Source: a virus. From it: DNA of 64,000 bases. The translations under genes were made by a program, and so were the position numbers. Of the stretch, positions 1 through 64,000 are shown in pieces. The notes beneath the pieces are model-generated. The model was not told where the DNA came from. It made no database searches and saw only the letters and a list, made by a program, of their open reading frames with translations. Where the stretch lies: the IMG/VR virus record IMGVR_UViG_3300036801_000174, positions 9,383-73,382 of that record. One strand, written 5' to 3'. Each line of letters begins with the position of its first letter. The stretch's first letter is position 1.

Positions 1-1
1 C

Positions 2-3000
2 AGCAGCCTTCTTGTGAGCCTCCGCCGCGCCCTTGCCCACCCCGTCCGCGAACTGCTTGCCGAGGTCTTTCCCCAGTTCGGCCAGGGACTTGCCGTCCTT
101 CCCGCCCTTCAGCGCCTTCACAATCGACTTCGCCAGGTCCTTGATCGACGCCTCAACCCCGGACAGCGCCGACTTCAGGCCCGCGGCCAGGCCCTTCCCG
201 ATATCCGCACCGGACTCATACGCCGCATTCGCGCCGGTCACACCAAGCTGCTTCGCCGCCTTCGCAAGCTGGTTCTGCAGCTGCGCGACCTCTTTCACGC
301 CCCCCGGCCCCCCGGACAGCAGCGTCTTCGCCGCCGGCAGCCCGGTCGTCACCCCCGCCTGCAGCAGCTGCTTGATGCTGGTCTTGTCCAGGCCCTCTTT
401 CTTCAGCTTCACGATGTCGTTCTTGAACGCGCGGACCTGGCCGATGTACTTCTTCAGCTGCGACTGGACCGACTGGTTCACCGGACCGGGGTCGGTGCCC
501 TGTTCTTCCTCGTAAACCCGCTCACCCTCGGTTTTCACGTTCCCGGCGAGGGTGACGATGTTGCCGCCCTCGATCGCCGAGGACTGCACCGACTTGAACA
601 GCGAGTCGGCGGCCTGGATCTGCGACTCGAGATCCTTCCGCTGCCCCGCGAGCTGCTGGAGTTTGGCGGTGTCAGATTTCAGCCACGACGAGATCGCCGA
701 GTCCTCGCCCCCGGTGATCTTCTTGTCTTTCAGCGCCTTCGCCAGATCCGACTCGAGCTTGCGCATCGTGTCGGCGATGGTCTTGTCATTGAACGGCTTC
801 AGCGTCCCGACCGCGAGATCCTTGGCGGCCTGCTGGACGGCGGCCTTCCCGCCTTCGAGGCCCTGGGCCAGTCCTTCGGCGTCGTTCTTGCCGATGCCCT
901 TGAACACCTTGCTTGGGCTCTGCGTGGCGTGCGCGGCTTTCACGGCCGAGGTGACTGCGTTGGCCATGGCGGTAGCTGCTGCGACAGCGGCGCCCGTGCC
1001 CGCCCGGATCCCGGCTGCGAGCCCGGCGCCCAGGGCGGACCCGGCAGCGTTCCCGGCTGCAGCCATCCCGGACAGGGCGCCGCGGATCTGGCCCACGATG
1101 GCCCGTGCCGCGCCGACTGCGGCACCGCCGCCGGACTGGATGGCGTTCGTCAGCCCGGAATCGAACGCGCGGCCCGCCGACGCCCCGGCGGCCGACATGG
1201 CACCGGACAGGGCACCGAGGCCGGACAGTTTCGCGCTGGACAAATCGACAGTGACGCCGTGGATCTTGACGTTCTTCGCCGCGGCCTGGATCCCCGACGT
1301 GTCAACCTTGTCGACCTTCGCGGTCGCGGGGACCTTGGCGTCCTTCACGCCCGAGGCGTCGGCGTGGGTGATCTTCGCTTTGGCGTTCACCGAAGGCGGC
1401 GCCAGGCCCCCGGCGGTCAGGGACTTCGCGAGCGCCGCCTTGTCGACGTGGATCTTGGCAGTGACCGGGATGTTCATCGGCCCGCCAGCGGTCAGGGAGG
1501 CCCGCAGCGCGCCCTTGTCGACCTTGGGGTGGACCGGGATGCTCAGCGGCCCGGCGCTCCCGGTCAGCGACCGCCGCAGCGCCTCACCGCCTACCGGCTT
1601 CGGGGCGACGGGAATATGCAGCGGGCCGGCGGCAGGAGACAGGGACTTCGCCAGCGCGCCCTTGTCAAGGTGCGGGGTGACCTTGACCGGCACCTGGGCG
1701 GCCTTGCCCGCGAACCCGTGCTGCGTGAATTCCTTCAGCCACGGCGGCTCCCAGGAGCCGGTGAGCGCCGGCTTCCAGAACTTGCTGATGGAGAACTCGC
1801 TGGCCTTCTCCAGGCCGCTGGCGGCCTTGCCGAAGCCCTTGAAAATGTTGTCGAGGATGTGCCCGGCGCCCTTGGTGACAGGGCTGTTCAGCACCGTGTT
1901 CAGGCCGTTGATGGCACCCGTCATGAGCTTGATGCCGTTCACGGCGGCGGTCACCAGGCCAGGGCTCACGGTCTTGATCAGCTGCGACACGCTCTTGACG
2001 AACTGGTTACCCGGCCCTGCGCCCTTGCCCACCAGCTGGCTGATGAACCCGCCGACCGCCCCGCCCAGCTGCTTGAACGAGGCCGCAGCCGGCCCCATGT
2101 CCTTCTTCAGCGAGGAGATGAAGTGCAGGAACCCGGCGGACTTCTCCTGCTTGTCCAGGGCACCCAGCATGTTGCTGATGACCGGCGCCGCGCCCTTCGC
2201 CAGGGACACCAGCGACGGGATGGCGTCCTGGGCGGCCTTGAGCGCCTTGGGGATGTCGTGCAGGAAGTCCTTCTGGATTCCGGACTTGGCGCTGGCCTGC
2301 GAGAACGCGTGCCCGAACTGCTGGATGGACCGCACCGAGGCCGCGATGGGCTTCGGCATCCCGGCCCACGTGTTCTGCAGGCTGGTCAGGGCCTTCTGCT
2401 CGGCCTTCAGGTTCGCCTTGGTCGGGTCACGCTCAGCGGCGACCTGGGCGGTGTGGTACTTCGCCTGGGCTGCCGTGACGGCGGTGAGGCCGTTCTTGAC
2501 CTTCTCCAGCGCCGGGGCCGCGAGCAGGCCGAACGACCCGAAACCCGCGCCGAGGGACAGGACCCCCGGGGTGACGGCGACGACGGCTTCGACCAGGGCA
2601 CCGATCCCTGCGGCCATGACGGGGATGTCCAGGCTGCCGAGACCGCCCATGATCTTGCCCATGCGGCCGAGCTCGTTGTCCGCGTTCTCGGCGTCGTGGG
2701 CGAGCCGTTCGACGTCGCTTCCGCCACCCCGTCCGCCCCGGCCGCCGAACAGCCCTCCGGCGCCGCTGGAGATGCCGCGCTGCGCCAGGGCCGCCTCGGC
2801 GGCGTTGTCGCGGACCTTCCCCAGCGCCTCGGCGTACGCTTCCGCACCGACAGCGGACCGGCCCAGGCTCGGTGCCTTGACCGCCTTCAGCGCAGCAGCG
2901 GCCTCAGCGGCGTCGTCGCGTACCCTGGCCAGTCCCTCGGCTGCCGCTTCCGCCCCGGTGCCGATCTCGCCGAGCTTGACCCCGGAGTCCCGGATCGACT

Positions 3001-3202
3001 TCAGCGCCTTCGCGGCTTCCGCTGCGGCGTTGCGCAGCGACCCCAGCGACTTCGCTGCGGCACCGAACGAGCCCGCGATCTCCCCGGCAGCATCCCGGGC
3101 GTCCTTCAGGGACTTCGCGAGCTCCCGGGCCGCCGCTGCGGCGTCCTGGAGGGAGCCTGCCCCGTGGACCGAGATGTCTACGGACGCGGAGACATCAGCC
3201 AC
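2..3202 (-). CDS. Tape measure protein (3' end runs off window)
   Basis: Absent from ORF track because it has no stop in the window. Read by hand from GTG at 3202 (RBS GGGGGTG): MADVSASVDISVHGAGSLQDAAAAARELAKSLKD..., >1000 aa, Ala/Gly/Lys-rich, contains TQSPSKVFKGIG; downstream of tail tube and chaperone. Confidence 0.88.
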   Translation of the reverse strand, partial: MADVSASVDISVHGAGSLQDAAAAARELAKSLKDARDAAGEIAGSFGAAAKSLGSLRNAAAEAAKALKSIRDSGVKLGEIGTGAEAAAEGLARVRDDAAEAAAALKAVKAPSLGRSAVGAEAYAEALGKVRDNAAEAALAQRGISSGAGGLFGGRGGRGGGSDVERLAHDAENADNELGRMGKIMGGLGSLDIPVMAAGIGALVEAVVAVTPGVLSLGAGFGSFGLLAAPALEKVKNGLTAVTAAQAKYHTAQVAAERDPTKANLKAEQKALTSLQNTWAGMPKPIAASVRSIQQFGHAFSQASAKSGIQKDFLHDIPKALKAAQDAIPSLVSLAKGAAPVISNMLGALDKQEKSAGFLHFISSLKKDMGPAAASFKQLGGAVGGFISQLVGKGAGPGNQFVKSVSQLIKTVSPGLVTAAVNGIKLMTGAINGLNTVLNSPVTKGAGHILDNIFKGFGKAASGLEKASEFSISKFWKPALTGSWEPPWLKEFTQHGFAGKAAQVPVKVTPHLDKGALAKSLSPAAGPLHIPVAPKPVGGEALRRSLTGSAGPLSIPVHPKVDKGALRASLTAGGPMNIPVTAKIHVDKAALAKSLTAGGLAPPSVNAKAKITHADASGVKDAKVPATAKVDKVDTSGIQAAAKNVKIHGVTVDLSSAKLSGLGALSGAMSAAGASAGRAFDSGLTNAIQSGGGAAVGAARAIVGQIRGALSGMAAAGNAAGSALGAGLAAGIRAGTGAAVAAATAMANAVTSAVKAAHATQSPSKVFKGIGKNDAEGLAQGLEGGKAAVQQAAKDLAVGTLKPFNDKTIADTMRKLESDLAKALKDKKITGGEDSAISSWLKSDTAKLQQLAGQRKDLESQIQAADSLFKSVQSSAIEGGNIVTLAGNVKTEGERVYEEEQGTDPGPVNQSVQSQLKKYIGQVRAFKNDIVKLKKEGLDKTSIKQLLQAGVTTGLPAAKTLLSGGPGGVKEVAQLQNQLAKAAKQLGVTGANAAYESGADIGKGLAAGLKSALSGVEASIKDLAKSIVKALKGGKDGKSLAELGKDLGKQFADGVGKGAAEAHKKAA

Positions 3203-3236
3203 GGGTCACCCCCGGCCGGTGGCGTGACGTGGGAGA

Positions 3237-3401
3237 ATGGTGTTTGCGATGAGGCGGATTCGGTGGTGCGATGCCCGCACGCTGAGGAACGGTCTCCCGT
3301 GGCAACTGGCGGTGTACCTCGGCGTGGCCTGCTCGCCGTCGCTGCATCTCTCGCTCAGCAGGTGCACGTTCCACCGGCTCAAGGGGTGGCGGGAGAGTTA
3401 G
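3237..3401 (+). CDS. Small counter-oriented hypothetical protein (50-54 aa)
   Basis: MVFAMRRIRWCDART...KGWRES fills the gap between two minus-strand genes; preceded by GTGACGTGGGAGAAT, nearly identical to the motif upstream of 6259. Confidence 0.35.
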   Translation: MVFAMRRIRWCDARTLRNGLPWQLAVYLGVACSPSLHLSLSRCTFHRLKGWRES

Positions 3402-3820
3402 ATGCCGGACTCCTCGAGGATCTGCTGCACGATGTCGTCGCAGGCGGGGCCTATCGCACCCCGGGCCCACGCGATGGTGCTCTCCACGTAATGCGAGCCC
3501 TTCTGGGTGACGCTCTTCCCGAAGAACGACGAGCCGTCCGTGAGCACCTTCGCGTGCTTGACGGTGATCGTGCCGCCGTCGTTCCTGAACGACGCGTACA
3601 GCGGCAGGTGCGTGGACACCTTCACCTCAGCGTGGCCGCCGCCGCCTTCCAGGTCCGAATGCTCAGACCCGGCCAGGGCACCTGACCGCTTCGGCGTGTT
3701 GCGCTGGAACTCGGCGAGGAACTTGGGCTGGAACTCCTGGGCGCACCGCAGCGCGCCTTTCTCCTCCAGGTCCCTGGCCGCGCGGGACAGGGCATCAGCG
3801 AACGCGTCGAGGCTGGACAT
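3398..3820 (-). CDS. HK97 gp10-like neck/tail-completion protein
   Basis: TPKRSGALAGS and YASFRNDGG motifs, 140 aa, tail module. Confidence 0.65.
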   Translation of the reverse strand: MSSLDAFADALSRAARDLEEKGALRCAQEFQPKFLAEFQRNTPKRSGALAGSEHSDLEGGGGHAEVKVSTHLPLYASFRNDGGTITVKHAKVLTDGSSFFGKSVTQKGSHYVESTIAWARGAIGPACDDIVQQILEESGI

Positions 3821-3821
3821 G

Positions 3822-4465
3822 TCACCCGCTCCCGTTGCGGATCGCGTTCATCGTGGTCCCGATCGGGCCGAGCCACCGGCCCATCTTCAGCGGCAACTGC
3901 TGGGTCTCCCAGGGCTTGAGGCCGTAGTCGATCAGATAGAAGCAGTCTCGGGCAGTTCGGGCGTCGAGTCCGGGAGGTGGTTCTGCGACTCGTCCGGTGA
4001 GCCATTCCTTGAGCCACCACCATCCGTCGAACTCTCCGGACTGGCTGGCTCTTTTGGGCCGCTCTCAGCGTTCAGTGCCTCCTGGTATGGCTCAATCGCG
4101 GTCTTCAGTACCTTCGAGGCCGGGAGAGGAAGCACCTTCCGGGAGTCCGCCGAGTAGGGCAGCGGGATATGCGGCATTGCGTCAGGGGCCGCATAAGACC
4201 AGTCCGTGATCAGCGAGGCGAGCAGGTCATCGCGGCGCTGCAGGAGCATCTCCGCGGTCACGCGCATGCGGGGCGTCTTCTTCGGCGCCACGCTCACGCC
4301 ATCCGCGGACACCTCGTCCTCTTCGTTGGCCTCGTCCTCGATCTGCCTGGCGTAGGCGCGCGTGAAGACCGCCTGGTAGGCGTCATCGTCGGCGGCTGTC
4401 AGGGCATCGATGTCCCGGAGCTCGACCCAGTGCTCCCCGGTACCACCCGGGACCTCAACGCGCAT
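3822..4465 (-). CDS. Tail assembly chaperone gpGT-like extension via -1 frameshift
   Basis: C CCA AAA heptamer at 4052-4058 (minus); -1 frame stays open as ...PKRASQSGEFDGWWWLKEW...YGLKPWETQQLP...NGSG* ending just before the next start. Confidence 0.75.
3932..4465 (-). CDS. Tail assembly chaperone (gpG-like)
   Basis: Follows tail tube gene; LITDWSY motif; slippery site near 3' end. Confidence 0.75.
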   Translation of the reverse strand: MRVEVPGGTGEHWVELRDIDALTAADDDAYQAVFTRAYARQIEDEANEEDEVSADGVSVAPKKTPRMRVTAEMLLQRRDDLLASLITDWSYAAPDAMPHIPLPYSADSRKVLPLPASKVLKTAIEPYQEALNAESGPKEPASPESSTDGGGSRNGSPDESQNHLPDSTPELPETASI

Positions 4466-4541
4466 GGCAAGCCTTTCCTTGAACGTGTATGTCAGCCGTT
4501 AATGACAGGCCGTGGCGCGGCCCAGAGAAGGCCACATCGGC

Positions 4542-5798
4542 TTAATACGTAGCGACTGCGTTTTGCAAGGTGATGGTGCATATGCCCCATCCACCAGAGT
4601 TGCCAACATTGGAGGTATTGCCCAGAAGTATCCCAGTGGTGTTGTATCCGAACAATGTCTTGTCCGCAGTCAGCTTCGCGCTGTTGAAGGCGCCGATCTG
4701 GGCCGACATCGAGAACGAGACCAGGCTCGAACCGCTCAGGCCGTTGCTGGTCGTCCAGACCAAAGTAGGACGAACATTGGACAAATAGTTGTTAAGCGCA
4801 CTTTGATCAGACGCCGGAGCGTAGTCAATCGTGAAAGTCCCGTCCAAAGGACCACGAGCTATGACATAGGGGGCCTGCTGGCCATCGACTGCGGGGATCG
4901 GCTCGACCTCGCGGACGAGGTCAATCTCCCAGCTCATGATGTTGTAGATGCCGGTCCCGCCGATGGTGGACGTGCCCATCCACGCCGGGATCGAGTTCAC
5001 CGAGGAGAGCGAGGGCGTGATGGTCCCGGCCGGAGCGGTCTGCGGCCAGCAGGTCACCGCGCCTTCCCACGTGAGCAGCCCGGTCGCGGCCCCGGAAATC
5101 TTCAGCGAGCTGAAGCACGAGAAGGGATACAGGTCCCCGTAGAATCCGCCGCTGCCCGCGGTCTGGTTGCGGTCGAACAGTGCGTGAGACGGCGGCTGGC
5201 CATTGACGAGGCCTGTGGCCGAAGCCGGGTTCAGGGTATTGAAAACGTGCGTAAACGGGGCCACGACGGTCGTGACGGCGATGCCGGTCAGGTGCGAGAA
5301 CCGGATCGGCGTGGTGGCGTCGACCACGATGGACGTGGCTGTCGAGCCGGTGCCGACCTTGACGATCTCGGCCGTGGTCGTAGTGCCGATCTGGATGTAG
5401 GTCCCGGCGACCGCCGAGGATGCCGAGGTGACGGCGATCGGCCCGGCCCCCGGTGACAGGGCACCGGAGGTGGTCCACGTCGGCGTCCCGGCTGTCCCGG
5501 TGGCGGTGTAGTCGCCGAATACGTTCAGGAGCACATGCCCGATGGTGTCGCCGAACAGCGGCGACGCCGGGATGGCGACCTCGGTCCAGTACGACCCGAG
5601 CTGCAGGTCGTAGACGGACGTCATGGCGCCCCGCAGGCCCTTGTCCTCAAGCAGCCCCAGCTTCGGGTCGGGATTGAAGCCGGCCACTGGCAACTCGACA
5701 TACCCGCTCGAAGGTGGCGTACCGGTCGTCGCTTCCTTGGCGATGCCGACGAACCGCTCGGCAACCGGGTATATGGCAGTAGGCACGGCCAAAGTCAT
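4542..5798 (-). CDS. Major tail (tube) protein
   Basis: FVGIAKEATTGTP N-terminus, Thr/Gly-rich beta content, position before chaperone. Confidence 0.8.
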   Translation of the reverse strand: MTLAVPTAIYPVAERFVGIAKEATTGTPPSSGYVELPVAGFNPDPKLGLLEDKGLRGAMTSVYDLQLGSYWTEVAIPASPLFGDTIGHVLLNVFGDYTATGTAGTPTWTTSGALSPGAGPIAVTSASSAVAGTYIQIGTTTTAEIVKVGTGSTATSIVVDATTPIRFSHLTGIAVTTVVAPFTHVFNTLNPASATGLVNGQPPSHALFDRNQTAGSGGFYGDLYPFSCFSSLKISGAATGLLTWEGAVTCWPQTAPAGTITPSLSSVNSIPAWMGTSTIGGTGIYNIMSWEIDLVREVEPIPAVDGQQAPYVIARGPLDGTFTIDYAPASDQSALNNYLSNVRPTLVWTTSNGLSGSSLVSFSMSAQIGAFNSAKLTADKTLFGYNTTGILLGNTSNVGNSGGWGICTITLQNAVATY

Positions 5799-5856
5799 GG
5801 AACTCACCCATTTCTGTCAGGGCAGGCTGGAAGGCCGTCCGGATGCTGGGAGTGGT

Positions 5857-6222
5857 CTAGTCGTCGCTCTCGGAACCGCCCTCAGGCGGCGTCACGCTGA
5901 CCGCAGCCGGGCTCTTGGCCCTGGGCGCGGGTGCTGGCACGGCCGGGGTCTTAGAGACCGCCTCAGCGCTGTCCCCGCCCTCGTCCTCCGGCTCCGGGTC
6001 GGCCAGCCGCTTCGGCAGCGGGCCGTCCGAGGGGAACCAGTCCGCGGTCGGCGGCGGGAACCACGCGGCGGCCTCGTCCGGGTCCTCCGGCACCATCACG
6101 CCGAACGGGCCGGAGAACTCCCGCTCCTCGCCCGGCTTCACGTAGCCGACAATCACGGCGCGGGCGTCCCGGGTCTCAGGAAAGGAGCACGGGGTGGTCC
6201 CGCAGAAGGTGAACTCGGGCAT
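5857..6222 (-). CDS. Hypothetical virion-module protein
   Basis: ATG with GGAGG RBS; MPEFTFCGTTP...; Pro/Ala-rich tail. Confidence 0.6.
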   Translation of the reverse strand: MPEFTFCGTTPCSFPETRDARAVIVGYVKPGEEREFSGPFGVMVPEDPDEAAAWFPPPTADWFPSDGPLPKRLADPEPEDEGGDSAEAVSKTPAVPAPAPRAKSPAAVSVTPPEGGSESDD

Positions 6223-6258
6223 GGGACCTCCAGCGACGTGACGTGGGAAGATGCGGGG

Positions 6259-6648
6259 ATGATCAGCGAGGAGCAGGTGGCATTCCTGGCCGCGCGGCTT
6301 GACGAGGACGAGACGAGTGCCAAACTGGCTGCCCGCGAGGGTGGCACGTGGACGCAAGACGATCCCGCACGCTTCCCGGGTTCGATCTCAAGCCTTGGCG
6401 GCCCGGTCGTTTACGACGAAGGCGCACCGGATGAGAACCAGGCTCCGCACATCGTTCGGTTTGACCCGAACCGTATGCTCCGCGACGTGGCGGCCGACCG
6501 GCAGCTGCTCGCCGCCTGGCAGCAAGCGGAGGCTGCTACACCTGCTAGCGCCTGGGAGAGCGACTACGCGCAGGCGCTAGAACGGGCCGTCAGGATCCGG
6601 GCCGCCGTCTACAGCGACCACCCGGACTACGGGAAGTTGTTCGGCTAG
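6259..6648 (+). CDS. DUF6221-family protein (counter-oriented)
   Basis: FLAARLDEDE...HIVRFDPNRMLRDVAADRQLL...YSDHPDY signature; -10 GAAGAT 6 nt before ATG. Confidence 0.8.
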   Translation: MISEEQVAFLAARLDEDETSAKLAAREGGTWTQDDPARFPGSISSLGGPVVYDEGAPDENQAPHIVRFDPNRMLRDVAADRQLLAAWQQAEAATPASAWESDYAQALERAVRIRAAVYSDHPDYGKLFG

Positions 6649-7265
6649 ACCGGGATATTGGGCACCGGAACAAGCCTCGGGCAATACGCCCAGAACTCGA
6701 ACGTCGCGTCGCCTGCGTACCGGCCCCGCGCGTCAGCCCTGCCCTCGGCGTTGACGACCGGCTGGAATGGCATGGACGCGTCCTGCCCGGCCATGCCATC
6801 GGTGACGCGGCCGAAGAAGTTCTCCCCGGCTTCCTCGATCAGCCGCCCCTCCGGCGTGGAGGTGCCGAGGGTGGGGTCGGCGTACAGCAGGTTCAGCATG
6901 GCGTCGAGCAGGTCATCAAGGCCGGCTTCGGCGGTCTCCACGTGCTGTTCCTCGGAGATCACCACGAGGCGGCACTGCACGTTGTACCAGTGATTGAACC
7001 AGCCGCCCATTGCGAGGCGCTGGCGCTGGCGCTGGAAGCCCGCGACGCCCATGACCGCGCCCCAGCCGTGACCGTCGGGCATCCCTGCTGTGTAGTACGG
7101 GTCGGGGACGCCTTTGGGTGCGTACGGGTAGGCGGTGCCCAGCCCGGAGGCCGTGAGGGGGCCGTTCTGGTATGCGATCCCAGCGTCCGTCGTGACCAGC
7201 AGGCCACCGAAGTAGGCGGCGATGGCCTCGCGGACCTGCTGCCGCTCGCCGGTTTCCCCGGTCAC
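6645..7265 (-). CDS. Putative tail terminator/neck protein
   Basis: LLYADPTLG motif, coupled to upstream gene, position. Confidence 0.55.
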   Translation of the reverse strand: MTGETGERQQVREAIAAYFGGLLVTTDAGIAYQNGPLTASGLGTAYPYAPKGVPDPYYTAGMPDGHGWGAVMGVAGFQRQRQRLAMGGWFNHWYNVQCRLVVISEEQHVETAEAGLDDLLDAMLNLLYADPTLGTSTPEGRLIEEAGENFFGRVTDGMAGQDASMPFQPVVNAEGRADARGRYAGDATFEFWAYCPRLVPVPNIPV

Positions 7266-8218
7266 GGCCGCCAGCCAGGCCTATAGGGCTCGAGGAAACC
7301 CAAGGCGTCATTGATGAGGCCGCCCGCCTGGCCGCCCCTGCCTTCCTCGGTGAAGCGCTTCCCGGTGCCGAAGGCGTCCACGGGCAGTTCCTCGGACACG
7401 TCCTCACGCATCAGGAACGCGATGGCGAAGCAGATCACGGCCTGCAGGATGCCCCGCGGCATGCCGGTGACCAGGACCCCGCCGTCGTGGGCGTTCACGA
7501 CCGGGGCAGCGAGCGGGACCGTGGTCACCGCGGGGGGCACCGTGGGCACACCCGGCACGTACGAGGAGCCGACGGTGACCACCTCGGACTTGCCGAGGTC
7601 GTAGAACCGCAGCTGGTCACCGGGCAGGACACTGGTCGCGTCGGTCAGGGACAGCGAGTCATCCGAGGCGGCGCATGCGGAGTTCAGCACGGTCGACGGG
7701 AATCCCGCCACATACGACATCGCGATGAACACCCGCCGTCCCGGGCGGGGTGCCTGCGGGCCGAAGATGCGGGGCATGACGGGGCCGGGCGGGACATCGC
7801 CGCCGGGGCGGAAGGAATACTGCCGGCCCCACGTCATCCACGCGGTCGGGTTCGGCAGCGGGTCGGTCTTCATCTCCGCCGGGTCGGTGCCGTACGACAC
7901 GGCGGTGATGCCGCGGACCGGGACGTCACGGGGCCGGACCGTCACCCGGCCGTCGTGGCTGACCGGCACCTGGTGGTTCTCGCCCTGCACGTAATGCCCG
8001 TCGAGGCGCATCGTGCGGCCCTCGTCGAGGTCCAGGCACGCTTGCGTGGCGGCGAGCAGGACGTCGGCGAGCTCGCCTTCCTGGGCGTCCTCGAACAGGC
8101 CGGGGACGAGGTTGTCCAGGTCGAGCCAGTGCGGGTACGCCCTGAACGCGTCGTCAGTGAGGTAGGGCTCGGTGAGGACCGCGGCGGGTGGCGGGGTGAG
8201 GACCGGGATTGCTGCCAT
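7262..8218 (-). CDS. Putative head-to-tail adaptor
   Basis: YVAGF and PRGILQAVIC...LEPYR motifs typical of adaptors; position after capsid genes. Confidence 0.6.
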   Translation of the reverse strand: MAAIPVLTPPPAAVLTEPYLTDDAFRAYPHWLDLDNLVPGLFEDAQEGELADVLLAATQACLDLDEGRTMRLDGHYVQGENHQVPVSHDGRVTVRPRDVPVRGITAVSYGTDPAEMKTDPLPNPTAWMTWGRQYSFRPGGDVPPGPVMPRIFGPQAPRPGRRVFIAMSYVAGFPSTVLNSACAASDDSLSLTDATSVLPGDQLRFYDLGKSEVVTVGSSYVPGVPTVPPAVTTVPLAAPVVNAHDGGVLVTGMPRGILQAVICFAIAFLMREDVSEELPVDAFGTGKRFTEEGRGGQAGGLINDALGFLEPYRPGWRP

Positions 8219-8232
8219 GGGCCCTCACCGCC

Positions 8233-8481
8233 TCACGCTGCGACGGTCCTGGGTTTGGGGTGCAGGGCCTTCTTGTTCTTCGCGGCCTTGCTGCCGTGCG
8301 GCGCCGGGGCATGACCCTGTCCCTGACCGTGTCCCTGCCCGTGCCCGTGCGCGGGCTTGGCACCCTTCTTGTGGCGTGCCGGGGGTGCCCGCTTTTTGCC
8401 GGCCTTCCCCTTGGCGCCCTTGCCGCCCTTGGCTCCGGGCTTCGCTGCCTTCCCCTTGGCGCGGTGTTTGGGGTGGTGCAC
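8233..8481 (-). CDS. Small Lys/Gly/His-rich basic protein
   Basis: 82 aa low-complexity ORF with high-GC3 codons filling the gap in the head operon. Confidence 0.6.
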   Translation of the reverse strand: MHHPKHRAKGKAAKPGAKGGKGAKGKAGKKRAPPARHKKGAKPAHGHGQGHGQGQGHAPAPHGSKAAKNKKALHPKPRTVAA

Positions 8482-8494
8482 AGCGGGAGCGGGC

Positions 8495-8917
8495 CTAGCT
8501 CGTGATAACGACGTACGAGACGAGGAAGGTGTGCGAGGCCGTCATCGACGCCGTGTTCTTGATCGTGATCGCCGTGGCCGTAACCGAGGCGATCACCGTG
8601 GCGACGTTGGTCAGCGTCGAGGTCGTGTCCACCAGGGACACCAGCACCGCTGCCGGGGCGGCGGCGTAGGTGTTCCCGAACGTGACCGTGGCGATCGTGC
8701 CCGCCGTGACCGATGTGCCGTCCGTGGTCAGGACGAACGACCCGCCGAGGTCATGGCCCACGGGCGCCGAGGAGACGCAGTGGGTGACGCCCGCGACAGT
8801 GGGGGCTGTCCCTGCGCCGCCGAGCTGGGGCACGCCGAGCGGGCCGGTCAGGGTGCCGCCCCAGATGGGGAGCGTGTCGGCGTACGCGGCAACGATGCCG
8901 TCGTTCGGGTTGGGCAT
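8495..8917 (-). CDS. Putative capsid decoration/structural protein
   Basis: Thr/Val/Ala-rich 140 aa, GGGAG RBS, position. Confidence 0.5.
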   Translation of the reverse strand: MPNPNDGIVAAYADTLPIWGGTLTGPLGVPQLGGAGTAPTVAGVTHCVSSAPVGHDLGGSFVLTTDGTSVTAGTIATVTFGNTYAAAPAAVLVSLVDTTSTLTNVATVIASVTATAITIKNTASMTASHTFLVSYVVITS

Positions 8918-8950
8918 GGTGATGCTCCCTGGGGTCGTTGCCTGACGGGG

Positions 8951-9292
8951 TTACTTGGCGGCTGCCTTCGCTGGCGCTGCCTTGGCGGCAGGTGCCTTGG
9001 CGTGCTCGGCCGGTGCCTCAGCCTCCGCCGGGGCGGTTGCCTGGGCGGCCTTGACCAGCTGGTTCACGGCGTCGAGGAGTGTGGCCGGGTCCTTGCGGCG
9101 CTCCAGTTCCTCGCTGATGAGCCGGCGCTGCCGGCCGATGTCGGTCTCCCACTGCGGCTGCCCCGCGGTGGCGAAGCCGGCCAGGCGCTGGCCAAGTTCC
9201 TCGGGCAGGTCGAACGCGCCGTCCTTGCCTGCGGTGTAGTGCTCGCCGGAATCGTCGATGGCGATGGCGCCTGTGCGCGAGTAGAGGCGCAT
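8951..9292 (-). CDS. Hypothetical head-module protein
   Basis: AAGGAG RBS, MRLYSRTG..., AKAAPAK tail. Confidence 0.65.
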   Translation of the reverse strand: MRLYSRTGAIAIDDSGEHYTAGKDGAFDLPEELGQRLAGFATAGQPQWETDIGRQRRLISEELERRKDPATLLDAVNQLVKAAQATAPAEAEAPAEHAKAPAAKAAPAKAAAK

Positions 9293-9361
9293 GCGTGCTC
9301 CTTCGGGCATGACAAAGGCCAGACGCAGGGCCCGGCCTCGTCAGCGAGTAGGTGGATACGA

Positions 9362-10159
9362 TCAGGCGGCGCGGCGGTTCTTCCGCAGCGCGAGGTTCCG
9401 TGAGCGCGTCACGGCTTCAAGGTGAACCGGGTTCACGCAGTGCCGGACATGGCAGGTGTGATGCACGTCGTGCTTGTCGGGGATCGGCCCGTTGGCCAGT
9501 TCGTATGAGAAGCGGTGCGCGTCAACAGGCTCACCGTGGCGGCGAAAGAACTGGCCGTACCTGGTCTTCTGGTTGAGGCTCGCGGTCCACAGCCAGCATG
9601 ATTCGGTCTTCTCGACCTTGGCCCAGAACCGGTCTTCCGCCGTCAGCGACCTCGGTCGGACGACGTCCGGATCCTTGAGCCACTTCCGGTAGCAGGGTCG
9701 GCAGAGATCCCGCTTGTAGACCGGCTTGTCCGTCCGGCCGCACTCAGTGCAGACGGTCGGCTTCTCCGCCCTGGGCTTCGCCGGAATGACATCCGGAACG
9801 TAGCCCCAGGAGTCGCCGCCCCGGCCCCTGGCAAGGTTCATGCGGCGCGTCACGGGCTCCAGGTGCGCCGGGTTGCAGCAACGGCGGTGGGCGCACCTGT
9901 CCGTAACATCGCAGTCCGGCTCGCGCGTGTGGCACAGATGGTCGAGCACCAGGCGGCCGGGGATCTCGCCAACCAGGAACTGGTACGCGAGGCGGTGCGG
10001 CAGGCGCGTGCCGTTCGGCATGCCGAACTGGCCGTAGCCGTTCGGCGCGATGTAGCCGGTCCAGGGCCAGCACTCGCCCGGCCCGCGCTTGTCTACCTTG
10101 GTCCAGAACAGGCGCTCGCGTGACATCGCGGACGCCCGGGCAGGCGTAATCTCGGTCAT
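9362..10159 (-). CDS. Tandem HNH (His-Me finger) homing endonuclease
   Basis: Two RFW.KV.K..CW.W..YGQF..HR..Y..H.C..C.NP.HLE.VT..N domains. Confidence 0.85.
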   Translation of the reverse strand: MTEITPARASAMSRERLFWTKVDKRGPGECWPWTGYIAPNGYGQFGMPNGTRLPHRLAYQFLVGEIPGRLVLDHLCHTREPDCDVTDRCAHRRCCNPAHLEPVTRRMNLARGRGGDSWGYVPDVIPAKPRAEKPTVCTECGRTDKPVYKRDLCRPCYRKWLKDPDVVRPRSLTAEDRFWAKVEKTESCWLWTASLNQKTRYGQFFRRHGEPVDAHRFSYELANGPIPDKHDVHHTCHVRHCVNPVHLEAVTRSRNLALRKNRRAA

Positions 10160-10191
10160 GTCTGCTCCCGGTAGAAGCGGGCTGGCAGGCA

Positions 10192-10223
10192 GACCCGGCC
10201 GGTGCACCACCACCGGCCGGGTC
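10192..10223. promoter_or_regulatory. Perfect 13-bp stem hairpin in HNH leader
   Basis: GACCCGGCCGGTG-caccac-CACCGGCCGGGTC. Confidence 0.55.
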
Positions 10224-10290
10224 ACGCCATTCTTGCCACGATCCTACCATGACAGACGGTCGTACTCAGCGCGTTTGCGCAGGTCAGGGC

Positions 10291-11787
10291 CTATGCTACG
10301 TTCTGCAGCATGCCCATAGCCACAGGAGCCCGGCAAACCAGGGCACCTACGGACCTTATCTCAAATTCACGACGCGGACCTCCGCCAGCCGTGTTCGCCA
10401 CGCGCGAGATGCCATAGTCGAACTGCGCGGTGTCCCGCAGGTTGCGGTACTCCAGCACCGAGGAGATGTTGGCCTGCGGGAACGGCACCCGGTCAGTCCG
10501 GGCGATGATCGTGCCCGGGGGCAGCGACACGTGGACCTCGATCGGCACCGTCACGCCGCCAGCGGGGGCGTTGACGATCTCCCCGACCCGCCCGCCCGCG
10601 GTCACGCTGATGCGGCCCGTGGAGTCGGTGTTCAGGAACGTGGTAGCCGAGTTCGTGCCCAGGATCAGGTTGGCGATCTCCTGCGCCTGCGCGGCGTTGA
10701 CCATGATCGCGGTCGGCGAGCACTTGACCTGGTTCCACAGCGGCAGGAACAGCTTGGCCTCGATCTCCGTCACGGTGCCACCGGTGAGGGTCAGCGCGGC
10801 GCCGTCGAGGGAGGCGTTGATGGACGGGTTGGTGGTCCCGGTCCCGGACTGCACCCACTGGCCGGTGCCGTTGTAGTCGCCGGTCAGGTTGGCCACGAAG
10901 CCGTCGTAGTCGTTGGCGTTCGCCGAGCCGTTGTCCGCGCTGGTGTTGATGGTCGGGACCGAGTTCGCGGTGCCCTTCCAGCTGGTGGACATGTCCGGGC
11001 ACTGCGTCGCCGGCGGCAGCGTGTTGTTGCTGGAGATCGTGGAGGTGATCGTGGCGGTGTTGGTGGTCGTGGTCGTGTAGTAGTACCACGTGGAGGCGTC
11101 CGCCGAGTAGAACCAGTCGTAGGCCACGGCGCCCCGCACGGAGGCTACGGTGGCGGTGACCGAGTTCGTGGACCCGGACCCGAATGTGGACACCAGGCTG
11201 GAGGTGCCCTGGCTGTTGCCCGAGCCGTAGTAGTAGCCCGAGCCGGTCCGCGCGGCCACGCCCACGTACAGGCTGACAGCGCCGATGGAGCCGCCCGTGG
11301 TGTGCTGGGCCAGCGTCGGCGCGGCAGGGTGGGCCAGCGCGAACGACTGGGCGCCGAGGAGCTTGCGGTCGTCGGCGATCAGTACCTGGTTCAGGACGTT
11401 GAACGTCGTTATGGCATAGGGGTCCCCGTACCCCTTCGCCAGGTCGAAGGCGTCCTGCGTGACCAGGCCGGCGAGGCCGGTGGGCTTGTACCGGGCCTGG
11501 AAGTCCTGCTCGAGGAACACGGTCTCGTTGGCGGCGTAGTCGAAGCCCATCGACGGGTCCGGCTGCGAGTTGGTCAGGTTCATGATCGCGCGCCATACCG
11601 CGAACGGGTTCCCGTCAGGGCTGGCCTTGCGGGAGACGATGTCCCGGAACGGGGTCACCACCGGGATCAGGGTGACGAGACCGGACAGGTCGTAGCTGTA
11701 GATGCCGGTGGACTCGAGGATGCCCGTGGTCTGCGCCTTGTGGATGGCCGACAGGGTTTCCTCGGTCACGTTTTCAAGACCGCTCAT
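10291..11787 (-). CDS. Major capsid protein
   Basis: 498 aa after scaffold/protease; YDLSGLVTLIPVVTPFRD..., IEVHVSLPPGTII motifs. Confidence 0.8.
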   Translation of the reverse strand: MSGLENVTEETLSAIHKAQTTGILESTGIYSYDLSGLVTLIPVVTPFRDIVSRKASPDGNPFAVWRAIMNLTNSQPDPSMGFDYAANETVFLEQDFQARYKPTGLAGLVTQDAFDLAKGYGDPYAITTFNVLNQVLIADDRKLLGAQSFALAHPAAPTLAQHTTGGSIGAVSLYVGVAARTGSGYYYGSGNSQGTSSLVSTFGSGSTNSVTATVASVRGAVAYDWFYSADASTWYYYTTTTTNTATITSTISSNNTLPPATQCPDMSTSWKGTANSVPTINTSADNGSANANDYDGFVANLTGDYNGTGQWVQSGTGTTNPSINASLDGAALTLTGGTVTEIEAKLFLPLWNQVKCSPTAIMVNAAQAQEIANLILGTNSATTFLNTDSTGRISVTAGGRVGEIVNAPAGGVTVPIEVHVSLPPGTIIARTDRVPFPQANISSVLEYRNLRDTAQFDYGISRVANTAGGGPRREFEIRSVGALVCRAPVAMGMLQNVA

Positions 11788-11870
11788 GTGCTGCTGCCCC
11801 TTTCTGCGGGCATGCGGAACAGGCCCCGGCGCTGAGCGCGGGACCTGGAAGTGTCAGGTGAGAAGCGGGG

Positions 11871-13859
11871 TTACCTGCGGCCGGCGTGGATCGCCGAGAG
11901 GGCGTCGATGGCCATGGTCTGCATCTCCCTGGCCACCTCGTTCTGCTCGGGCGCGGTGCCCCGGTAGAGCGTGTTCTTCATCTCGCGGGCCTTGGCCACG
12001 TCCACGGGCTGACTGCCTGCGGGCGTGCGGTCCTGGCCGCGGAGCGTCCCCGGCGGGGGAACTGCCCCGTTGGTGAACACCTTCGGCGCGGCGGGCTGCT
12101 CGCCGATCCTCGCGACCTCGGCCTTCAGCGTCTCGACCTGATCGCTGAGCCCGCTGACGTCCGCCGCCTTGGCGATGTCCTCCGGGGCCCGTGCGTCGAG
12201 CGCTGCTGCGACCGCGTCCACGATGAGGCCCTTCAGCACCTCGTGCGCGTCGGTGGTGTCGTTCGTGGTGGCGGGCTCTTCTGCCTTCGCCACGTCGTCT
12301 GTGTCATCGCCCTTGGCCACGTCCGCGTCAGCGGCAGGCTCAGGCTCGCCCTTGGCGACGCCGTCAGCGGGAGTGCCCGCGTCAGCGGCCGGGGCCGGGG
12401 TCATGTCGGTGGGGTCGGGAGCCGGGGCGTCCATGCTGTCCTCCGGGCTGTCATCATCGGGCTCGGCGCCGCCCTGAACGGGTGTGACCTGGTCCGGGGG
12501 CACGACACCGATGAGCTTGCCGTTGCAGTCGTAGACGGCGCACAGGGCGTCCTGCCCGTCCTTGGCTACCACGGCGGGCTCAGCGGGCGCCTCAGGCGTC
12601 ACCGCGTCTTCTTTGGCCACCGCGTCAGCCGGGGCCTCCGCGGCCTCCGGGGCAGTCTCAGCGGCGTCCTTGGCGACGGCCTCCGGCACGCCAGCGGTCT
12701 CGGTCTGGTCAGCGGCCACAGCCGTCTCCTTCTGCTTGGCAACGTTGTCATCAGCCATGGGCGCCGATGGGAGAGATTGGAGCACCTTGTTCAGCGACTC
12801 GCCGGCAGTGCGGATCAGCTTCTCGTTCGCCGACGACAGCACCCGCCCGGCCTTCGCCACCTGGGCGAGTGCCTCGATCACGTCCAGCGGCGCGGGGTCG
12901 AACCCGGCCATCGCCTTGCCGATCATCGCCATCGCGTCCGCGCCGCAGTCCGCCTCCGACTGCTCAGCCACAGCGAACGGGGCCAGCACACCGATGGCGT
13001 AGTCGATGGCGATGCACGCGTCGTTCAGATTCCACGCGTTCTCCGCGTCGCCGGGGTCCGCGACGGCGGCCTCGATGAGTTCCCGGTCGGACAGCACGCC
13101 CAGCGCGACCTGGGCGCGGGACAGGATGCTGCACCACTTCTGTGCCGTGGCCGCGTCTATGGCCTCCCACGCGGGGGAACCCGGGTCGGCGGGGTCGCCG
13201 GGGGCGTCACCATCGGGAGCGGCGAGAGGAACAGTGGGGTCCAGGCCGTCGATGCCGGCGTCGAGCTCGGTGCCGTCAGCCTTGCTCACCGTCTCCTTGA
13301 GGCTGCCGTCGCTGGCCCAGTTGTCCGGGATCATGGACGACGCGCCGAGGGCCTTCGCTCTGCGGATGACGTACGCACGGATGCGGTCATGGTCGGTGCC
13401 TCCGCGCCCTACGGCGCTGATCGCCTTGGACAGGTCGTCCTTGTCGCCGATCGGGTACGACGGGTCGCCGTTGTCGTTCTTGATGGCCGTGCCGGCGGCC
13501 AGCATCTTGCGCTTGTCCTCGGCGCTGTACTTGGCCTTGATCACGGCCTCGTACTCAGCGAGCGCCTTGGCGACCTCATCCAGTTCAGGCGCCGGGGGCT
13601 TCTGCGCAGCGTCGTGGATCAGCTTGGCGATGGCCGCCGGGCTACCCGTCATGGTCACCTTCTCTTCGGTGCGCTCCGGCTCTGCCTTGGCGATCAGGTC
13701 CCGCACGAACTCGGGCTCCAGGAGGCCAGCGGACTCCCCGTCCTGCTTGGCGATGAGGAAGCGCGGGATGCCGTTGGCGCCCTTGCCGACCAGGTCAATA
13801 CGGTTGAAATCGGCATCAACCAACTCGGTCAGTTCGTCCTCGTCGGCGGTTGTGGTCAC
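11871..13859 (-). CDS. Capsid scaffold/maturation protein (XkdF C-part plus DUF6582-like domain)
   Basis: RIDLVGKGANG..FLIAK N-terminus; SYPIGDKDDLSKAISAVGR..IRRAKALG..IPDNW; acidic VAK repeats. Confidence 0.7.
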   Translation of the reverse strand: MTTTADEDELTELVDADFNRIDLVGKGANGIPRFLIAKQDGESAGLLEPEFVRDLIAKAEPERTEEKVTMTGSPAAIAKLIHDAAQKPPAPELDEVAKALAEYEAVIKAKYSAEDKRKMLAAGTAIKNDNGDPSYPIGDKDDLSKAISAVGRGGTDHDRIRAYVIRRAKALGASSMIPDNWASDGSLKETVSKADGTELDAGIDGLDPTVPLAAPDGDAPGDPADPGSPAWEAIDAATAQKWCSILSRAQVALGVLSDRELIEAAVADPGDAENAWNLNDACIAIDYAIGVLAPFAVAEQSEADCGADAMAMIGKAMAGFDPAPLDVIEALAQVAKAGRVLSSANEKLIRTAGESLNKVLQSLPSAPMADDNVAKQKETAVAADQTETAGVPEAVAKDAAETAPEAAEAPADAVAKEDAVTPEAPAEPAVVAKDGQDALCAVYDCNGKLIGVVPPDQVTPVQGGAEPDDDSPEDSMDAPAPDPTDMTPAPAADAGTPADGVAKGEPEPAADADVAKGDDTDDVAKAEEPATTNDTTDAHEVLKGLIVDAVAAALDARAPEDIAKAADVSGLSDQVETLKAEVARIGEQPAAPKVFTNGAVPPPGTLRGQDRTPAGSQPVDVAKAREMKNTLYRGTAPEQNEVAREMQTMAIDALSAIHAGRR

Positions 13860-13936
13860 GGCTCACCTCGGTTCGGGCGTGGGACGATGACGGGATGAGC
13901 AGTGAGGAGCCGGAGAGGCACACCGGGCTGCCGGTG

Positions 13937-14041
13937 CTAGTCGTCGTCCCCGCAGTCGGGACAAGCGCAGTCATTGCCGTCGCACCGGTCGCATCTGCCC
14001 TTGCGGCATGGCGGGCAGATGAGATCCCAGGTGACGCTCAC
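13937..14041 (-). CDS. Cys-rich micro-protein (34 aa)
   Basis: GTGA overlap with upstream stop; MSVTWDLICPPCRKGRCDRCDGNDCACPDCGDDD. Confidence 0.4.
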   Translation of the reverse strand: MSVTWDLICPPCRKGRCDRCDGNDCACPDCGDDD

Positions 14042-14658
14042 GGCCCGGTCCTGGCGCGTCGGCGGCGCGCTACGCCCTGCGGCGAGAAGCCGCCGATCTT
14101 GCCGGCCTTGTAGAGATCCCATGCCCTGGGCGTCAAAACCGCACCCACCAGCCAGTCACCCTTGCGGACGACGATCCCGTCACCGAGATCCCACGGCTGC
14201 TCGTTGCGGTAGATGTAGCTCTCCACGATCTGCGCCGCTCCGCCGTCCGCGTCGGTCCCGTCTATGTGGAACAGCCCGGAACGCGGGCCATTGAACATCA
14301 GGCTCCAGGCCGCTTTCTCCAGCTCAATTTCGCTGAAAAAATCACGTCCGCCGTCGAGGCCCTTGGCGATGCGGGGATCGGGGCCGGCCTGGTAGGCAAC
14401 GCCGAGGACGTAGCGCTGCTCCTCGCCGTCACCCTTAGCGATGCCGTCGCTGTCCGCCAGCACGACCTGGGGGACGGTGGCGGCCAGGAGGCTGGCGCTG
14501 ACCGTGGCCGCTACCATCTCAGGGCTCGTGCCATTGGCGTTCGCCGCCGCAGCGAGGTCGCTGAGAACGATCTGGCGCGGGTCGCCGTGGTCATCATCAG
14601 GAACACCGGACGGAGGGTCGGTCAATACGCATCCGCATGAGCAGCAGATGGCCGCCAC
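14038..14658 (-). CDS. XkdF-like prohead serine protease
   Basis: QRYVLGVAYQ..DFFSEIELEKAAW..H..IVESYI..GDWLVG..GGFSPQG. Confidence 0.8.
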   Translation of the reverse strand: MAAICCSCGCVLTDPPSGVPDDDHGDPRQIVLSDLAAAANANGTSPEMVAATVSASLLAATVPQVVLADSDGIAKGDGEEQRYVLGVAYQAGPDPRIAKGLDGGRDFFSEIELEKAAWSLMFNGPRSGLFHIDGTDADGGAAQIVESYIYRNEQPWDLGDGIVVRKGDWLVGAVLTPRAWDLYKAGKIGGFSPQGVARRRRARTGP

Positions 14659-14678
14659 CCCCTGCCAGACTGGAGCGC

Positions 14679-15227
14679 ATGAGCGATGACCTGGTGACAT
14701 GGCTGCGGGAGCAGATCACGGCCGACCTGGAAGCGGCGAGGATCGTCGGCGCGGGAGGCTTTGAGCCGGAGCGATGGGATACCGACCCGCCGGGACAGGT
14801 GAACCCGGCACCCGCCCCCTACGGAGACCAGATCAACGCCGTGCTTGTGCCAGATCCCGAGGACCGGCGTGATCGCGAAAGCCTGCCCGGCTGGGTGGAG
14901 GTCGTCAGCTATAACCGGATGCTCGGCAAACCACCTGAGGCCGACTGCCGGGACGATGACCTGCCGGTCGCGCTTGTCGACTATGGGCGGCGCGAGGTGG
15001 ATCACATCTGCCGTCACGACCCGCGCAACGTGGTCGCCCGCTGCGAGGCGGAACTGGCCATCCTGGATGAGTGCGACCTGCTGCTGAAGGTCGGCATCGC
15101 CTTCCCGGATGAGGCAGGCGTCGAGTCAGCGGAGCGGATCATGCGCCTGATCGGCGCGGCCTACCGTCACCGTGACGGCTACCTGGAGGAGTGGGCACCC
15201 GCCGCTGCCCTCCAGGGCAGCGGCTAG
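14679..15227 (+). CDS. DUF6221-family protein (second copy, counter-oriented)
   Basis: LVTWLREQI...HICRHDPRNVVARCEAELAILD...YRHRDGYLEEW. Confidence 0.8.
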   Translation: MSDDLVTWLREQITADLEAARIVGAGGFEPERWDTDPPGQVNPAPAPYGDQINAVLVPDPEDRRDRESLPGWVEVVSYNRMLGKPPEADCRDDDLPVALVDYGRREVDHICRHDPRNVVARCEAELAILDECDLLLKVGIAFPDEAGVESAERIMRLIGAAYRHRDGYLEEWAPAAALQGSG

Positions 15228-18200
15228 CCCGGGATCAGGCTGCAGTTGCACCGGGGATGAGCCGGCGGCATGGTGTCGCCGCTTGAGAACGGCTGCCCGA
15301 GCGGGACGCGCCCCTCCGCCTCATTGTCCAGGCAGACCGGGCAGACGATCCCCGCCGCCGGGTCGGTGAGCCAGAGGCTGTACTCCACGCCGTTCTCCGG
15401 GTACGTGTCCATGGCAGCCTGCGCCGACGCCCCGGTGACCTGATCCATGGCCGCGCCTTCAGCCACGTCCGGGGCTGCCACGGCTCCGGCCAGCTGGTCT
15501 CCGAGGTCCCGCATGCTGGTGCCGCCGGTCACGCCACCCAGGACCCGGCTGAGCACCGCCGTGAACGCGCCCGTGATGGCTGTGACCGCGGCAGCCACAG
15601 CACCAGCCAGGAACGCGCTGAGCGCCGCGTCAAGGCCGAGAGAGGCAACCTGCCGCACGGCACCCTGGGTGTCCCCGGGCGGGGCGGCCTGCACGACCCT
15701 GTCATGGCCGTTCACCAGTGCCGTGGCGGAAACCGCGCCGATGAGATAGCCGCCGGTCACGATGCCCTCAGCGACCGCAGCCAGCGGCAGCGTGATGCCC
15801 GAGGCGGCCAGCCACTCCGCCAGCCATGCGGCTGCGGCACCGTTGCGGTCCCGCTTGCCCGGTGCGTCTCCTTGCTGTGCCGGGTTGGCTGCCAGGTAGG
15901 ACATGGCCATCCGGTCCAGCACGGCGGGAGTCAGTGCCCGGGAGACGGCAGCGGTGACCTGGGGTGCCCAGTAGGCGACTGCCGGGCCGTCATGTTCCCA
16001 GCCCGGCCAGACTTTTGGGGGGCTCGCAGCTTTGGTGACCTCGGCGGCGCCGAGAGGGAAGCGGCCGACATCATTGCCGCAGTGCACTGACAGGTGAGTG
16101 AACGTCACCGGGGTCTCAGGCACGGCGGCGGGGAGCGGGTCACCGGGCTCCGTGTAGGCCAGGGTGACATGCGGGTGCCAGTCAGCATGCTCGCTGGCGG
16201 ACAGGTCCGCCAGCGACTCCCGGAGCTGCTCAGCACCAGGGAGCACGACCCCGGCCCATGCGGGAGTCTTCCCGTCGCTGCTGTCCGATGGCGGGAACGT
16301 GCCGATGCCGCCCACGGTCCCGGTCAAGGGCCCGGGCATTGCTGCCGCTGCGGTGCCCGCGCGTTCGCACGCTTGCATCAGTGCTACCTCGTCCACGTCC
16401 GGGCCGAGGTAGACGATGGTGATGTGGTGATCCGTGACGCCGCCCGGGACCGGATCAATCAGCCCTTCCGGCAGGTCCAGCGAGATCATGCCCGAGCGCG
16501 GGCCCAGGTCATAGCCGCTGGTGTCCTTGCGGACTTTCACCCGGGCTGCGGCGTTCAGCTGTGCCGCCTCGGCAGCGTCCACGTGGCGGAACTCGAAGTC
16601 GCGCCACGTCCCGGCCTTGCGCCGTGCCTTCTCGAACCGGCGGAACGCGGCGAGTTCGGACTTCACCACTGCGGCCTGATCCTCCGGGCCGTCCTCGTCG
16701 TCGTCCTGCCCGATGAGGTCGTAGCTGGTGATGCCGGTGTCAGCGGTGATCCCCGTTGTGGGGGTGCCGCCTTCGCCTGCTTCCTTGGCGACCGTGCCCG
16801 GCTGCGGCGGCGGCGCGGGAGGCAGCGCCTTCGGCCCGTACTCCTGCTCAGCGAGGGGCTCGGCCACCAGCGGCGGGTTCGGCAGCACACCCTGAACACC
16901 CGTGAACGCCTCGTGCGGCAGCGGGGCATCCGGGTCCGGGGCGGCGGTCTGCGCGTCGACCGGCCCGGCAACCCCGTACAGCGCCGAGAGGGGGATGGGG
17001 CCGCCGCGTGTGGTGAAGAACACCCGCGGCACCGTCTGGCCCTCGGGCTCGGCCAGGCCGAACCGCATCTCCCGGATCTCAGACGCGCCGACGACGCCGT
17101 TCTGGATGTAGATCTGGTCGGACTGGGCGACGTTGAGCTGGTCGTCCTGTTCCTCGCCGCGGTCGAACTCGAACTCCAGCGGCAGGCCCAGGTCGTCGAT
17201 GATGAATGCGGACAGGATGCCCTCGATGTGCTCCATCAGGGGCAGGTCGCCGACGCGGTGCTGCACGTCGGCCTGCGACTCGCCGGAGGAGCGGTTGACA
17301 TCCTCGGTGAAGCCCAGGTCCGACGGGACCACGTGGAAACTTGCGCAGGTCTTCCGCATCAGGAAGAGGCTGAAGGTGTCGGTGAACTCTTTCTCGTTGC
17401 TCCACGTGAACTGGCTGCCGCCGGGCAGCCAGCGGATCTGGTGTTTGGCGGCCTGGTCGCCGTAGATCATGGAGTCCCAGTAGGCTTGGAAGGTCTCGAT
17501 CTGGTCGGGGTTCCACGACTCCGGGGCGCTGGCGAAGGCTTCCGGTATGTTTCCTTCCGTAAAGCGCTGCAAAAAGTAGATCTGGAAGCGTATGTCCGTA
17601 TTCGCATTGAGCATGATCGACTCAATAGGCGCGTGGCCGTAGGGCGAGTCGCTGTGCGGGCGGAAAGGCTCGTAGATCAGGTCATCCCTGGTCAGCCAGC
17701 CCCACGGCAGCCCGTTCGCGTACTGGACGTACGCCTCGGCGGGCGGCTCCGGCGAATCGCCCCAGTAATCCAGCAGCGGCGCGATCAGCGTCCCGTCAAC
17801 CGGCTTCAGCCCGATGCACTGCCCCGCGCGGTTGCGCATCCGGTACAGCGCCCCGGCGTCGTAGGCGAGAATGTCGTACGCGTACTTGGCGAACCAGGCC
17901 TTGAAACTCTGCTTGCGGTCAGGCTTCTTCAGCGCCTTCTGCGCAAGCGCAATCGCGCCGGTAACGTCCCCGGTGTAGCCCTGGGTAGCGATCAGCTTCC
18001 ACTTCAGGCTGCGGATCGAGTCAATCCTGTGCCAGATACATATGTCCGCAACGTCGTAGGCCCCTATAAGGCCCTTGAGCGCATCGAAACTGACCCGCTC
18101 ATGCGTCCTCGGGCGGGTCGCCACGTTGTACGACGTGGTGTAATCAAGGACGCGGGGAGTGCGGGAATACCCGTCATACGGCCCGACCGGCTCACCTGGG

Positions 18201-18349
18201 GAGAACGGGTGATCGGGGCCCATCTGCGAGACGCCGGCCGCCGCCTGGTGCATCGCTTCGGGACCGGGCCCGGCCAGTGTCTCCACGTCAGTGCCGAGGG
18301 CTTTGGCGGCGCGGGTCAGCGTCCCTGCGATGCGAGTGCGGACGCCCAT
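15224..18349 (-). CDS. Portal protein fused to 2H phosphoesterase and MuF-like domains
   Basis: N-terminal portal (SPYGHAPIE, FHVVPSDLGF, EIREMRFGL); middle HxT pair (HHITIVY, HVTLAY); C-terminal VCPVCLDN...PPAHPRCNC. Confidence 0.85.
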   Translation of the reverse strand: MGVRTRIAGTLTRAAKALGTDVETLAGPGPEAMHQAAAGVSQMGPDHPFSPGEPVGPYDGYSRTPRVLDYTTSYNVATRPRTHERVSFDALKGLIGAYDVADICIWHRIDSIRSLKWKLIATQGYTGDVTGAIALAQKALKKPDRKQSFKAWFAKYAYDILAYDAGALYRMRNRAGQCIGLKPVDGTLIAPLLDYWGDSPEPPAEAYVQYANGLPWGWLTRDDLIYEPFRPHSDSPYGHAPIESIMLNANTDIRFQIYFLQRFTEGNIPEAFASAPESWNPDQIETFQAYWDSMIYGDQAAKHQIRWLPGGSQFTWSNEKEFTDTFSLFLMRKTCASFHVVPSDLGFTEDVNRSSGESQADVQHRVGDLPLMEHIEGILSAFIIDDLGLPLEFEFDRGEEQDDQLNVAQSDQIYIQNGVVGASEIREMRFGLAEPEGQTVPRVFFTTRGGPIPLSALYGVAGPVDAQTAAPDPDAPLPHEAFTGVQGVLPNPPLVAEPLAEQEYGPKALPPAPPPQPGTVAKEAGEGGTPTTGITADTGITSYDLIGQDDDEDGPEDQAAVVKSELAAFRRFEKARRKAGTWRDFEFRHVDAAEAAQLNAAARVKVRKDTSGYDLGPRSGMISLDLPEGLIDPVPGGVTDHHITIVYLGPDVDEVALMQACERAGTAAAAMPGPLTGTVGGIGTFPPSDSSDGKTPAWAGVVLPGAEQLRESLADLSASEHADWHPHVTLAYTEPGDPLPAAVPETPVTFTHLSVHCGNDVGRFPLGAAEVTKAASPPKVWPGWEHDGPAVAYWAPQVTAAVSRALTPAVLDRMAMSYLAANPAQQGDAPGKRDRNGAAAAWLAEWLAASGITLPLAAVAEGIVTGGYLIGAVSATALVNGHDRVVQAAPPGDTQGAVRQVASLGLDAALSAFLAGAVAAAVTAITGAFTAVLSRVLGGVTGGTSMRDLGDQLAGAVAAPDVAEGAAMDQVTGASAQAAMDTYPENGVEYSLWLTDPAAGIVCPVCLDNEAEGRVPLGQPFSSGDTMPPAHPRCNCSLIPG

Positions 18350-18365
18350 TAAGCCGCCCCCTCCG

Positions 18366-18734
18366 CTACTGCTGCCGTTCTGCCAGCCACGCGGCGGGAT
18401 CCATGACGAGCGCCATCGTGACCGTGTCCGGCTCGAGGCCCGTCACGCGCTTCCAGTCCCGCAGGAAGGACACGATCTGCTCAAGGTGCGCATCGCCATC
18501 TTCCCCGGCGACGGGCCACGGGCCGTAGGTTTCCTGCCTGGCGGTGCTGCCCTCGGTCCACCAGAAGTGCAGCACGATCGCCTGCGGCCGGGGTGTCACG
18601 ACCGCGCCGGGCGGCAGCCAGCGGAGTTTGTCCTTGTCGGCCTGGTCCCAGGCTTCCCGGAACGCGGCGGTCTGCTCGGGCGTCCAGTCATCCGCCAGCT
18701 GCACGTACGCCGCAGGCTGTTCGTCGCTGGCCGT
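18366..18734 (-). CDS. Small protein with portal-like segment
   Basis: ORF-track start GTG 18704; better RBS spacing to ACG 18734; in frame with the TerL stop. Confidence 0.6.
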   Translation of the reverse strand, partial: TASDEQPAAYVQLADDWTPEQTAAFREAWDQADKDKLRWLPPGAVVTPRPQAIVLHFWWTEGSTARQETYGPWPVAGEDGDAHLEQIVSFLRDWKRVTGLEPDTVTMALVMDPAAWLAERQQ

Positions 18735-18749
18735 TTTGCACCGCTCCCT

Positions 18750-20434
18750 CTAGCCGCTTGACACCATGAACCGCTGGTCCCTGAACGCCACGTCACGCAG
18801 CCGCTTGCGGGCCTCTTCCGGGGTCTCGGGGGCTGGCCCGGGCTCTGGTGAGGGCAGGGCTGGAGGCTCGTCAGCGAGCGGCTCAGGACCGGCTGCGGCC
18901 AGTTGCTCGGCCTTGCGCTTGGCCCAGTCGATCCACGCATCGGCTCCGCCGCCGCCGAGGTTGACCGTCAGGTACCTGAGAGCATCACAGGCATGATCGG
19001 CCGCTTTGGGGTCGGCGTCCTCAGGTGATCCAGAACGGGCGTATGGGAGGTTCTCAAGTTCCTCGATCAGCTTCGGGCAGGTCCGGAAGATATGAATCCG
19101 CGGGCACGTCTCGAGCCCGTTTGCCCGGTGGTGAGGACACGCCGGTGCTTCGGCCATGTACGAATGGATCCGCTGCCAGCCCGTGATCCGGCTGCCCGGC
19201 CCCTTGCCCGCCTTGGTCAGGTATACGCCGTTCTGCGCATACATCCGCTCCTTTGGCAGGGCATCGCCTTCAAGGTTCCACATTGAGTCGTCAGCCCAGC
19301 GTGTCATGACGTGCTCGTCGCTGGCCTCGGCCGCCAGGATGCGCCTGGCCTGGTCCGACTCGCGGACGCCTGACTCGTAGATCTCTCTGTAGACCCACAG
19401 ACGCTTGTCGGGGTCAACCGAGCCCCAGAGCACCGCGAACGGGCTGGCGAACCCCCAGTCAATCCCGTTGTAGCGGTTCCACGATGGCGGCAGCGCGATG
19501 GGGTCCATGGTGTGGCGCTCGTAGTCGTACTCGGTGAAGATCTGGCCGGCGAACAGGTCCCACCTGCCGTCCCGCATCGCGGCCTGGCGCGCCGGGTCGG
19601 TGATGGCGTCCAGACGGCGGAAGTACGCCTCGTCCAGCCACGGGTTATCAGTGGCCTTCGCCTGGATGAACCGCACCGTGAGGCCGTGCTTATCGGTGAT
19701 GACCTTGGAGCCATGCTCAGTTGGCTTTATATACCGTTCGCGAACCTCGCCGTGAGACGGGCCGCCCGGGTTTGTGGTGCAGCGCACCCCGATCACCGGC
19801 ACGTCGCCAGCGGCACGCAGGCGCTCGTAGCGGAGGATGTCAACTACCCCTGGCGCCAGGAGCGTGAGTTCGTCTACCAGCAAAAGTTGGTATTCTCCAC
19901 CTTGACGCCTAGAAGCGTCGTCTTTGGTCTCAAGGTAGCGGAACCGGAATTTGCTCCCATTAGGAAAGCTCAGTTCCCGGGAACTGCCGTTCCAGTGACC
20001 GCCGACGGCCTCGCCGAACTCGAACTTCCGCAGCGCGGGGAAGATGGACTCCTCGAGCTCGTCATACGTGCGGCGCACCAGCAGGACGCGCAGCCCCGGA
20101 TGTCTCGCACAAGCCCGGATGCCCTCGGCCACGAGGGCCGCACTTTTCCCCCACCAGCCGCCCCTCCGTAGAGGACGTCGGCTTCAGTGGCGGCGTGGAA
20201 ACGCTCCTGCGGGCACTTCCCGCAAGGCTCAGGCACCGGCACTGCGGCGCCGTTCCGCACCGCGATCTGCGCCAGGGCGCGCGGCTTGCAGATCGGCTCG
20301 TAGCCGATCAGCGAGAACACGTCCATCGCGGCCATGTGCGCCGTGTCCCGGCGTTCCTTCTCGGCACGCAGGGACCGCAGCTCGACGAGCTTCGCAGCCC
20401 GGATCTCAGTTAGCGAGCGGAAGTCCGGCATCAT
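18750..20434 (-). CDS. terL: Terminase large subunit, split by -1 frameshift at Walker A
   Basis: YGGAAGGGK|SAALVAEGI; Walker B LLLVDE; TNPGG; nuclease IDWGF and DHACDALRY. Confidence 0.9.
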
Positions 20435-20843
20435 CCTGCAGGGCCATCTCCAGTTTCAGTTCCTCGAGCTGGCGGTCAATCTCGGAGATCGCCAGGTACT
20501 CGTGCCGGTCAGGCGCATCCAGGCCCAGCAGCTTGGAGCGGCGCTCCGACCATCCGCGAGCCCCGGTCCATGCCTCCACCTTCGTGCGCGGCGACGTGTG
20601 CTCGTCCCGCGCGATCACCAGCAGCGCCGAGAGCGCGTCCTCGATCAGCAGCAGTTCCTCGGCGCGGGCTTCCTCAACGTGCGCGGCCGGGATCATCGCC
20701 AGGGCCTTGGAGTACAGCTGGCTCACACGCGGCTGCGAGATGCCGAGCCGGCGCGCGATCTCGTCCTGCGTGAGGCGCTGGCGGCGCATCTCGACGACCT
20801 GCGCCAGGCGGTCGGCCTGAGAGGGCGTCATGCGCCGTGCCAT
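20406..20843 (-). CDS. Terminase small subunit (HTH)
   Basis: HTH TQDEIARRLGISQPRV; ERRSKLLGLDAP motif; directly upstream of TerL. Confidence 0.75.
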   Translation of the reverse strand: MARRMTPSQADRLAQVVEMRRQRLTQDEIARRLGISQPRVSQLYSKALAMIPAAHVEEARAEELLLIEDALSALLVIARDEHTSPRTKVEAWTGARGWSERRSKLLGLDAPDRHEYLAISEIDRQLEELKLEMALQDDAGLPLAN

Positions 20844-20872
20844 AACCCCCCCAGGAATTACTTATAGGCGGG

Positions 20873-21982
20873 TCAGGCTGCGAACAGTTCGCCCTGCACC
20901 CACTTGAGGGTGGCGGGTTCTGGCTTAGCGGCCGATCGCTCAGGCGCCGCCAGCCACGCATCAGCAATGTCGAGGACTAGCGCCAGGCACGAGACGTCGA
21001 AGTATTCGCGGCCTCTGACGGGGGCTTCTCTGGCCAGCGAGAGTGCACCCTTCACGGCATTCTCCGTGTCGAGTGCCAGCGTGCCGGGCAGCCCGGTGAC
21101 CAGCCGCACCACGTCGCCGTAGCCGTCCTTAGCGTGCGCGAGCAGCCGCTGCTTGCCGTTGCCGGTCGTGACGCCGAACTTGACCACGGAGTTGCCCGTG
21201 ACGACGTAGAACGCGTCGAACTCGGTGCGGGCGCAGAGCCGGCAGAGGCCGTCCCCGGACAGCACGTAGTGCGGCTTCGGGTAGCAGTCGTGGCCTGCCT
21301 TGCAGCGAACGTGCAAGGCGTGCTCTACGCCTCGGTACTCGTCGTAGATCGGCGTCGCGCCCAGTTCGGCAAGGCGCGCCCGGAACGCCGCATCGATTAC
21401 CGCGGGATCACGCCCGCTGCAGATGGCGCAGATTGCCTTGCCTTGCTGCACGGACTGCCCGGTCGGATAACAATCGTGACCCTCGGAGCACTGGACATGA
21501 ACCTTGGTGCGGGCGTTCCGGTAGGGCTCAAGCGCCACCGCACCCATTGCTTTCACGCGGGCATAGAACTCGGCCTCTGCTGTGTCCCGATCAAGACCCA
21601 CACAGATCCGGCATGCCCCGCGCCCGCGCTGAAGTTCCCCGGGGCGCGTACGGCAGCGATGCCCGGCGGGGCAGAGAACATCGTGGGGGGTGTTCCGGCC
21701 GCGATACCTCTCGTACAGCGACGTGCAGCCGAGTTCCGCCAAGCGCTTGAGGAACGCGGCCTCTGTGGCAACGGGATCCTTGCCGGCGCATTTGATGCAG
21801 ATGCCCCGGCCCTGCTGGACGCAATTCGGGCGCGGTCGGCAATCATGACCTGCGCGGCAGCGCGCGCGGTGGGGTTGCTGAGCACCAAGCCACTCGGTCT
21901 CGAGTAACTCCGCCCCGAGTTCCTTGAGGCGGTGGCGGAAGGCCGACTCGGCCGCCAGCGACTGGGCGGTGCGTCCGGCCAC
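20873..21982 (-). CDS. Zn-finger-repeat endonuclease (GIY-YIG/T5orf172-like C-terminus)
   Basis: Four ~60-aa C..GH.C...C..C repeats followed by FYVV..VKFGVT..RL..H. Confidence 0.65.
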   Translation of the reverse strand: MAGRTAQSLAAESAFRHRLKELGAELLETEWLGAQQPHRARCRAGHDCRPRPNCVQQGRGICIKCAGKDPVATEAAFLKRLAELGCTSLYERYRGRNTPHDVLCPAGHRCRTRPGELQRGRGACRICVGLDRDTAEAEFYARVKAMGAVALEPYRNARTKVHVQCSEGHDCYPTGQSVQQGKAICAICSGRDPAVIDAAFRARLAELGATPIYDEYRGVEHALHVRCKAGHDCYPKPHYVLSGDGLCRLCARTEFDAFYVVTGNSVVKFGVTTGNGKQRLLAHAKDGYGDVVRLVTGLPGTLALDTENAVKGALSLAREAPVRGREYFDVSCLALVLDIADAWLAAPERSAAKPEPATLKWVQGELFAA

Positions 21983-22206
21983 TAGTGCTCACCCGACACG
22001 CGGGCGATCTCCTCGCGGACGGCGCGGCGGACCTCATCCACGCCGACAGCGAGTTCCTCGCGGACGATAGCGCGAAGCGCTACCGCATCAGGAGGGGAGC
22101 CGGGGATCGGCGCGTCAATACCTCGCCTGACTAGCTCAGCGAGTGAGACGCCCGTCGCTTTCCACGGTTCAACAAGATCGTCGGGAAGCCAGATACTCGT
22201 CTTCAT
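21982..22206 (-). CDS. Ribbon-helix-helix-like regulator
   Basis: MKTSIWLPDDL..SLAELVRRGI; leaderless after -10 TATGCT. Confidence 0.6.
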   Translation of the reverse strand: MKTSIWLPDDLVEPWKATGVSLAELVRRGIDAPIPGSPPDAVALRAIVREELAVGVDEVRRAVREEIARVSGEH

Positions 22207-22267
22207 GCTATGAGCATACCAGCATGGCATGCCGTTGCGATGACCTGCGAGAACACTCTCAATGAGC

Positions 22268-22304
22268 TTGACTAGGGATACCGTCACGGTATACCGTCAG
22301 TCTC
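22268..22304 (+). promoter_or_regulatory. SigA-type leaderless promoter with palindromic operator
   Basis: TTGACT-18-TACCGT-7-ATG; ATACCGT-C-ACGGTAT palindrome at 22278-22292. Confidence 0.6.
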
Positions 22305-22589
22305 ATGAACACCACGGGGGCCAAGAACCACACCGCGCACTTCGACACCCTGGCCTGGACCGCCGGGCCGCTGACCGGTATCGACGAGGACCAGCGCTGC
22401 GTCAGCTGCTCGCACCTTCCCGGATGCCCTTGTCCCGAAGACTGCGTCACCCAGGCCGAGGCGGAGGCCGTTGAGGCCGCCGTCGTCGAGGAGCCGTGGG
22501 AGCGCGAGTTCGTCCGCGCAGCGATCCTGATGAGCGCGCTTGACGTCCTCGCCGGGGAGCCGCTGGCAGCCGAAGGGCGTGACCGCTGA
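22305..22589 (+). CDS. Hypothetical protein
   Basis: Leaderless ORF, Cys cluster. Confidence 0.6.
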   Translation: MNTTGAKNHTAHFDTLAWTAGPLTGIDEDQRCVSCSHLPGCPCPEDCVTQAEAEAVEAAVVEEPWEREFVRAAILMSALDVLAGEPLAAEGRDR

Positions 22590-22882
22590 TGCCCGCGCTG
22601 GCGCCGGTCGTGCAGACCGTGATGCTGCCCACGCCGCGCGGAACCCAGTGCTGGGCGGCCCGCACCATCGACGGAGTGTGGGACCTCGAGCGCGACGAAG
22701 ACCGCCGCAGCGACTGGGCCGTGACCCACCGCGCCACGCAGATCCAGGTGAACCTGCTGGGCAGCCTGCGGGACTGCCGGGCCTACGTCGCCTCAGGCGG
22801 GGCCGCTGAAGACCTGGGCCTCATCCAGGCCCACGAACGGGGCGCCCACGCTGTGCGGGTGCCCAGATGCCGGAGGTGCTAA
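22589..22882 (+). CDS. Hypothetical protein
   Basis: TGATG coupling, high-GC3 codons. Confidence 0.6.
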   Translation: MPALAPVVQTVMLPTPRGTQCWAARTIDGVWDLERDEDRRSDWAVTHRATQIQVNLLGSLRDCRAYVASGGAAEDLGLIQAHERGAHAVRVPRCRRC

Positions 22883-23075
22883 ATGGGGCTCGCCGGCTGG
22901 GCAGCCCACAAAATGTTCTGGCGCTCGGTCAGGACAAGCCGCAGGTCGGCTGCACGCAGGCGCCGCCAGCGGAAAGCCAGGAACAGGAAGGGGGGACGGA
23001 GATGCCCGCATTGCGGAAGATAGCGCGCGTGCTGCTGCCCGCGAAGGGCAGGCACCGCCGGTAACGACAGCAAGC

Positions 23076-23108
23076 CAGCGCCCCCGGTCATACGGCCTGG
23101 GGCGCTGG
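23076..23108. terminator. Stem-loop between convergent genes
   Basis: CCAGCGCCCC...GGGGCGCTGG. Confidence 0.55.
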
Positions 23109-23114
23109 TCTGTG

Positions 23115-23480
23115 CTAGCTGACTGCCGGAATGCTGCCGTCGTCAGGCGGGGTACTGCCGTCGCCGGAGTCCACGGGCGGCACGGTGGCCGGGTCCGCGG
23201 CCTGCAGCTGCGCGACCGTCGAGGCCATGTCATCGGCCACGGCCTGGATCGCCGGGTCGTTCGCCGAGCCAGCGGCGGCGAGCGCGGCCTGCCAGTCGGA
23301 GATGGCCTGCACGACCTCGGCCTTCAGGGCAGCGTCGGCAGCCTGCAGTGCATCCAGTGCGGTCATGATCTTCTCCTGGTTCGTCTCGGTGCGCGACAGG
23401 CGCGCGAGGATCTGGTCGAGCTGGCAGCGGATGCTCTCCAGCGGGTCGTGATGAGGGCAGCACGGGTGGTGGAAGTCCAC
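23115..23480 (-). CDS. Coiled-coil hypothetical protein
   Basis: GGAGG RBS; Ala-rich helix. Confidence 0.65.
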   Translation of the reverse strand: MDFHHPCCPHHDPLESIRCQLDQILARLSRTETNQEKIMTALDALQAADAALKAEVVQAISDWQAALAAAGSANDPAIQAVADDMASTVAQLQAADPATVPPVDSGDGSTPPDDGSIPAVS

Positions 23481-23506
23481 GGGTCACCTCCGGGGCTGCA
23501 GGGGCA

Positions 23507-23692
23507 CTACGCGGGCGGGGCCTGGCGCACGCGGGTTACGATCCAGGTCCCGAACCCGGCGAGGTGCAGGGCCAGGAAGAACAAGCCCAGCAGGATCATC
23601 GAAGTGGGCGCGATCCACGACGGGGTAGAGACCTTTGCCACGTGGAAGATGAAGCCGAACAGGAAGATCAAGGACGCCACTACGGCGAGCAC
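23507..23692 (-). CDS. Small two-TM membrane protein
   Basis: Two hydrophobic stretches, GGAGG RBS; holin-like size. Confidence 0.65.
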   Translation of the reverse strand: MLAVVASLIFLFGFIFHVAKVSTPSWIAPTSMILLGLFFLALHLAGFGTWIVTRVRQAPPA

Positions 23693-23701
23693 GGCGCCTC
23701 C

Positions 23702-23953
23702 CTACGCTGCGGTCGGACGGATGGTGCGCCTGGCTCGCACGGCGGTCGCGTGCTCGGCCTTCGCTACCTCAACCGGGTCGAGCATGATGCGGCCCCGGAA
23801 GCGGAAGGCCACGGGCAGTTTGCGGATGCCGTCGTCGGTGTGCCAGCCGCGGTTGATCCAGTTGCGCACCGTGATTGGGCTCACGCCGCACAGCAGCGCG
23901 GCCTGCTCAGTCGTGATGCAGCCGCTGGGGCCGGGTACAACGGGATCCACCAT
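23702..23953 (-). CDS. MerR/excisionase-like HTH protein
   Basis: ITTEQAALLCGVSPITVRNWINRG. Confidence 0.7.
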   Translation of the reverse strand: MVDPVVPGPSGCITTEQAALLCGVSPITVRNWINRGWHTDDGIRKLPVAFRFRGRIMLDPVEVAKAEHATAVRARRTIRPTAA

Positions 23954-23964
23954 CACCCCCAGGG

Positions 23965-24004
23965 AAACGAAAAACGCCCCGCCAGGGGCTCCTGGGCGGG
24001 GGCG
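23965..24004 (-). terminator. Intrinsic terminator
   Basis: Minus strand CGCCCCCGCCCAGG...CCTGGCGGGGCG followed by TTTTTCGTTT. Confidence 0.65.
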
Positions 24005-24020
24005 CATTGCTCCAAGGCGG

Positions 24021-24050
24021 ACGATACAAGAAGCAAGCCAAGGGGGGCAA
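24021..24050 (-). promoter_or_regulatory. Putative late promoter
   Basis: TTGCCC-18-TATCGT on minus strand. Confidence 0.45.
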
Positions 24051-24092
24051 GTTAGCGCGTGAGACCGCTGGGAAACACCCCGGTTGGTGAGG

Positions 24093-25061
24093 CTACGTGA
24101 CGTGCTCAAGCAACACTGGCGTCGCGTGCGCTCGGTGATACGCCACCCACCGCTTGGCATTGATGTCGTACTCCTCGGCGGTCATCTCGTCCTGGCAGTT
24201 GTCGCAGCGGCTGTAGAGATTCCGGTCACCGTCCGGCCACGCCCGCCGCAGGCTCCGCCACGTGCACTGCCTGCACGGCACGATCAGCAGCTCCGGTGGC
24301 GGGCTGGTCTCAAGCAGCAGCGAACGGGACCGGTAGTGCAGCCACTGGATGTCCCGCCCGGCGTCTTCCCCGCCAGCGAGTACCTGCGGCTGGAGGCTGT
24401 CGATCGTGACCCGCACCAGCTCGCGGTCACCGAACTCCTCGACCAGATCGGCCGGGATGGGCTCGGCGGGTTCCCGGGGCGGCAGCACATCCGCTGACGG
24501 CAGCCAGTCGGTGCCGAGGGCGCGCATGTCCTCATCGCGGGGCATCGGCGGCATGAAGACCTGCCTCGTCATCCAGGTGTCCTGCAGGGCGATCAGCGGA
24601 GTGATGTGCCGGGCCAGCACCCGTGCGTTGTCGCGCACTCCCCTGGCGCTGCCGTGCGGGTGCTTCAGCGGGGACAGTGACAGTCCGGGCACCGACCTGA
24701 CCCGCGCTGCCCACCCGCCGAGGGTGAACGCCATGAACGCCATGTGGGCCTCGACGTCTTCGCGCAGGATCACCTGCGGGCCGGCCGGCGAGTGGATCTG
24801 CACCTCCGCGACCAGCGGGTCACCGATCGCCGCGGCGAGGCGCACCCAGTAGCCGGGGAGATCCCTGGCGCAGTCGGCGAGGAACGTGGCGCAGCGGTCG
24901 CAGTAGGGCCGCGGGGAGCGGGCCGGGGTGACGATCCGCTCGCCATCCACGAAGGTGACGGTGCGGGCACTGCACCATTGATCTCTGGCGCACTCCTGGC
25001 CTGCGGATTCCGGCTCATTATCTGACGCTGAGTGTGCCCGGTAAGGGCCGTCCCTCCGCAT
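24093..25061 (-). CDS. Zn-binding putative late transcription regulator
   Basis: CDRC, CRQC and CDNC motifs; position upstream of the packaging operon as in actinomycete prophages. Confidence 0.55.
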   Translation of the reverse strand: MRRDGPYRAHSASDNEPESAGQECARDQWCSARTVTFVDGERIVTPARSPRPYCDRCATFLADCARDLPGYWVRLAAAIGDPLVAEVQIHSPAGPQVILREDVEAHMAFMAFTLGGWAARVRSVPGLSLSPLKHPHGSARGVRDNARVLARHITPLIALQDTWMTRQVFMPPMPRDEDMRALGTDWLPSADVLPPREPAEPIPADLVEEFGDRELVRVTIDSLQPQVLAGGEDAGRDIQWLHYRSRSLLLETSPPPELLIVPCRQCTWRSLRRAWPDGDRNLYSRCDNCQDEMTAEEYDINAKRWVAYHRAHATPVLLEHVT

Positions 25062-25102
25062 CCTTGGAGGGTAGCCGACCTGTCACAGTCGGTGACCGAG
25101 CC

Positions 25103-25294
25103 TTACTGCAGGCCCTCAGCCCGAAGGTCGATCACTTTTGAATCGGCATTCAGTTCAGCGAGGGTTTTTGTGGGGTTCCAGGTCAGGATCGGGCAGTCAT
25201 CGGTCTGGCACCACGCCTGGGTGCCGCCGCCCATCAGCCATACTGGCGGCTCACCGCAGGCGGGGCACTTCAGCCCCACCGGCTCGCTGTTCAC
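25103..25294 (-). CDS. Small Zn-ribbon protein
   Basis: CPACG...CQTDDC. Confidence 0.55.
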   Translation of the reverse strand: MNSEPVGLKCPACGEPPVWLMGGGTQAWCQTDDCPILTWNPTKTLAELNADSKVIDLRAEGLQ

Positions 25295-25298
25295 CTGC

Positions 25299-26450
25299 TC
25301 ATCCTCCCTCGGCGACCGCGTGAAGCGGGCGCGGCGCCCTCTCGGCCTGCACCTCGGCCAGCAGTCGCCCGGCCGTCTTATCGCCGACAGGAAGCTCCTT
25401 CATCACCAGGTACTTGGAGACCTTGCCGCGGTCGGCGAACAGTTCCCGGATGCCTTCCCGGATGTCCTCGTCGGTTGCCTTCCGGCCACCCTTCCGGCGT
25501 GCCTTCTGGACGGCACCTGCGGGTGGCTTCTGCGGGGCAGTTGCGGATGCCTTCCGGGGGGCCGTCTGTGGTGCATCCCCAGCGGGTAGCTCAGGTGCCG
25601 CCTGAGTGACCGTCTCGGGTGCAGTCTGGAGGTCGTTCGAGATGGCCTCCGAGAGGGCCTCCGAGAGCCCCAGGCGGCGTGACAGCCAGCTGTCCAAGAC
25701 CGGCTCCCAGTGAGCCGCTCCGCCCCACGTAAGGCCGTCCTCGATGGCCTGGCGCACATCGGCCGGGAAGCGGCCCGTGCGCATGGCCGTGGCCACCGAC
25801 AGCGGCACCGGCAGGCCAGGCTTGCGGGCCAGCACCGCGGCCACGGTGTCGCGCAGGTAGACGCGGGCGTCCTCAATGGCGTTCATCAGCGGCCAGGTGG
25901 TGACGCCGAGCAGGTTCTTGCGGCGCCACATGAAAAACGTCGGGCCCGGCGATGCCATCCAGCGCCGGAGCGGGATCGCGTCGACTGGCTCGGGCGGCGG
26001 CTTGCGGAGCGCCTTCCAGATCAGCCGGAGCACCTCGATGCCGAGGACCCAGGCTGTGGGGCAGGCCGCAGCGAGGATGACCCACAGCAGCGAGTCCGCG
26101 AGCGTGGCTGCCCCGTTGCCGAAGATGGTCAGTGCGGCGAATCCCCAGGCCGCGATCCTGGCCAGCCGCGACGGCCAGCCCAGGGCAACCAGGAGGTGAT
26201 CGGCGATGACGTAGGTCGGGATGCCCAGGTCGATCATCAGGGGCAGCAGCCACGGCGAGTGCCAGCCATGGGCCGCAGCTGCGGCGGACAGGTTCCAATA
26301 CGAGAACCAGGCGCCGGCGGCCATGGAGGCGATGACGAACGCGACTGCCACGCCGAGCCAGAGCTTCTGGGTGTCGCTGAGACGGCTGCGTCGGGCGTGG
26401 GCGGGCAGTGCAGGTGTCGGTGCGTGCATGCCGTCCATGTTGGCGGTCAC
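25299..26450 (-). CDS. DUF2637 / SpdB-like membrane protein
   Basis: SYWNL..A...LPLMID motif, several TMs, DAIPLRRWMASPGPTF, C-terminal HTH-like end. Confidence 0.75.
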   Translation of the reverse strand: MTANMDGMHAPTPALPAHARRSRLSDTQKLWLGVAVAFVIASMAAGAWFSYWNLSAAAAAHGWHSPWLLPLMIDLGIPTYVIADHLLVALGWPSRLARIAAWGFAALTIFGNGAATLADSLLWVILAAACPTAWVLGIEVLRLIWKALRKPPPEPVDAIPLRRWMASPGPTFFMWRRKNLLGVTTWPLMNAIEDARVYLRDTVAAVLARKPGLPVPLSVATAMRTGRFPADVRQAIEDGLTWGGAAHWEPVLDSWLSRRLGLSEALSEAISNDLQTAPETVTQAAPELPAGDAPQTAPRKASATAPQKPPAGAVQKARRKGGRKATDEDIREGIRELFADRGKVSKYLVMKELPVGDKTAGRLLAEVQAERAPRPLHAVAEGG

Positions 26451-26487
26451 GGGTGATCCTTCCTCGGATTTCCGGCTCAATGCGTGG

Positions 26488-26742
26488 TCAGTGGTGCCTG
26501 CGGGGCAAATGCGACTCCCGGCCACCACCTGGCCCGGGGCCAATCGCACGCTGGCGCTCAGCCTTGAGCCGGCGGAACGCCTCGGCGTCGGGACCGCGGT
26601 TCTGCCATCCGAACGCGCCTTCCCAGAACAGGTCAGTCATTACGCGGTCAATCTGGTGCGGGTCGCCGTTCTCGGCGCCCTGGCCGGCCACACCAGCAGG
26701 GGGGCGTACCGGCTCAGAACCTGGCTTGTGAGTCATGATCAT
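26488..26742 (-). CDS. Hypothetical protein
   Basis: AAGGAG RBS. Confidence 0.5.
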   Translation of the reverse strand: MIMTHKPGSEPVRPPAGVAGQGAENGDPHQIDRVMTDLFWEGAFGWQNRGPDAEAFRRLKAERQRAIGPGPGGGRESHLPRRHH

Positions 26743-26748
26743 TTCTCC

Positions 26749-26913
26749 TTAATTTCCGGGGCGCCGGGCCACGGGTACGACACGGTGAGCACGCTCGCCC
26801 CGGACGATCATGAGGACGACCGCAGCGATCATGAGCACGCAGATGGCTGCGATGAGCCAGGTGGGCAGGGCGCCGATAGCGGCGACGATGGGCCAGGGAT
26901 GGGTGTTTGTCAT
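26749..26913 (-). CDS. Small membrane protein (54 aa)
   Basis: MTNTHPWPIVAAIGALPTWLIAAICVLMIAAVVLMIVRG...; GGGAG RBS; below ORF-track cutoff. Confidence 0.6.
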   Translation of the reverse strand: MTNTHPWPIVAAIGALPTWLIAAICVLMIAAVVLMIVRGERAHRVVPVARRPGN

Positions 26914-26925
26914 GGGGTGCTCCCT

Positions 26926-27069
26926 TCAGAAGCGCTTAGTGATCCTTATCCAGGTATGGAACGGTCCCCTGAGGCTGTAGAACACCCCGAAACCGCGCCT
27001 GCGGTGATGCCGGAAGAGCAGGACGTGGACCACGAAGTAGCCCAGGACGATTGCGGCGAGGATGTGCAT
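26926..27069 (-). CDS. Small membrane protein
   Basis: AGGAG RBS; MHILAAIVLGYFVVHVLLF. Confidence 0.55.
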   Translation of the reverse strand: MHILAAIVLGYFVVHVLLFRHHRRRGFGVFYSLRGPFHTWIRITKRF

Positions 27070-27146
27070 TGCTTGCTCCTTGAACTGGGGGCCCCGGCGC
27101 GGGCCCCGGCGGCTGGTGATTGCCCGCGCCGGGGCGTCTGTGGTGG

Positions 27147-28082
27147 TCACCGCGATCTGCCTCCCCGGGGAGGGCGGTTACGGTAGGTGACTTCGGCTGG
27201 GAGCGGCACATGCGGCCGGTCTGGGCGGTTACGCTCTGCGACATCCTGTGTCCCTGATGTCCTAGATTGTCCTAGCTTTCGGTCCGGGGAGACCCGCCCG
27301 AAGGGCGCTGTGCCGGCCCTCCCGGCTTGCTGGCGCTCCGGCTGTGACCCTGCGTCACTTCGGCGCAGGCGCCCGCGCACCTTGGCAGTCACCCGCTGTA
27401 GCCGTCCCCGGTGCTGCGCCCACGCCTCGTCCTTGGACCCGGTGTAGCCGCCATGCTTGACGGCCAGCCCGAACACCCAGTCGGTGCTCTTAAAGCCGAA
27501 GTGATCCCTGACCTTGCTCAGGTTCTCGCCGTCGCGGAGCATCTGCCCGGCGTCGCGGCCGACCTGCTCAACGCACGGGACGCACCGCTTGCCGGGGTTG
27601 CGCGTCTTGCCGCGGCAGCGCTCGTGGTTGATGCAGTCGTGCTGCGGCGGGGGCACCGGGAGCGGCCTGCCGCCGTTGTTGCGCACCTTGTCCTGGTGCT
27701 GCTTCGGGCCGTCCCCGGTGAACAGGTTGCCGCCCCGGGCGCGGGACTCCTCCTCCGTCGTACCGGGACGCCAGGAATTGTGGGTTCCCACATCGTCCCA
27801 GTGCCGCGACTGCAGGCCTTCTGGGATCGGGCCGCCTTTGAATGCGAAGTTCTCCAGCACCACGCGGTGCGCCTGGCGGGTCACCCGCTTGCCGTCCTTG
27901 TCCAGGTACTTCACCAGGACGTAACCGTCATCAGTGGTGGTGGTGGCGATCGGCTGGGCCTTGAGGTTGCGGCCCGAGGGGGACTTGCGGGCGTCGGCGT
28001 AGAAGTTGCCGTCCCAGCTGACCCGGAACCCGGGCCACGCGTCCCAGATCGGTTTCCACTGCTCGGGTTCGTGGTCGGTCAT
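27147..28082 (-). CDS. NUMOD4/HNH-like endonuclease with extended C-terminus
   Basis: EQWKPI..GFRVS.DG; HRVVLENF..H.DD...N; ends GGRSR. Confidence 0.65.
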   Translation of the reverse strand: MTDHEPEQWKPIWDAWPGFRVSWDGNFYADARKSPSGRNLKAQPIATTTTDDGYVLVKYLDKDGKRVTRQAHRVVLENFAFKGGPIPEGLQSRHWDDVGTHNSWRPGTTEEESRARGGNLFTGDGPKQHQDKVRNNGGRPLPVPPPQHDCINHERCRGKTRNPGKRCVPCVEQVGRDAGQMLRDGENLSKVRDHFGFKSTDWVFGLAVKHGGYTGSKDEAWAQHRGRLQRVTAKVRGRLRRSDAGSQPERQQAGRAGTAPFGRVSPDRKLGQSRTSGTQDVAERNRPDRPHVPLPAEVTYRNRPPRGGRSR

Positions 28083-28909
28083 CGTGACCTCCCGGTGTGC
28101 GAGTGGTGCCTGCCGCCGCTCTTCGGCCTGTCGTCGTGTCCCTGCAAGGCCATTACGAACAGGTCACGGATTGTGGCGGCGCGCTCCGTGCGGGCATCAA
28201 GGGCCGAGCGGAGGCGCTCAAGCGACCGGGGGTCGTTGTAATCGGCGAGCTTCCAGAACTGCCACCAGCGCGGGTTCCGCGCCAGCGCCCGGCGCACTTT
28301 GGCAGCTTCGGCCTTCGCCTGCTCGTGGGTAGCGTTCCAGTAGTAGGCGCACATCTGGCCCGTATCAGCCCACGGGGAGTGCTCCTCCGCGGTTGCCCCG
28401 AGGAACACCAGGCGCCCGATGAGGCCTGCGGCCTTCTCCTCATCGAACGGGCCGCTGGCGACGGCCAGGCCCTTCAGTTCGGCGTCCAGGGCGACCGGAT
28501 CGCCGACTTCCGCCCGGGGCATGAGGCTGAAGGGGAGACCCTTCTGCACGGCGCGCCTGGAGGCACCACGCCACAGGCCGAGGAAGAACATGAGGCTGTC
28601 GTCAAGGCGGAACAGTTCAGCGCGGCCGTCTCCGGTGATCTGGCTGTCCGCGAAGCGCTTGTGGAAGGCGTCCTCCACGTCCTCGCCGCCTGGCACCAGC
28701 ATGAGCACGTCCTCAAATGAGAGGTAGAAGCCCCGCAGCCGCGCCTTCAGGCTGGTGGACGTGCCGATCTTGACGTTGTCACCCATGCGCACGAAGTAGA
28801 CGACCGGCAGGTGATTCTCGCCTGCGAGGATGCGGGCCAGTTCAACACCACCCGCATAGCTGCGCTTGTCCATTCCCTGCTCCCCCTCAGGTCGGTTACG
28901 GCTTGTCAT
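28079..28909 (-). CDS. GIY-YIG (T5orf172-like) nuclease-domain protein
   Basis: VVYFVRMGDNVKIGTS..L..R...E..FH.RF..ELF; ends TGRSR. Confidence 0.7.
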   Translation of the reverse strand: MTSRNRPEGEQGMDKRSYAGGVELARILAGENHLPVVYFVRMGDNVKIGTSTSLKARLRGFYLSFEDVLMLVPGGEDVEDAFHKRFADSQITGDGRAELFRLDDSLMFFLGLWRGASRRAVQKGLPFSLMPRAEVGDPVALDAELKGLAVASGPFDEEKAAGLIGRLVFLGATAEEHSPWADTGQMCAYYWNATHEQAKAEAAKVRRALARNPRWWQFWKLADYNDPRSLERLRSALDARTERAATIRDLFVMALQGHDDRPKSGGRHHSHTGRSR

Positions 28910-30780
28910 CGCGCTGCGCTCCCTATCAGGCGGCGCTCCTCTTCCCAGTCGGCGATCTCAACCGGGTCGTAGGCGGGTGCGGATCCCTTCTTGCGGACCG
29001 GTTCCGGGACGGGCTTCCCGGCCGCCCGGTCGCGCTGCATCTGCTTCTTGACCGCGTCGGGAGTCGGCCCGGTGATCTCGCGGTCGACCAGCTCGGCGAT
29101 CGTCAGGGGCTCCGGCGGAGGGGGCAAAGCGGGCATATGTCCACGACTTGCCGGGACATCCGGGCCAGATTCCCCGGTGTCCGCGACTTGACCGCTGTCC
29201 GGGACAAGGCGCAGGGCGAGCTTGCGGGCCGTGCCGGAGGCTTCCTGGGCAGCGCGCTCAGGAGTGCCTAGCGGTGCGAGGGTGCCTTCGATGCCGAGAC
29301 ACGGCATGTCGCCGGCTGCGCTGGCGATGACGCCTGCCGTGGCCCAGGCGCGGGCCTCGGCGCCGGTCATGAAGGCAGCCTGGATCTCGGTGCTGGTCTT
29401 CGCGGTGACCACATGGAGGCGCCCCTTGACATCCGACCCGGCCGGCAGCGGGTGACGGTCGCCGACGAGCATCTTCCAGGTGGACGCGGCCGGGTTGGAG
29501 ATGAGCTTGAGGCCCAGGTTCTCGCGGCTGTCCGCCGAGCCGCCGCCGGTTGCCTTCGCTGACAGCCGCTGGCCGATGTAGACCAGGTTGACCGCGACGG
29601 CGCGGCCGGTGAACGCAACCCGGTCCAGCGCGATCACGGCCGGTGACATGCCCTTGCCGCCGATGGACCGCCAGTAGGACTTGAGTTCCGCCGCGGTCGC
29701 GTTCAGTTCTTCCAGGAGGGCGACGATCCTCGGGCCGGGGTTGGCGTGGACCTTGCCCTCAACGTCGGCGTGCAAGACGGCCAGGGCGTTGCGGCGGTCC
29801 ACTTCGGCGGCCAGCCAGAGTGCCAGCTGGTGCACATCCTCGATCGTGCGGGCGTAGGCGACGTTGGGCAGGCCCGCCGCCCACTGGTGGCTCACGAGTT
29901 TGCGGTCCAGGACAACGGTGAGGGCGCCGTGATAGGCAAGCTGGGCGGCAGCGAGGCGGGCCGTGACACTTTTGCCATCCCCTGTGGGCATCGACAGGCC
30001 CAGGTGCGGGGAGTCGCTGTCGACGCTGACGATGAACGGGTCACTGGCGCCCTTGCGGGTCAGGCCCAGCACCATCTCGTGCTCGGCCGCTGCCTCCGCA
30101 GCGGCCAGGATCTCGGCCCAGGCGACGAAGCCGGGCATCGGCTCCGCCTTGGTGAACACGGCAACCGGACGGCGCCGCAGCGGCGACTGCGACCAGGCAA
30201 TGCCGGGCGGCCCGGCGATCGCGATCCGCGGCACGGCGGCGAGGACAGCCTGGCTGACCTTCTCCTTGGCCTGGACGTCGAAGTCAGGCCCGAACTCAAG
30301 CCACACCTTGCTGTGGTCGCGTGCGACCTGGGCGTCGCGGGCAGGGATCCCGGCAGTGGCGAGGGACTGTTCCAGCGGCTGAACGTTGTCTTTGACGTGG
30401 GTCCAGTTCCGCACGGTCCAGGTGAAGTGCCATATCCCGGCGAGGATCGCCACGGCGGCGATGACAGCAAAGACGCGGAGGGTGGCAGTGCGGTGCGCTG
30501 CGAGACCCCATGCGGTCGCGAGGATGGCGATGGTGGCCAGATGGCGGGCCAGGGCACGCCGGGATGCGTCGGGGTGCTTCTTGCCGGTGCCCCGGCGGGC
30601 CGCGTCCCTGCCTGCGGGAGTGCGGGGCTGACCGTCAAGCGGGATACCGGCAATCCACCGTCCCGCCGCTGTCAGCTTGCCGTGCTTGCGGCTGTGCTCC
30701 GCAATCCGTGACACGACCGCAAGAACCACCACAACGCAGACGATGATGACCGCGAGCGTGACAATGCTGCTAGTGCTCAT
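28906..30780 (-). CDS. FtsK/SpoIIIE-like conjugative DNA translocase (TraB; pRL2-11-like)
   Basis: N-terminal TMs; SPHLGLSMPTGDGKS Walker A; VLDRK; LLEE; GRAVAVNLVYIGQR. Confidence 0.75.
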   Translation of the reverse strand: MSTSSIVTLAVIIVCVVVVLAVVSRIAEHSRKHGKLTAAGRWIAGIPLDGQPRTPAGRDAARRGTGKKHPDASRRALARHLATIAILATAWGLAAHRTATLRVFAVIAAVAILAGIWHFTWTVRNWTHVKDNVQPLEQSLATAGIPARDAQVARDHSKVWLEFGPDFDVQAKEKVSQAVLAAVPRIAIAGPPGIAWSQSPLRRRPVAVFTKAEPMPGFVAWAEILAAAEAAAEHEMVLGLTRKGASDPFIVSVDSDSPHLGLSMPTGDGKSVTARLAAAQLAYHGALTVVLDRKLVSHQWAAGLPNVAYARTIEDVHQLALWLAAEVDRRNALAVLHADVEGKVHANPGPRIVALLEELNATAAELKSYWRSIGGKGMSPAVIALDRVAFTGRAVAVNLVYIGQRLSAKATGGGSADSRENLGLKLISNPAASTWKMLVGDRHPLPAGSDVKGRLHVVTAKTSTEIQAAFMTGAEARAWATAGVIASAAGDMPCLGIEGTLAPLGTPERAAQEASGTARKLALRLVPDSGQVADTGESGPDVPASRGHMPALPPPPEPLTIAELVDREITGPTPDAVKKQMQRDRAAGKPVPEPVRKKGSAPAYDPVEIADWEEERRLIGSAAR

Positions 30781-30949
30781 CCGTCCCTCCCGCGATGGCC
30801 TTGACGTGATGGAAGACCCATACGGCGCCCTGCTTCACGAGCCAGCCAGCCATGCACGCCGCAGCCAGGGCGGTGAGCATGACCGCGCGGGCCTTGTGGC
30901 GGCGCCACAGGCCGTCTGCCCGGCTCAGGTACTGGCTGGCTCGCTGCAT
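30770..30949 (-). CDS. Small membrane protein
   Basis: AAGGAG RBS; one TM. Confidence 0.55.
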   Translation of the reverse strand: MQRASQYLSRADGLWRRHKARAVMLTALAAACMAGWLVKQGAVWVFHHVKAIAGGTDEH

Positions 30950-30971
30950 GGGTAACTGGCTCCTTGCCGGT

Positions 30972-31625
30972 TCAGCGGCTACGGGCACGGGTGGGCTGGC
31001 GGATGGTCTCGTGAGGCAGCGGGTGCGCGGTCCTGGCAGGTGCCGGTGCGCTGCGCTCCTCCGGGGCGTGGCCGTTGGTGGCGGCCTTGCCGGGCTCGCT
31101 GCGGGTGACGTCCTTCTGGGCGCCATCGGGGCGCGGGTCGCGGCCACGGGGCATCGGGTGGTCCTCCTGGCCAGGCCGGGTCCGTGCGCTGAGACGCTGG
31201 CGCAGCGACGGACGCCCGGTGCGCTCCTTACGGGGCTTCTGGCCCTTCTCCCGGCGCTCCGCCCGCTGGTCCCGGTCCCGCTGCCTGAGGTCGGCTTTGG
31301 CCAGCGGGCGGTCAGTGAGCGGGGTGTAGCCGCGCCAGGGAGTGGCCGGGCCGGGTGCCTGGCGCTTCGGCGCCTTCGCTGGCTCAGCGCGGACGCCGAG
31401 GGTCTTGTGCATCCGCTTCGGCGTGACCTTGCGCACCGCAGCCTTAGCCACCGCCGCGCTCCGGACCCTGGCACCGCGCTGGCGGTGCAGGATCTTCTGG
31501 ATCTCGCGGTGGGCCGCTACCCGCACTGAGTGGAACGGAGAGCGCAGCGCCTTGATCGCCTTCTGCAGCTTCAGCTTGTCGCGGACGCTGAGGGGGCGGT
31601 AACTGGATCCTTTTCCTGTAGCCAC
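30972..31625 (-). CDS. Highly basic hypothetical protein
   Basis: AAGGAG RBS; Arg/Lys-rich; ends TRARSR. Confidence 0.6.
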   Translation of the reverse strand: MATGKGSSYRPLSVRDKLKLQKAIKALRSPFHSVRVAAHREIQKILHRQRGARVRSAAVAKAAVRKVTPKRMHKTLGVRAEPAKAPKRQAPGPATPWRGYTPLTDRPLAKADLRQRDRDQRAERREKGQKPRKERTGRPSLRQRLSARTRPGQEDHPMPRGRDPRPDGAQKDVTRSEPGKAATNGHAPEERSAPAPARTAHPLPHETIRQPTRARSR

Positions 31626-33400
31626 TGCGGGCTCCTTGCTTCAGACGGGATCTTGCTGCCATCGGAGACGGCAGGCGGGACGGGTACGGCGGGCATCGGG
31701 ATGGCCTGGCGGTGCGGGGCCTCGATCGCGGGCTGCGGCTGCGGTGCGCAGGCCGGGAAATTCTCGGGGCCGAGAGGGGCGGCGCAGTAACCGCGGCGCT
31801 CCCACACGGGCGTGACGCGGGCGAACACCGGGCGGGTAGACCGGTGCAGCACCAGGGCCTCGAACTTGGCCAGCATGCGGATGCGCTCCGGCGGCACGGC
31901 GCGCTCCTGGCGTGGCTGCCTGGTTTTCCCGCCGCCGGGGTTCTTGACGTGATCCCAGGTGTCGCGTGGCCCGCACACCGCAGAGATGGCCTCAAGATCC
32001 TGGTGGTTCGTCTCCCCGCCGAAAATGACCTTCACTGTGGCGTTGGTGAAAATCGTCTGGCCGTCCTGGTCGCCCCAGCGTGACCGCAACTGCGAGAGTG
32101 CCTGGATAGACGCCATAACGGTGACGCCATGGCCGCCGGACTCACTCATCCACTTGTGCAGCGGCACCGGGCAGGTGATCGGCGCCTCGTCCAGGGCCAG
32201 GGTCAGCGGGCGGGGCAGGCGCGTGCGGGGGCTGGAGGACGCGACCCTCTTCGCGGTCTCAAACAGGTGCGCGGTGAACGTGGCGAAGTAGGGGGCCAGG
32301 GAACCGTGCGGCTTGTCGGCGCCGATCAGGTAGATCGTGCCGGTGCCATCGCGCACGAAGCGCTCAGCATCGAACTCCGTCCCCGGCGCGGGGCATGCAG
32401 CGGCGGCCATGGCCGGGTCGGACAGCCACGCCAGGGCGGTCATCACGCCCGTGGACGTGTAGCCGCCGTAGTTCTCGTCAGTGTTCATGCGCTCGGCCAT
32501 CGCGGCGATCTCGTCGCCCCACCCGGGCGCCGCGTTAGCGTGCGTGGCCAGCACCCTGAGGGGGGTGGGGTCGGCGAGAACGGCAGCGGCCCAGCGGCGC
32601 ACTTCCCAGATCGTCGCGCCGGGGATCAGGGCGGCCGCATGAAGCAGATACTGCAGGAAAGTCTTGGACTGGTGATCCCACCATGCGTCCTTGCCGGAGG
32701 AGTCCTTCGGCGCGGCGTTGATCAGGTATCCGGCGCGCTGCATCGCCACCGCCGGGTTCTCGCAGCCGCGTACAGGCGACCACGACAGGGTTGAGGGGAT
32801 GCCGCCATCGCCGTCAGGGTTCAGCACCCAGATGGGCCCGTGGGCGCTGCGCGGGACGGCGGTATTGGCGTACAGGTCGGTGCGCGTCGAGGTGGCCAGT
32901 ACCGCCCCGGGGGCATCAGAAATCCAGCAGCCCAGCAGCCCGGACTTCCCGGTCCGGGGCGGCGCTATGAGGATGTAGGTGTCTTCGGCGCTGCCAGCGA
33001 GCGTTCGGCCTTTCGCGTCGCCGATGACGACGTGTGATGTGTGGATGCCCGCGGTGCGGCGGCTGGCGGCGCGGGGTGACAAGTTGCCGCTGATCTCGCT
33101 GCGCGACGCTGTGCCCTGGTACTTGCGGCGCCTGCGCTCGGCCACCTTCCCGCCGGCGCGGCGCAAGCGCACAGCGTCGGTCACACCACGGACCCGCAGT
33201 ACCGTGACCCCGCCAAGCGCTACCCAGCCGTAGGGGATGCCCGGGGCCATGTGGGCCGCCTCGGCGATGATCCCGGCGGTCAGGATGACGGCCGGTGGTG
33301 CGGTGCCCCTGATGGCCGAGCGCTTGGCCCTGCTGGCGCGGTCACGGACGGACCGCGGCAGGACGCTGCGCTTGGCCTTCGGGGCGGCGTTGGTCTTCAC
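31571..33400 (-). CDS. VirD4/TraG-like type IV coupling protein
   Basis: APPRTGKS Walker A, VLATSTRTD, WSPVRGC, LALDEA Walker B, IQALSQLRSRWG, NATVKVIFGG. Confidence 0.85.
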   Translation of the reverse strand: MKTNAAPKAKRSVLPRSVRDRASRAKRSAIRGTAPPAVILTAGIIAEAAHMAPGIPYGWVALGGVTVLRVRGVTDAVRLRRAGGKVAERRRRKYQGTASRSEISGNLSPRAASRRTAGIHTSHVVIGDAKGRTLAGSAEDTYILIAPPRTGKSGLLGCWISDAPGAVLATSTRTDLYANTAVPRSAHGPIWVLNPDGDGGIPSTLSWSPVRGCENPAVAMQRAGYLINAAPKDSSGKDAWWDHQSKTFLQYLLHAAALIPGATIWEVRRWAAAVLADPTPLRVLATHANAAPGWGDEIAAMAERMNTDENYGGYTSTGVMTALAWLSDPAMAAAACPAPGTEFDAERFVRDGTGTIYLIGADKPHGSLAPYFATFTAHLFETAKRVASSSPRTRLPRPLTLALDEAPITCPVPLHKWMSESGGHGVTVMASIQALSQLRSRWGDQDGQTIFTNATVKVIFGGETNHQDLEAISAVCGPRDTWDHVKNPGGGKTRQPRQERAVPPERIRMLAKFEALVLHRSTRPVFARVTPVWERRGYCAAPLGPENFPACAPQPQPAIEAPHRQAIPMPAVPVPPAVSDGSKIPSEARSPQWLQEKDPVTAPSASATS

Positions 33401-33657
33401 CGTGACCGCCCCTTGCTGCGGGGCGCCCGCCGATCGCGCACCCGGTCAGGCTGGCGGTCTTCATCTGTCTGCTCACGCCAGGCGAGGTAGGAGTCACGAT
33501 GGAGTTCCAGGTCGCTGAGATCACGCACGCCGTGTACTTCCTTCAGGTAACTGGCACGCTGCTCCTCGCTGTAGCCGGCCTTGCGCAGGCGCATCATGGC
33601 CCGGTCTGGTGATCCGTGACGCCATTCGTCCCTGGCTGCACGCTCGGTGTCGTTCAC
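33397..33657 (-). CDS. Hypothetical protein
   Basis: Coupled to T4CP start; ends SKGRSR. Confidence 0.6.
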   Translation of the reverse strand: MNDTERAARDEWRHGSPDRAMMRLRKAGYSEEQRASYLKEVHGVRDLSDLELHRDSYLAWREQTDEDRQPDRVRDRRAPRSKGRSR

Positions 33658-33665
33658 TGGACGCC

Positions 33666-34256
33666 TCACCGGGTCCTCCCCCGCTGGACTGGCTCCCGGT
33701 CTTCCCACGGGTTGACGCGGGACTGCCTCAGGGCCTCTGCGGCACGGTCAGCCCTGCCGGGGCCCAGCACCTTGTCTGCGCGCTCGCGGGCGTCCACGGG
33801 CTGGCGCTGTGCGAGCGGGCAGTGCTCGTTGTGCTGCCTGGTGAGCCGCTCATTACGCTCCTGCGCCGACTCGCGCGGCTGTGCGGGAAGGGCCCGGTAG
33901 GCGTCGGGACCGTGCTCCCATGCGCCGGTGCCGGGAGTGAACGCACCCGACTTCCGCATCCGGGCGAACTGCTCGTCGCGGCGCCGGTAGATCTCGGCGT
34001 CATCGCGGCGGGGCCTGCCTGTGGCCGGGTTGATGCGGTCCCGGTAACCCGGCAGCGAGGAGCGGAGGCCGCGGGTGGCGCGCTCGGCCCAGAAGCCCTT
34101 GCCAGTCTCGGCGAACCGGCGGCGGCGCCAGTTGCCCACCTGGCCGGAGACGGTTCGCAGCGGACGCGTGGCCCGGTAGAGACCGTTCTGCAGGGGCACT
34201 GTGGCCTTGCGCGCGTACCAGGGAGCGTCGTGAGCGTAGTCAGACAGGCGGCTCAT
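33666..34256 (-). CDS. Arg-rich hypothetical protein
   Basis: ATGA coupling; ends QRGRTR. Confidence 0.6.
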   Translation of the reverse strand: MSRLSDYAHDAPWYARKATVPLQNGLYRATRPLRTVSGQVGNWRRRRFAETGKGFWAERATRGLRSSLPGYRDRINPATGRPRRDDAEIYRRRDEQFARMRKSGAFTPGTGAWEHGPDAYRALPAQPRESAQERNERLTRQHNEHCPLAQRQPVDARERADKVLGPGRADRAAEALRQSRVNPWEDREPVQRGRTR

Positions 34257-34474
34257 CGTGACCTCCCTCGCCGCTGCGCTCGCTCAATGGCGGCGTGCGC
34301 TTCGTTGGTCACGGAGTTACGGCGCACGGCGGAGCGGTCTCGGCCCACGTTGCGGGAGAAGTTCTCCATGAACTCGTGGAAGGCGACCCTGCTGCCGCGC
34401 GCCGGGTCATGCGGGATGTTCCAGATCTCGGCGAAGCGGTCGTACAGCCGCTCGACTTCGCCAGGCTTCCTCAT
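34253..34474 (-). CDS. Hypothetical protein
   Basis: ATGA coupling; ends RRGRSR. Confidence 0.6.
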   Translation of the reverse strand: MRKPGEVERLYDRFAEIWNIPHDPARGSRVAFHEFMENFSRNVGRDRSAVRRNSVTNEAHAAIERAQRRGRSR

Positions 34475-34923
34475 GGCAATTCCTTCCGTGGCACCGGCAC
34501 CGCGTCCGTGATGACGTAGGGCACCTGGATGGGTGGCTTGGTCTCGATGACCTGGACGGCGGGGGTGTTCATCGCGGCGAGGATGTGCCGCACGCTCGCC
34601 AGTTCGGCCTGCGTCAGCCCGGCCACTGCGGCACGCGCAGCAACGGGCGCGGCCAGCCGCGCGGGGCGGACGCCGCGGCGGAACACCAGCACCGTGCAGA
34701 AGCGGTGCAGGATCCAGACCTCAGCGACGACGACACCGCAGGCCAGCGCCAGGCCGATACCCAGCACGATGGCGTATGCCACCACCCACTGGGCAACGAA
34801 GTAGAGGACGAAGGCGGCAGCCGCCACGGGTGCGACCACCATCACGAACTCGGCCAGCACCTCCAGCGGGCCGCCGGTCTGGACGGTGACCCTGGCCGGG
34901 CGGGTGTACTCGTGGGTAGGCAT
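34471..34923 (-). CDS. Two-TM membrane protein
   Basis: Long hydrophobic segments. Confidence 0.65.
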   Translation of the reverse strand: MPTHEYTRPARVTVQTGGPLEVLAEFVMVVAPVAAAAFVLYFVAQWVVAYAIVLGIGLALACGVVVAEVWILHRFCTVLVFRRGVRPARLAAPVAARAAVAGLTQAELASVRHILAAMNTPAVQVIETKPPIQVPYVITDAVPVPRKELP

Positions 34924-35295
34924 CTAGGCCACCTCTTCCGTTCCGCAGCACTTGCCGCGCCGGGCGGCCTCGCACTCGGTGCACTCCAGGCGCCCGTCGC
35001 TGCGGACCCTGGTGTTCGCCGCGGAGCGCCAGTGCCCGTTGTCGCACAGCGGGGAGGGCGGCAGGGAGCCGTGACCGGAGCCCTCGAAGTCCACGCCCGC
35101 CCAGATCCCCCATCGCTGGTCTGTCGCCAGGGCGTACTCCAGGCACGGCGGCCGTGACGGGCACGCCTGGCAGACCTGCTTGGCTGCGTCGATGCCTGCC
35201 GGGTCCTCAGGGAACTGCCGGTCAGGGTCGGCGCCACACGGGAGGCCGGGGGCGTCCCGGACGGCGCGCAGGAAGACGGCAGCCGGGCTGGTCAT
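34924..35295 (-). CDS. WhiB-family regulator with C-terminal Zn finger
   Basis: C..DPD..FP..AKQVCQACP...CLEYAL..GIWAG; CDNGH...CTEC. Confidence 0.85.
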   Translation of the reverse strand: MTSPAAVFLRAVRDAPGLPCGADPDRQFPEDPAGIDAAKQVCQACPSRPPCLEYALATDQRWGIWAGVDFEGSGHGSLPPSPLCDNGHWRSAANTRVRSDGRLECTECEAARRGKCCGTEEVA

Positions 35296-35382
35296 GACGA
35301 CTCCTCGCCGCGGACGTAGCGTCCGCCCTGGACCTGCCACCCGAAGGAGGCCAGCAGCGGATTGGGATGCGGTGTGCCGTCC

Positions 35383-35560
35383 TTGGCATCCTCCCGGCCC
35401 TGAAGGGGCCAGGATTCCCGGGCGCTCATGCCGCGCTCCGGGCGGTTCCCGCCGCCGCGAACTGCGCGGGCTTCTGCGGGCATAGAGCCGGGTGCCCCCC
35501 GGCGTGCGCAGGGATTTCGCCGCCAGTGGCGATGAGTCCCCGGGCAAGTACATTGCGCGC
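35383..35560 (-). ncRNA. Putative omegaRNA scaffold / IS right end
   Basis: GGAATCCTGGCCCCTTCAGGGCCGGGAGGATGCCAA resembles IS605-type right-end hairpins; 5' boundary approximate. Confidence 0.55.
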
Positions 35561-36673
35561 GGCATTTACATCGGCGTGGTCTTCGTGGCCGCACTCCTGG
35601 CACCGGAAGACCGCTTGGCTCTCGCGGTTCAGGGCGTTGGTGTGGCCGCAGATGTGGCACTGCTGCGAGGTGAATCTAGGGTTGACGAACAGGACCGTGA
35701 CATCGGACGCCGCAGCCTTTTGCTCTAGCCGAGTGGCGAGGGTGCCCCAGCAGGAAGTCAGAATGCCCCGGCTCAGGCTGGCCTTGGCCCGGGCTCCGTT
35801 GCGAAGGAATGCGCTTGGCTGGCCAGGATCAGGCTTCGGCGCGGGCCTTCGGGTCATGCCCGCGATGTTCAGCTTCTCCAGCACGATCAGGTCGTTCTCA
35901 CGGACCATGCGCGTGCTGACCTTCTCCGCCCAGTCCTTGCGCCGGTCGACAGTGCCCGCAGTGATGCGTGCCATGGCCAGCACGGTGCGCTTCCGTTTCG
36001 CTGAGCCCTTCTGCTGCCGGGCCCGCTTGCGAGCGAGGGTGCAATAGCGTGCGGCGTCCCGGTCACCGATCCTCGGGGCCCGGTAGTGCTGGCCGCCCGA
36101 GGTCACCAGTGCAGTACGAACGCTGCGGTCAATACCGATGCGGCTGCCCGAGGGCTCACGGACAACGGCAGGCTGCAACGCAGCGAATGACACGTGCCAC
36201 CGCCCGGCCCGGTCCAGGGTGACCCGGTAAGACTTGGCCTCGGGGACCGAACGGGACCAGCGGAAACGTACCCAGCCAAGCTTGGGAATCTGAACTGCGC
36301 CCCAGTGCCGCGACTGGCGCTTGACGCGGTAGCCGCGCCCTAGGTCATGAACCCGGAATCCCTCATTGCGCCCGGCCTTGCGCCAGGTCGGGTGCCCATG
36401 CGTGCGACCGAAGAAGTTCTGCATCGCCTGAGCGAAATCCCTGAGCGCTTGGCCCTGGACTTCAGAACTGCCAGCGCGCAGCCAGTCGAATTCGCTACGG
36501 GCCTCGGTAAGTTGCCGCGACTGCTCTGCGTAGCCGGGTGCGTTCTTGCGCCCGGGCCGCCACCAGGACTGCTGCTCGACCGCCAGGTTCCAGACGAACC
36601 GGGCGTGGGCGCAGTGCTCGCGCAGGATCAACTCCTGGGCAGGCGTCGGGTAGAGCCGGTATCGGGTGCTCAT
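35426..36673 (-). CDS. tnpB: TnpB RNA-guided endonuclease (IS200/IS605 family)
   Basis: YRLYPT N-terminus, RuvC D (GIDR), E (VLEKL), D (HADVNAARN), CHIC/CQEC finger. Confidence 0.92.
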   Translation of the reverse strand: MSTRYRLYPTPAQELILREHCAHARFVWNLAVEQQSWWRPGRKNAPGYAEQSRQLTEARSEFDWLRAGSSEVQGQALRDFAQAMQNFFGRTHGHPTWRKAGRNEGFRVHDLGRGYRVKRQSRHWGAVQIPKLGWVRFRWSRSVPEAKSYRVTLDRAGRWHVSFAALQPAVVREPSGSRIGIDRSVRTALVTSGGQHYRAPRIGDRDAARYCTLARKRARQQKGSAKRKRTVLAMARITAGTVDRRKDWAEKVSTRMVRENDLIVLEKLNIAGMTRRPAPKPDPGQPSAFLRNGARAKASLSRGILTSCWGTLATRLEQKAAASDVTVLFVNPRFTSQQCHICGHTNALNRESQAVFRCQECGHEDHADVNAARNVLARGLIATGGEIPAHAGGHPALCPQKPAQFAAAGTARSAA

Positions 36674-36852
36674 GACCAGTCCCCGAACAGGCGGTCAAGG
36701 GCGCTGAACACGCCCTCGGCGCTTTCCTCATGCAGGACGCAAGCCTGCTGGCCTTCCGGCACAGGCTCGCCGCAGACCCGGCCGTGACCCATGGAGACCT
36801 GGCAGGTACGGGGACGGGGGTTAAGGAGGTCATCGATGGTGACGGTGCTCAT
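36670..36852 (-). CDS. Small Cys/His protein
   Basis: ATGA-coupled on both sides. Confidence 0.55.
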   Translation of the reverse strand: MSTVTIDDLLNPRPRTCQVSMGHGRVCGEPVPEGQQACVLHEESAEGVFSALDRLFGDWS

Positions 36853-37124
36853 GACGCACGCCCCTTCCTCGGTGCGAACGGGAAGACGTTGGACGCCGGC
36901 GAGATGGGCGTGATGCCGATGCCGGAGGGGAGTTTGGTGCGGCCCCGGCGGGCGGAAGCCGCAGCAGCCATAGCCTCGCCCGTGCTCTCGTCGAGCCGGA
37001 GGACGCTGCGCCGGAAGGCTTCCACCTGGCCGCTGAGGACGTCCATCTGGTCGCGGAGGGCAGCGAGCTCGGAGGCGCGGGCTGCACAAGACGGGCAGCA
37101 AGGGGAGGGAGCGGGAGTGGTCAT
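36849..37124 (-). CDS. Hypothetical protein
   Basis: ATGA-coupled chain. Confidence 0.55.
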   Translation of the reverse strand: MTTPAPSPCCPSCAARASELAALRDQMDVLSGQVEAFRRSVLRLDESTGEAMAAAASARRGRTKLPSGIGITPISPASNVFPFAPRKGRAS

Positions 37125-37294
37125 GACGCCGCCTCGGCGTGCTCGTCGCAGGTGCGAATGCGGCGGGAGACCGAGTCAACCCAGCGGCCGAGGGGGCCGC
37201 CATCCACGCTCGCGGTCTCCTCGAAGACGATCACGCAGCCGCAGGAAGCGGTGAAGGGCTCTGGCTCGGGGAGGCGAACGCGCTTGGTGGTCAT
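37121..37294 (-). CDS. Hypothetical protein (57 aa)
   Basis: MTTKRVRLPEPEPFTASCGC..., ATGA-coupled on both sides. Confidence 0.5.
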   Translation of the reverse strand: MTTKRVRLPEPEPFTASCGCVIVFEETASVDGGPLGRWVDSVSRRIRTCDEHAEAAS

Positions 37295-37572
37295 GCCGAC
37301 ACCTCACAAACGGTTAGCTCGAGGTCCGGGTCGGCCGCTACGGCGCTGAGCCGGTCGTCAAGGTCCGCGCGGCCGTAGCACGTGCGGAAGGCTGAGGAGC
37401 CGAGAGTCAGCGGGTTGATGCGCTGCCCGGTCTTGCTCGTGACCTCGACCATGTGGCTGACGTCGAGCACAGAACCGTGGACGTCGTGACGGCAAGCGGG
37501 GCACCAGAAGACAACTGGGCCACCGTCGAGCGGGATGCAGCAGGAAGGGCAGACGGTCTGGGCGGGAGTCAT
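37291..37572 (-). CDS. Zn-ribbon hypothetical protein
   Basis: CPSC...CPAC. Confidence 0.6.
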   Translation of the reverse strand: MTPAQTVCPSCCIPLDGGPVVFWCPACRHDVHGSVLDVSHMVEVTSKTGQRINPLTLGSSAFRTCYGRADLDDRLSAVAADPDLELTVCEVSA

Positions 37573-37751
37573 GACGCGATCTCCGTCTCCTGCAGTTCGC
37601 CGACAAGTTCGGGGAGCTCGGGGAGCGTCTTCTTGAGCGAGTCGTTCACGAGGCGCCAGACGTGGCCGCCGCGGATGGCGGCTGTCAGGCGCAGGCGCTT
37701 AGCGACGTCTGGCTCAAGCCAGGTGCCCAGCGGGACGGTGCCGTTTGCCAC
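37569..37751 (-). CDS. RHH-like small regulator
   Basis: First gene of the transfer operon; GGGAG RBS. Confidence 0.55.
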   Translation of the reverse strand: MANGTVPLGTWLEPDVAKRLRLTAAIRGGHVWRLVNDSLKKTLPELPELVGELQETEIAS

Positions 37752-37909
37752 GCGCTCGCTCCCTTGCTATCTAGCGATCTCCAGTGCTGGATTGCTATAC
37801 GCTCACTGTGCCACCATGCGCGTAAGGTTGTCAAGCGGGACATCCCTAAGCTGGTGAGGTACCGTGTCCGCTAAGCGCACGTAGCCGCACATGGTGCTAA
37901 AGGGGACGC
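37752..37909. promoter_or_regulatory. Divergent promoter region
   Basis: Minus-strand TTGACA-18-CACAGT; inverted CGC(A/G)CATGGTG boxes. Confidence 0.5.
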
Positions 37910-38326
37910 ATGAGCATCGGGCCGTCGTACCAGCTGGTGGCCGATGACATCTGCGCCCAGATCACCTCAGGCCGCCTGGCAGTAGGCAAGCCGATCCCGT
38001 CAACGCGCGAACTCATGGCCCAGTACAAGGTGTCCAGCACCGTCGCGCGCCATGCCGTGGAAGTCCTCAAGGACGCTGGCGTGCTCGACGGCCACCCCGG
38101 GAAAGGCGTCTACGTCAAGGCCCTCCCCAAGCAGGCCGCAGCGGAGCGGGCCGACGCGCAGGCGCTGGCAAAGGAAGTCGCCGAGTTCCGCGACGAGGTC
38201 GATGAGCGCTTCGCCGAGATCTACCGGCGGATGGGCTGGGATGAGCACAGCCAGGAAGGACAACACGATGAGCAGCGACACAACGGGCGTCGTCTCCCTG
38301 GCGCTGCGGGAGGCCTACAAGCCTGA
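37910..38326 (+). CDS. GntR-family repressor (KorA/KorSA-like)
   Basis: YQLVADDI..I.SG.L..G..IPSTREL..Y.VS..V..A...L...G...GKGVYV. Confidence 0.85.
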   Translation: MSIGPSYQLVADDICAQITSGRLAVGKPIPSTRELMAQYKVSSTVARHAVEVLKDAGVLDGHPGKGVYVKALPKQAAAERADAQALAKEVAEFRDEVDERFAEIYRRMGWDEHSQEGQHDEQRHNGRRLPGAAGGLQA

Positions 38327-39059
38327 CTTCCGCTCCCTGGCATCCGGGCAGGTCCGCGCGACCAGGGAGAAACTCGGTTTAGACCATGAAGAGTTCGCCG
38401 CTCACCTGACAAGCATGCTGGGCTGGGCGGTGCAGCCTGGCGTCGTCGCCCGCTGGGAACGGGGCGAAGGCACGCCGCCCGGCGACGTGGTCAAGGCCGC
38501 AGAGGTGGCAGCACAGTCAGGACCGGACGACCCTGAGCCCAGTGGCGTCATGCCCTACGCCGACCGGGGCCTGATCTCCCGCCAGCAGTGGAACGGGATG
38601 ATCGCCGGGTCGCAGGAGTTCTTGTGGCTGTACGGGATGGCCGAGCTCGGGTACGCCGAAGACGACGAGACCCCGGTCATCATCAGCGCGGCGGCAGAGG
38701 CCGGGTGCGAGGTGCGGGTGCTGCTGCTCGACCCCGCCTACCCGGGGATACCGGACATCGACGCGGCCGAAGGCAACCCGCCCGGGACGCTTGCGGCGAG
38801 GATCGGGGCCTCCCTGGCGCGGTTCTCGCGGATCCGGCAGGCCAGCGGCGGCCAGATGCAGCTGCGGGTCTACGGCACCCACCCGACCGTGAGCGTGGTG
38901 CGCGGCGATGACGAGATGCTGATCACCCACTACATGCGGTCGTTCGCCGGGTCCAACAGCCCGACGATCGGCGCGACGGCTTCGTCGGCGCCGCGGATGT
39001 TCGCGCGCTACGCTCGCCACTTCGCTGCGGCATGGGACGGCGCGAGGGAGGCGGCGTGA
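38268..39059 (+). CDS. XRE-HTH plus DUF5919-like domain protein
   Basis: VARWERGEGTP HTH; VRVLLLDP...LRVY...RGDDEMLI..Y...SPT. Confidence 0.75.
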   Translation: MSSDTTGVVSLALREAYKPDFRSLASGQVRATREKLGLDHEEFAAHLTSMLGWAVQPGVVARWERGEGTPPGDVVKAAEVAAQSGPDDPEPSGVMPYADRGLISRQQWNGMIAGSQEFLWLYGMAELGYAEDDETPVIISAAAEAGCEVRVLLLDPAYPGIPDIDAAEGNPPGTLAARIGASLARFSRIRQASGGQMQLRVYGTHPTVSVVRGDDEMLITHYMRSFAGSNSPTIGATASSAPRMFARYARHFAAAWDGAREAA

Positions 39060-39646
39060 CGCTCACTAGGGACCACGGTTGCGTTATGAGCATGCAGGAC
39101 GCCGAGATCGCGGACACCGAAGTGCTGCTCGACGGGCCCAAGCGGTTCGTCCGCCAGGCCCTGGTGATGCCGGACGGGGAGAAACTCGACTGGTACTACC
39201 AGGACACCCCCGCCAGCGTGATGGTCGTCCCGGTACTGCCCGGCGGCCAGTTCGTGATGGTGTACCAGTACCGATGGAATTTGCGTCACTATGCGCTGGA
39301 GTTCCCGGCCGGTGAGGTCGCGCCAGGGGAGACGCTCGAGGTGGCGCTCAAGCGGGAGCTCGCCGAGGAGACCGGGTTCGCTCTCGGCGAGGGCGGGACG
39401 ATGAAGCAGCTGGGCTCGTTCTACAGCCTGCCTTCCGAGACGAACAAGGTGACCCACGTTTTCCTGGCACGGCCCGTGGTATCGGCCGGGCCGGCCCGCA
39501 AGGACGACGAGATCGAGAAGTATTTCAACCTGACGGTGCATATCACAGCGCCAGGTCTGGCCATGGCACAGATCGGGAAGTCGGTTGCGGGGACCGAGAC
39601 CATCACCGCGCTGATGCTGGCCAGGGACGCTATGGGGCGGGAGTAG
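39056..39646 (+). CDS. Nudix hydrolase
   Basis: Nudix box GEVAPGETLEVALKRELAEETG. Confidence 0.92.
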   Translation: MTLTRDHGCVMSMQDAEIADTEVLLDGPKRFVRQALVMPDGEKLDWYYQDTPASVMVVPVLPGGQFVMVYQYRWNLRHYALEFPAGEVAPGETLEVALKRELAEETGFALGEGGTMKQLGSFYSLPSETNKVTHVFLARPVVSAGPARKDDEIEKYFNLTVHITAPGLAMAQIGKSVAGTETITALMLARDAMGRE

Positions 39647-39655
39647 CCTGCGGGC

Positions 39656-39886
39656 ATGGACAGCGGCGATCACTTCGCAGACCCGCAGGAGGTGGCTCAC
39701 GCCTGCGCCTGCACCATGGCCAAGGCGGTGGGCCAGCTGGCTGGCCCCGGCGACGGGGAGATCGTCGTCATCCTGCGGGCCAGCGTGGACATGGACGGGG
39801 CCTCTGAGAGCGATCTGTTCTACTCATGGGACTGGTTCTGGCGGCCGAAGACGGAGAAGGCCGCAGGTGGCAAGGGGCTAGCCTGA
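39656..39886 (+). CDS. Hypothetical protein (leaderless)
   Basis: TAGCCT-6-ATG. Confidence 0.5.
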   Translation: MDSGDHFADPQEVAHACACTMAKAVGQLAGPGDGEIVVILRASVDMDGASESDLFYSWDWFWRPKTEKAAGGKGLA

Positions 39887-39956
39887 AAGTGGCCGGGACC
39901 ATCTCGGTGCTGCAGCTGGCGCGGGATGCGCTGGGGCGCGAGTAGCCTGCCTGAGC

Positions 39957-40304
39957 ATGAGCGATACGGCCGAGCACGTCAGGGGGTTCATCTGCCGCTG
40001 CGGCGACGAGAACGCCAGCGCGGACGCCCTGATGGCCGAAGTCCGCGCCCGGCTCGCCGAGGGCAGCGTGCACCAGATCCCGCAGCCGGTCACCGACACC
40101 AACTTCATCACCCGCGTGGTCTGCTCGCTGGAATGGGACTACGGCGCCTATATCACCGGCATCCTTAACGACCAGTGGTCTGCCGTGACCGCGCAGGACC
40201 GCGGCGGGCTGAGCGTGCTCATTGAGTGCGACGACGTGGAAGACGGCTTCGCAGCCGTGTGGAAAGCGTTCGCTGACCGGAAGCCGGACATCCCTGCTCG
40301 CTGA
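39957..40304 (+). CDS. Hypothetical protein (leaderless)
   Basis: TAGCCT-8-ATG; high-GC3 codons. Confidence 0.6.
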   Translation: MSDTAEHVRGFICRCGDENASADALMAEVRARLAEGSVHQIPQPVTDTNFITRVVCSLEWDYGAYITGILNDQWSAVTAQDRGGLSVLIECDDVEDGFAAVWKAFADRKPDIPAR

Positions 40305-40348
40305 CTCCGCCCCTGGACCTCGCGCCCCTCGCGGGTGACAATCCGGAT

Positions 40349-40549
40349 GTGCACCATCCCTTCTGGGTTGTCCTGCTCATCGGCGGATCCACCTTTGGGT
40401 GGATTTTCAAGCGGATGAAGTATGCCTGGGAAGACCACATCGGCGCGAAGATCCGGTTAAAGAACGCCAAGCGGGAACGGCGGAGGGCTGCGTTATGGGC
40501 CCTGGCGTTCGGGGTGGCGGGGCTGCTGATCCTTCACGTGCTGCTCTGA
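40349..40549 (+). CDS. Small two-TM membrane protein
   Basis: GACAAT-6-GTG; hydrophobic ends. Confidence 0.55.
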   Translation: MHHPFWVVLLIGGSTFGWIFKRMKYAWEDHIGAKIRLKNAKRERRRAALWALAFGVAGLLILHVLL

Positions 40550-40678
40550 CCTGGCGCCGTCCAGTTGCCCGGCAACAGCATCAGCGAGGACAGCCTGCCG
40601 TGTGGGCACCCGCCTGCCGGCGATGTAGTACCAGGGCCGGAGCTTCAGCCAGCGTGAGGGAAGCCGGTCCGGGCGCAC

Positions 40679-40945
40679 CTAGGCCGTGGGCAGCGCGGCC
40701 GGGTGCGGGACGTAGCCGAGATGCTCCTGGCACTGGCAGCCGTCGGCCGGGCCCCATGACGGGCACAGGTTCCCGTAGTCGCCGTAGTGGCCGCAGGGCA
40801 TGTTCATCGGGCGCGTGATGCCGCAGCCGCAGCGGTCGTCGTGGAACGCCTCGGCGCGCTTGCCGCAGGTGGCGCAGGCGAGGAACGGGTTCGCTGGCGT
40901 GATCACCAGATGGGTGTGCGTATGGGTCAGGGTGGTCACGGTCAT
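40679..40945 (-). CDS. Cys/His-rich hypothetical protein
   Basis: CAGAAT-6-ATG; many Cys. Confidence 0.55.
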   Translation of the reverse strand: MTVTTLTHTHTHLVITPANPFLACATCGKRAEAFHDDRCGCGITRPMNMPCGHYGDYGNLCPSWGPADGCQCQEHLGYVPHPAALPTA

Positions 40946-41106
40946 AGGCCAATTCTGCCATCACACGCAGCCGCCGGGCTGATGCACACGGTGTTGCCGT
41001 GGGCGTGGCTCGCGGCGGTTTTGAAACTCGCCGCGCCGCCGCGAGCTAGCGAGCGGCGGAGACGTTAACTTCCTCCGTTAGGTACGTCGTTGGTTACTAC
41101 GTTGGG

Positions 41107-41209
41107 CGGAACTGACTACCGGGTGCTGGCGGTAACCACTTCCGCGACGTACCGGTAATGACTTCCGGGTGCTGGCGGTAGTGAGTTCCGGTACCGGTAA
41201 TGAGTTCCG
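41107..41209. repeat. Five 15-bp iteron-like repeats (putative origin)
   Basis: CGGWANYSASTWCCG at 41107, 41130, 41153, 41176, 41195 (23-bp period). Confidence 0.75.
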
Positions 41210-41221
41210 CTAGCACGCTGG

Positions 41222-41821
41222 CTACCACTCGTCATGGCGGGCCTTCTTAAACAGGTCCCAGGCGCCGTCTCCGCCCCACCGGCCGTTCGCCGCTTCCCAC
41301 ATGCTCAGGCAGCTGCGGTCCTTCCTCGGCGGCGGGCAGAACGTGGCGGCAGGGAGCCGCCAGCGCACCTGCCGGTTGCCGGTCTCGGGACTGATGACGG
41401 GGTGGCCATCCTTGCCCAGCAGGAAGGTGTTGCATGGCTGCGGGTTGAACTTCTTCTGGCACTGCTGGCAGGTGAACCTGCCACCGTGGGGGCCGAGGAT
41501 CGGGAAGCCGCGCCAGTGGTCGGGTATTACGAGTTCGTACAGGTCCGCCGTCCGGTGATCACCGGTCCAGGCGCTCGGGAGGCCGCGGACCGCCATGCCT
41601 GCACCGCGCATGAAGTGCCACGCCTCGCGGACTGTCTTCTCGCTGAGCCCTGTCTGCCGCGCCAGCCGCTCGTTGCCCGGGTAGATCTCCTCACCGTCAG
41701 CCACGCCGTACTGCGCGGCCTGGTAAGCGACAAGCTTGATCGACGGCTCGACTAAGAGCGCGCCGACCAGGACGTTCCAGCGCGCGACGAAAAGCCTGTC
41801 CTCGTCATCTGGCGTGATCAT
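41222..41821 (-). CDS. HTH replication-initiator-like protein
   Basis: IYPGNERLARQTGLSEKTVREA wHTH; Cys motifs; adjacent iterons. Confidence 0.65.
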   Translation of the reverse strand: MITPDDEDRLFVARWNVLVGALLVEPSIKLVAYQAAQYGVADGEEIYPGNERLARQTGLSEKTVREAWHFMRGAGMAVRGLPSAWTGDHRTADLYELVIPDHWRGFPILGPHGGRFTCQQCQKKFNPQPCNTFLLGKDGHPVISPETGNRQVRWRLPAATFCPPPRKDRSCLSMWEAANGRWGGDGAWDLFKKARHDEW

Positions 41822-41941
41822 GGTGCTCCGTGGACAACAGAGTTGACACGGCTTACCATCAAGGTGCTCCTTGACTTAGCGGGGCAGCGTGGGGCCGGGA
41901 ATCGTTAGCCAGCGATCCGGCCCTGCTGCATGTCTGGGCAA

Positions 41942-42139
41942 TTACTTGGCCTTGCGGTCCCGGATCCTCTTGATGTACTCGTCGGTCCAGTGGGCATACC
42001 TGCCGATGCGCCCCGGGGAGCGCCCGGCGTCCAGTGCCTCGTAGATCGCGGCCATCAGATCGGCGCGGCCAGTGTCCATCCGCTTGCGTGCCCGTTCGAT
42101 GCGCCTGTCCAGGTCATCGGGCTCCATGTCGTCGGTCAT
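41942..42139 (-). CDS. Small HTH regulator
   Basis: AIYEALDAGRSPGRIGRYAHWTDEYIKRI; TACAGT -10 upstream. Confidence 0.6.
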   Translation of the reverse strand: MTDDMEPDDLDRRIERARKRMDTGRADLMAAIYEALDAGRSPGRIGRYAHWTDEYIKRIRDRKAK

Positions 42140-42197
42140 GGCCAACACTGTATCAAACTTGGTTGCGACAGTGTTGGGATAGTGCTACGTTGATTTC

Positions 42198-42968
42198 ATG
42201 ACCGAGACACTTGCCGAAGTCCACGCCTGGGCATTACAGGCCGCCCTCGCCGAGTTCTGGCAGAACCCGCAGGCGAACCGGATCACGAGCCGGGTGCCGG
42301 GCCGGATCGCGGGCAGCGATCATGACCAGCTAGTCCCTGAGGGCGTCAGCAATCCTTACTGGGAACTCGTCCGCCAGATGCCCTCGGACACCATTGGCGA
42401 CCCGTGGCGCAAGATCCCCGGCCCGGACCCCTACTTTGGCGCGCTGGACGGCCGCTGCCTCGTGGACCGTCACTCGCTGTGCGGCATGTACTCCTGGGCG
42501 ATCCCCTCGCCGGGCGACATCGCGTGGATCTCTGAGCGCCTGGACGGGAAGGGCATCGTTGAGCCGGGCGCGGGCAGTGGCTACTGGGCGTGGCAGCTCG
42601 TGCAGGCCGGCGTTGACATCGTGGCTTATGAGCCGGTCGCCCCGGAGGACAACAAGTTCGTGACCGGCCCTCAGTGGCATCCGGTCCTGCCCGACGACCA
42701 CGGCGTGACTGCGCAGCACCCGGACCGCTCCCTGCTGCTGTGCTGGCCGTCCTACAGCGAGCCATGGGCCGCATGGTCACTGGCCGCCTACAAGGGGGAC
42801 CAGCTTTTCTACATCGGTGAGGGACCGGGTGGCTGCTGCGCCGATGAGGAGTTCTTCAGCCTGCTTGACGCCGAGTGGGAGGAAGCCGGGGACTGCCCGG
42901 CGCATGTCAGCTACTCCTGCATTCACTGCTACCTGACCGAGTACCGCCGAAAGTCAGCAGGCCAGTGA
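42198..42968 (+). CDS. Class I SAM-dependent methyltransferase-like protein
   Basis: IVEPGAGSGYWA, LLLCWP, YIGE motifs. Confidence 0.7.
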   Translation: MTETLAEVHAWALQAALAEFWQNPQANRITSRVPGRIAGSDHDQLVPEGVSNPYWELVRQMPSDTIGDPWRKIPGPDPYFGALDGRCLVDRHSLCGMYSWAIPSPGDIAWISERLDGKGIVEPGAGSGYWAWQLVQAGVDIVAYEPVAPEDNKFVTGPQWHPVLPDDHGVTAQHPDRSLLLCWPSYSEPWAAWSLAAYKGDQLFYIGEGPGGCCADEEFFSLLDAEWEEAGDCPAHVSYSCIHCYLTEYRRKSAGQ

Positions 42969-43029
42969 ACGCCATCCTCCGTGAAGCCCTGTCGGACCTG
43001 CGCGAGAAGATCGAGAAGGAGAGCAAGCC

Positions 43030-43281
43030 ATGAGCACCATCACCCGCAAGCCGTCCAAGCCCTGGCGCGTCGAGGGCAACACATCCCCCGTTGACTGCAC
43101 CAGCAAGGCCGATGCCTATGAGGTCGTCTCGGCGCTGGCCAAGGCTGGCGTCAGGACCGTCGTGCATCAGTGGATAAGCGGCTGCTGGGTGCTGTACGAG
43201 ATCGCCGAGCCCGGCCTGACCGCCAAGACCTCCCGGTACCCAGACACCAAGGAGAACGACGATGCCACTTCCGGTCGCTAG
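43030..43281 (+). CDS. Hypothetical protein
   Basis: RBS and codon bias. Confidence 0.55.
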   Translation: MSTITRKPSKPWRVEGNTSPVDCTSKADAYEVVSALAKAGVRTVVHQWISGCWVLYEIAEPGLTAKTSRYPDTKENDDATSGR

Positions 43282-43732
43282 CAGCGACGGCCTCACCATC
43301 CCCGCCGGGGACTTCAACGACGACGGCCTGGCCGTGATCATCCTTCAGGGGGGCCGCTACGGCGGTGACTGGACCGTTCACGCCATGATCGACGGCGACA
43401 GTCTCGGCGAGTTCAGCACCGAAGTGGACGCCCGGCGCAAGGCCGAACTGCAAACTGATCCCGGCTACCCGGACCGCGCCATCGAGACCGCATTCATCTG
43501 GCTCATGGGTGAGGCGAAGCGGCAGGGCATGCGCGTGGTCTTCTTCGAGTGCCTGAACAGCCGCTACGACGCGGAAAGCCGTCCGTACTTCTGCGCCGCG
43601 CAGGCACTGGTCGCCAGTGCGGCATTCACCCCGGAGGCCGGTGTCACTTACGCCGACGAGATGACCCTTGACGCGGTCATGGGCTACGCCACGGCCCCCG
43701 CTGACACCGGGTCCACATCCTCTCCGGGATAG
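43262..43732 (+). CDS. Hypothetical protein
   Basis: AAGGAG RBS. Confidence 0.65.
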   Translation: MPLPVASSDGLTIPAGDFNDDGLAVIILQGGRYGGDWTVHAMIDGDSLGEFSTEVDARRKAELQTDPGYPDRAIETAFIWLMGEAKRQGMRVVFFECLNSRYDAESRPYFCAAQALVASAAFTPEAGVTYADEMTLDAVMGYATAPADTGSTSSPG

Positions 43733-43778
43733 CCCGTACCACCATCGGCGAGATACTGAAGAAGGCGAGCGAGCAGCA

Positions 43779-44054
43779 ATGAAGATCACCGTCACGACAA
43801 CGCCAGCCGAACTGATGGACCGCGGCTGCTGGGATGCCGCCTGCGCAATGCTCGGCTTCAGCCCGCTGATCGTCAGCGAAGGCCAGATGGGCTCCGACTG
43901 CTCCATGATCCTTTCCGAGGCGCAAGCATGGAGGCTCGGGCTCATGCCATTCCGGCCCGGCCTAGAAGCTGAGCTTGAGGTCAACCACCTCGACGGCGAT
44001 CCGACGAACAACGACCCCGGCAACCTTGAGCTACGGGAACGGGAGCAGTCATGA
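43779..44054 (+). CDS. Hypothetical protein with C-terminal HNH-like remnant
   Basis: VNHLDGDPTNNDPGNLEL. Confidence 0.55.
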   Translation: MKITVTTTPAELMDRGCWDAACAMLGFSPLIVSEGQMGSDCSMILSEAQAWRLGLMPFRPGLEAELEVNHLDGDPTNNDPGNLELREREQS

Positions 44055-44326
44055 GCACCGACGACAAGATCACGGTCCCGGTAATCCAAGTCGTGATGCT
44101 GGCCGTCGCAGCCCTCAACGGCCGCAAACTCGACTACGTGCCAGACGCCATCTGGCGTGAACTGCCGGACGCCTGGAAGGGCGAGCTCAACCGCATCCGC
44201 ACAGCCAGCGCCCGGGAGCCCTTGCTGACCACCCACGGCGGCAAGGTCGTTGACGCACGCGAGAACTACGCCCCCAGCAATCTGAGGTGGCAGGACCGCA
44301 GCGACCCGGAAGAGAGCAAGCGATGA
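44051..44326 (+). CDS. Hypothetical protein
   Basis: ATGA coupling. Confidence 0.6.
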   Translation: MSTDDKITVPVIQVVMLAVAALNGRKLDYVPDAIWRELPDAWKGELNRIRTASAREPLLTTHGGKVVDARENYAPSNLRWQDRSDPEESKR

Positions 44327-44517
44327 GCCCCAAGGTCGACAGCCAGACTCCCGCATGGGTCCTGGACATCGTCACCGAGCAGATCGGCCGCGGTGAGCAG
44401 ATGCTCATAGACCACATGCTGGAGACCGGCGAGGACGTCTCCGACACCGCGCTGTGGATTCACCGCCGGAGCCAGTTCCTGAGCCTTCTGGCTCAGCGGG
44501 CGATGGCACCGCGATGA
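44323..44517 (+). CDS. Hypothetical protein
   Basis: ATGA coupling. Confidence 0.55.
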   Translation: MSPKVDSQTPAWVLDIVTEQIGRGEQMLIDHMLETGEDVSDTALWIHRRSQFLSLLAQRAMAPR

Positions 44518-44548
44518 CCCAGGACCAGGAGAGCGCCGAGGAGAAGAG

Positions 44549-44830
44549 ATGAGCGAGCCTGAAGCAGCCGCGAACGAGCCGACCGAGGCTCCCCAGGGCG
44601 CCCGGTGCCCTTCAACCTCGAGGGCAGGGCGCTACCGCTACCCGGCCGGCGTGCAGTACGTCGGCGTGCAGTGCAAGTTCACCGAAGGCCACGAAGGTGA
44701 TCACGCGGCAGACGGGGAGAATAGCCGCGGCGATGTGTTCTGGTCGCAGGACTCTGCCCCGGAGGCGCGGGAGTGGGCCCCGACCGCCCGCGAACAGGTA
44801 GACCGTGCCATGCCCCGTTCGGCCGAATGA
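44549..44830 (+). CDS. Hypothetical protein
   Basis: GAGGAG RBS. Confidence 0.55.
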   Translation: MSEPEAAANEPTEAPQGARCPSTSRAGRYRYPAGVQYVGVQCKFTEGHEGDHAADGENSRGDVFWSQDSAPEAREWAPTAREQVDRAMPRSAE

Positions 44831-44951
44831 AACTTGCAATGCTTAATTCATCGCGAATTGCAATTGCGAAATACTACCTAAAGGCCATAGGCATTTCCTC
44901 CCGCACGGGCAATACTGCATTGCGGCGGCACAACTCCCGGGAGGAACAACA

Positions 44952-45095
44952 ATGCGCAAACTCCGGGCCATAGCCGCCCCTGTCCTTGCTGCCGGTTTTC
45001 TTGCCGGTGCTCTCGCCACCGTCGTGCCAGCCATCACATCGGCTCCGGCTGCGGTCGCGGCCGTCGCCGCGCCTGCGGTACACCTGCACTCATGA
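44952..45095 (+). CDS. Small secreted peptide precursor (47 aa)
   Basis: GGGAGGA RBS; MRKLRAIAAPVLAAGFLAGALATVVPAITSAPAAVAAVAAPAVHLHS. Confidence 0.7.
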   Translation: MRKLRAIAAPVLAAGFLAGALATVVPAITSAPAAVAAVAAPAVHLHS

Positions 45096-45557
45096 AGAGC
45101 CTCGCCAACGGGGACGGCCCTGGCGTCGTCCACGCCCTGGGCGCCAGCAGCCCCGGCACGCCCTACGGTCTGACGCTGACCGGCGTGACCCTCAACCAGC
45201 TGCCCGAGATCTGGGCAGGAGCGACTTCGCGCGGCTCGTTGTGAAGCCGCCCCAGGCAGATCCGGTGACCGTCCAGGAGCACCTGGTGCTGCTTGCCTTC
45301 CTGCGTGACCACGAGTACCAGGATGGTGCCCGGCACCGCCCCTGACCCCCAGACCGGTGGCAAGCGGCGCCCAGGTCATCGCTGCCCGCGACCTGGGCGC
45401 CGTCCTGTCCCAGAGGCTTGACAACGGTCACCAGCACGTCACGCTGAAGGTGCGTGCTCCGTCCGTAGTCCGGCAGGGCAGGTAGGTGAGCCGGGAGCGG
45501 TTGACCTCCGATGCACCAAAACGACCGCTCCCGGGCTGCAGCGCTAGGCTGACCCCC

Positions 45558-45725
45558 ATGACCGCTGACGTGCTGGTTCCCCCCGCCTGCCCGGACCTGC
45601 GCGCCGCTCCCCTGGCGCAGCTGCCAGCCCTGGTCGCGGCCCTGGCTCCCGTGCTCGAGCGGCTGATGCCGGAAGTGCCGGTTGCCACGATCGTGCCGGT
45701 GGCGGCCTTCCAGTCGGCTATCTGA
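45558..45725 (+). CDS. FxSxx-COOH family peptide (FxsA-like RiPP precursor)
   Basis: PDLRAAPLAQL...LERL...VAAFQSAI-COOH; leaderless after TAGGCT. Confidence 0.75.
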   Translation: MTADVLVPPACPDLRAAPLAQLPALVAALAPVLERLMPEVPVATIVPVAAFQSAI

Positions 45726-46075
45726 CACTTGTCCTGTTATGCGTAGCGGCGTGACCTGGCGCCGTGGCCGCATCGACCCGCCGTTCTGGTGGCGTCCCTG
45801 GATCACGCCATGGAGCGCGTGGCTGGACTGGTGGACGCGGCCGAGGCCGGTCACGGCCAAGGACTTGCGCAAGACAGGTCCACCCTGACCGGCCAGTACA
45901 AGACGCGCTAATCGCCCCCGCATAAAAGGCCCAATGGTCTACCGCAAAACCGGCGCATGGGATTTCGCCCCCGCACAGTAGCGAATCGCTTTCAATCCGC
46001 GACATCCCGGCGTACTCTCCCAAGCGGGCCATTGCTCGCGGCAAAGCAATCGCCAAGGGGAGGAACCGCAGCGCC

Positions 46076-46504
46076 ATGACTGATCCGCTGCCAGGCGCGT
46101 CAATAGGCGCCCCGCACGAACTGATCTCCTTATACGAGGACTACGGCACCCGGTGGCAAATCTCACCAGTCTGCGACGGGGACAGCGGCTACCACCTCGA
46201 GGCACGGCCCCGGCCGCCCGTCGAGGACTTCGAGCCCGTCACCGCGGACACCCCAGCGGAGATGCGGGAACTGCTCACCGCCCGTGAAGCCCGCCCGGCC
46301 AGCGACGAGGGCGCACGGGTCCGCGCCGACATCGCCCGCCAGCTGGCCCGCGACTTCCCCGGCTGGGACGTCGGCTGTGACCCGGCCGGGTGGGTGGCCC
46401 GCAGAGGGCACCGGGCACTGTGGGCCGGGTCCGCGGTAGCACTCGGGGCGAAGATCGCGGCAGAGAGCGGCCAGTACACCCGGCCCCGGTTACGGGAGCC
46501 ATAG
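46076..46504 (+). CDS. Hypothetical protein
   Basis: GGAGG RBS; LARDFPGWDV motif. Confidence 0.6.
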   Translation: MTDPLPGASIGAPHELISLYEDYGTRWQISPVCDGDSGYHLEARPRPPVEDFEPVTADTPAEMRELLTAREARPASDEGARVRADIARQLARDFPGWDVGCDPAGWVARRGHRALWAGSAVALGAKIAAESGQYTRPRLREP

Positions 46505-46653
46505 TGCCGGGCTGGTTCTGGCCGTTCATCGGCATCTCCGCCGTGGTCTTCGCGATGGGCGTGGCCGTGGCCAGCATGCGCAGCAAGGGCCGTCACGCGG
46601 GCGGGGAGCAGTACCAGGACCAGCCGGGCTGGTGGACGGACTGGGATCCCTAG
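46504..46653 (+). CDS. Small membrane protein
   Basis: TAGTG overlap; one TM. Confidence 0.5.
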   Translation: MPGWFWPFIGISAVVFAMGVAVASMRSKGRHAGGEQYQDQPGWWTDWDP

Positions 46654-46849
46654 AGCGGGCATGGCAGCCCTGCCTCGTCCTGGCCGCCGTCACGGTCAGG
46701 GCCTCCCGGGGCGCGGCTGCCATGCCTTCCACGTCCCGGTGGCGGGTGGCGTATGGATGCGCACATGACACTTGTCCGCTGAGCGGGAAGTCGACTGGGA
46801 GACATCCGCCACCGGGACTACGATGCCACGACCAGTCCAAGGGGGGACC

Positions 46850-47203
46850 GTGACCGAGATCGATGACGACCTGCTGGCCGCGCTGATGCGCCGGGCCGAC
46901 CCGGTTGCCGCTGCTCTCGCCGAGGAGTTCGGCCTGGAGGCGTGCGACGGTGGCTACCGGGTCAAGGACACCGGCACGCACTGGGTTGATGTGACGCGCC
47001 AGATCTACAACTGGCGGATCTGCCGCATCCCCAGGAACTCGCCGATGACATGGGACCGGGGCTGGTGCTATGCAGGGACCGGCCCGGCATCGTTCACGGC
47101 GGCTGTCCTCGCTGCGATGGCGTGGGACGGTGCCGACGGCAGCGAGCCTGCCGGGTGGAACAAGAACATCCAGACCGGTGAGTGGCGACCGCCAGCGAGT
47201 TAG
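46850..47203 (+). CDS. Hypothetical phage protein
   Basis: DRGWCY...AA.AWDG...EPAGWNK. Confidence 0.65.
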   Translation: MTEIDDDLLAALMRRADPVAAALAEEFGLEACDGGYRVKDTGTHWVDVTRQIYNWRICRIPRNSPMTWDRGWCYAGTGPASFTAAVLAAMAWDGADGSEPAGWNKNIQTGEWRPPAS

Positions 47204-47285
47204 TCTGCCGCAGCGGTGGCCGGGCGCGCGCGGTTGTCCGGTCGCCGCTGCAGCTCAAAGACGCACCGAGGGAAAGGGGCTACGC

Positions 47286-47639
47286 ATGACCGAGCACACG
47301 ACGGCCAAACTGGCGAAGGCACTCAGTGGCATCCCCGGAGTACCGCGCGAGATGATCCAGCGGGCCGTGGACGGCTACTACCACGATTACCTCTCGCCGC
47401 TGGCCCTCCCGGAGGTTCAGCTGGTGAGCGACCTGCGGGATCTCGCCTCACGGCCAGCGACACCACGTGACTCCCGGCCGCTGCTGAAAGCGCTCGCGCA
47501 GGCTGTCATCGACGGCGAGCACGACGCGACCAAGGAAGAGTCCGACGCCTGGGCCGCGTCTCCAGATGGCCAGGAGACGTTCCGCCAGTTGCGCGATGAC
47601 GTCACCTTCGGCGGCATGGTCCGCGACATGGACCGCTAG
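47286..47639 (+). CDS. Hypothetical phage protein
   Basis: GYYHDYLSPLALP...GEHDATKEESDAWAASPDGQ. Confidence 0.65.
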   Translation: MTEHTTAKLAKALSGIPGVPREMIQRAVDGYYHDYLSPLALPEVQLVSDLRDLASRPATPRDSRPLLKALAQAVIDGEHDATKEESDAWAASPDGQETFRQLRDDVTFGGMVRDMDR

Positions 47640-47649
47640 CCTTGCGGCC

Positions 47650-47829
47650 ATGATGAACCCGACCTATCACTTCACCCGGATGCGGGAACTGCTAGAAGAG
47701 TTCGAGCCCTCCCGCGAGCGCTCGCTGGCTGCCACGAAGCTCGACGAGTGCGAGATGTGGCTGGACCGCTGCAGCCCCACGGAAGAGGCGCGCAACCGCG
47801 ACATGGCCGCTCCTGCGCCCCGGGCCTGA
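47650..47829 (+). CDS. Acb2/Tad1-like helical hairpin protein
   Basis: SRERSLAATKLDECEMWL; leaderless after TAGCCT. Confidence 0.55.
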   Translation: MMNPTYHFTRMRELLEEFEPSRERSLAATKLDECEMWLDRCSPTEEARNRDMAAPAPRA

Positions 47830-47941
47830 GTGCGCCTGGGCCAGCCTTATCCCCGGTGCCTGAGCGGCCCCGTCAGTCTCACGTCTGGCGGGGCGCTCCG
47901 CTGTCCGGGGGCCAGCGCGAGCGAATCACTAGACTGGATTC

Positions 47942-48235
47942 GTGACTCCGAGCGAGACCGAAGCGCAGAACGCCATCAACGCCGCTGGTGCGGCATCGTC
48001 GGCTGAGTACCTGCGGCGCCTGAAGGCAATGCCGCGCTGGCGTCAGTGGCTCGTGGGCAAACTCGCCCCGCGCTGGCCCTTCACGGTCGCCCAGGCCCCG
48101 CCCGGCGTGATTGAACTGACCAAGCCTCTTGACGTGCCGCCCGGCGTCATCCTCACAGGGACCGTCGCTGACTCTGCCGAGATGGCCGCCTACCAGGAAG
48201 CGTCGAACGAACTGCACTACCTGACGGGAGACTGA
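47942..48235 (+). CDS. Hypothetical protein (leaderless)
   Basis: TAGACT-6-GTG. Confidence 0.55.
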   Translation: MTPSETEAQNAINAAGAASSAEYLRRLKAMPRWRQWLVGKLAPRWPFTVAQAPPGVIELTKPLDVPPGVILTGTVADSAEMAAYQEASNELHYLTGD

Positions 48236-48253
48236 CCCAGCGCGGGCGGCCAC

Positions 48254-48496
48254 TCAGCCATCCGGAGGGCTGGCCACGAAAGTCCCCCAGCCGGGCCTCA
48301 TCACGGCAAGCCGCTCGTCGACCAGCACCTTGAGCGCCTTCCTGGCTGTCAGCGCAGCCACTCCAGTCTCCTGCACAATCCGCTCCGCTGACGGCAGCCG
48401 GGACCGCGGCGGGTAGGTGCCGTCGCGGATGCCCTCGCGCAGCTGGGCCGCGATCTGCTGGTAGGGCGGCACGTCGCTGTCCCGGTCGACCTCCAT
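48254..48496 (-). CDS. GntR-family regulator (HTH only)
   Basis: PPYQQIAAQLREGIRDG...LPS...GWGTFV. Confidence 0.85.
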   Translation of the reverse strand: MEVDRDSDVPPYQQIAAQLREGIRDGTYPPRSRLPSAERIVQETGVAALTARKALKVLVDERLAVMRPGWGTFVASPPDG

Positions 48497-48583
48497 GATC
48501 GCAACCGTACGCGGGCACTGTGGACGGGTCTGGACCGTATTGCACCATGGCGGAATATGGTCCGCTAGGGCTAGGATTGCCGC

Positions 48584-48796
48584 ATGGCAGGCCCCGACCC
48601 CGCCAGCCCCGTGCCGGCAGCCACACTCCGCGGCGACTGGTTCACCCGGGGCTGGACAGTGAGCAGCGACGGCACGCAAGCCACAGCCCCGGACGGCACA
48701 CGCGTGACCGCCAGCTCCCCGGCAGTCCTGAGAGTGTTCATCCACGCCGCGTGGTGGGACCGGCAGGTCGGGGAAGTTGTGAGTTCAAGAACTTAA
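48584..48796 (+). CDS. Hypothetical protein (leaderless)
   Basis: TAGGAT-6-ATG. Confidence 0.5.
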   Translation: MAGPDPASPVPAATLRGDWFTRGWTVSSDGTQATAPDGTRVTASSPAVLRVFIHAAWWDRQVGEVVSSRT

Positions 48797-49205
48797 GAAC
48801 CCGCTGACGACCAGGTTGCCGCCACATGGCAGGAACTACGGAAATCTTTGCCAATAGCCCCACCAGGGCCATACCTTAGATGCCCAAAGGTCTGAGCCGC
48901 CAGAGGTCAGACATCCGGCACCTCCGGCGGCCACCAATGACGCCGCGGCGGCGGGCGGTGAACTGACGGCCTGGCCGGCACGCACTCCCGGCAAGGAGGG
49001 CAACGGCCGGGACGACCACCCCCGCCGCCACGGCCCTCGCATCTTCCCGGCGATCTTCCTGCGGCGACGTCTCAAGGTGTGTCACCCTTGACTCTGCGTG
49101 ATGCGCCGGTTACCTGGCGTTGCCCTCCTTGCCGACACACCAGCCGCCGCCCTCCGGATACGGGGCGGGGCTGCGTGTGGCTGGCGTGGTCTACGTGACG
49201 GGGGC

Positions 49206-49541
49206 ATGGCGGTGCGACTCAGGGCGGCATGGGCCGCAGCAGGAGCGTTGTGGGCGGCACAGCTCGCCGAGGGCGTGCTTGCGCCGGGCCTGCTCAATGC
49301 CGAACTGGGCCTGCTGCTTGACAGCCTCACGATCGTCGTGACCGTGACCCTCGTCGGCTGGCACCTGCTCGACAGGTGCGGCCTGCGGCCAGCCGTGACA
49401 CGCGCTGAGTATGAAGCCAACCGGGACGACATCGAGATGTTCAAGCGTAACTTCAGCCGGGCCAGGCAGGGTATCAAGGAGGCCACCGGGCCCGCAGGCC
49501 AGCCACTGCGGTGCGTCCGCGATGATGAGGCGGCCGGCTAA
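49206..49541 (+). CDS. Membrane protein
   Basis: Two hydrophobic segments. Confidence 0.5.
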   Translation: MAVRLRAAWAAAGALWAAQLAEGVLAPGLLNAELGLLLDSLTIVVTVTLVGWHLLDRCGLRPAVTRAEYEANRDDIEMFKRNFSRARQGIKEATGPAGQPLRCVRDDEAAG

Positions 49542-49993
49542 GCGCCCTTGGCCTCCTCCGTCTGGTCCTCTCCGGCGCGTATCTCGGCGATCCGCTCACG
49601 GGCCCAGTCCACGATGCCCAGCCTGAGGTCGTAGTCCATGGCCTCGTCTTGCAGGATGTCCCTGAAGCTGGCCGGGTCGCCCGGCAGCAAGCCGGGGAGG
49701 TCCGGCTCCTCGCGGCGCTCGATCTCCCGCAGGATCTCGGCCGCGTCTGACCTCCCGGCTTCGTCAAGGCGGCCCGGGGTGACGCCGACCGCGTGAGCCA
49801 TGTGGGCGAGGGTCACCGCCCTGGCCACGACGGGCTCGTAGGTGCCCTGGCGGGACTCGTAGCCGCTCTCGATCTGCGACCAGCGCGCCTTGCTGACGCC
49901 CGCCTCCCGCGCCGCGTCGGCGGTCCTGGTGTGCGCCGCCTCCCGGGCCAGCCTGATGAGAACGGCTTCGGGGGGCGGTTGCGGTTTGCTCAT
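49538..49993 (-). CDS. Immunity repressor (XRE-HTH)
   Basis: AAREAGVSKARWSQIESGY...TLAHMAHAVGVTP.RL.EAGR.DAA; divergent from cro-like gene. Confidence 0.8.
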   Translation of the reverse strand: MSKPQPPPEAVLIRLAREAAHTRTADAAREAGVSKARWSQIESGYESRQGTYEPVVARAVTLAHMAHAVGVTPGRLDEAGRSDAAEILREIERREEPDLPGLLPGDPASFRDILQDEAMDYDLRLGIVDWARERIAEIRAGEDQTEEAKGA

Positions 49994-50020
49994 GCGCTGC
50001 CTCAGTCCGTAGGTCACCCG

Positions 50021-50137
50021 CTGAACTGTACTGAACATATCGCACTGGACAAGCCACGCCGCACTTGCTAAACAATCTTGCAAATTCTGAACGGACTAGC
50101 TTGCCAACCCTGTTCAGTTCAGTCTAGTCTGTTCATC
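50021..50137. promoter_or_regulatory. Genetic-switch operator/promoter region
   Basis: AT-richer; repeated CTGAAC/GTTCAG half-sites; TTGCCA-18-TAGTCT-7-ATG. Confidence 0.6.
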
Positions 50138-50401
50138 ATGACCGATGGAACACAATCAGTCAATCCGGGACCAGGCGGAGCAATCGCCCAGCACCCGGAA
50201 CGGCTCAAGTGGCGGCGCACCGCCAGGGGGCTCGGCCTCAATGAAGCCGCCCGCCGGGCCGAGGTATCCAAGGCCCACCTGTCCATGCTTGAGCGCGGCA
50301 TCCACGGCGCTTCGCCAGCCGTCCTGCGGCGTCTCGCGAAGCTCTACAAGTGCAAGATCGCTGACCTCATGCCTGATGACCCTGGCAAGCGTGCGGCATG
50401 A
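50138..50401 (+). CDS. Cro-like XRE-HTH regulator
   Basis: LNEAARRAEVSKAHLSMLERG. Confidence 0.8.
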   Translation: MTDGTQSVNPGPGGAIAQHPERLKWRRTARGLGLNEAARRAEVSKAHLSMLERGIHGASPAVLRRLAKLYKCKIADLMPDDPGKRAA

Positions 50402-52141
50402 CACTCACCGAGGCCCGCGAGCGCATCGGCGAAGAGGTCATCTACCGGGCGCATGGCGCCATCGCCGAGGACGGCACGATCTCCAGCGTCGGCGAGCGCT
50501 TCGTCTTCGTACGCTACGCCGGGGACCGGCACTCCAAGGCCACCGATCCGGCAGCACTCACCCTGCTGGCAGGTGCCGCATGAGCACCCTCGCAGCGTCC
50601 GAGCCCATGGACTACATCTGCCTCGACTGCAAGGGCCACTTCCAGTCCTTCAGCATCTCGCCCGATACCTGCCCGCTGTGCGGTGCAGATTTCCGCGAGC
50701 GCGATTGCGCCGACGACGACCTGGACGTGACATGACCGCCAAGCAGGTCCGGAACGACGCAGAGATACGCCTTGGCGGAGCCGACGCGGCGAAGCTCTGG
50801 CGGATGACGAGCAGCAACGCACGCGGTCTCATCGGCCCGCTCGTGACGACGCTCACCTACCTGGACGAACAGGACAGCAGCAAGGAGACCGACGCGGCCT
50901 AGACATGCCACGGGCCCGCGTCAGCAGCGCGGGCCCGGCACGGCGAAACCGAGAACAGATTACCAGAAAGAGGCGAAACCAAGTGAACGACCCGATCATG
51001 ACCCATCCTCCGGGCGCGGAACTCACCGCCCCCGGCATGGGCGCTCACATCCCGTTCAACTGCACTCCGCATGCGGGCGACGCCTGTCTCTGCAACGGCG
51101 TTCCGTCCGTCGTCCTCGTCATCGGCGAGATCTGCGGCCGGGACATCGCCCTGGTCATCACTGACCCGTCCGTCCTCGCTGAGCTTGAGTACGCGGCCCG
51201 GCTGGCGAACGCCCGGCTGGCGATGTGGGGTCAGGACCACAAGGAGGCTGCCGCATGAGCGTCAGCGCCACCCTCACCGACGATCCGTCCGGCGTGAAAC
51301 TGACCGTCTACCGCGGCCCTGCTCTCCCTGGCGGCAGCATGCGCACCCGCTACAAGCTCACCAAGACCGACGGCTCGGAGATCGATCTCGGCATCACCGA
51401 GTGGCTTGGGGTGGTCCACCTGGCCGAGCGCTGGGGTGAGGTCTCATGACCGGCCCCGAGCACTACCGCGAGGCCGAAGCGACGCTTAAGCACGCTGAGA
51501 CCTGCGGCTTCCCCCTGGCGCAGCAGACGATCATCTACCGCTGCGCCCAGGTCCACGCCACTCTCGCTCTCGCTGCCGCTACGGCCATGAACTTCCCTGT
51601 CGGCGACGGCATGACCCAGGCAGAGCGGACGGCATGGCGCGAGGCGGCGGGGACGCGGGCCAAGGCAGGTGTCTTCAATGCCTGAGGCCACTACCTTCCG
51701 CATCTCCACGTACCGCAAACTCGCCAAGGGCGAGCTCGGGCTCACACAGGCGGCCAGCAACCGCGTGGCCGCAAGCGAAGCGCTCGCTTGGGTGCTGAAC
51801 GAACTGCCCGATGATGCCTGGACCGTCACCCATGACGACTCCGGCGACGTCGCCACCATCGTCATTGACTGGTCGCAGGTTCCGGATTCGATCCGCCACC
51901 CGAAGATCACTGCGGGGCGGCGATGACCGTCACCCTCGCCCCGGCCGTCCTCACTGACGCCCAGCGGGTCCTGCTCGCCGAGGCCATCGAAGACGCCGTT
52001 ACGTACCGCCTGCCAGACGGTGACTGCGCCGCCTGCCAGACCGCGCCGGACCGGACTTGCGGTGAGCACGTCGCTGACCTTGATAAGGCCGTTGCCTACC
52101 GCGTCCTCGCTGAGAACCTGCGTCTGGGGGCGGCGCTGTGA
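50398..52141 (+). CDS. Cluster of ~8 small coupled early genes (50398-50583, 50580-50735, 50732-50902, 50983-51258, 51255-51449, 51446-51685, 51678-51926, 51923-52141)
   Basis: ATGA/GTGA overlaps and high-GC3 codons; functions not recognised. Confidence 0.6.
50911..50937. terminator. GC-rich stem-loop
   Basis: CGGGCCCGCG-tcagcag-CGCGGGCCCG. Confidence 0.45.
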
Positions 52142-52839
52142 CCGAAACCAAACGCTGCTCAACTTGCGGCAAGACGAAGGCCGCCGATGAGTTCGGCTGG
52201 ACGAGCAAGGCAAAGCGCGGGCGCCTGAGCCAGTGCCGCCGTTGCGCTGCCGACGCCGCCCTCAAGCGCTACCACGAGAACCGTGACGCATGTATCGCCC
52301 GGATGCGCAAGTACAAGGCGGAAAACAAGGACCGCCTGCGCGAGCAGGCTGCTGAATACCGGGCCAGGAATCGCGCCCAGCGCCTTGAGCAAGGCCGTCA
52401 GCGCTACGCCGAGAATCGAGAGCAGTACGCAGAACGCTGGGCGCGGTATTACGCGGAGAACCGTGAGCGACTCCTGGAGCGCCATCGCGAATGGGTCGCG
52501 GAGAACAAGGAGCAGCAGGCCGAGTACGGGCACCGGTACTTCCGGGAACTCAAGGGTGCCGTGCTGGCGCACTACGGCGATCCCTGCGCATGCTGCGGCG
52601 GCACTGACCGGCTGAGCATCGACCACGTTAACGGAGACGGGGCCCAGCATCGTGCGGCTGACGGCCTGGGCAGCAGCGATGCCATGTACCGCTGGCTGAT
52701 CAGCAACAACTTCCCGGAGGGCTTTCAGACCCTCTGCTCACGCTGCAACTCAAGCAAGAGCCGCGGCGACCAGTGCCGTCTTGACCATTCACCCGCAGCC
52801 TCCGCGCGGCTGCCCCAGCCCGCAGGGAGCCCGTCATGA
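52138..52839 (+). CDS. HNH endonuclease-like protein
   Basis: CSTC N-terminus, Y..EN.E repeats, CACCG..IDHVNGDG..LCSRCN. Confidence 0.8.
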   Translation: MTETKRCSTCGKTKAADEFGWTSKAKRGRLSQCRRCAADAALKRYHENRDACIARMRKYKAENKDRLREQAAEYRARNRAQRLEQGRQRYAENREQYAERWARYYAENRERLLERHREWVAENKEQQAEYGHRYFRELKGAVLAHYGDPCACCGGTDRLSIDHVNGDGAQHRAADGLGSSDAMYRWLISNNFPEGFQTLCSRCNSSKSRGDQCRLDHSPAASARLPQPAGSPS

Positions 52840-53423
52840 CCGCCCCCGCAATCAAGCCACACGACAGAACCGGGAACGTGATCTTGCAGCCGAAGGAGCC
52901 CGCGGACGTGACCGAGGAGACGCCCGAGCAGTCCTGGCCCAAGCCACGCGGCGCCCACTTCTCCTTCACCGCCGCGATCCTCGTCGACCATCCGCACCTC
53001 GCAGACATTTTCCGCGCCAACCAGGTCCGGCCGCCGACACCGGACGAGGCCGCGATGTACGAGCAGCGGCTCAGCGACCCCAAGTGGGCGTGGTTGCTAG
53101 CCCTGGTTGGCGAGACTCACCCGCTGCGGCCCACGGCTGGTCCTGAGCCCGGGCCGATCGTGATCACACGCGAGGAACTGACCCAGGTCTGGGACGAACA
53201 GCACCCGGCCGAGCCCGCTCCCGTCGCTGCCGATCCTGAGCCCGCAGGTGACCCAGCCGAGGCAGGCGAGGACGTCTCCCCGCAGCCGGAAGCCGCTGAG
53301 CCAGCACCTGACGCCACGCAGGTACTCAACCCGGGCGAGGCCATGACGGCGCTCCTGCCGCCCGTGGAGGCACCCACAGCGATGCTGCCGGTCGCGACAG
53401 ACGAGGACGGGGGCGAGTCATGA
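52836..53423 (+). CDS. Hypothetical Pro/Glu-rich protein
   Basis: ATGA coupling. Confidence 0.55.
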   Translation: MTAPAIKPHDRTGNVILQPKEPADVTEETPEQSWPKPRGAHFSFTAAILVDHPHLADIFRANQVRPPTPDEAAMYEQRLSDPKWAWLLALVGETHPLRPTAGPEPGPIVITREELTQVWDEQHPAEPAPVAADPEPAGDPAEAGEDVSPQPEAAEPAPDATQVLNPGEAMTALLPPVEAPTAMLPVATDEDGGES

Positions 53424-53668
53424 GCACCGCCAGCAGTCAGCAGATGCTCAACATCCTTGCCGATGTCTCAATCGGTCTCGCCATTACGTCGGTGTGCCTG
53501 TTCCTGGTCGTCGCGCTCTGCGCGCTGGCCAAGGGCTACCGCCTGACGGTGTCGCCGCCAGCGCAGCCGAAGCAGGCGCAGCCCAAGCCCACCGTCCCGC
53601 CCGGCATGACGACGCCGGCCCAGCTGGACCGTGACCACGTGGTGAAGCCGGGCGGGGTGAAGTTCTGA
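53420..53668 (+). CDS. Small membrane protein
   Basis: One TM. Confidence 0.55.
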   Translation: MSTASSQQMLNILADVSIGLAITSVCLFLVVALCALAKGYRLTVSPPAQPKQAQPKPTVPPGMTTPAQLDRDHVVKPGGVKF

Positions 53669-54051
53669 TGACGCTCGCAACCCTGCCGAACACCCGCCCC
53701 GTCTTCGTCCAGCGCCTGGACCCAGACCGCAGGGCCATTCTCCTGGCCTGGCTCGCAGCCGAAACCCTCGAGTACCCCGAGCGGCTTCCGCAGGCCGCCC
53801 AGCGCGTCCTGCTGGCCGCGTGGGCCGCCGAGACGCTCCAGGGCGTGGTGCTGCAGGAGGCATGGCTGGAGTACCTGTCAGCGGTCCGGCTGGAAGAGGA
53901 CGTGGACTCCGGGCTCGTTTCGTGGCAGCAGGTCGAGCCTGAGCTGATCTGCCCGGAACCGGCCGAGGTCGTGCGCGAGATGGCGCATGCCGATGCAGCA
54001 GCAGCGCTGAGGATTCTCGTCCTCGGCGACACCAACGGGGGGACTGACTGA
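53668..54051 (+). CDS. Hypothetical protein
   Basis: TGATG coupling. Confidence 0.55.
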   Translation: MTLATLPNTRPVFVQRLDPDRRAILLAWLAAETLEYPERLPQAAQRVLLAAWAAETLQGVVLQEAWLEYLSAVRLEEDVDSGLVSWQQVEPELICPEPAEVVREMAHADAAAALRILVLGDTNGGTD

Positions 54052-54052
54052 C

Positions 54053-55096
54053 ATGGAAGAGGCAGAGATCGTGACGGGGGAACTGGTGCCGGTGTCTCCA
54101 GCGGCCACGCTGGAGGAGTATCGGCCGCGGATCGTGATGGCGCCCGAAGAGGCCAAGGCGCTCGACGGCCAGCTGCGCAGCAACATGCGCGCGGTCCTGC
54201 ACGAGGGCAGCGACTACGGCCAGATTCCCGGTGCCGGGGACAAGCCGGTCCTGCTGAAGCCGGGGGCGGAGAAGCTGCTCCAGTGGTTCGGGTTCGGACA
54301 CGCCATGGAGCGCGCCGAGATCGACACCGACGCGGACGGCGGGCGGCTGGGGGTCACCTACCGCTGCACCGTCACCAAGGGCCTGCCCGATGGCCGCGTG
54401 GTCACCGTGGCCATGTGCGAGGGCTACGCGGGCTACGACGAGGACCGGTTCTTCACCAGCAAGGAGCGCTCCGAGGAGAAGGAACGCGCCAACGCCGAGC
54501 GCTACCGGCGCGCGGTCAACCCGTCGAAGTGCATGGAGTACCGGGCCCCGTGGAACACGGTCATCAAGATGGCGCAGAAGCGCGCCATGGTCGGTGCCGC
54601 GCTCCAGGCCACCAGCGCATCCAGCCTGTTCACGCAGGACATGGAAGACATGGCCAGCGGAGATGCCCAGCCTGCCGCGCTCGCCGCCGCGGGCCGGGCC
54701 GTCGTGGGCGGTCTCCCGCAGGCTGCCAGGACCGCGCTGGACACCTGGTACCAGGGCCAGGGCTGGCCGGGGCCGGACACATGGACCGCCGAGCAGTGGT
54801 GCGCCGCCCTAGTGCAGGCCGGGAAGCTGAGCGCCACTGATGCGCCAACCCAGCCGCAGCCGCCAGCAGGCAACGGGAACGCCCATGCTCCGGCGGCCGA
54901 CGAGAGCGTCATCGCCGAGTGGGGCGCCCGCATCGACGAGATCACCTGCCAGGACGACGCCAGCAAGGTGATTGCTGAACTGACCGAGATCCTGAAGAAG
55001 CGCCGCATGGACCCGGCGACCGCGACCGCGATCCGCAAGGCAGTCAACCTCAAGGCCGCACAGGTCAACGGCCGGGAGCCGGCAGGTGCCCGGTGA
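54053..55096 (+). CDS. Putative single-strand annealing recombinase
   Basis: DYGQIPG..KPVLLKPGAEKL...NTVIKMAQKRA...SSLFTQD; adjacent to exonuclease. Confidence 0.6.
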   Translation: MEEAEIVTGELVPVSPAATLEEYRPRIVMAPEEAKALDGQLRSNMRAVLHEGSDYGQIPGAGDKPVLLKPGAEKLLQWFGFGHAMERAEIDTDADGGRLGVTYRCTVTKGLPDGRVVTVAMCEGYAGYDEDRFFTSKERSEEKERANAERYRRAVNPSKCMEYRAPWNTVIKMAQKRAMVGAALQATSASSLFTQDMEDMASGDAQPAALAAAGRAVVGGLPQAARTALDTWYQGQGWPGPDTWTAEQWCAALVQAGKLSATDAPTQPQPPAGNGNAHAPAADESVIAEWGARIDEITCQDDASKVIAELTEILKKRRMDPATATAIRKAVNLKAAQVNGREPAGAR

Positions 55097-56049
55097 CGTT
55101 CCTCGAAGACGTCGTCAAGCAGGTCCGCGACTACGACGCCTCGCGGCCCCGCTCGATGCAGCAGCGGGTCGGCTGGTCCGAGGTCGGGGGCTGCCGCTCC
55201 CACCTCGGCTACCGGCTGGCCGGAACGGATCCCACCGACGCCCCGGACACCTGGGGCGCCATCCGGGGCACCGCGATCCACGCCCTGCTGGAGGAGATCA
55301 TCTCCGGGCCGGGCGTGCTGACCGAGGTCGACACCGAGTACCGCGGCATCCCCGGTCACGCCGACCTGGTGCTCACCGACGCCAAGGCGGTCTGGGACTG
55401 GAAGACCTCGAGGCTGGCCAGCATCCGGCTGTGGAAGACCAGCCCGGCCGTGCTGCGCCAGAAGCGCATCCAGGTCCACGGCTACGCCGCCGGGCTGGTT
55501 GACGCGGGCGTCCTCCCGGAGGACTGCACGGTGGGCCTGGTGGCCATCCCGGTCGACGGGACGTTCGCCGACTGGTGGGCGCACGAGGAACTGTTCGACC
55601 GCTCCCTGGCCGACGAGGGCGCGGACCGCCTGGAATGGGTCCGCGAGCGAATGGAGTCCGGCGAGCACCTTCCGAAGGACATGCCGCTGTCGTTCTGCTC
55701 GGCCTGGTGCGAGTTCGCGTCCATCTGCCGCGCAGGTGAGGAGCAGGACGCCGCCGAGGAGATCACCGACCCCGAGCTCGTCTCCGCCATCGGTGCGTAC
55801 GGCGACCTCACGAAGCAGATCAGCGCGCTCTACAAGGAGAAGGACGGTCTCGGCGATGTGATCCGGGGCCTGCGCGGCGTGGCGGGCGAGTGGCGGATCG
55901 GGCTGAGCAAGCCCGGCGAGCCGAAGACCGTGCTCGACGAGGACTGGATCCGGGCTGAGTATGCCGCCCGCGGGGAGCCTGTGCCCGAGACCACGGCGCC
56001 CGGCAATGCCCCACGGCTGAACGTGACCCGGATCCGGGGCAAGTCATGA
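55093..56049 (+). CDS. Cas4/RecB-like PD-(D/E)XK exonuclease
   Basis: SEVGGC, GTAIH, GHAD, DWKT, Q..GY, C..WCEF..IC. Confidence 0.8.
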   Translation: MTFLEDVVKQVRDYDASRPRSMQQRVGWSEVGGCRSHLGYRLAGTDPTDAPDTWGAIRGTAIHALLEEIISGPGVLTEVDTEYRGIPGHADLVLTDAKAVWDWKTSRLASIRLWKTSPAVLRQKRIQVHGYAAGLVDAGVLPEDCTVGLVAIPVDGTFADWWAHEELFDRSLADEGADRLEWVRERMESGEHLPKDMPLSFCSAWCEFASICRAGEEQDAAEEITDPELVSAIGAYGDLTKQISALYKEKDGLGDVIRGLRGVAGEWRIGLSKPGEPKTVLDEDWIRAEYAARGEPVPETTAPGNAPRLNVTRIRGKS

Positions 56050-56405
56050 GCGCGCCCCCGGACCTCGCGCGGATCGCCGACCGCCTCGGCGCGCTCTCCC
56101 GCGACCTGGACAAGCAGACCGACGACGCCGAACAGCTCGACCGCGCCGCCGTGGAGCTCCAGCACGACTACCTGATCGCCTACGCACGGGCCTTCCTGTC
56201 CGCCGAGGGTGCCATGGACGTGCGCAAGCAGAAGGCCGTTCTTGAGACCGCGCAGAAGCGCCTCGACGCCGAGATCGCCGAGGCCAAGCTGCGGGCGTGC
56301 AAGTCCCGGATCTCGACCATCAAGGTCCAGATCGATACCGGCCGCTCCCTCGGTGCTGCTGTGCGCGCCGAGGTGTCGCTGGCCGGGAACGGGATGCAGC
56401 CATGA
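56046..56405 (+). CDS. Coiled-coil phage protein
   Basis: Helical, coupled. Confidence 0.6.
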   Translation: MSAPPDLARIADRLGALSRDLDKQTDDAEQLDRAAVELQHDYLIAYARAFLSAEGAMDVRKQKAVLETAQKRLDAEIAEAKLRACKSRISTIKVQIDTGRSLGAAVRAEVSLAGNGMQP

Positions 56406-56884
56406 GCCTCACCAGACGCGCGCCAATGACCAGGACCGCGTGGATCCGCACCAGGTCACCGAGGCCGAAGCCGCGCCACCGCAAGGACGCCGGGTTCAGC
56501 CGCGAAGTGAAACTGGCCGTGCGGACCCGAGCCGGGAACGGTGACCCGGACAATGCCCGCTGCGAGGCAACCGGCGTGTGGCTCGGCCGTCACGGCGGAG
56601 AGGTGCAGCACCGCGCGGCACGCCTCAGTGGGGGACGTGGCGCCAAGGCTCCCTGGTGGTTCCACACGCCAGCGAACGCCGCGCTGCTGTCCTGCGAAGC
56701 CCACCGGCTCGCTGAGTCGCGCGACCGGGAGATGGGGCCGGACGGTCAGGGCTTCTGGCTCAGGAGCACGCAGGACGCCTCGGCCGAGCCAATCATGCTG
56801 CACGACGAAGGCGGCGGGACGACCGTCTGGCTCGGCGCGGACGGGACCTACTGGCTGAGCCCGCCGGAGCGGGGTGCTGCATGA
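56402..56884 (+). CDS. Degenerate HNH-like protein
   Basis: RCE..VQHR..R.SGG..PANA.LL...H. Confidence 0.55.
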   Translation: MSLTRRAPMTRTAWIRTRSPRPKPRHRKDAGFSREVKLAVRTRAGNGDPDNARCEATGVWLGRHGGEVQHRAARLSGGRGAKAPWWFHTPANAALLSCEAHRLAESRDREMGPDGQGFWLRSTQDASAEPIMLHDEGGGTTVWLGADGTYWLSPPERGAA

Positions 56885-57765
56885 CCACCGTCATCCCCGT
56901 CGTCTGCGCTCTCCTCGCTGCGGCCGGCCTCGGCCTGTACTTCGGCACGGCGGAGCGCAGGGCGCGCGCCAGGAGCGTCCTGAGGGCGTTCTGGGCCACG
57001 CTCGTGACCCGCTCTGACCCTGGCCAGCGTTACGCCGGGCGCACGGAGGAACCTGCCGAGGAACGGTCGTACGACGCCGCGTGCGACGAACTCGCCGAGG
57101 ACAACCGGCGCCGGTTCGACATCAGCGAAGAGGACGTGTTCCGCCGCTTCGGCGACATGGTGCTCAGGGAGTGGCCCCGGCGCCCGCACCGGTACGGGAG
57201 GCAGCGCGATGGCCAGGCGTGAGGCCGTGAGGGCTGTCACCGGCCGTGCCCGTGACCTGCTCGCCGACGCCGAGCACCGCCTCGCCACCATCGCCGACCC
57301 CGGCCTCGCCATGAGAACCCTCACACCCGAAGGCGCGTCAGTGCAGGCCCAGCTCGCCCTGCAGGACATCCGTGACGTGCTGGCGATCCGCCGGGGCCCC
57401 AAGACACCCCGTGCCGGGGCCATGGCCCTGTACCGGGCCCGGCTGCGGGTGCGGGAAGGCGGGGACCTGACGCCAGCGATGTGGGAAGCGCTCGAGGCGG
57501 CCGGGGAACTGGAGGAGGCGGGATGAGCGCGCTCGACTGGACCCCGGTCCTTCCCTGGGACCGCGCCTCCGAGCCCAGGCCCATGACGTGGCCAGTGGCA
57601 ACGGACTGGCATCACGCCGTGGCCGCCCGTCCCCGGCGCAACGGCTACCCGGCTGTGCGCCCCTACCGCTGGCGCCAGGGCGAGGAACTGCGGGAGCGGG
57701 AGATCGCTGACCGCCTCGCTGCCATCCGTGAGCAGCTGGCCGGAGCGGAGGCGGACAGTGCCTAG
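56881..57765 (+). CDS. Three small hypothetical genes (56881-57222, 57209-57526, 57523-57765)
   Basis: Coupled ORFs. Confidence 0.5.
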
Positions 57766-58597
57766 CCGCCGGCTGATCTCAACCCGGACCGTCAGCACGG
57801 CCAATGGGGCGCCGGAGGGCCCTGGCTACGTCTACCGGGGCACCGGGCGTGACGCCGTGCCGCCGGCTGCGGTCACGGCACGCTCCCGCCGCGATGAGGC
57901 CAAGCAGCGCACCGGGGCAGCCATCCGCGCAGCCCGGCTTGCCAGGGGGCTGAGCCAGCACGACACCGCGCACGCAGCCGGGATCACGGCCGGTTACCTG
58001 TCAGCGATAGAGAACGGGCACGACATGCCCGCCGCGGACAAGCTGGCCGCTCTCGCCGCTGTCCTTGGCGTGACCCCTGAAGACCTCACCAAGCCCGGCA
58101 CCAGTGTCCCCGCTGGTGCCGTGGAGGCACCGCCCTCCCCCCGTAGGGCAGGTGCCACCCGCCCCGTCGCAGCGGTCCCGAGCCCTTCCGCTGCGACGGG
58201 GCCCAAGACTCCGGGGCCGTCCGCAGGAGAGAAGCTCGCGGGCGGTCCTGGTACCAACCCTGTCGCCGCCGCCATGAGCGAAGACGAACTCGAGGGTGGC
58301 GTCCGCCGAATCCTGCGGGACCTGCCCCAGGTGCTCGGTTACCACGCGCACGACTCGCGCCGGTCTGGTGCAGGTTTTCCGGATTGGTGCTTCTGCGGAC
58401 CTGGCGGCGTTCTGTTCCGGGAACTGAAGCGCCAGGGGAAGAAGCCGACACCAGCGCAGGACGAGTGGCTGTGCGCCCTCACTGACGCTGGACAGGACGC
58501 CGGAGTGTGGCGGCCGGATTCCCTCCTGGACGGAACCATCGCGCTCGAACTCGCGGCCATTGCCGGAGTGGTGCGGCCACCTCGAGGTGCGGCATGA
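57758..58597 (+). CDS. XRE-HTH fused to VRR-NUC (resolvase-like) nuclease
   Basis: IRAARLARGLSQ..YLSAIENG; DSRRS..GFPD...FRELK..GK..PTPAQ.EW. Confidence 0.75.
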   Translation: MPSRRLISTRTVSTANGAPEGPGYVYRGTGRDAVPPAAVTARSRRDEAKQRTGAAIRAARLARGLSQHDTAHAAGITAGYLSAIENGHDMPAADKLAALAAVLGVTPEDLTKPGTSVPAGAVEAPPSPRRAGATRPVAAVPSPSAATGPKTPGPSAGEKLAGGPGTNPVAAAMSEDELEGGVRRILRDLPQVLGYHAHDSRRSGAGFPDWCFCGPGGVLFRELKRQGKKPTPAQDEWLCALTDAGQDAGVWRPDSLLDGTIALELAAIAGVVRPPRGAA

Positions 58598-59214
58598 GCC
58601 GCCAGCCGAGGCTTCTGGACCTGTTTTCAGGGGCCGGAGGAGCCACCCGCGGTTACCAACTGGCCGGGTTCCACGTCACGGGCGTCGACCTCGAGCCGCA
58701 GCCCCGCTACTGCGGCGACGAGTTCCACCAGGCCGACGCCATGACCTTCCCGCTCGAGGGCTACGACGCGATACACGCCAGCCCGCCCTGCCAGGTGTTC
58801 TCCGTCGCCACCCAGCACGCCCGCGGGAACCACGAGGACCTGCTCACCCCGATCCGCGAGCGCCTCCTGGCCCAGGCGGCGCCGTGGGTCATCGAGAACG
58901 TGCCAGGTGCTCCGATGCGCGCCGACTACAAACTCTGCGGATGCATGTTCGGGCTCGGCAGGCTCCGCCGTGAGCGCTGGTTCGAGACCTCGTGGCACGG
59001 GTTCGACATGCGTCCCGCCTGCCACCATCCGGAGCCGGCGATCACGGTCACGACCAAGGGCCAGCCGAACCGGACCGGCTACGCCCAGGAGGCCATCGAG
59101 GCCATGCGCATCGACTGGATGACCATGCGCGAGCGCGGCCTGGCCATCCCGCCTGCCTATACGGAGTACGTCGGCTCCCGCCTGCTCGAGCACATCCGGG
59201 AGGTGGCCGCGTGA
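58594..59214 (+). CDS. Short C5 cytosine DNA methyltransferase
   Basis: LDLFSGAGG, SPPCQ, ENV, R.R.F motifs; 206 aa. Confidence 0.85.
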   Translation: MSRQPRLLDLFSGAGGATRGYQLAGFHVTGVDLEPQPRYCGDEFHQADAMTFPLEGYDAIHASPPCQVFSVATQHARGNHEDLLTPIRERLLAQAAPWVIENVPGAPMRADYKLCGCMFGLGRLRRERWFETSWHGFDMRPACHHPEPAITVTTKGQPNRTGYAQEAIEAMRIDWMTMRERGLAIPPAYTEYVGSRLLEHIREVAA

Positions 59215-59459
59215 ACCCGGGCTGGCGGTACCGCGCCGCCTGCCGTGGAATGCCGGTCCCCGATCCGCACGACGACCCGTTCTTCCCGGCCGACCGCGGT
59301 CTTGACCCCCGGGCGAAGGCTGCCTGCCTTGCCTGCACCGTCACGTCGGAGTGCGAGGAGACCCGGGAGGCTACCGGATCGACCGGGACATGGGCGGGAG
59401 TTGGGGAGACGGAAAGGGAGTCAGCGAAGAGGCGGCAGCGGAGGGGGGTGGTGCGGTGA
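59211..59459 (+). CDS. WhiB-family regulator
   Basis: WRYRAACRG..FFP..AKAACLACTV..EC..GTWAG. Confidence 0.8.
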   Translation: MNPGWRYRAACRGMPVPDPHDDPFFPADRGLDPRAKAACLACTVTSECEETREATGSTGTWAGVGETERESAKRRQRRGVVR

Positions 59460-59461
59460 GG

Positions 59462-59665
59462 TCAGGAGCCGGAGCGCTTCTTCCGCTCGTCGCGGATGAG
59501 CTTGGCCACGTAGTCATAGGTGTAGACGTAGCCGATCGCCCTCGCAATGGCGGCCGGCTTCTCGCCTTTGTCAGCGGCGGCGAGGATCGCGGCCTTGAGC
59601 AGATCCGGGGCCTGCCGATACACCTCGGCGACAGCCTCCAGCGCTTTGCGGGTCTCCTCATCCAC
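59462..59665 (-). CDS. Small HTH regulator
   Basis: AILAAADKGEKPAAIARAIGY.YT.DYVAKL; resembles 41942-42139. Confidence 0.6.
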   Translation of the reverse strand: MDEETRKALEAVAEVYRQAPDLLKAAILAAADKGEKPAAIARAIGYVYTYDYVAKLIRDERKKRSGS

Positions 59666-59886
59666 GCCCGCAAGTGTCGCATGTTCCATGACTACGGTCA
59701 CGAACACAGTGTACATCATGAGCGCGTGGTCTGATACAGTGGTTTGAGTTCGTGAACACAGACCAAGAGTTATTCGGCCAGCAAGGACATCAGACGGTGG
59801 GGATCAGTGGCGATCAGCGTCAGCGGGCCAGGGCGGGACTATCCGCTCTCGCTGCCTGCTGTGCGCCTCTCGGGCTGGACGCGGTA

Positions 59887-60771
59887 ATGGGCGTCAGGCT
59901 CGTGACCGAGGTACTCGACCGCTACCACGGCCCCGACGCGCGGAAGCTGTGGCTGCTGGCCTGGGCTGAGAAGGCCAACGACCACACACGCACCGGCTGG
60001 CCGACGCGCCAGGTTCTCGCGCACCGCACCGGCCGCTCTCCGAGCCGGGTGTCGCACATCTCCGATGAACTGGTGGCCGAGGGCGTCCTCAAGCGTGACG
60101 GCGGCGGCAACCGGAGCGGCCCCGCCAGGTTCATCCTGCTGCCGCTTGCCAACCCCGGAAAGGGTGCGCCCGGTGCGCACTCTTTCGACAGCGCTAAGGG
60201 TGCGGGATCAGCGCACCCTGACGATGACTCAATGGGTGCGCCCAGCACGCACTCTTTCCCGGGCCCAATGGGTGCGCCCAGTGCGCACCCTAAACCCGAG
60301 GTAAAGGGTGCGGATCCAGCGAGAAAGGGTGCGGAATCCCGGGGAAAGGGTGCGGAGCCGAGCCTCCTACCTGCGGAAACAAGCCCGCTACCCCTCATAG
60401 AACCCTCACAACTACAACCCTCATCTCCTGTCGCCGCTGACGCGCCGACAGCGCAGACGATTCTCGCCAGCTTCATCGACTGGGTACGCGAGCAGGACGG
60501 CGAACTCACGCGCCGCACCATCGGCCAGCTCGCCAGCCAGGTCGGCGACCTGGTGGAGCAGAAGATTCCCGATCGCTTCATCCGCAAGGGCCTCGCCGAC
60601 TGGTACGCGTCCGGCCACAACCCGGCCACGTTCGACAGCTACGCCAACGCAGCACGCAACGCCGCCGCCCGACAGCGGGCAGCGGCACAGAACGGCAGCC
60701 GGCCCCCACGCGGCGGCGCATCCGACAATCTCGCCGGCGAGGTCTACGGCCAAGGGAGAACCCGCATATGA
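59887..60771 (+). CDS. Lambda O-like replication initiator
   Basis: GWPTRQVLAHRTG HTH, internal iterons, followed by loader and helicase. Confidence 0.8.
   Translation: MGVRLVTEVLDRYHGPDARKLWLLAWAEKANDHTRTGWPTRQVLAHRTGRSPSRVSHISDELVAEGVLKRDGGGNRSGPARFILLPLANPGKGAPGAHSFDSAKGAGSAHPDDDSMGAPSTHSFPGPMGAPSAHPKPEVKGADPARKGAESRGKGAEPSLLPAETSPLPLIEPSQLQPSSPVAADAPTAQTILASFIDWVREQDGELTRRTIGQLASQVGDLVEQKIPDRFIRKGLADWYASGHNPATFDSYANAARNAAARQRAAAQNGSRPPRGGASDNLAGEVYGQGRTRI
60159..60357. repeat. Iterons within initiator gene (origin)
   Basis: Seven GGGTGCG copies, the first four paired with CGCAC(C/T)C as palindromes. Confidence 0.75.
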
Positions 60772-61334
60772 CCACCACGCCCGAAGCCGCTGCGCTGTGG
60801 CTCGTCGAAAGGCGCGAGCGCCTGGTCGGCAACCTGCTGGCCCAGCGCCCCGCCGCCTTCGATGAGCCCGGTGAACTCGACGCCAGCCTCGAGGCATGGG
60901 CCCGGAACCTCGCGGCCGGCCAGCCGAGGAACCTGATCCTCACCGGCCCGGTCGGCACCGGCAAAACCTGGTCCGTCTGGCACGCCGCCGAGGTCGCCGT
61001 CCGCGACGGCTACGAGGGCCTGGTCGCCATCGTCCCCGCCGCGAAGTTCCGCCGCATCGTCGCCCCGTCCACCGCCGACCCGGCGCAGTTCGAGCGCATC
61101 ACCGCCGCCGGGCTGCTGGTGCTCGACGACCTCGGCGCGATCCGGCTGTCGGAGTGGGACCTGGACCACCTCGCCGAGGTGGCCGACAACCGCTGGTCGG
61201 CACGCCTGCCCACGGTCATCACTTCCAACGTCACGGACATCCGGGGCCTGCTCGGCCCGCGGATCTCCAGCCGTCTCGCCGACAAGGCGCTCGTGGTTGA
61301 GCTCGACGGCCAGGACCGGCGGAGGCAGTCATGA
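60768..61334 (+). CDS. DnaC/IstB-like helicase loader ATPase
   Basis: GPVGTGKT, LVLDDLG, ITSN, RISSRL. Confidence 0.85.
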   Translation: MTTTPEAAALWLVERRERLVGNLLAQRPAAFDEPGELDASLEAWARNLAAGQPRNLILTGPVGTGKTWSVWHAAEVAVRDGYEGLVAIVPAAKFRRIVAPSTADPAQFERITAAGLLVLDDLGAIRLSEWDLDHLAEVADNRWSARLPTVITSNVTDIRGLLGPRISSRLADKALVVELDGQDRRRQS

Positions 61335-62719
61335 GCATCACCGCTGCCGCACACGTCCCGGCAGGCCCGGGCCGGACACAGGACGTGCTCGCCGCCGAGA
61401 TGGCCGTGCTCGGCTCGGCCATCGGCCACCGCCCCGTCGCCGAGGCCGTGATCGAGCTGCTGCCGTCTGACGACTGCTTCACGAGTTCGGTTCACCAGGC
61501 GGTGTACGCGGCGATCCGCTACCTCGCCGAGGCGGGGGAGCCGGTTGACGCGCCGAAGATCCTGGCCCGGCTGATCGCCGCCGAGCAGGGCGTGTGGAAG
61601 ACCGGGCAGTCTGGCGTCATCCTCGCCGAGATCGCCGAGCGCTCTACCCCGGACTGGGAAGTCCACGCCCGCGCGGTGCGGAAGGCGGCCGTCCGCCGCC
61701 GCGGGCTGCTCGCCCTGGACCGGGGCGCGCAGATGCTCGCCGAGGCCGAAGACGACGACCTTGACGCCGCGGCCGAGCGGATCCGGTGCCTGCTCGACGA
61801 GGCGCTCGACCCTGGCGCGACCGGGGCCGGGCTGGCGTCTGCGGCGGACCTGTTCCTGCCAGCGCTGGAGCGGATCCAGGCCGGCCGCGCACCCGGCGTT
61901 GTCCAGTTCCCGTGGGCGGACCTGCAGTCCCTGATCCCGTACCTGCGCCCGGGCCAGCTTGTGACTGTTGCCGCGCGCCCGTCCCTTGGCAAAAGCCTCC
62001 TGGGCGCGGACCTGGCCCGCCACGTCGCGATCAGGGACCGGCACCGGCTGATCTTGTTCACGATGGAGATGGACCGCGACGAGGTGATGGACCGTCTCCT
62101 CGCTGCCGAGTCCGATGTCCCGCTGAAGGTCATCACCGACAGCAGTCTCGGCGAGGAGCACTGGGAGATGCTCACCGGCATCACCGCCCGGTTCCTCGAG
62201 AGCAAGCTCGTTATCGACGACACCCCGCGTGTCAGCCTCGCTCACATCCGGGCCCGGCTGCGCGGCATGGCCCGCACCGAACCCGCCCAGCTGGTGATCG
62301 TCGACTACCTGCAGCTGATGGAAGGCGCGGGCGGCGAGAACCGGCAGCGCGAGGTCGCCGCCCTCGTCGGCGGCCTCAAGGCCATCGCCCGCGAGTTCCG
62401 CATCCCCGTCGTCATGCTGTGCCAACTGAACCGCGGGCCGGAGTCGCGTCACGACAAGCGCCCGTACCTGTCGGACGCCCGCGAGTCCGGGGCCGTGGAG
62501 AACGACTCGGACGTGGCGATCCTGATTCACCGCGAGGACCACTACGACGCCCAGTCACCGCGCGCCGGTGAAGCGGACCTGATCGTCGACAAGAACCGCA
62601 ACGGCCCGCGGGCCACGGTGACGGTCGGCTTCCAGGGCCACTACGCCCGCTTCGTCGACCTTTCAAGACTGCCGCCGCCCGCCCACTGGAGCCCGTCATC
62701 AGCACTGGGGGAGAAATGA
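61331..62719 (+). CDS. dnaB: Replicative DNA helicase
   Basis: AARPSLGKS, IVDYLQLM, QLNR, RESGAVENDSD, KNRNG. Confidence 0.95.
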   Translation: MSITAAAHVPAGPGRTQDVLAAEMAVLGSAIGHRPVAEAVIELLPSDDCFTSSVHQAVYAAIRYLAEAGEPVDAPKILARLIAAEQGVWKTGQSGVILAEIAERSTPDWEVHARAVRKAAVRRRGLLALDRGAQMLAEAEDDDLDAAAERIRCLLDEALDPGATGAGLASAADLFLPALERIQAGRAPGVVQFPWADLQSLIPYLRPGQLVTVAARPSLGKSLLGADLARHVAIRDRHRLILFTMEMDRDEVMDRLLAAESDVPLKVITDSSLGEEHWEMLTGITARFLESKLVIDDTPRVSLAHIRARLRGMARTEPAQLVIVDYLQLMEGAGGENRQREVAALVGGLKAIAREFRIPVVMLCQLNRGPESRHDKRPYLSDARESGAVENDSDVAILIHREDHYDAQSPRAGEADLIVDKNRNGPRATVTVGFQGHYARFVDLSRLPPPAHWSPSSALGEK

Positions 62720-63528
62720 CAACCATCGAAGCCATTGAGACGAGTTACGCGGGCTACCGCTTCCGCTCACGCACCGAGGCGCGCTGGGCAGTGTTCCTTA
62801 AGCACGTCGGGATCGACTTCAAGTACGAGCCGCAGGGCTACGTGCTGGACGGCGAGCCCTACCTGCCGGACTTCCTGATCCACCCGGGAACACCGCTGGA
62901 AACCTGGCTGGAGATCAAGGGCACGTATCCGTCCCGGGGCGAGATTGCGAAAGCAGTCAAACTCGCCGAGGGGACGGGTATCAGAACCTACCTCTACTTC
63001 GGCGACGTCGTGTTGCCCGGTGCGGGGCTGTCGGAGCGCATCACGACTTGGGATGCCTTCTTCGCGGAGTGGGGCTTTGCCCCGCAGTGGCACAACGAGC
63101 ACGGCTGGATCCTCAACGGCACTGAGGCTTTCAGGTGGGAGGCTGACCTCCGGCCAACTGCCTTCAGGTTCGACCCAGACGACAGCCCTGGCGCGGTCAA
63201 GAGCCGCAGGGAGCCTAAGTCGGGGTTCTGGTGGTGGACAGATTGCCCCGTGTGCGGCCGGGTCGTCCTCAAGCACCACGGCATGGTCGGCTGGTGCCCG
63301 ACGATCCCCGACTGGGATGGCCATGACCTGCCGGCCGGCGTCAGCCCTGTGCCTCAGATGGCTCATGAGACGGACAGTCTCCTCGCCGCCTATACCGCAG
63401 CACGCTCAGCCCGGTTTGAGCATGGCGAGACTCCTGCCGAACCCCGGGCTTCCCGCGACCCCAAGCCCATCGCCGCAGACCTCAAGGGGCATGCCGCGCG
63501 ACGCCGGAGCGGAGGGAAGCGCACATGA
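62716..63528 (+). CDS. PD-(D/E)XK nuclease-like protein
   Basis: YAGYRFRSRTEARWA..YEP..YLPDF..EIKG...AARSARFEHG. Confidence 0.75.
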   Translation: MTTIEAIETSYAGYRFRSRTEARWAVFLKHVGIDFKYEPQGYVLDGEPYLPDFLIHPGTPLETWLEIKGTYPSRGEIAKAVKLAEGTGIRTYLYFGDVVLPGAGLSERITTWDAFFAEWGFAPQWHNEHGWILNGTEAFRWEADLRPTAFRFDPDDSPGAVKSRREPKSGFWWWTDCPVCGRVVLKHHGMVGWCPTIPDWDGHDLPAGVSPVPQMAHETDSLLAAYTAARSARFEHGETPAEPRASRDPKPIAADLKGHAARRRSGGKRT

Positions 63529-63622
63529 GCGCCTACCCGGCATCCGACCTGCGCTCCCGTACCCCAGTCTCCCAGCACCGAGGAGAAGTGGCTTAACCAT
63601 GATCACCGAGGAAGGAACGACG

Positions 63623-63862
63623 ATGAGTTACCCCAACGGCCAGACCATGACCGACCGCGCAGCTGCACACCAGCGCGAGCAGACCAGAACCCGGTTCACC
63701 GAAGTAGCCGGAGAACTCTGCGAGGCCAAGGGCGCCGCCGAACTGCTGCACGAGCGCGGCCTGCTGGACAGCGGCCTGTTCCTGGAGTCGCTCCGCGCAT
63801 TTGACGGCATGGTCCGCGTGCTCGACGACCTGATCAAGGCTGTGGACGATGAGCGAGTCTGA
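63623..63862 (+). CDS. Hypothetical protein
   Basis: GGAAGG RBS; MSYPNGQ... Confidence 0.55.
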   Translation: MSYPNGQTMTDRAAAHQREQTRTRFTEVAGELCEAKGAAELLHERGLLDSGLFLESLRAFDGMVRVLDDLIKAVDDERV

Positions 63863-64000
63863 CCCCGGCGACTTCAGGCGTGAGCCGGAACTGCCCCTGG
63901 GACTGCCGGGTGAAGCCGAAGCACGGCCGCCTTGCGACACGCCCGTCTTCCCTCCCGGCGAGGACAGCCACCACTGCGGCACCAGGTCCCGGTTCCGCAT

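Follow-up and report, generated by a model that had tools for sequence, protein, structure and literature searches.

An R-[ST]-R C-terminal tail co-encoded with a translational-coupling cassette in the conjugation-like module of an uncultured actinophage

INTRODUCTION

Why do six unrelated proteins encoded around a coupling ATPase in a phage genome end in the same three residues, R-[ST]-R? The DNA in which this locus lies, a stretch of 64,000 nucleotides referred to here as the window, is a portion of an uncultured tailed actinophage with a conjugation-like module, and the virus record to which it belongs is 73.4 kb long with a completeness estimate of 72%. The module encodes membrane proteins, a VirD4-type coupling ATPase (T4CP), an FtsK-like ATPase, and DUF2637, and a phage portal is encoded in the same genome. 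The original prediction, made from the sequence of the window, took the shared ending for a possible export signal and pointed to the Arg-rich C-terminal tails of proteins handled by the Agrobacterium VirB/D4 system. Such tails are an established feature of VirB/D4 substrates, as confirmed by the treatment of substrate signals in a review (PMC10025392).

RESULTS

Organization of the module

All genes described here lie on the minus strand. The first gene of the module (34471–34923) encodes a 150-aa membrane protein with three hydrophobic segments; its C-terminus is RKELP, and the tail is absent despite coupling to the next gene (CCATGA). It is followed by genes for a 73-aa basic protein (34253–34474; 21% Arg, pI 11.4) without a Pfam or PHROG family and for a 196-aa basic protein, p196 (33666–34256), which combines a conserved core (..LRSSLPxYRxRINPATGRPRRDD..) with a variable C-terminal half. 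The stop codon of the next gene, encoding a basic protein of ~90 aa (33397–33669, with a longer ORF to 33708), overlaps the GTG start of the T4CP. The T4CP (31571–33400), a 609-aa coupling ATPase of the VirD4/TraG type, ends in SATS and lacks the tail, and its 3′ end is overlapped by 55 nt by the gene for R217, a 217-aa Arg-rich protein (30972–31625; 18% Arg, pI 11.9). Further along are a 59-aa single-pass membrane protein without the tail (30770–30949), preceded by an AAGGAG site, and a 624-aa membrane-anchored P-loop ATPase of the FtsK/SpoIIIE-like type (28906–30780), which ends in SAAR (CGATGA) and not in R[ST]R. The last three genes encode a 276-aa protein (28079–28909), a 311-aa NUMOD4/HNH-like protein, HNH311 (27147–28082), and a small membrane protein (26926–27150), which would have 74 aa from the overlapping GTG and more likely has 47 aa from the ATG at 27069–27067 behind AAGGAG.

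The T4CP matched the Pfam families TraG-D_C (70.3 bits, cut-off 22; E 1.9e-19), TrwB_AAD_bind (38.1 bits, cut-off 20.5; E 1.1e-9), and T4SS-DNA_transf (34.4 bits, cut-off 20.1; E 1.5e-8), and a profile of 39 T4CP homologues matched TrwB 1e9r (E 9.6e-12). Its translation contains the Walker A P-loop APPRTGKSGLL, of which K152 is invariant in the 39 homologues; a hydrophobic stretch that might be an N-terminal membrane anchor is visible at residues ~37–68, but a 19-residue hydropathy scan at threshold 1.6 called no segment. The protein encoded at 28906–30780 matched the FtsK/SpoIIIE-like PHROG phrog_1358 (E 9.4e-4) and has the P-loop GDGKS in its translation, with no Pfam family at E 0.01. PDB sequence searches with either ATPase alone gave no match. 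A T4SS channel ATPase was not recognised in the record, where AAA_10 reached only 16.6 bits, below cut-off, within the FtsK-like gene, and the relaxase families TrwC and Relaxase (PF03432) had no match in the record, which is ~72% complete. Co-folding of the soluble part of the T4CP (residues 75–560, 39-row alignment) with p196 (40-row alignment) gave a score of 0.00, which speaks neither way. Leads for p196 from the ESM Atlas (scores ≤0.81, with "MbeD/MobA-like" among the cluster names) were dropped; shuffled proteins reach that range one-third of the time.

Two of the tailed proteins had been described as carrying nuclease domains, a description that rests on PHROG matches and on Pfam scores that are all below threshold. 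HNH311 scored 16.5 bits for NUMOD4 (cut-off 23.4) and matched a PHROG HNH endonuclease (E 8.4e-9), and some of its homologues carry NUMOD4 or HNH_3 in precomputed Pfam annotation. The N-terminal domain of the 276-aa protein resembles T5orf172/MUG113 (MUG113, 19.9 bits, cut-off 22.3; T5orf172, 19.5 bits, cut-off 20).

Homologues of the T4CP were found in 18 IMG/VR loci and in 499 actinobacterial plasmid records, including a Streptomyces plasmid with DUF2637 directly upstream of the T4CP, and in none of 50,697 isolated phage genomes. At the nucleotide level, the 7.3-kb region had no blastn match among plasmids or phages, and a single-protein search of genome contigs likewise found nothing; the sole match of an alignment search in genome contigs, L035, was irrelevant at 24% identity. 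The literature searched returned nothing on phage-borne T4CPs and nothing specific on C-terminal bias from Shine-Dalgarno (SD) sequences or overlapping genes.

Six C-termini and a shared junction cassette

When all minus-strand ORFs of the operon were translated, the six R[ST]R C-termini were recovered with exactly the residues and codons originally reported. These are PPRGGRSR in HNH311 (GGA GGC AGA TCG CGG TGA), HTGRSR in the 276-aa protein (GGG AGG TCA CGA TGA), TRARSR in R217 (CGT GCC CGT AGC CGC TGA), SKGRSR in the ~90-aa protein (GGG CGG TCA CGG TGA), QRGRTR in p196 (GGG AGG ACC CGG TGA), and RRGRSR in the 73-aa protein (GGG AGG TCA CGA TGA). The ending is confined to the operon, as had been noticed: none of the 80 other genes called in the 73.4-kb record with a crude GC3 gene caller has it. 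All six soluble basic proteins of the window module carry the tail (pI 9.0–11.9, 11–22% Arg, mostly without recognisable folds), whereas none of the five membrane or ATPase proteins has it. Three of these five are also translationally coupled, without the cassette described below.

Overlap of start and stop codons as ATGA or GTGA, with an SD sequence inside the upstream gene, is a general form of translational coupling in bacteria. At four or five of the six tail junctions, a fixed cassette, GG(A/C)GG-(T/A)CN-CG-(A/G)TGA, comprises the SD sequence, a 5-nt spacer, and a start codon overlapping the stop codon, so that one 14-base cassette is both the initiation site of the next gene and the last four residues of the previous protein. 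The cassette GGGAGGTCACGATGA at 34253–34267, in which the ATG overlaps TGA, is read as G-R-S-R-stop in the upstream frame, and the tail of the 276-aa protein is formed by the same cassette. At the junction GGGAGGACCCGGTGA (33666–33680), the next gene probably begins with the GTG at 33669. The T4CP begins at the junction GGGCGGTCACGGTGA (33397–33411), and locus L003 shares the surrounding 19 nt without a difference, despite the lack of detectable similarity between the upstream proteins of the window and L003.

A 4-nt start/stop overlap after an SD-like run is clear at 28079, 33397, 33666, and 34253, and GGAGG-like runs lie 5–9 nt upstream of the start at four to five of the six tail junctions. 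At 30972 (R217), the stop codon has no start overlap, AAGGAG follows it with an ATG 20 nt further on, and the tail is not encoded by an SD sequence. The junction at 27147 is ambiguous: a GTG overlaps the stop, yet an ATG 81 nt downstream has a better AAGGAG site. The statement that two of the genes do not overlap the next start therefore becomes one certain case (30972) and one possible case (27147).

Restriction of the tail to the T4CP module

From the composition of each of the six window proteins, R[ST]R is expected at 0.001–0.005 per position; it was found at 1 of 1145 internal positions and at 6/6 termini. The analysis was extended to five phage records (G000, G001, G002, G003, and G005), with the module taken as the T4CP strand from −3 kb to +6.5 kb. 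R[ST]R tails occurred in 16 of 59 called genes near the T4CP versus 1 of 440 elsewhere. The predicted enrichment held when overlaps were controlled for: 14 of 36 genes ending in RTGA (ATGA or GTGA) carried the tail in the module, against 0 of 147 outside it (Fisher p = 1e-11). These counts also bear out the argument that generic SD/ATGA coupling is insufficient to produce the tail. Spacers after GGAGG are diverse elsewhere in these genomes, and TCACG occurs only in the module. In annotated actinobacterial plasmids with T4CPs ~35% identical, the tails numbered 0/27 and 1/38. The ending was found in none of 120 T4CP homologues and in none of 150 representatives of the T5orf172-like family, the closest of which (79% identical) ends in RSTR.

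Conservation and recoding in homologues

The tail is kept in homologues. In the p196 family, 48 of 57 members end in R[ST]R, 53 in RxR, and 56 in a final R, despite lengths of 110–211 aa and unalignable C-terminal halves. Among HNH311 homologues, R[ST]R was found in 30/58 and RxR in 44/58; 42 full-length sequences all keep R309 and R311, with S, T, N, H, or R between them. A search of viral contigs with the HNH311 alignment recovered the L003 contig alone, so the nucleotide context of this family rests on two loci.

In orthologues without the overlap, the residues are retained under entirely different codons. In L003, the HNH311 orthologue (62% identical) has the ending RRSR, encoded by CGC CGC AGC CGA TAG and followed by a gap. 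In the proteins at the R217 position, RSR is encoded by CGT AGC CGC in the window, CGC TCT CGC in L011, and CGT TCC CGC in L026, and a separate SD sequence lies downstream of each gene; the L026 tail differs from the cassette at four bases, all synonymous. RSR is retained ahead of a TAA stop in L034, and L010 has RRSR with CGG CGG and without any SD sequence. In L022, a p196-like protein (overlapped) and an R217-like protein (not overlapped) both end in R[ST]AR, with different codons. These results indicate that the tail is real, specific to the T4CP module, and conserved, and that it survives recoding.

Constraint at the nucleotide level

The codons TCA, AGG, and CGA are rare in high-GC genomes. 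At the overlapped junctions encoding Ser, the codon was TCN in all 20 cases (11 TCA, 5 TCC, 4 TCG) and never AGC; on these grounds, an RNA-level constraint is certainly present. The five cassettes of L003 are uniform (..GGTCACGRTGA), and this uniformity within one genome suggests nucleotide-level homogenisation. The (G/A) that was included in the tag at −4 looks like a by-product of the SD sequence: relatives have G, R, A, E, or V there, all readable from NNG. The distant loci L013 and L014 (T4CP 32–35% identical) have another recurrent cassette, GGG(T/C)GGGCCCGRTGA, read as G-W-A-R or G-R-A-R, which also points to a nucleotide-level constraint; a Trp/Arg swap at −3 fits poorly with a basic tag.

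In L021–L024, which have the closest T4CPs among the loci (61–62% identical), there is no R[ST]R tail, only R[ST]AR variants. A 69-aa protein of L003 within the junction series ends in RRSR, and its window homologue, outside the series (55% identical over 51 aa, E 2e-15), ends in CEVSA; the tail thus follows operon position. Proteins at the R217 position in L003, L020, L005, and L007 have other endings. A palindrome or hairpin (GGTCA-CGA-TGACC) was rejected, being absent at most junctions, and anti-SD pairing extended beyond one extra U is not expected from the rRNA sequence. An Rfam scan of 26000–36000 gave no family at E 0.1.

DISCUSSION

We favor, with a probability of about 0.4, the reading that the tail is a selected C-terminal docking motif, a short linear motif co-encoded with the coupling cassette that goes beyond mere reading of the cassette. 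The tail is probably read at the protein level. Through it, basic soluble proteins would attach to a shared receptor from the module itself, tentatively the T4CP or otherwise the FtsK-like ATPase, and docking may serve recruitment, perhaps transfer with or alongside DNA. Export of the tailed proteins through the T4CP is plausible, but their actual delivery to another cell or hyphal compartment seems unlikely. Similarly doubtful is the fuller scheme in which a relaxase-less translocon of this actinophage clade, consisting of the T4CP, the FtsK-like ATPase, and small membrane proteins, would load a cohort tagged with R-[ST]-R-COOH (the HNH-like protein, the T5orf172-like protein, and several DNA-binding-like proteins) for delivery into neighboring cells or hyphal compartments. 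Were the tag hard-wired into the coupling cassette in this way, any gene inserted in the array would therefore acquire it.

The tail might instead be a mere reading of an operon-specific RNA cassette, a possibility that we consider real, if somewhat improbable. What is conserved would then be an initiation region of 14 nt, GGNGG-NCNCG-RTGA, with incidental amino acids; it would be maintained to allow tight termination-reinitiation or equimolar output, or to be recognised by a phage-encoded translational regulator. Such a cassette would account for four to five of the six window tails and for whole consecutive series in L003 (5), L001 (5), and L011 (4), for the 20/20 TCN serines, for uniformity within a genome, for the separate version with its W/R swap in L013 and L014 (clade B), for −4 residues (G, R, A, E, or V) that all fit NNG codons, and for a tail that tracks operon position and not protein family. 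A GGAGGTCCCG stretch also recurs in L026 downstream of a stop codon, outside the upstream frame, and the U after GGAGG would add one base of anti-SD pairing. However, R-S-R persists under other codons in at least four tails that have neither an overlap nor an SD-derived sequence, RRSR is kept in L010 without an SD sequence, and in the HNH311 family R-x-R is constant while the codon class of the middle residue changes (S, N, H, R, T). The cassette is also unused at three coupled junctions of the window operon, exactly those of membrane or ATPase proteins, the region has no Rfam match, and no function is known to us for a fixed CG ahead of the start codon. Selection at the protein level without any involvement of the ATPases, for nucleic-acid contact by basic DNA-binding proteins, for a nucleoprotein assembly contact, or as a stability determinant, is judged unlikely. 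The carriers are indeed very basic (pI 9.0–11.9, 11–22% Arg), two have nuclease-like or DNA-binding-like domains, and the tail is missing from some modules with closely related T4CPs; but a strict free-carboxyl position in unrelated proteins of one module is more typical of docking to a common receptor than of a diffuse contact with DNA, and R[ST]R is not enriched internally (1/1145 positions).

Plasmid translocases recognise clusters of repeats, and the conserved object could be a DNA motif, either direct repeats read by the T4CP or the FtsK-like translocase or linkers for shuffling small gene cassettes between phages. In four elements, the ~1.1 kb upstream of the T4CP contains three to five same-strand copies, the small genes between cassettes are mostly non-homologous across elements while the junctions are alike, and the 11-mer GGTCNCGRTGA exceeds its reversed control in 5/5 records (8, 7, 12, 3, and 7 versus 0, 0, 2, 1, and 0 copies). 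We nevertheless regard a DNA motif as very unlikely: functional copies are all placed exactly at stop/start junctions and in a single frame, neither of which a DNA site needs, the copies found away from the module are within genes, in a different frame, and seem incidental, and the recoded tails would go unexplained. The counts refute an accident of composition in Arg-rich proteins of high-GC genomes. Although the carriers are rich in Arg and isolated junctions with the 15-mer do occur in other phages (11 junction-like among 80 stretches listed), 6/6 termini stand against 0.001–0.005 expected per position, with 0/147 coupled genes outside modules, 0/120 T4CP homologues, and 0/150 T5orf172-like representatives carrying the ending.

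The locus has partial counterparts in known systems. As in general translational coupling, four to five of the six window junctions are 4-nt overlaps; ordinary coupled junctions of these genomes have free spacers and free last codons, whereas the feature seen here is limited to a single module, with a fixed spacer and a fixed CG ahead of the start codon, and its amino acids are retained even without the overlap. In actinobacterial type VII secretion, the FtsK/SpoIIIE-type ATPase EccC recognises EsxB via a C-terminal signal. The window module likewise has a membrane FtsK-like ATPase, and small proteins in type VII are known by their last residues; the signal chemistry, however, is different, and the module contains no WXG100-like proteins and no other ESX components. 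Its FtsK-like ATPase, DUF2637, and small membrane proteins also recall the conjugation and spread modules of actinomycetes (FtsK-like TraB, Spd proteins). In contrast to the T4CPs of actinobacterial plasmids, to which identity is at most ~37% and whose examined neighborhoods are without tails (0/27, 1/38), the window module lies in a genome with a phage portal.

The unrelated substrates of Agrobacterium VirB/D4 (VirF, VirE2, VirE3, VirD5, and MobA) have positively charged, Arg-containing extreme C-termini (PMC10025392), as do the tailed proteins of the window, alongside which a VirD4-family coupling ATPase is encoded. The loose charge pattern of Agrobacterium differs from the strictly defined R-[ST]-R triplet at the very C-terminus seen here, which, unlike the Agrobacterium signal, is co-encoded with a translational-coupling cassette. 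The host element is an actinobacterial phage and not a Gram-negative Ti plasmid, and a VirB-type channel and a relaxase (two families searched) were not found in the record.

For annotation, these results warn against calling a signal from a C-terminal motif at a coupled junction without a junction-matched control. Function aside, the locus offers a clear natural example of dual coding, in which a ribosome-binding and start signal and a peptide end both impose constraints on the same 14 bases, and the natural "uncoupled" variants already split the two constraints, so that the question is directly testable. As a docking or export tag, if it proves to be one, the tail would be shorter and more sharply delimited than any known T4CP-associated signal and the first such signal in a Gram-positive phage context, and it would suggest that some phages move proteins or protein-DNA complexes by conjugation-type ATPases.

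Results

Phage record and operon layout

The full record is 73.4 kb in length with 68-70% GC and an estimated completeness of 72% (CheckV), and the window accounts for 64 kb of it. A minus-strand gene at 15224-18349 encodes a 1041-aa protein in which a portal protein (Pfam Phage_portal, 2.2e-17) is fused to a 2'-5' RNA ligase/LigT-like domain. Its portal part shared 46% identity with that of Arthrobacter phage Sonali. Other genes encode an HNH_3 endonuclease, a DnaB helicase, a PD-(D/E)XK nuclease, HTH regulators, a NUDIX protein, a cytosine methylase fragment, WhiB, and TnpB. From the portal and the accompanying gene content, the source is therefore read as an uncultured tailed actinophage. 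The ligase part taken alone was 68% identical to an ORF in phage record G002, and record G005 contained a portal-like ORF of 1552 aa.

The operon lies on the minus strand and encodes, in order of transcription, the membrane protein TM150 (34471-34923), s73 (34253-34474), the 196-aa protein p196 (33666-34256), s90 (33397-33669), a coupling ATPase (T4CP; 31571-33400), the 217-aa Arg-rich protein R217 (30972-31625), which overlaps the 3' end of the T4CP gene, TM59 (30770-30949), an FtsK-like P-loop ATPase (28906-30780), a T5orf172-like protein (28079-28909), the 311-aa NUMOD4/HNH-like protein HNH311 (27147-28082), a small membrane protein (26926-27069/27150), and a DUF2637 protein (25299-26549). 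The VirD4/TraG-type assignment of the T4CP is solid, with Pfam and a profile match to TrwB; support is weaker for the FtsK-like, HNH-like, and T5orf172-like proteins. In the C-terminal ~60 residues of the FtsK-like ATPase (28906-29100), the stretch ..LTIAELVDREITGPTPDAVKKQMQRD.. resembled a helix-turn-helix by eye; if real, this putative element would be a DNA-recognition domain as in DNA translocases. The start of the Arg-rich gene that follows the T4CP consistently lay inside the 3' end of the T4CP gene, in a different frame and overlapping by tens of nucleotides (31571-31625 in the window; also in loci L003, L004, L011, L020, L022, and L026). Its N-terminal ~45 residues were 61% identical between the window and L003, and the remainder was unalignable. 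A TnpB/IS605 OrfB-type gene (35426-36673, minus strand; Cas12f1-like TNB, 9.5e-22; OrfB_IS605, 8.1e-13; HTH_OrfB_IS605, 5e-11) separates the WhiB gene from the small genes upstream, and its 3' end shares ~140 nt with the long WhiB ORF (34924-35565). An earlier and longer operon may have been split by this gene.

T4CP homologues were common in metagenomes (139 proteins); 18 IMG/VR loci and 15 metagenome loci carried one, and none was found among 50,697 isolated phage genomes. At least two of the 18 IMG/VR loci are in records with a portal gene. In actinobacterial plasmids, 499 records contained homologues with at most 37% identity. DUF2637 is directly upstream of the T4CP in a Streptomyces plasmid and 5 kb downstream of it in the window.

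C-terminal tails and their junctions

Translation of the minus-strand ORFs reproduced the endings and codons of the original prediction, in which Arg-rich C-termini of six operon proteins were proposed as a possible export signal for the T4CP. Arg-Ser/Thr-Arg (R[ST]R) occurred six times at the C-terminus and once internally among 1145 positions of these proteins, with 0.001-0.005 per position expected from composition. The tail was present on all six soluble basic proteins and on none of the five membrane or ATPase proteins, three of which (TM150, TM59, and the FtsK-like ATPase) are likewise encoded by genes coupled to the next one. Four junctions were clear 4-nt overlaps with a run like a Shine-Dalgarno sequence (SD) ahead, and two of the four shared the identical 15-mer GGGAGGTCACGATGA. 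Two genes had been described as lacking overlap with the next start; this was correct for the gene ending at 30972, and the gene ending at 27147 was ambiguous.

Among the related loci (not de-duplicated), 18 of 33 contained at least one module ORF with an R[ST]R end. Consecutive tailed series directly upstream of the T4CP comprised five genes in L003, five in L001, four in L011, and three in the window, and the small genes between junctions were mostly non-homologous from element to element. No R[ST]R end was found in L021-L024, whose T4CPs are, among the loci, the nearest to that of the window.

Several features, the missing R[ST]R tails of L021-L024 among them, indicate that the nucleotides are constrained as well. 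All 20 overlapped junctions with Ser used TCN (11 TCA, 5 TCC, 4 TCG), and AGC was used only in non-overlapped tails. Position -4 was G, R, A, E, or V, consistent with NNG codons completing the SD. All five L003 cassettes were alike, and the 19 nt spanning the T4CP start were identical between L003 and the window despite unrelated upstream proteins. On the opposite strand within the L003 junction series (~5619-5629 and 6023-6033 on the locus minus strand), two more exact copies of GGTCACGGTGA were located away from ORF ends. A 69-aa protein within this series ends in RRSR, and its window homologue, outside the series, ends in CEVSA. None of 150 T5orf172-like representatives had an R[ST]R end, and the homologue in L024 ends in KEHKS. 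A second, clade-specific recurrent cassette, GGG(T/C)GGGCCCGRTGA, giving GWAR or GRAR tails, was present at consecutive junctions of L013 (5329-6142) and L014 (5525-6132 and 10124-10776), whose T4CPs are 32-35% identical to that of the window. Recurrent junction cassettes are thus more widespread among these modules.

Conservation among homologues, on which the export proposal had been made to depend, was clear for two proteins; it speaks for a role of the amino acids themselves, as do the recoded tails and the restriction of the tail to the soluble basic proteins of the window. In p196 homologues, R[ST]R was found in 48 of 57, RxR in 53, and a final Arg in 56, even though lengths ranged from 110 to 211 aa and many lacked large parts of the C-terminal half. 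In HNH311 homologues, R[ST]R was found in 30 of 58 and RxR in 44; in the 42 full-length sequences both Arg residues were invariant with S, T, N, H, or R between them, and in three sequences the motif was internal, with a short extension after it. The L003 HNH311 orthologue (62% identical) ends in RRSR encoded by CGC CGC AGC CGA TAG and followed by a gap, a recoding of the window tail (AGA TCG CGG TGA). At the R217 position, RSR was encoded by CGT AGC CGC in the window, CGC TCT CGC in L011, and CGT TCC CGC in L026, with a separate SD 3' of the stop in all three. Further endings were PARTR (L029 and L030) and GRTR (L004). RSR was kept ahead of TAA in L034, RRSR was kept as CGG CGG TCC CGG with no SD in L010, and in L022 the p196-like and R217-like proteins shared an R[ST]AR end written in different codons.

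To compare the module with the remaining genes, genes were called by a crude GC3 rule in five phage records (the window's own and four whole or nearly whole relatives), record pieces being analysed one by one; the module was taken as the T4CP strand within -3 to +6.5 kb. R[ST]R ends were found in 16 of 59 module genes vs 1 of 440 elsewhere, and among genes with the stop in ATGA/GTGA, in 14 of 36 vs 0 of 147; p-values of these counts are indicative only, since the five records are related and some small genes, including s90, escape the caller. At other genes of these genomes, the spacer from GGAGG to the start was diverse, and TCACG was found only in the module. In each of the five related records searched (G001-G005), copies of the 11-mer GGTCNCGRTGA outnumbered those of its reversed control, and copies distant from the module lay within genes in another frame. 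In other viral contigs the 15-mer was single; among the 80 matches listed, 11 stretches were junction-like, and none contained an operon homologue. Two annotated actinobacterial plasmids with ~35% identical T4CPs had 0 of 27 and 1 of 38 tails. These results indicate that the tail is not a mere consequence of coupling, in agreement with the original prediction that SD/overlap coupling could not explain all cases.

Discussion

The tails could be signals for protein export, and Arg-rich C-termini are described as substrate signals of VirB/D4 systems (PMC10025392). However, no T4SS channel ATPase was recognised in the 72%-complete record, where AAA_10 was found below the cut-off only, and no relaxase of the TrwC or Relaxase (PF03432) family was found. 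In addition, close relatives live without the strict tail.

Constraints at the protein level and at the nucleotide level are both real. The simplest account is that selection on the proteins maintains a C-terminal motif, which has merged with a preferred coupling cassette. A gene entering the array would gain the tail, and a gene losing the overlap would retain it where the tail matters to that gene. A free-carboxyl motif on unrelated soluble module proteins, its absence from membrane and motor proteins, and its clade-specific variants point to a putative role of the tail in docking to a common receptor encoded by the module. The T4CP is the obvious candidate for this receptor, given that substrates of VirB/D4 systems are marked by Arg-rich C-termini (PMC10025392). 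The FtsK-like ATPase may be an alternative receptor, by analogy with type VII secretion (EccC-EsxB).

Follow-up and report, generated by a model that had tools for sequence, protein, structure and literature searches.

The genome described here, from a soil phage of actinomycetes, carries a 55-codon ORF whose product is an FxsA homologue, a relative of the precursors of FxSxx-COOH peptides encoded by actinobacterial fxs loci. As judged from alignments and profile searches, the homology of this ORF to FxsA precursors is secure despite a score below the cut-off of the family model TIGR04268. Because of this score, and because no fxsB adjoins the ORF, we file the peptide as an orphan phage-borne variant and not as a TIGR04268 equivalog. 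The phage probably feeds a look-alike peptide into the Fxs system of its host, a predicted suicide-type immune cluster.

Setting and extent of the reading frame

The 64,000-nt window that was analysed corresponds to bases 9383–73382 of the IMG/VR virus record IMGVR_UViG_3300036801_000174; all positions given below are counted within the window. The source record is linear, spans 73,382 bp with a G+C content of 68.6% and lacks terminal repeats, with a completeness of ~72% as estimated by CheckV. A Pfam scan of 98 ORFs identified, to the left of the fxsA-like ORF, a portal fused to a 2H-phosphoesterase-type domain, a terminase and an S78-type protease, as well as HNH nucleases and large tail-type ORFs. 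The genes to its right encode a repressor-like HTH protein, a PD-(D/E)XK nuclease, a C5 methylase, an IstB-like loader and a DnaB helicase. The ORF resides within the phage genome, and the G+C content around it is even (0.64–0.71). The integrase families PF00589 and PF00239 had no match on the 73-kb record, which is also devoid of tRNA genes. Repressor-like HTH and GntR genes flank the fxsA-like region.

The ORF sits in a run of small plus-strand genes extending from 42198 to 48235. None of the 15 ORFs called in this run has a counterpart in G001 (99 kb) or G002 (89 kb), two complete but distantly related IMG/VR phages found via the terminase. The fxsA-like ORF is a phage gene in a variable accessory region, with hallmark genes on both sides. 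Synteny with the seven terminase-found IMG/VR loci was unusable, as these yielded only mosaic relatives; G001 and G002 have 19 and 6 of 106 ORFs, respectively, in common with the 73-kb record. FxsA was found in none of five related viral records and FxsB in none of four, both sets including G001 and G002. As these two complete phages do without FxsA, the gene appears to be dispensable for this phage group.

An ORF with an Acb2/Tad1-hairpin match (29.2 bits against a cut-off of 27) lies 1.9 kb downstream of the fxsA-like ORF and gave a weak PDB match to Thoeris anti-defence 1 (E 0.036). Tad1 is a sponge of TIR-made signals; given this role, the ORF hints that the neighbourhood may be a counter-defence region. 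No PADLOC model matched the peptide or the seven neighbouring ORFs.

The frame itself is open from a GTG at 45486 to the stop at 45723–45725 and contains an internal ATG at 45558. Read from this ATG, it encodes what a first-pass annotation of the window had described as a leaderless 55-aa peptide ending VAAFQSAI: the product has 55 residues, which lies within the range of about 45–70 aa for FxsA precursors, its last eight are as quoted, and the last five conform to FxSxx. The following features are located in and around the frame.

45558–45725, plus strand: fxsA-like ORF of 55 codons and a TGA stop, identified from the ORF listing, coding potential and profile matches
45545–45550, plus strand: -10-like hexamer TAGGCT, candidate promoter of a leaderless mRNA, ending 7 nt before the ATG
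45491–45534, no strand assigned: perfect inverted repeat (11-nt arms, 22-nt spacer) shortly before the ATG, candidate operator or hairpin
45365–45402, no strand assigned: perfect inverted repeat (13-nt arms, 12-nt spacer), separated by 156 nt from the ATG downstream of it, which could end an upstream unit or bind a regulator
45726–46075, plus strand: 350-nt spacer after the stop, at the place of fxsB in cellular loci, with no FxsB remnant

A codon-usage model trained on ten long ORFs of the 73-kb record yielded log-odds of +14.4 and scored the ATG at 45558 as the best start, ahead of the GTG at 45486. Between 45540 and 45720 the GC fraction reaches 0.78–0.84 at third codon positions, compared to 0.52–0.56 at second positions. 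The GTG start, which would give 79 aa, was ruled out because the codon score favours the ATG and the homologues are 54–60 aa in length. An antisense ORF of 243 aa (45192–45923) was likewise rejected: its product is rich in Arg, Gly and Ser, as is typical of non-coding high-GC frames, and its third-position GC is below that of the plus-strand frame.

The first-pass annotation had placed the start at 45545. This position is the first base of the hexamer TAGGCT and not a start codon, which is the ATG at 45558. The hexamer is the sole TANNNT in 45400–45560, and no purine-rich ribosome-binding stretch precedes the ATG. Leaderless mRNAs are common in actinomycetes, and the layout of the hexamer is compatible with a possible leaderless mRNA of a putatively expressed ORF. 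A consensus scan returned neither a promoter nor a terminator near the ORF, and no ribosome-binding site was detected either, so that its expression is putative. The 350-nt spacer contains no ORF above the caller's threshold and no Rfam family, and the predicted fold of the 246 nt downstream of the stop is not significant (z -1.24). Coding density is low in the 1.2 kb surrounding the ORF.

Relationship to cellular FxsA precursors

The FxSxx-COOH model, TIGR04268, which the first-pass annotation had named as the measure of family membership, did not return a passing score: the peptide reached 18.2 bits (E 0.0022), with the whole model (1–44) matched, against a cut-off of 28, and the ORF obtained 15 bits in a six-frame search of the record. 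Cellular members of this FxsA subtype themselves score only 29–41 bits on the model, which explains why a diverged phage copy falls under the cut-off. We collected such members with a DNA pattern for the C-terminal residues, which gave 21 metagenome and 6 genome loci. Three of these were dropped as chance pattern matches with no leader similarity (L015, L023 and L028, the last of which reads through the motif), leaving 24 loci that encode peptides of 54–60 aa.

The phage peptide aligned end to end with 18 distinct cellular FxsA sequences at 39–54% identity. The invariant columns of this alignment are P38 and nine at the C-terminus, while D13, R15, P18, L19 and R35 are near-invariant across the 21 sequences, so that the leader pattern noticed earlier as PDL...PL.L proved to be real. 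Two segments stand out.

45594–45632, plus strand: conserved leader block D13–L25, the presumed maturase recognition part, defined by alignment columns and a leader-only profile
45693–45722, plus strand: C-terminal core V46–I55, aligned over 10 columns, with the FxSxx cross-link motif at 45708–45722

Nine of the ten core columns are invariant and one is nearly so; among the cellular rows this invariance arises partly by construction from the C-terminal DNA pattern, whereas the phage ORF was not selected in this way. FxSxx endings are found in three of the 1333 six-frame ORFs of at least 30 aa on the 73-kb record, and a profile built from the 18 cellular FxsA sequences picked the phage ORF alone out of these 1333 (44.8 bits, E 7.9e-13; next best 8.0). 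Because the cellular rows had been chosen through their C-terminus, we also ran a leader-only profile with the last 11 columns removed, for which the phage ORF again scored highest among the 1333 (20.2 bits, E 2.7e-5; next best 9.1).

A word-indexed search of 5.8 billion proteins returned, besides the query, two peptides encoded on short JGI contigs, which are 56 and 54 aa long and 79% and 71% identical by BLASTP. In an exhaustive HMMER search of 1.84 billion representatives, one of the two, the metagenome peptide P0003, about 72% identical to the query, was recovered with an E value of 1.8e-10. P0003 passes TIGR04268 with 42.6 bits and the second peptide, P0002, obtains 23.5 bits; both have a precomputed match to Pfam PF27839. 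A further HMMER hit, the 1289-aa P0004 with 11 short matched stretches, was taken as a low-complexity repeat match. In the phylogenetic tree, the window peptide forms a clade with P0002 and P0003 (support 98/95), whose neighbour is the cellular type represented by L003 and L021 (88/92). The leaders of this phage clade contain 3–4 acidic residues, compared to 5–9 in the cellular peptides, and the phage leader is richer in Ala and Pro; in P0002 the second core residue is changed. Judging from leader composition, the fewer acidic residues might weaken recognition.

The statement in the first-pass annotation that FxsA normally resides beside FxsB agrees with the collected loci: in 20 of the 24, fxsB begins 2–30 bp after the fxsA stop or overlaps it. 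The FxsB proteins next to fxsA in these loci exceed 500 bits on TIGR04269, and the HExxH extension TIGR04267 is present in the majority of them. The long loci L007 and L021 exhibit the gene order fxsA-fxsB(HExxH)-fxsC-fxsT, with a TIR-like FxsC matching NF040588 and TIGR04276 and a 1300-aa protein combining a KGGVGR/ParA-like NTPase with the FxSxx TPR module NF040586. Each of four genomes with this FxsA type contains a single FxsA copy, which adjoins FxsB.

The absence of a radical-SAM, HEXXH or TPR gene, noted earlier for the window, extends to the whole 73-kb record, on which TIGR04269, TIGR04267 and NF040586 had no match in six frames. Neither Fxs enzymes nor TIR families were found among the 98 Pfam-scanned ORFs, and tblastn with five FxsB proteins gave best E values of 0.92 within 44500–46600 and 0.021 within the whole record. 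The earlier annotation had also raised an fxsB elsewhere on the same element; there is none on the 73 kb, and the missing part of this ~72% complete record could hold one. Nucleotide similarity to cellular loci (blastn) is confined to 45582–45736, that is, to the ORF and at most 11 nt past its stop, with alignment ends at 45725–45736. The DNA identity to the nearest type is 68% (138 nt aligned), and up to 83% is reached over the last 48–57 nt. The gene thus stands as a bare ORF that lacks host flanks, and the identity of 68–83% indicates that the capture was not recent.

A survey of phages for solo FxsA, as the first-pass annotation had advised, yielded a further case: scanning IMG/VR with the 21-sequence alignment identified a second viral record, G210 (38.9 kb, estimated to be 32% complete), with a 55-aa ORF that obtains 41.3–42.2 bits on TIGR04268. 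The start of this fxsA overlaps the stop of the preceding gene and small phage-type genes follow, forming a tight operon of the replication/early type; the record also encodes a GH25 lysin, a DnaB-like helicase and RusA. FxsB is absent from the 38.9 kb of G210. Besides FxsA, the two viral records have only four proteins in common and are unrelated, and in the tree the G210 peptide is placed apart from that of the window, on a long, poorly supported branch. Orphan genes were also observed at four of the 24 loci (L011, L014, L016 and L017), all on short metagenome contigs, where the 522–1436 bp downstream contain small genes and no FxsB. A neighbour matching a PHROG family is present at three of these four, and one carries DUF6221, a domain that the 73-kb phage has twice. 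Comparison of the four contigs with viral records by tblastx gave composition noise only.

Other searches returned no additional copies. In INPHARED, neither blastn with 43000–48000 nor tblastn with the 79-aa frame gave a match, and the 20 records hit by tblastn with cellular FxsA (best E 0.9) matched only within tail-spike or tail genes, none of them FxsA. When IMG/VR was searched with a DNA pattern covering the last eight residues and the stop, 25 loci were returned, 24 of which were chance matches, in low-GC phages or in read-through frames; the remaining one, L040, is a 120-aa ORF without a TIGR04268 match. A profile search with the three-sequence alignment A1 detected no relative in genome, viral or metagenome contigs.

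Possible maturation by the host and role of the peptide

The TnpB of the phage has 435 relatives in species-representative genomes, the best of which (64%) belongs to a Streptosporangiaceae genome; among the 80 matches listed of these 435, most are from Streptosporangiales. The same FxsA subtype occurs in two genomes labelled Streptosporangiaceae and in two labelled uncultured Actinomycetes. Whether the host lineage encodes fxsB was a check suggested at the outset; in the probable host family, which is also the family of one FxsA-type genome, FxsB is common and exceeds the cut-off in 105 of the 201 genomes sampled. The genome with the best TnpB match, G008, whose completeness is unknown, contains neither FxsB nor FxsA. 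Taken from these sequence matches, a host with a compatible maturase is plausible.

Cyclophane cross-links are introduced into precursor peptides by FxsB-type radical SAM/SPASM enzymes, as described in the text of PMC10114670. Triceptide precursors are cleaved before the first cross-link motif. Kaur et al. (PMC7159879) tie FxSxx peptide-processing genes, in the text of their study, to NTP-dependent conflict systems with STAND-TPR proteins. The text of a preprint (10.64898/2026.10.19.760177) interprets the locus as an apoptosis-type antiviral system in which FxsC would be an active TIR and FxsT a switch of the ParA-inactive-TIR type; the FxsAB peptide is proposed as an antiviral molecule or diffusible alarm. 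The immune or apoptosis-type role of Fxs loci, as put forward in these texts, is only a prediction.

Against this background, the phage gene would be a functional copy of fxsA and encode the precursor of an FxSxx-COOH cyclophane peptide. It would have been captured as a bare ORF from the fxs locus of a Streptosporangiales-type actinomycete and kept as a small independent unit. Maturation, with a Phe-to-Ser cyclophane cross-link being formed, would be carried out by the FxsB of the host, a cyclophane synthase of the radical SAM/SPASM class that has an HExxH extension; since the phage has no maturase, only this enzyme could process the peptide. Because leader and core are kept and the core matches those of host peptides, processing would yield the Fxs peptide of the host itself or an indistinguishable look-alike. 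It may then manipulate the adjoining host module, comprising the TIR-like FxsC and FxsT with its ParA-like NTPase, STAND and TPR parts. The likeliest effect would be that the peptide supply continues, or that the signal is blunted, during infection, and that the suicide or alarm response fails against the phage. A mimic might keep FxsC/FxsT silent as host synthesis stops, desensitise the alarm or trigger it against competitors. That the peptide is matured by host FxsB and lets the phage manipulate the Fxs module for its own benefit, with expression, processing and effect all inferred, we regard as evenly balanced. A more specific version, in which the peptide matured by host FxsB is the ligand that restrains the TIR-ParA-STAND pair FxsC/FxsT, an 'all is well' signal that would otherwise be depleted on host shutdown, so that abortive infection is disarmed, is tentative and rather doubtful.

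When the phage peptide was modelled in complex with the radical SAM/SPASM domain of the L019 FxsB, each supplied with its alignment, the median score was 0.49 (runs of 0.47, 0.49 and 0.61), with 0.00 for the best control. In the calibration, 58 of 80 solved complexes passed the mark, as did 2 of 110 mismatched pairs; a passing score of 0.60 or below was seen for both of these mismatches but for only 7 of the 80 solved complexes. The present runs agreed in at least 36% of contacts, with a partner pLDDT of 41–50, and the pass may reflect likeness to solved radical SAM–peptide complexes. The model thus weakly suggests that the phage peptide binds FxsB.

Such binding would also be expected if the precursor jammed the enzyme, its leader engaging host FxsB as a competitive or dead-end substrate and serving as a maturase sponge, with the host peptide not being made. 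The conserved leader block fits this view, the predicted placement of the peptide on FxsB lends it slight support, and it could account for the altered charge and Ala/Pro content of the phage-clade leader and for the changed second core residue of P0002. However, the core of the window peptide matches the cellular ones at all ten C-terminal columns, as expected for a substrate that is turned over, and we consider jamming unlikely. The intact leader block together with the unchanged core speaks for a mimic rather than a blocker. Of the original proposal of a phage-encoded mimic or decoy that uses or jams the host system, an FxsA-type homologue in a phage without any Fxs enzyme on the 73 kb is thus retained, and the mimic fits better than the jam. 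The peptide might instead render another service between phage and host, either as an extra precursor supplied by a prophage for lysogenic conversion, phage exclusion or antimicrobial activity, or as a phage or cell signal made via the host maturase. The flanking repressor-like HTH and GntR genes are compatible with a temperate phage, and a diffusible alarm or antiviral Fxs peptide is what the text of the preprint (10.64898/2026.10.19.760177) proposes; yet the 73 kb gave zero PF00589 or PF00239 integrase matches, no receptor-like partner adjoins the ORF, and the G210 copy is located within a replication/early operon, which makes this service improbable.

The gene could also be a functionless passenger, host DNA gained by illegitimate recombination that is silent or neutral. 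Its location in a variable region (0/15 ORFs of 42198–48235 in G001 or G002), the consensus scan without expression signals and the low coding density of the surrounding 1.2 kb would suit such an origin. Nevertheless, the stretch of similarity is cut precisely to the ORF, neither flanking host DNA nor an fxsB remnant being present, and frame, leader block and core are intact although the capture is not recent (68–83% DNA identity). Moreover, orphan copies recur in the unrelated viral G210 and at four loci on short contigs, and we see little chance that the gene is a passenger. Finally, the phage might encode its own FxsB, and perhaps more, in the missing ~28% of its genome, as the record is linear, ~72% complete and without terminal repeats. 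Cellular fxsB genes, however, lie within 30 bp of fxsA, where the phage has 350 nt with no FxsB trace; FxsB is found in none of four related records, including both complete distant relatives, and in none of the 38.9 kb of G210. A maturase hidden in the missing part is therefore very improbable.

Comparison with known systems

Fxs loci are widespread in filamentous actinomycetes, as the 105 of 201 genomes of one family with FxsB over the cut-off illustrate. The chemistry of FxsB-type enzymes is known and the biological role of the peptide is not; comparative genomics, as given in the texts cited above, predicts an immune or apoptosis-type role. A virus that keeps the precursor gene alone is a natural experiment pointing to function, as it implies that attacking or borrowing the peptide step pays off, and the phage FxsA offers a simple reagent and a direct handle for probing Fxs function. 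If the proposed use of host FxsB is true, this would be a virus depending on a host RiPP maturase. If the 'all is well' reading is true, it would constitute a previously undescribed mode of viral counter-defence, by hijack of a host RiPP maturase, and direct genetic evidence for Fxs loci being immune systems under the control of their cyclophane peptide. We found no published report of a phage-encoded FxsA or of a virus relying on a host RiPP maturase, and supplements might list cases; supplements aside, the text of neither PMC7159879 nor the preprint 10.64898/2026.10.19.760177 mentions a phage-borne FxsA.

The closest known counterpart is the FxsA (TIGR04268/PF27839) of actinobacterial fxsABC(T), which the phage peptide resembles in length, end-to-end alignment, leader block and C-terminal FxSxx. 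Cellular FxsA peptides are substrates of FxsB (TIGR04269), whereas the phage copy stands solo, with no fxsB, fxsC or fxsT; it also falls below the TIGR04268 cut-off, and its leader has fewer acidic residues and more Ala and Pro. The peptide's cellular relatives are located in loci (L007 and L021) of the type predicted to be Fxs immune systems in the texts of PMC7159879 and the preprint 10.64898/2026.10.19.760177. In those systems, as laid out there, a TIR-type FxsC and a ParA-STAND-TPR FxsT are coupled to the FxsAB peptide, whereas the phage has the peptide gene only.

The phage product would, like the arbitrium peptide AimP and streptide, be a small ribosomal peptide that depends on processing and has the potential to act as a signal. 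AimP serves peptide communication between phages. Streptide is a RiPP signal (as described in the text of PMC10114670). In contrast to both, the phage ORF has no cognate receptor or regulator gene beside it, and its peptide copies a host peptide and is not phage-specific.

The proposed role also bears comparison with phage counter-defence by imitation or capture of immune signals. Examples of such counter-defence are the sponges Tad1 and Acb2, as well as phage products that stand in for labile antitoxins. These act alone, as proteins or RNAs, whereas the phage FxsA would need a host enzyme, and we know of no described counter-defence product that depends on a host enzyme for its activity. By analogy, the phage FxsA would follow the same logic as Tad1- and Acb2-type counter-defence, in which a small phage gene is directed against the signalling step of an abortive-infection-type system.

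Orphan FxsA genes on other elements

Four further FxsA genes were found on metagenome contigs (L011, L014, L016 and L017), each surrounded by small genes, and fxsB was not found downstream of FxsA on these contigs. At three of the four loci a neighbouring gene matched a PHROG family, and L016 is syntenic with L017. These genes are probably additional orphans borne by mobile elements.

G210, a viral record unrelated to that of the window, likewise carries a solo FxsA open reading frame (ORF) within a tight operon, and FxsB was absent from the 38.9 kb searched. The following G210 features are relevant here:

L153 7965–8132 (the same ORF as L156 17909–18073): solo FxsA ORF, TIGR04268 41–42 bits
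L155 12172–13440, minus strand: full trigger-factor gene (Trigger_N and Trigger_C)

A YdjM-family gene is also present on G210, which is classed as viral. The trigger-factor and YdjM genes represent either host-derived auxiliary genes or host flank or contamination.

Surroundings of the FxsA ORF in the window

Frame plot and ORF listing delineated a stretch of low coding density, about 700 nt long, ahead of the FxsA ORF, and family matches identified several genes on either side:

38241–39059, plus strand: HTH-DUF5919 gene
39086–39646, plus strand: NUDIX gene
44830–45558: low-coding-density stretch
47650–47829, plus strand: Acb2/Tad1 hairpin-domain ORF, 59 aa (PF24729, 29.2 bits, cut-off 27)

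The low-density stretch holds a 13-nt perfect inverted repeat and weak small ORFs, of 47 and 50 aa on the plus strand and of 66 aa on the minus strand (45163–45363), the last in agreement with the local frame plot. The hairpin-domain ORF is located 1.9 kb beyond the FxsA ORF on its downstream side. Against the PDB it matched Thoeris anti-defence 1 weakly (8kbb; E 0.036), and it may encode an anti-TIR-signal sponge located in the same accessory region as the FxsA ORF. The HTH-DUF5919 and NUDIX genes, the latter found in G210 as well as in the window, may be linked to NAD-related counter-defence.

Structural, conjugation-like and transposon genes

Further features noted in the phage are distributed over the first 37 kb of the window:

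6259–6648, plus strand: DUF6221 gene 1
14679–15227, plus strand: DUF6221 gene 2
15224–18349, minus strand: portal protein, 1041 aa, with an extra domain
24093–34256, minus strand: conjugation-like module, including the next two genes
25299–26450, minus strand: DUF2637 gene
31571–33400, minus strand: TraG/VirD4-type coupling protein
35426–36673, minus strand: TnpB/IS605 OrfB-type gene with a Cas12f1-like TNB domain

The conjugation-like module also holds large ORFs of unknown function, and part of it is present in G001, a complete 99-kb distant relative, where the coupling protein is 44% identical to that of the window. Among the matches listed, the nearest copies of TnpB (64%) came from genomes titled Streptosporangiaceae, a kinship that we take as a hint to the host. 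Both DUF6221 genes run opposite in strand to the structural genes around them, and DUF6221 also adjoins the orphan FxsA on L017. Within the portal protein, residues 642–746 form a 2′-5′ RNA ligase/2H-phosphoesterase-type domain, which is an unusual fusion; 2H phosphoesterases are known as anti-CBASS enzymes of the Acb1 type.
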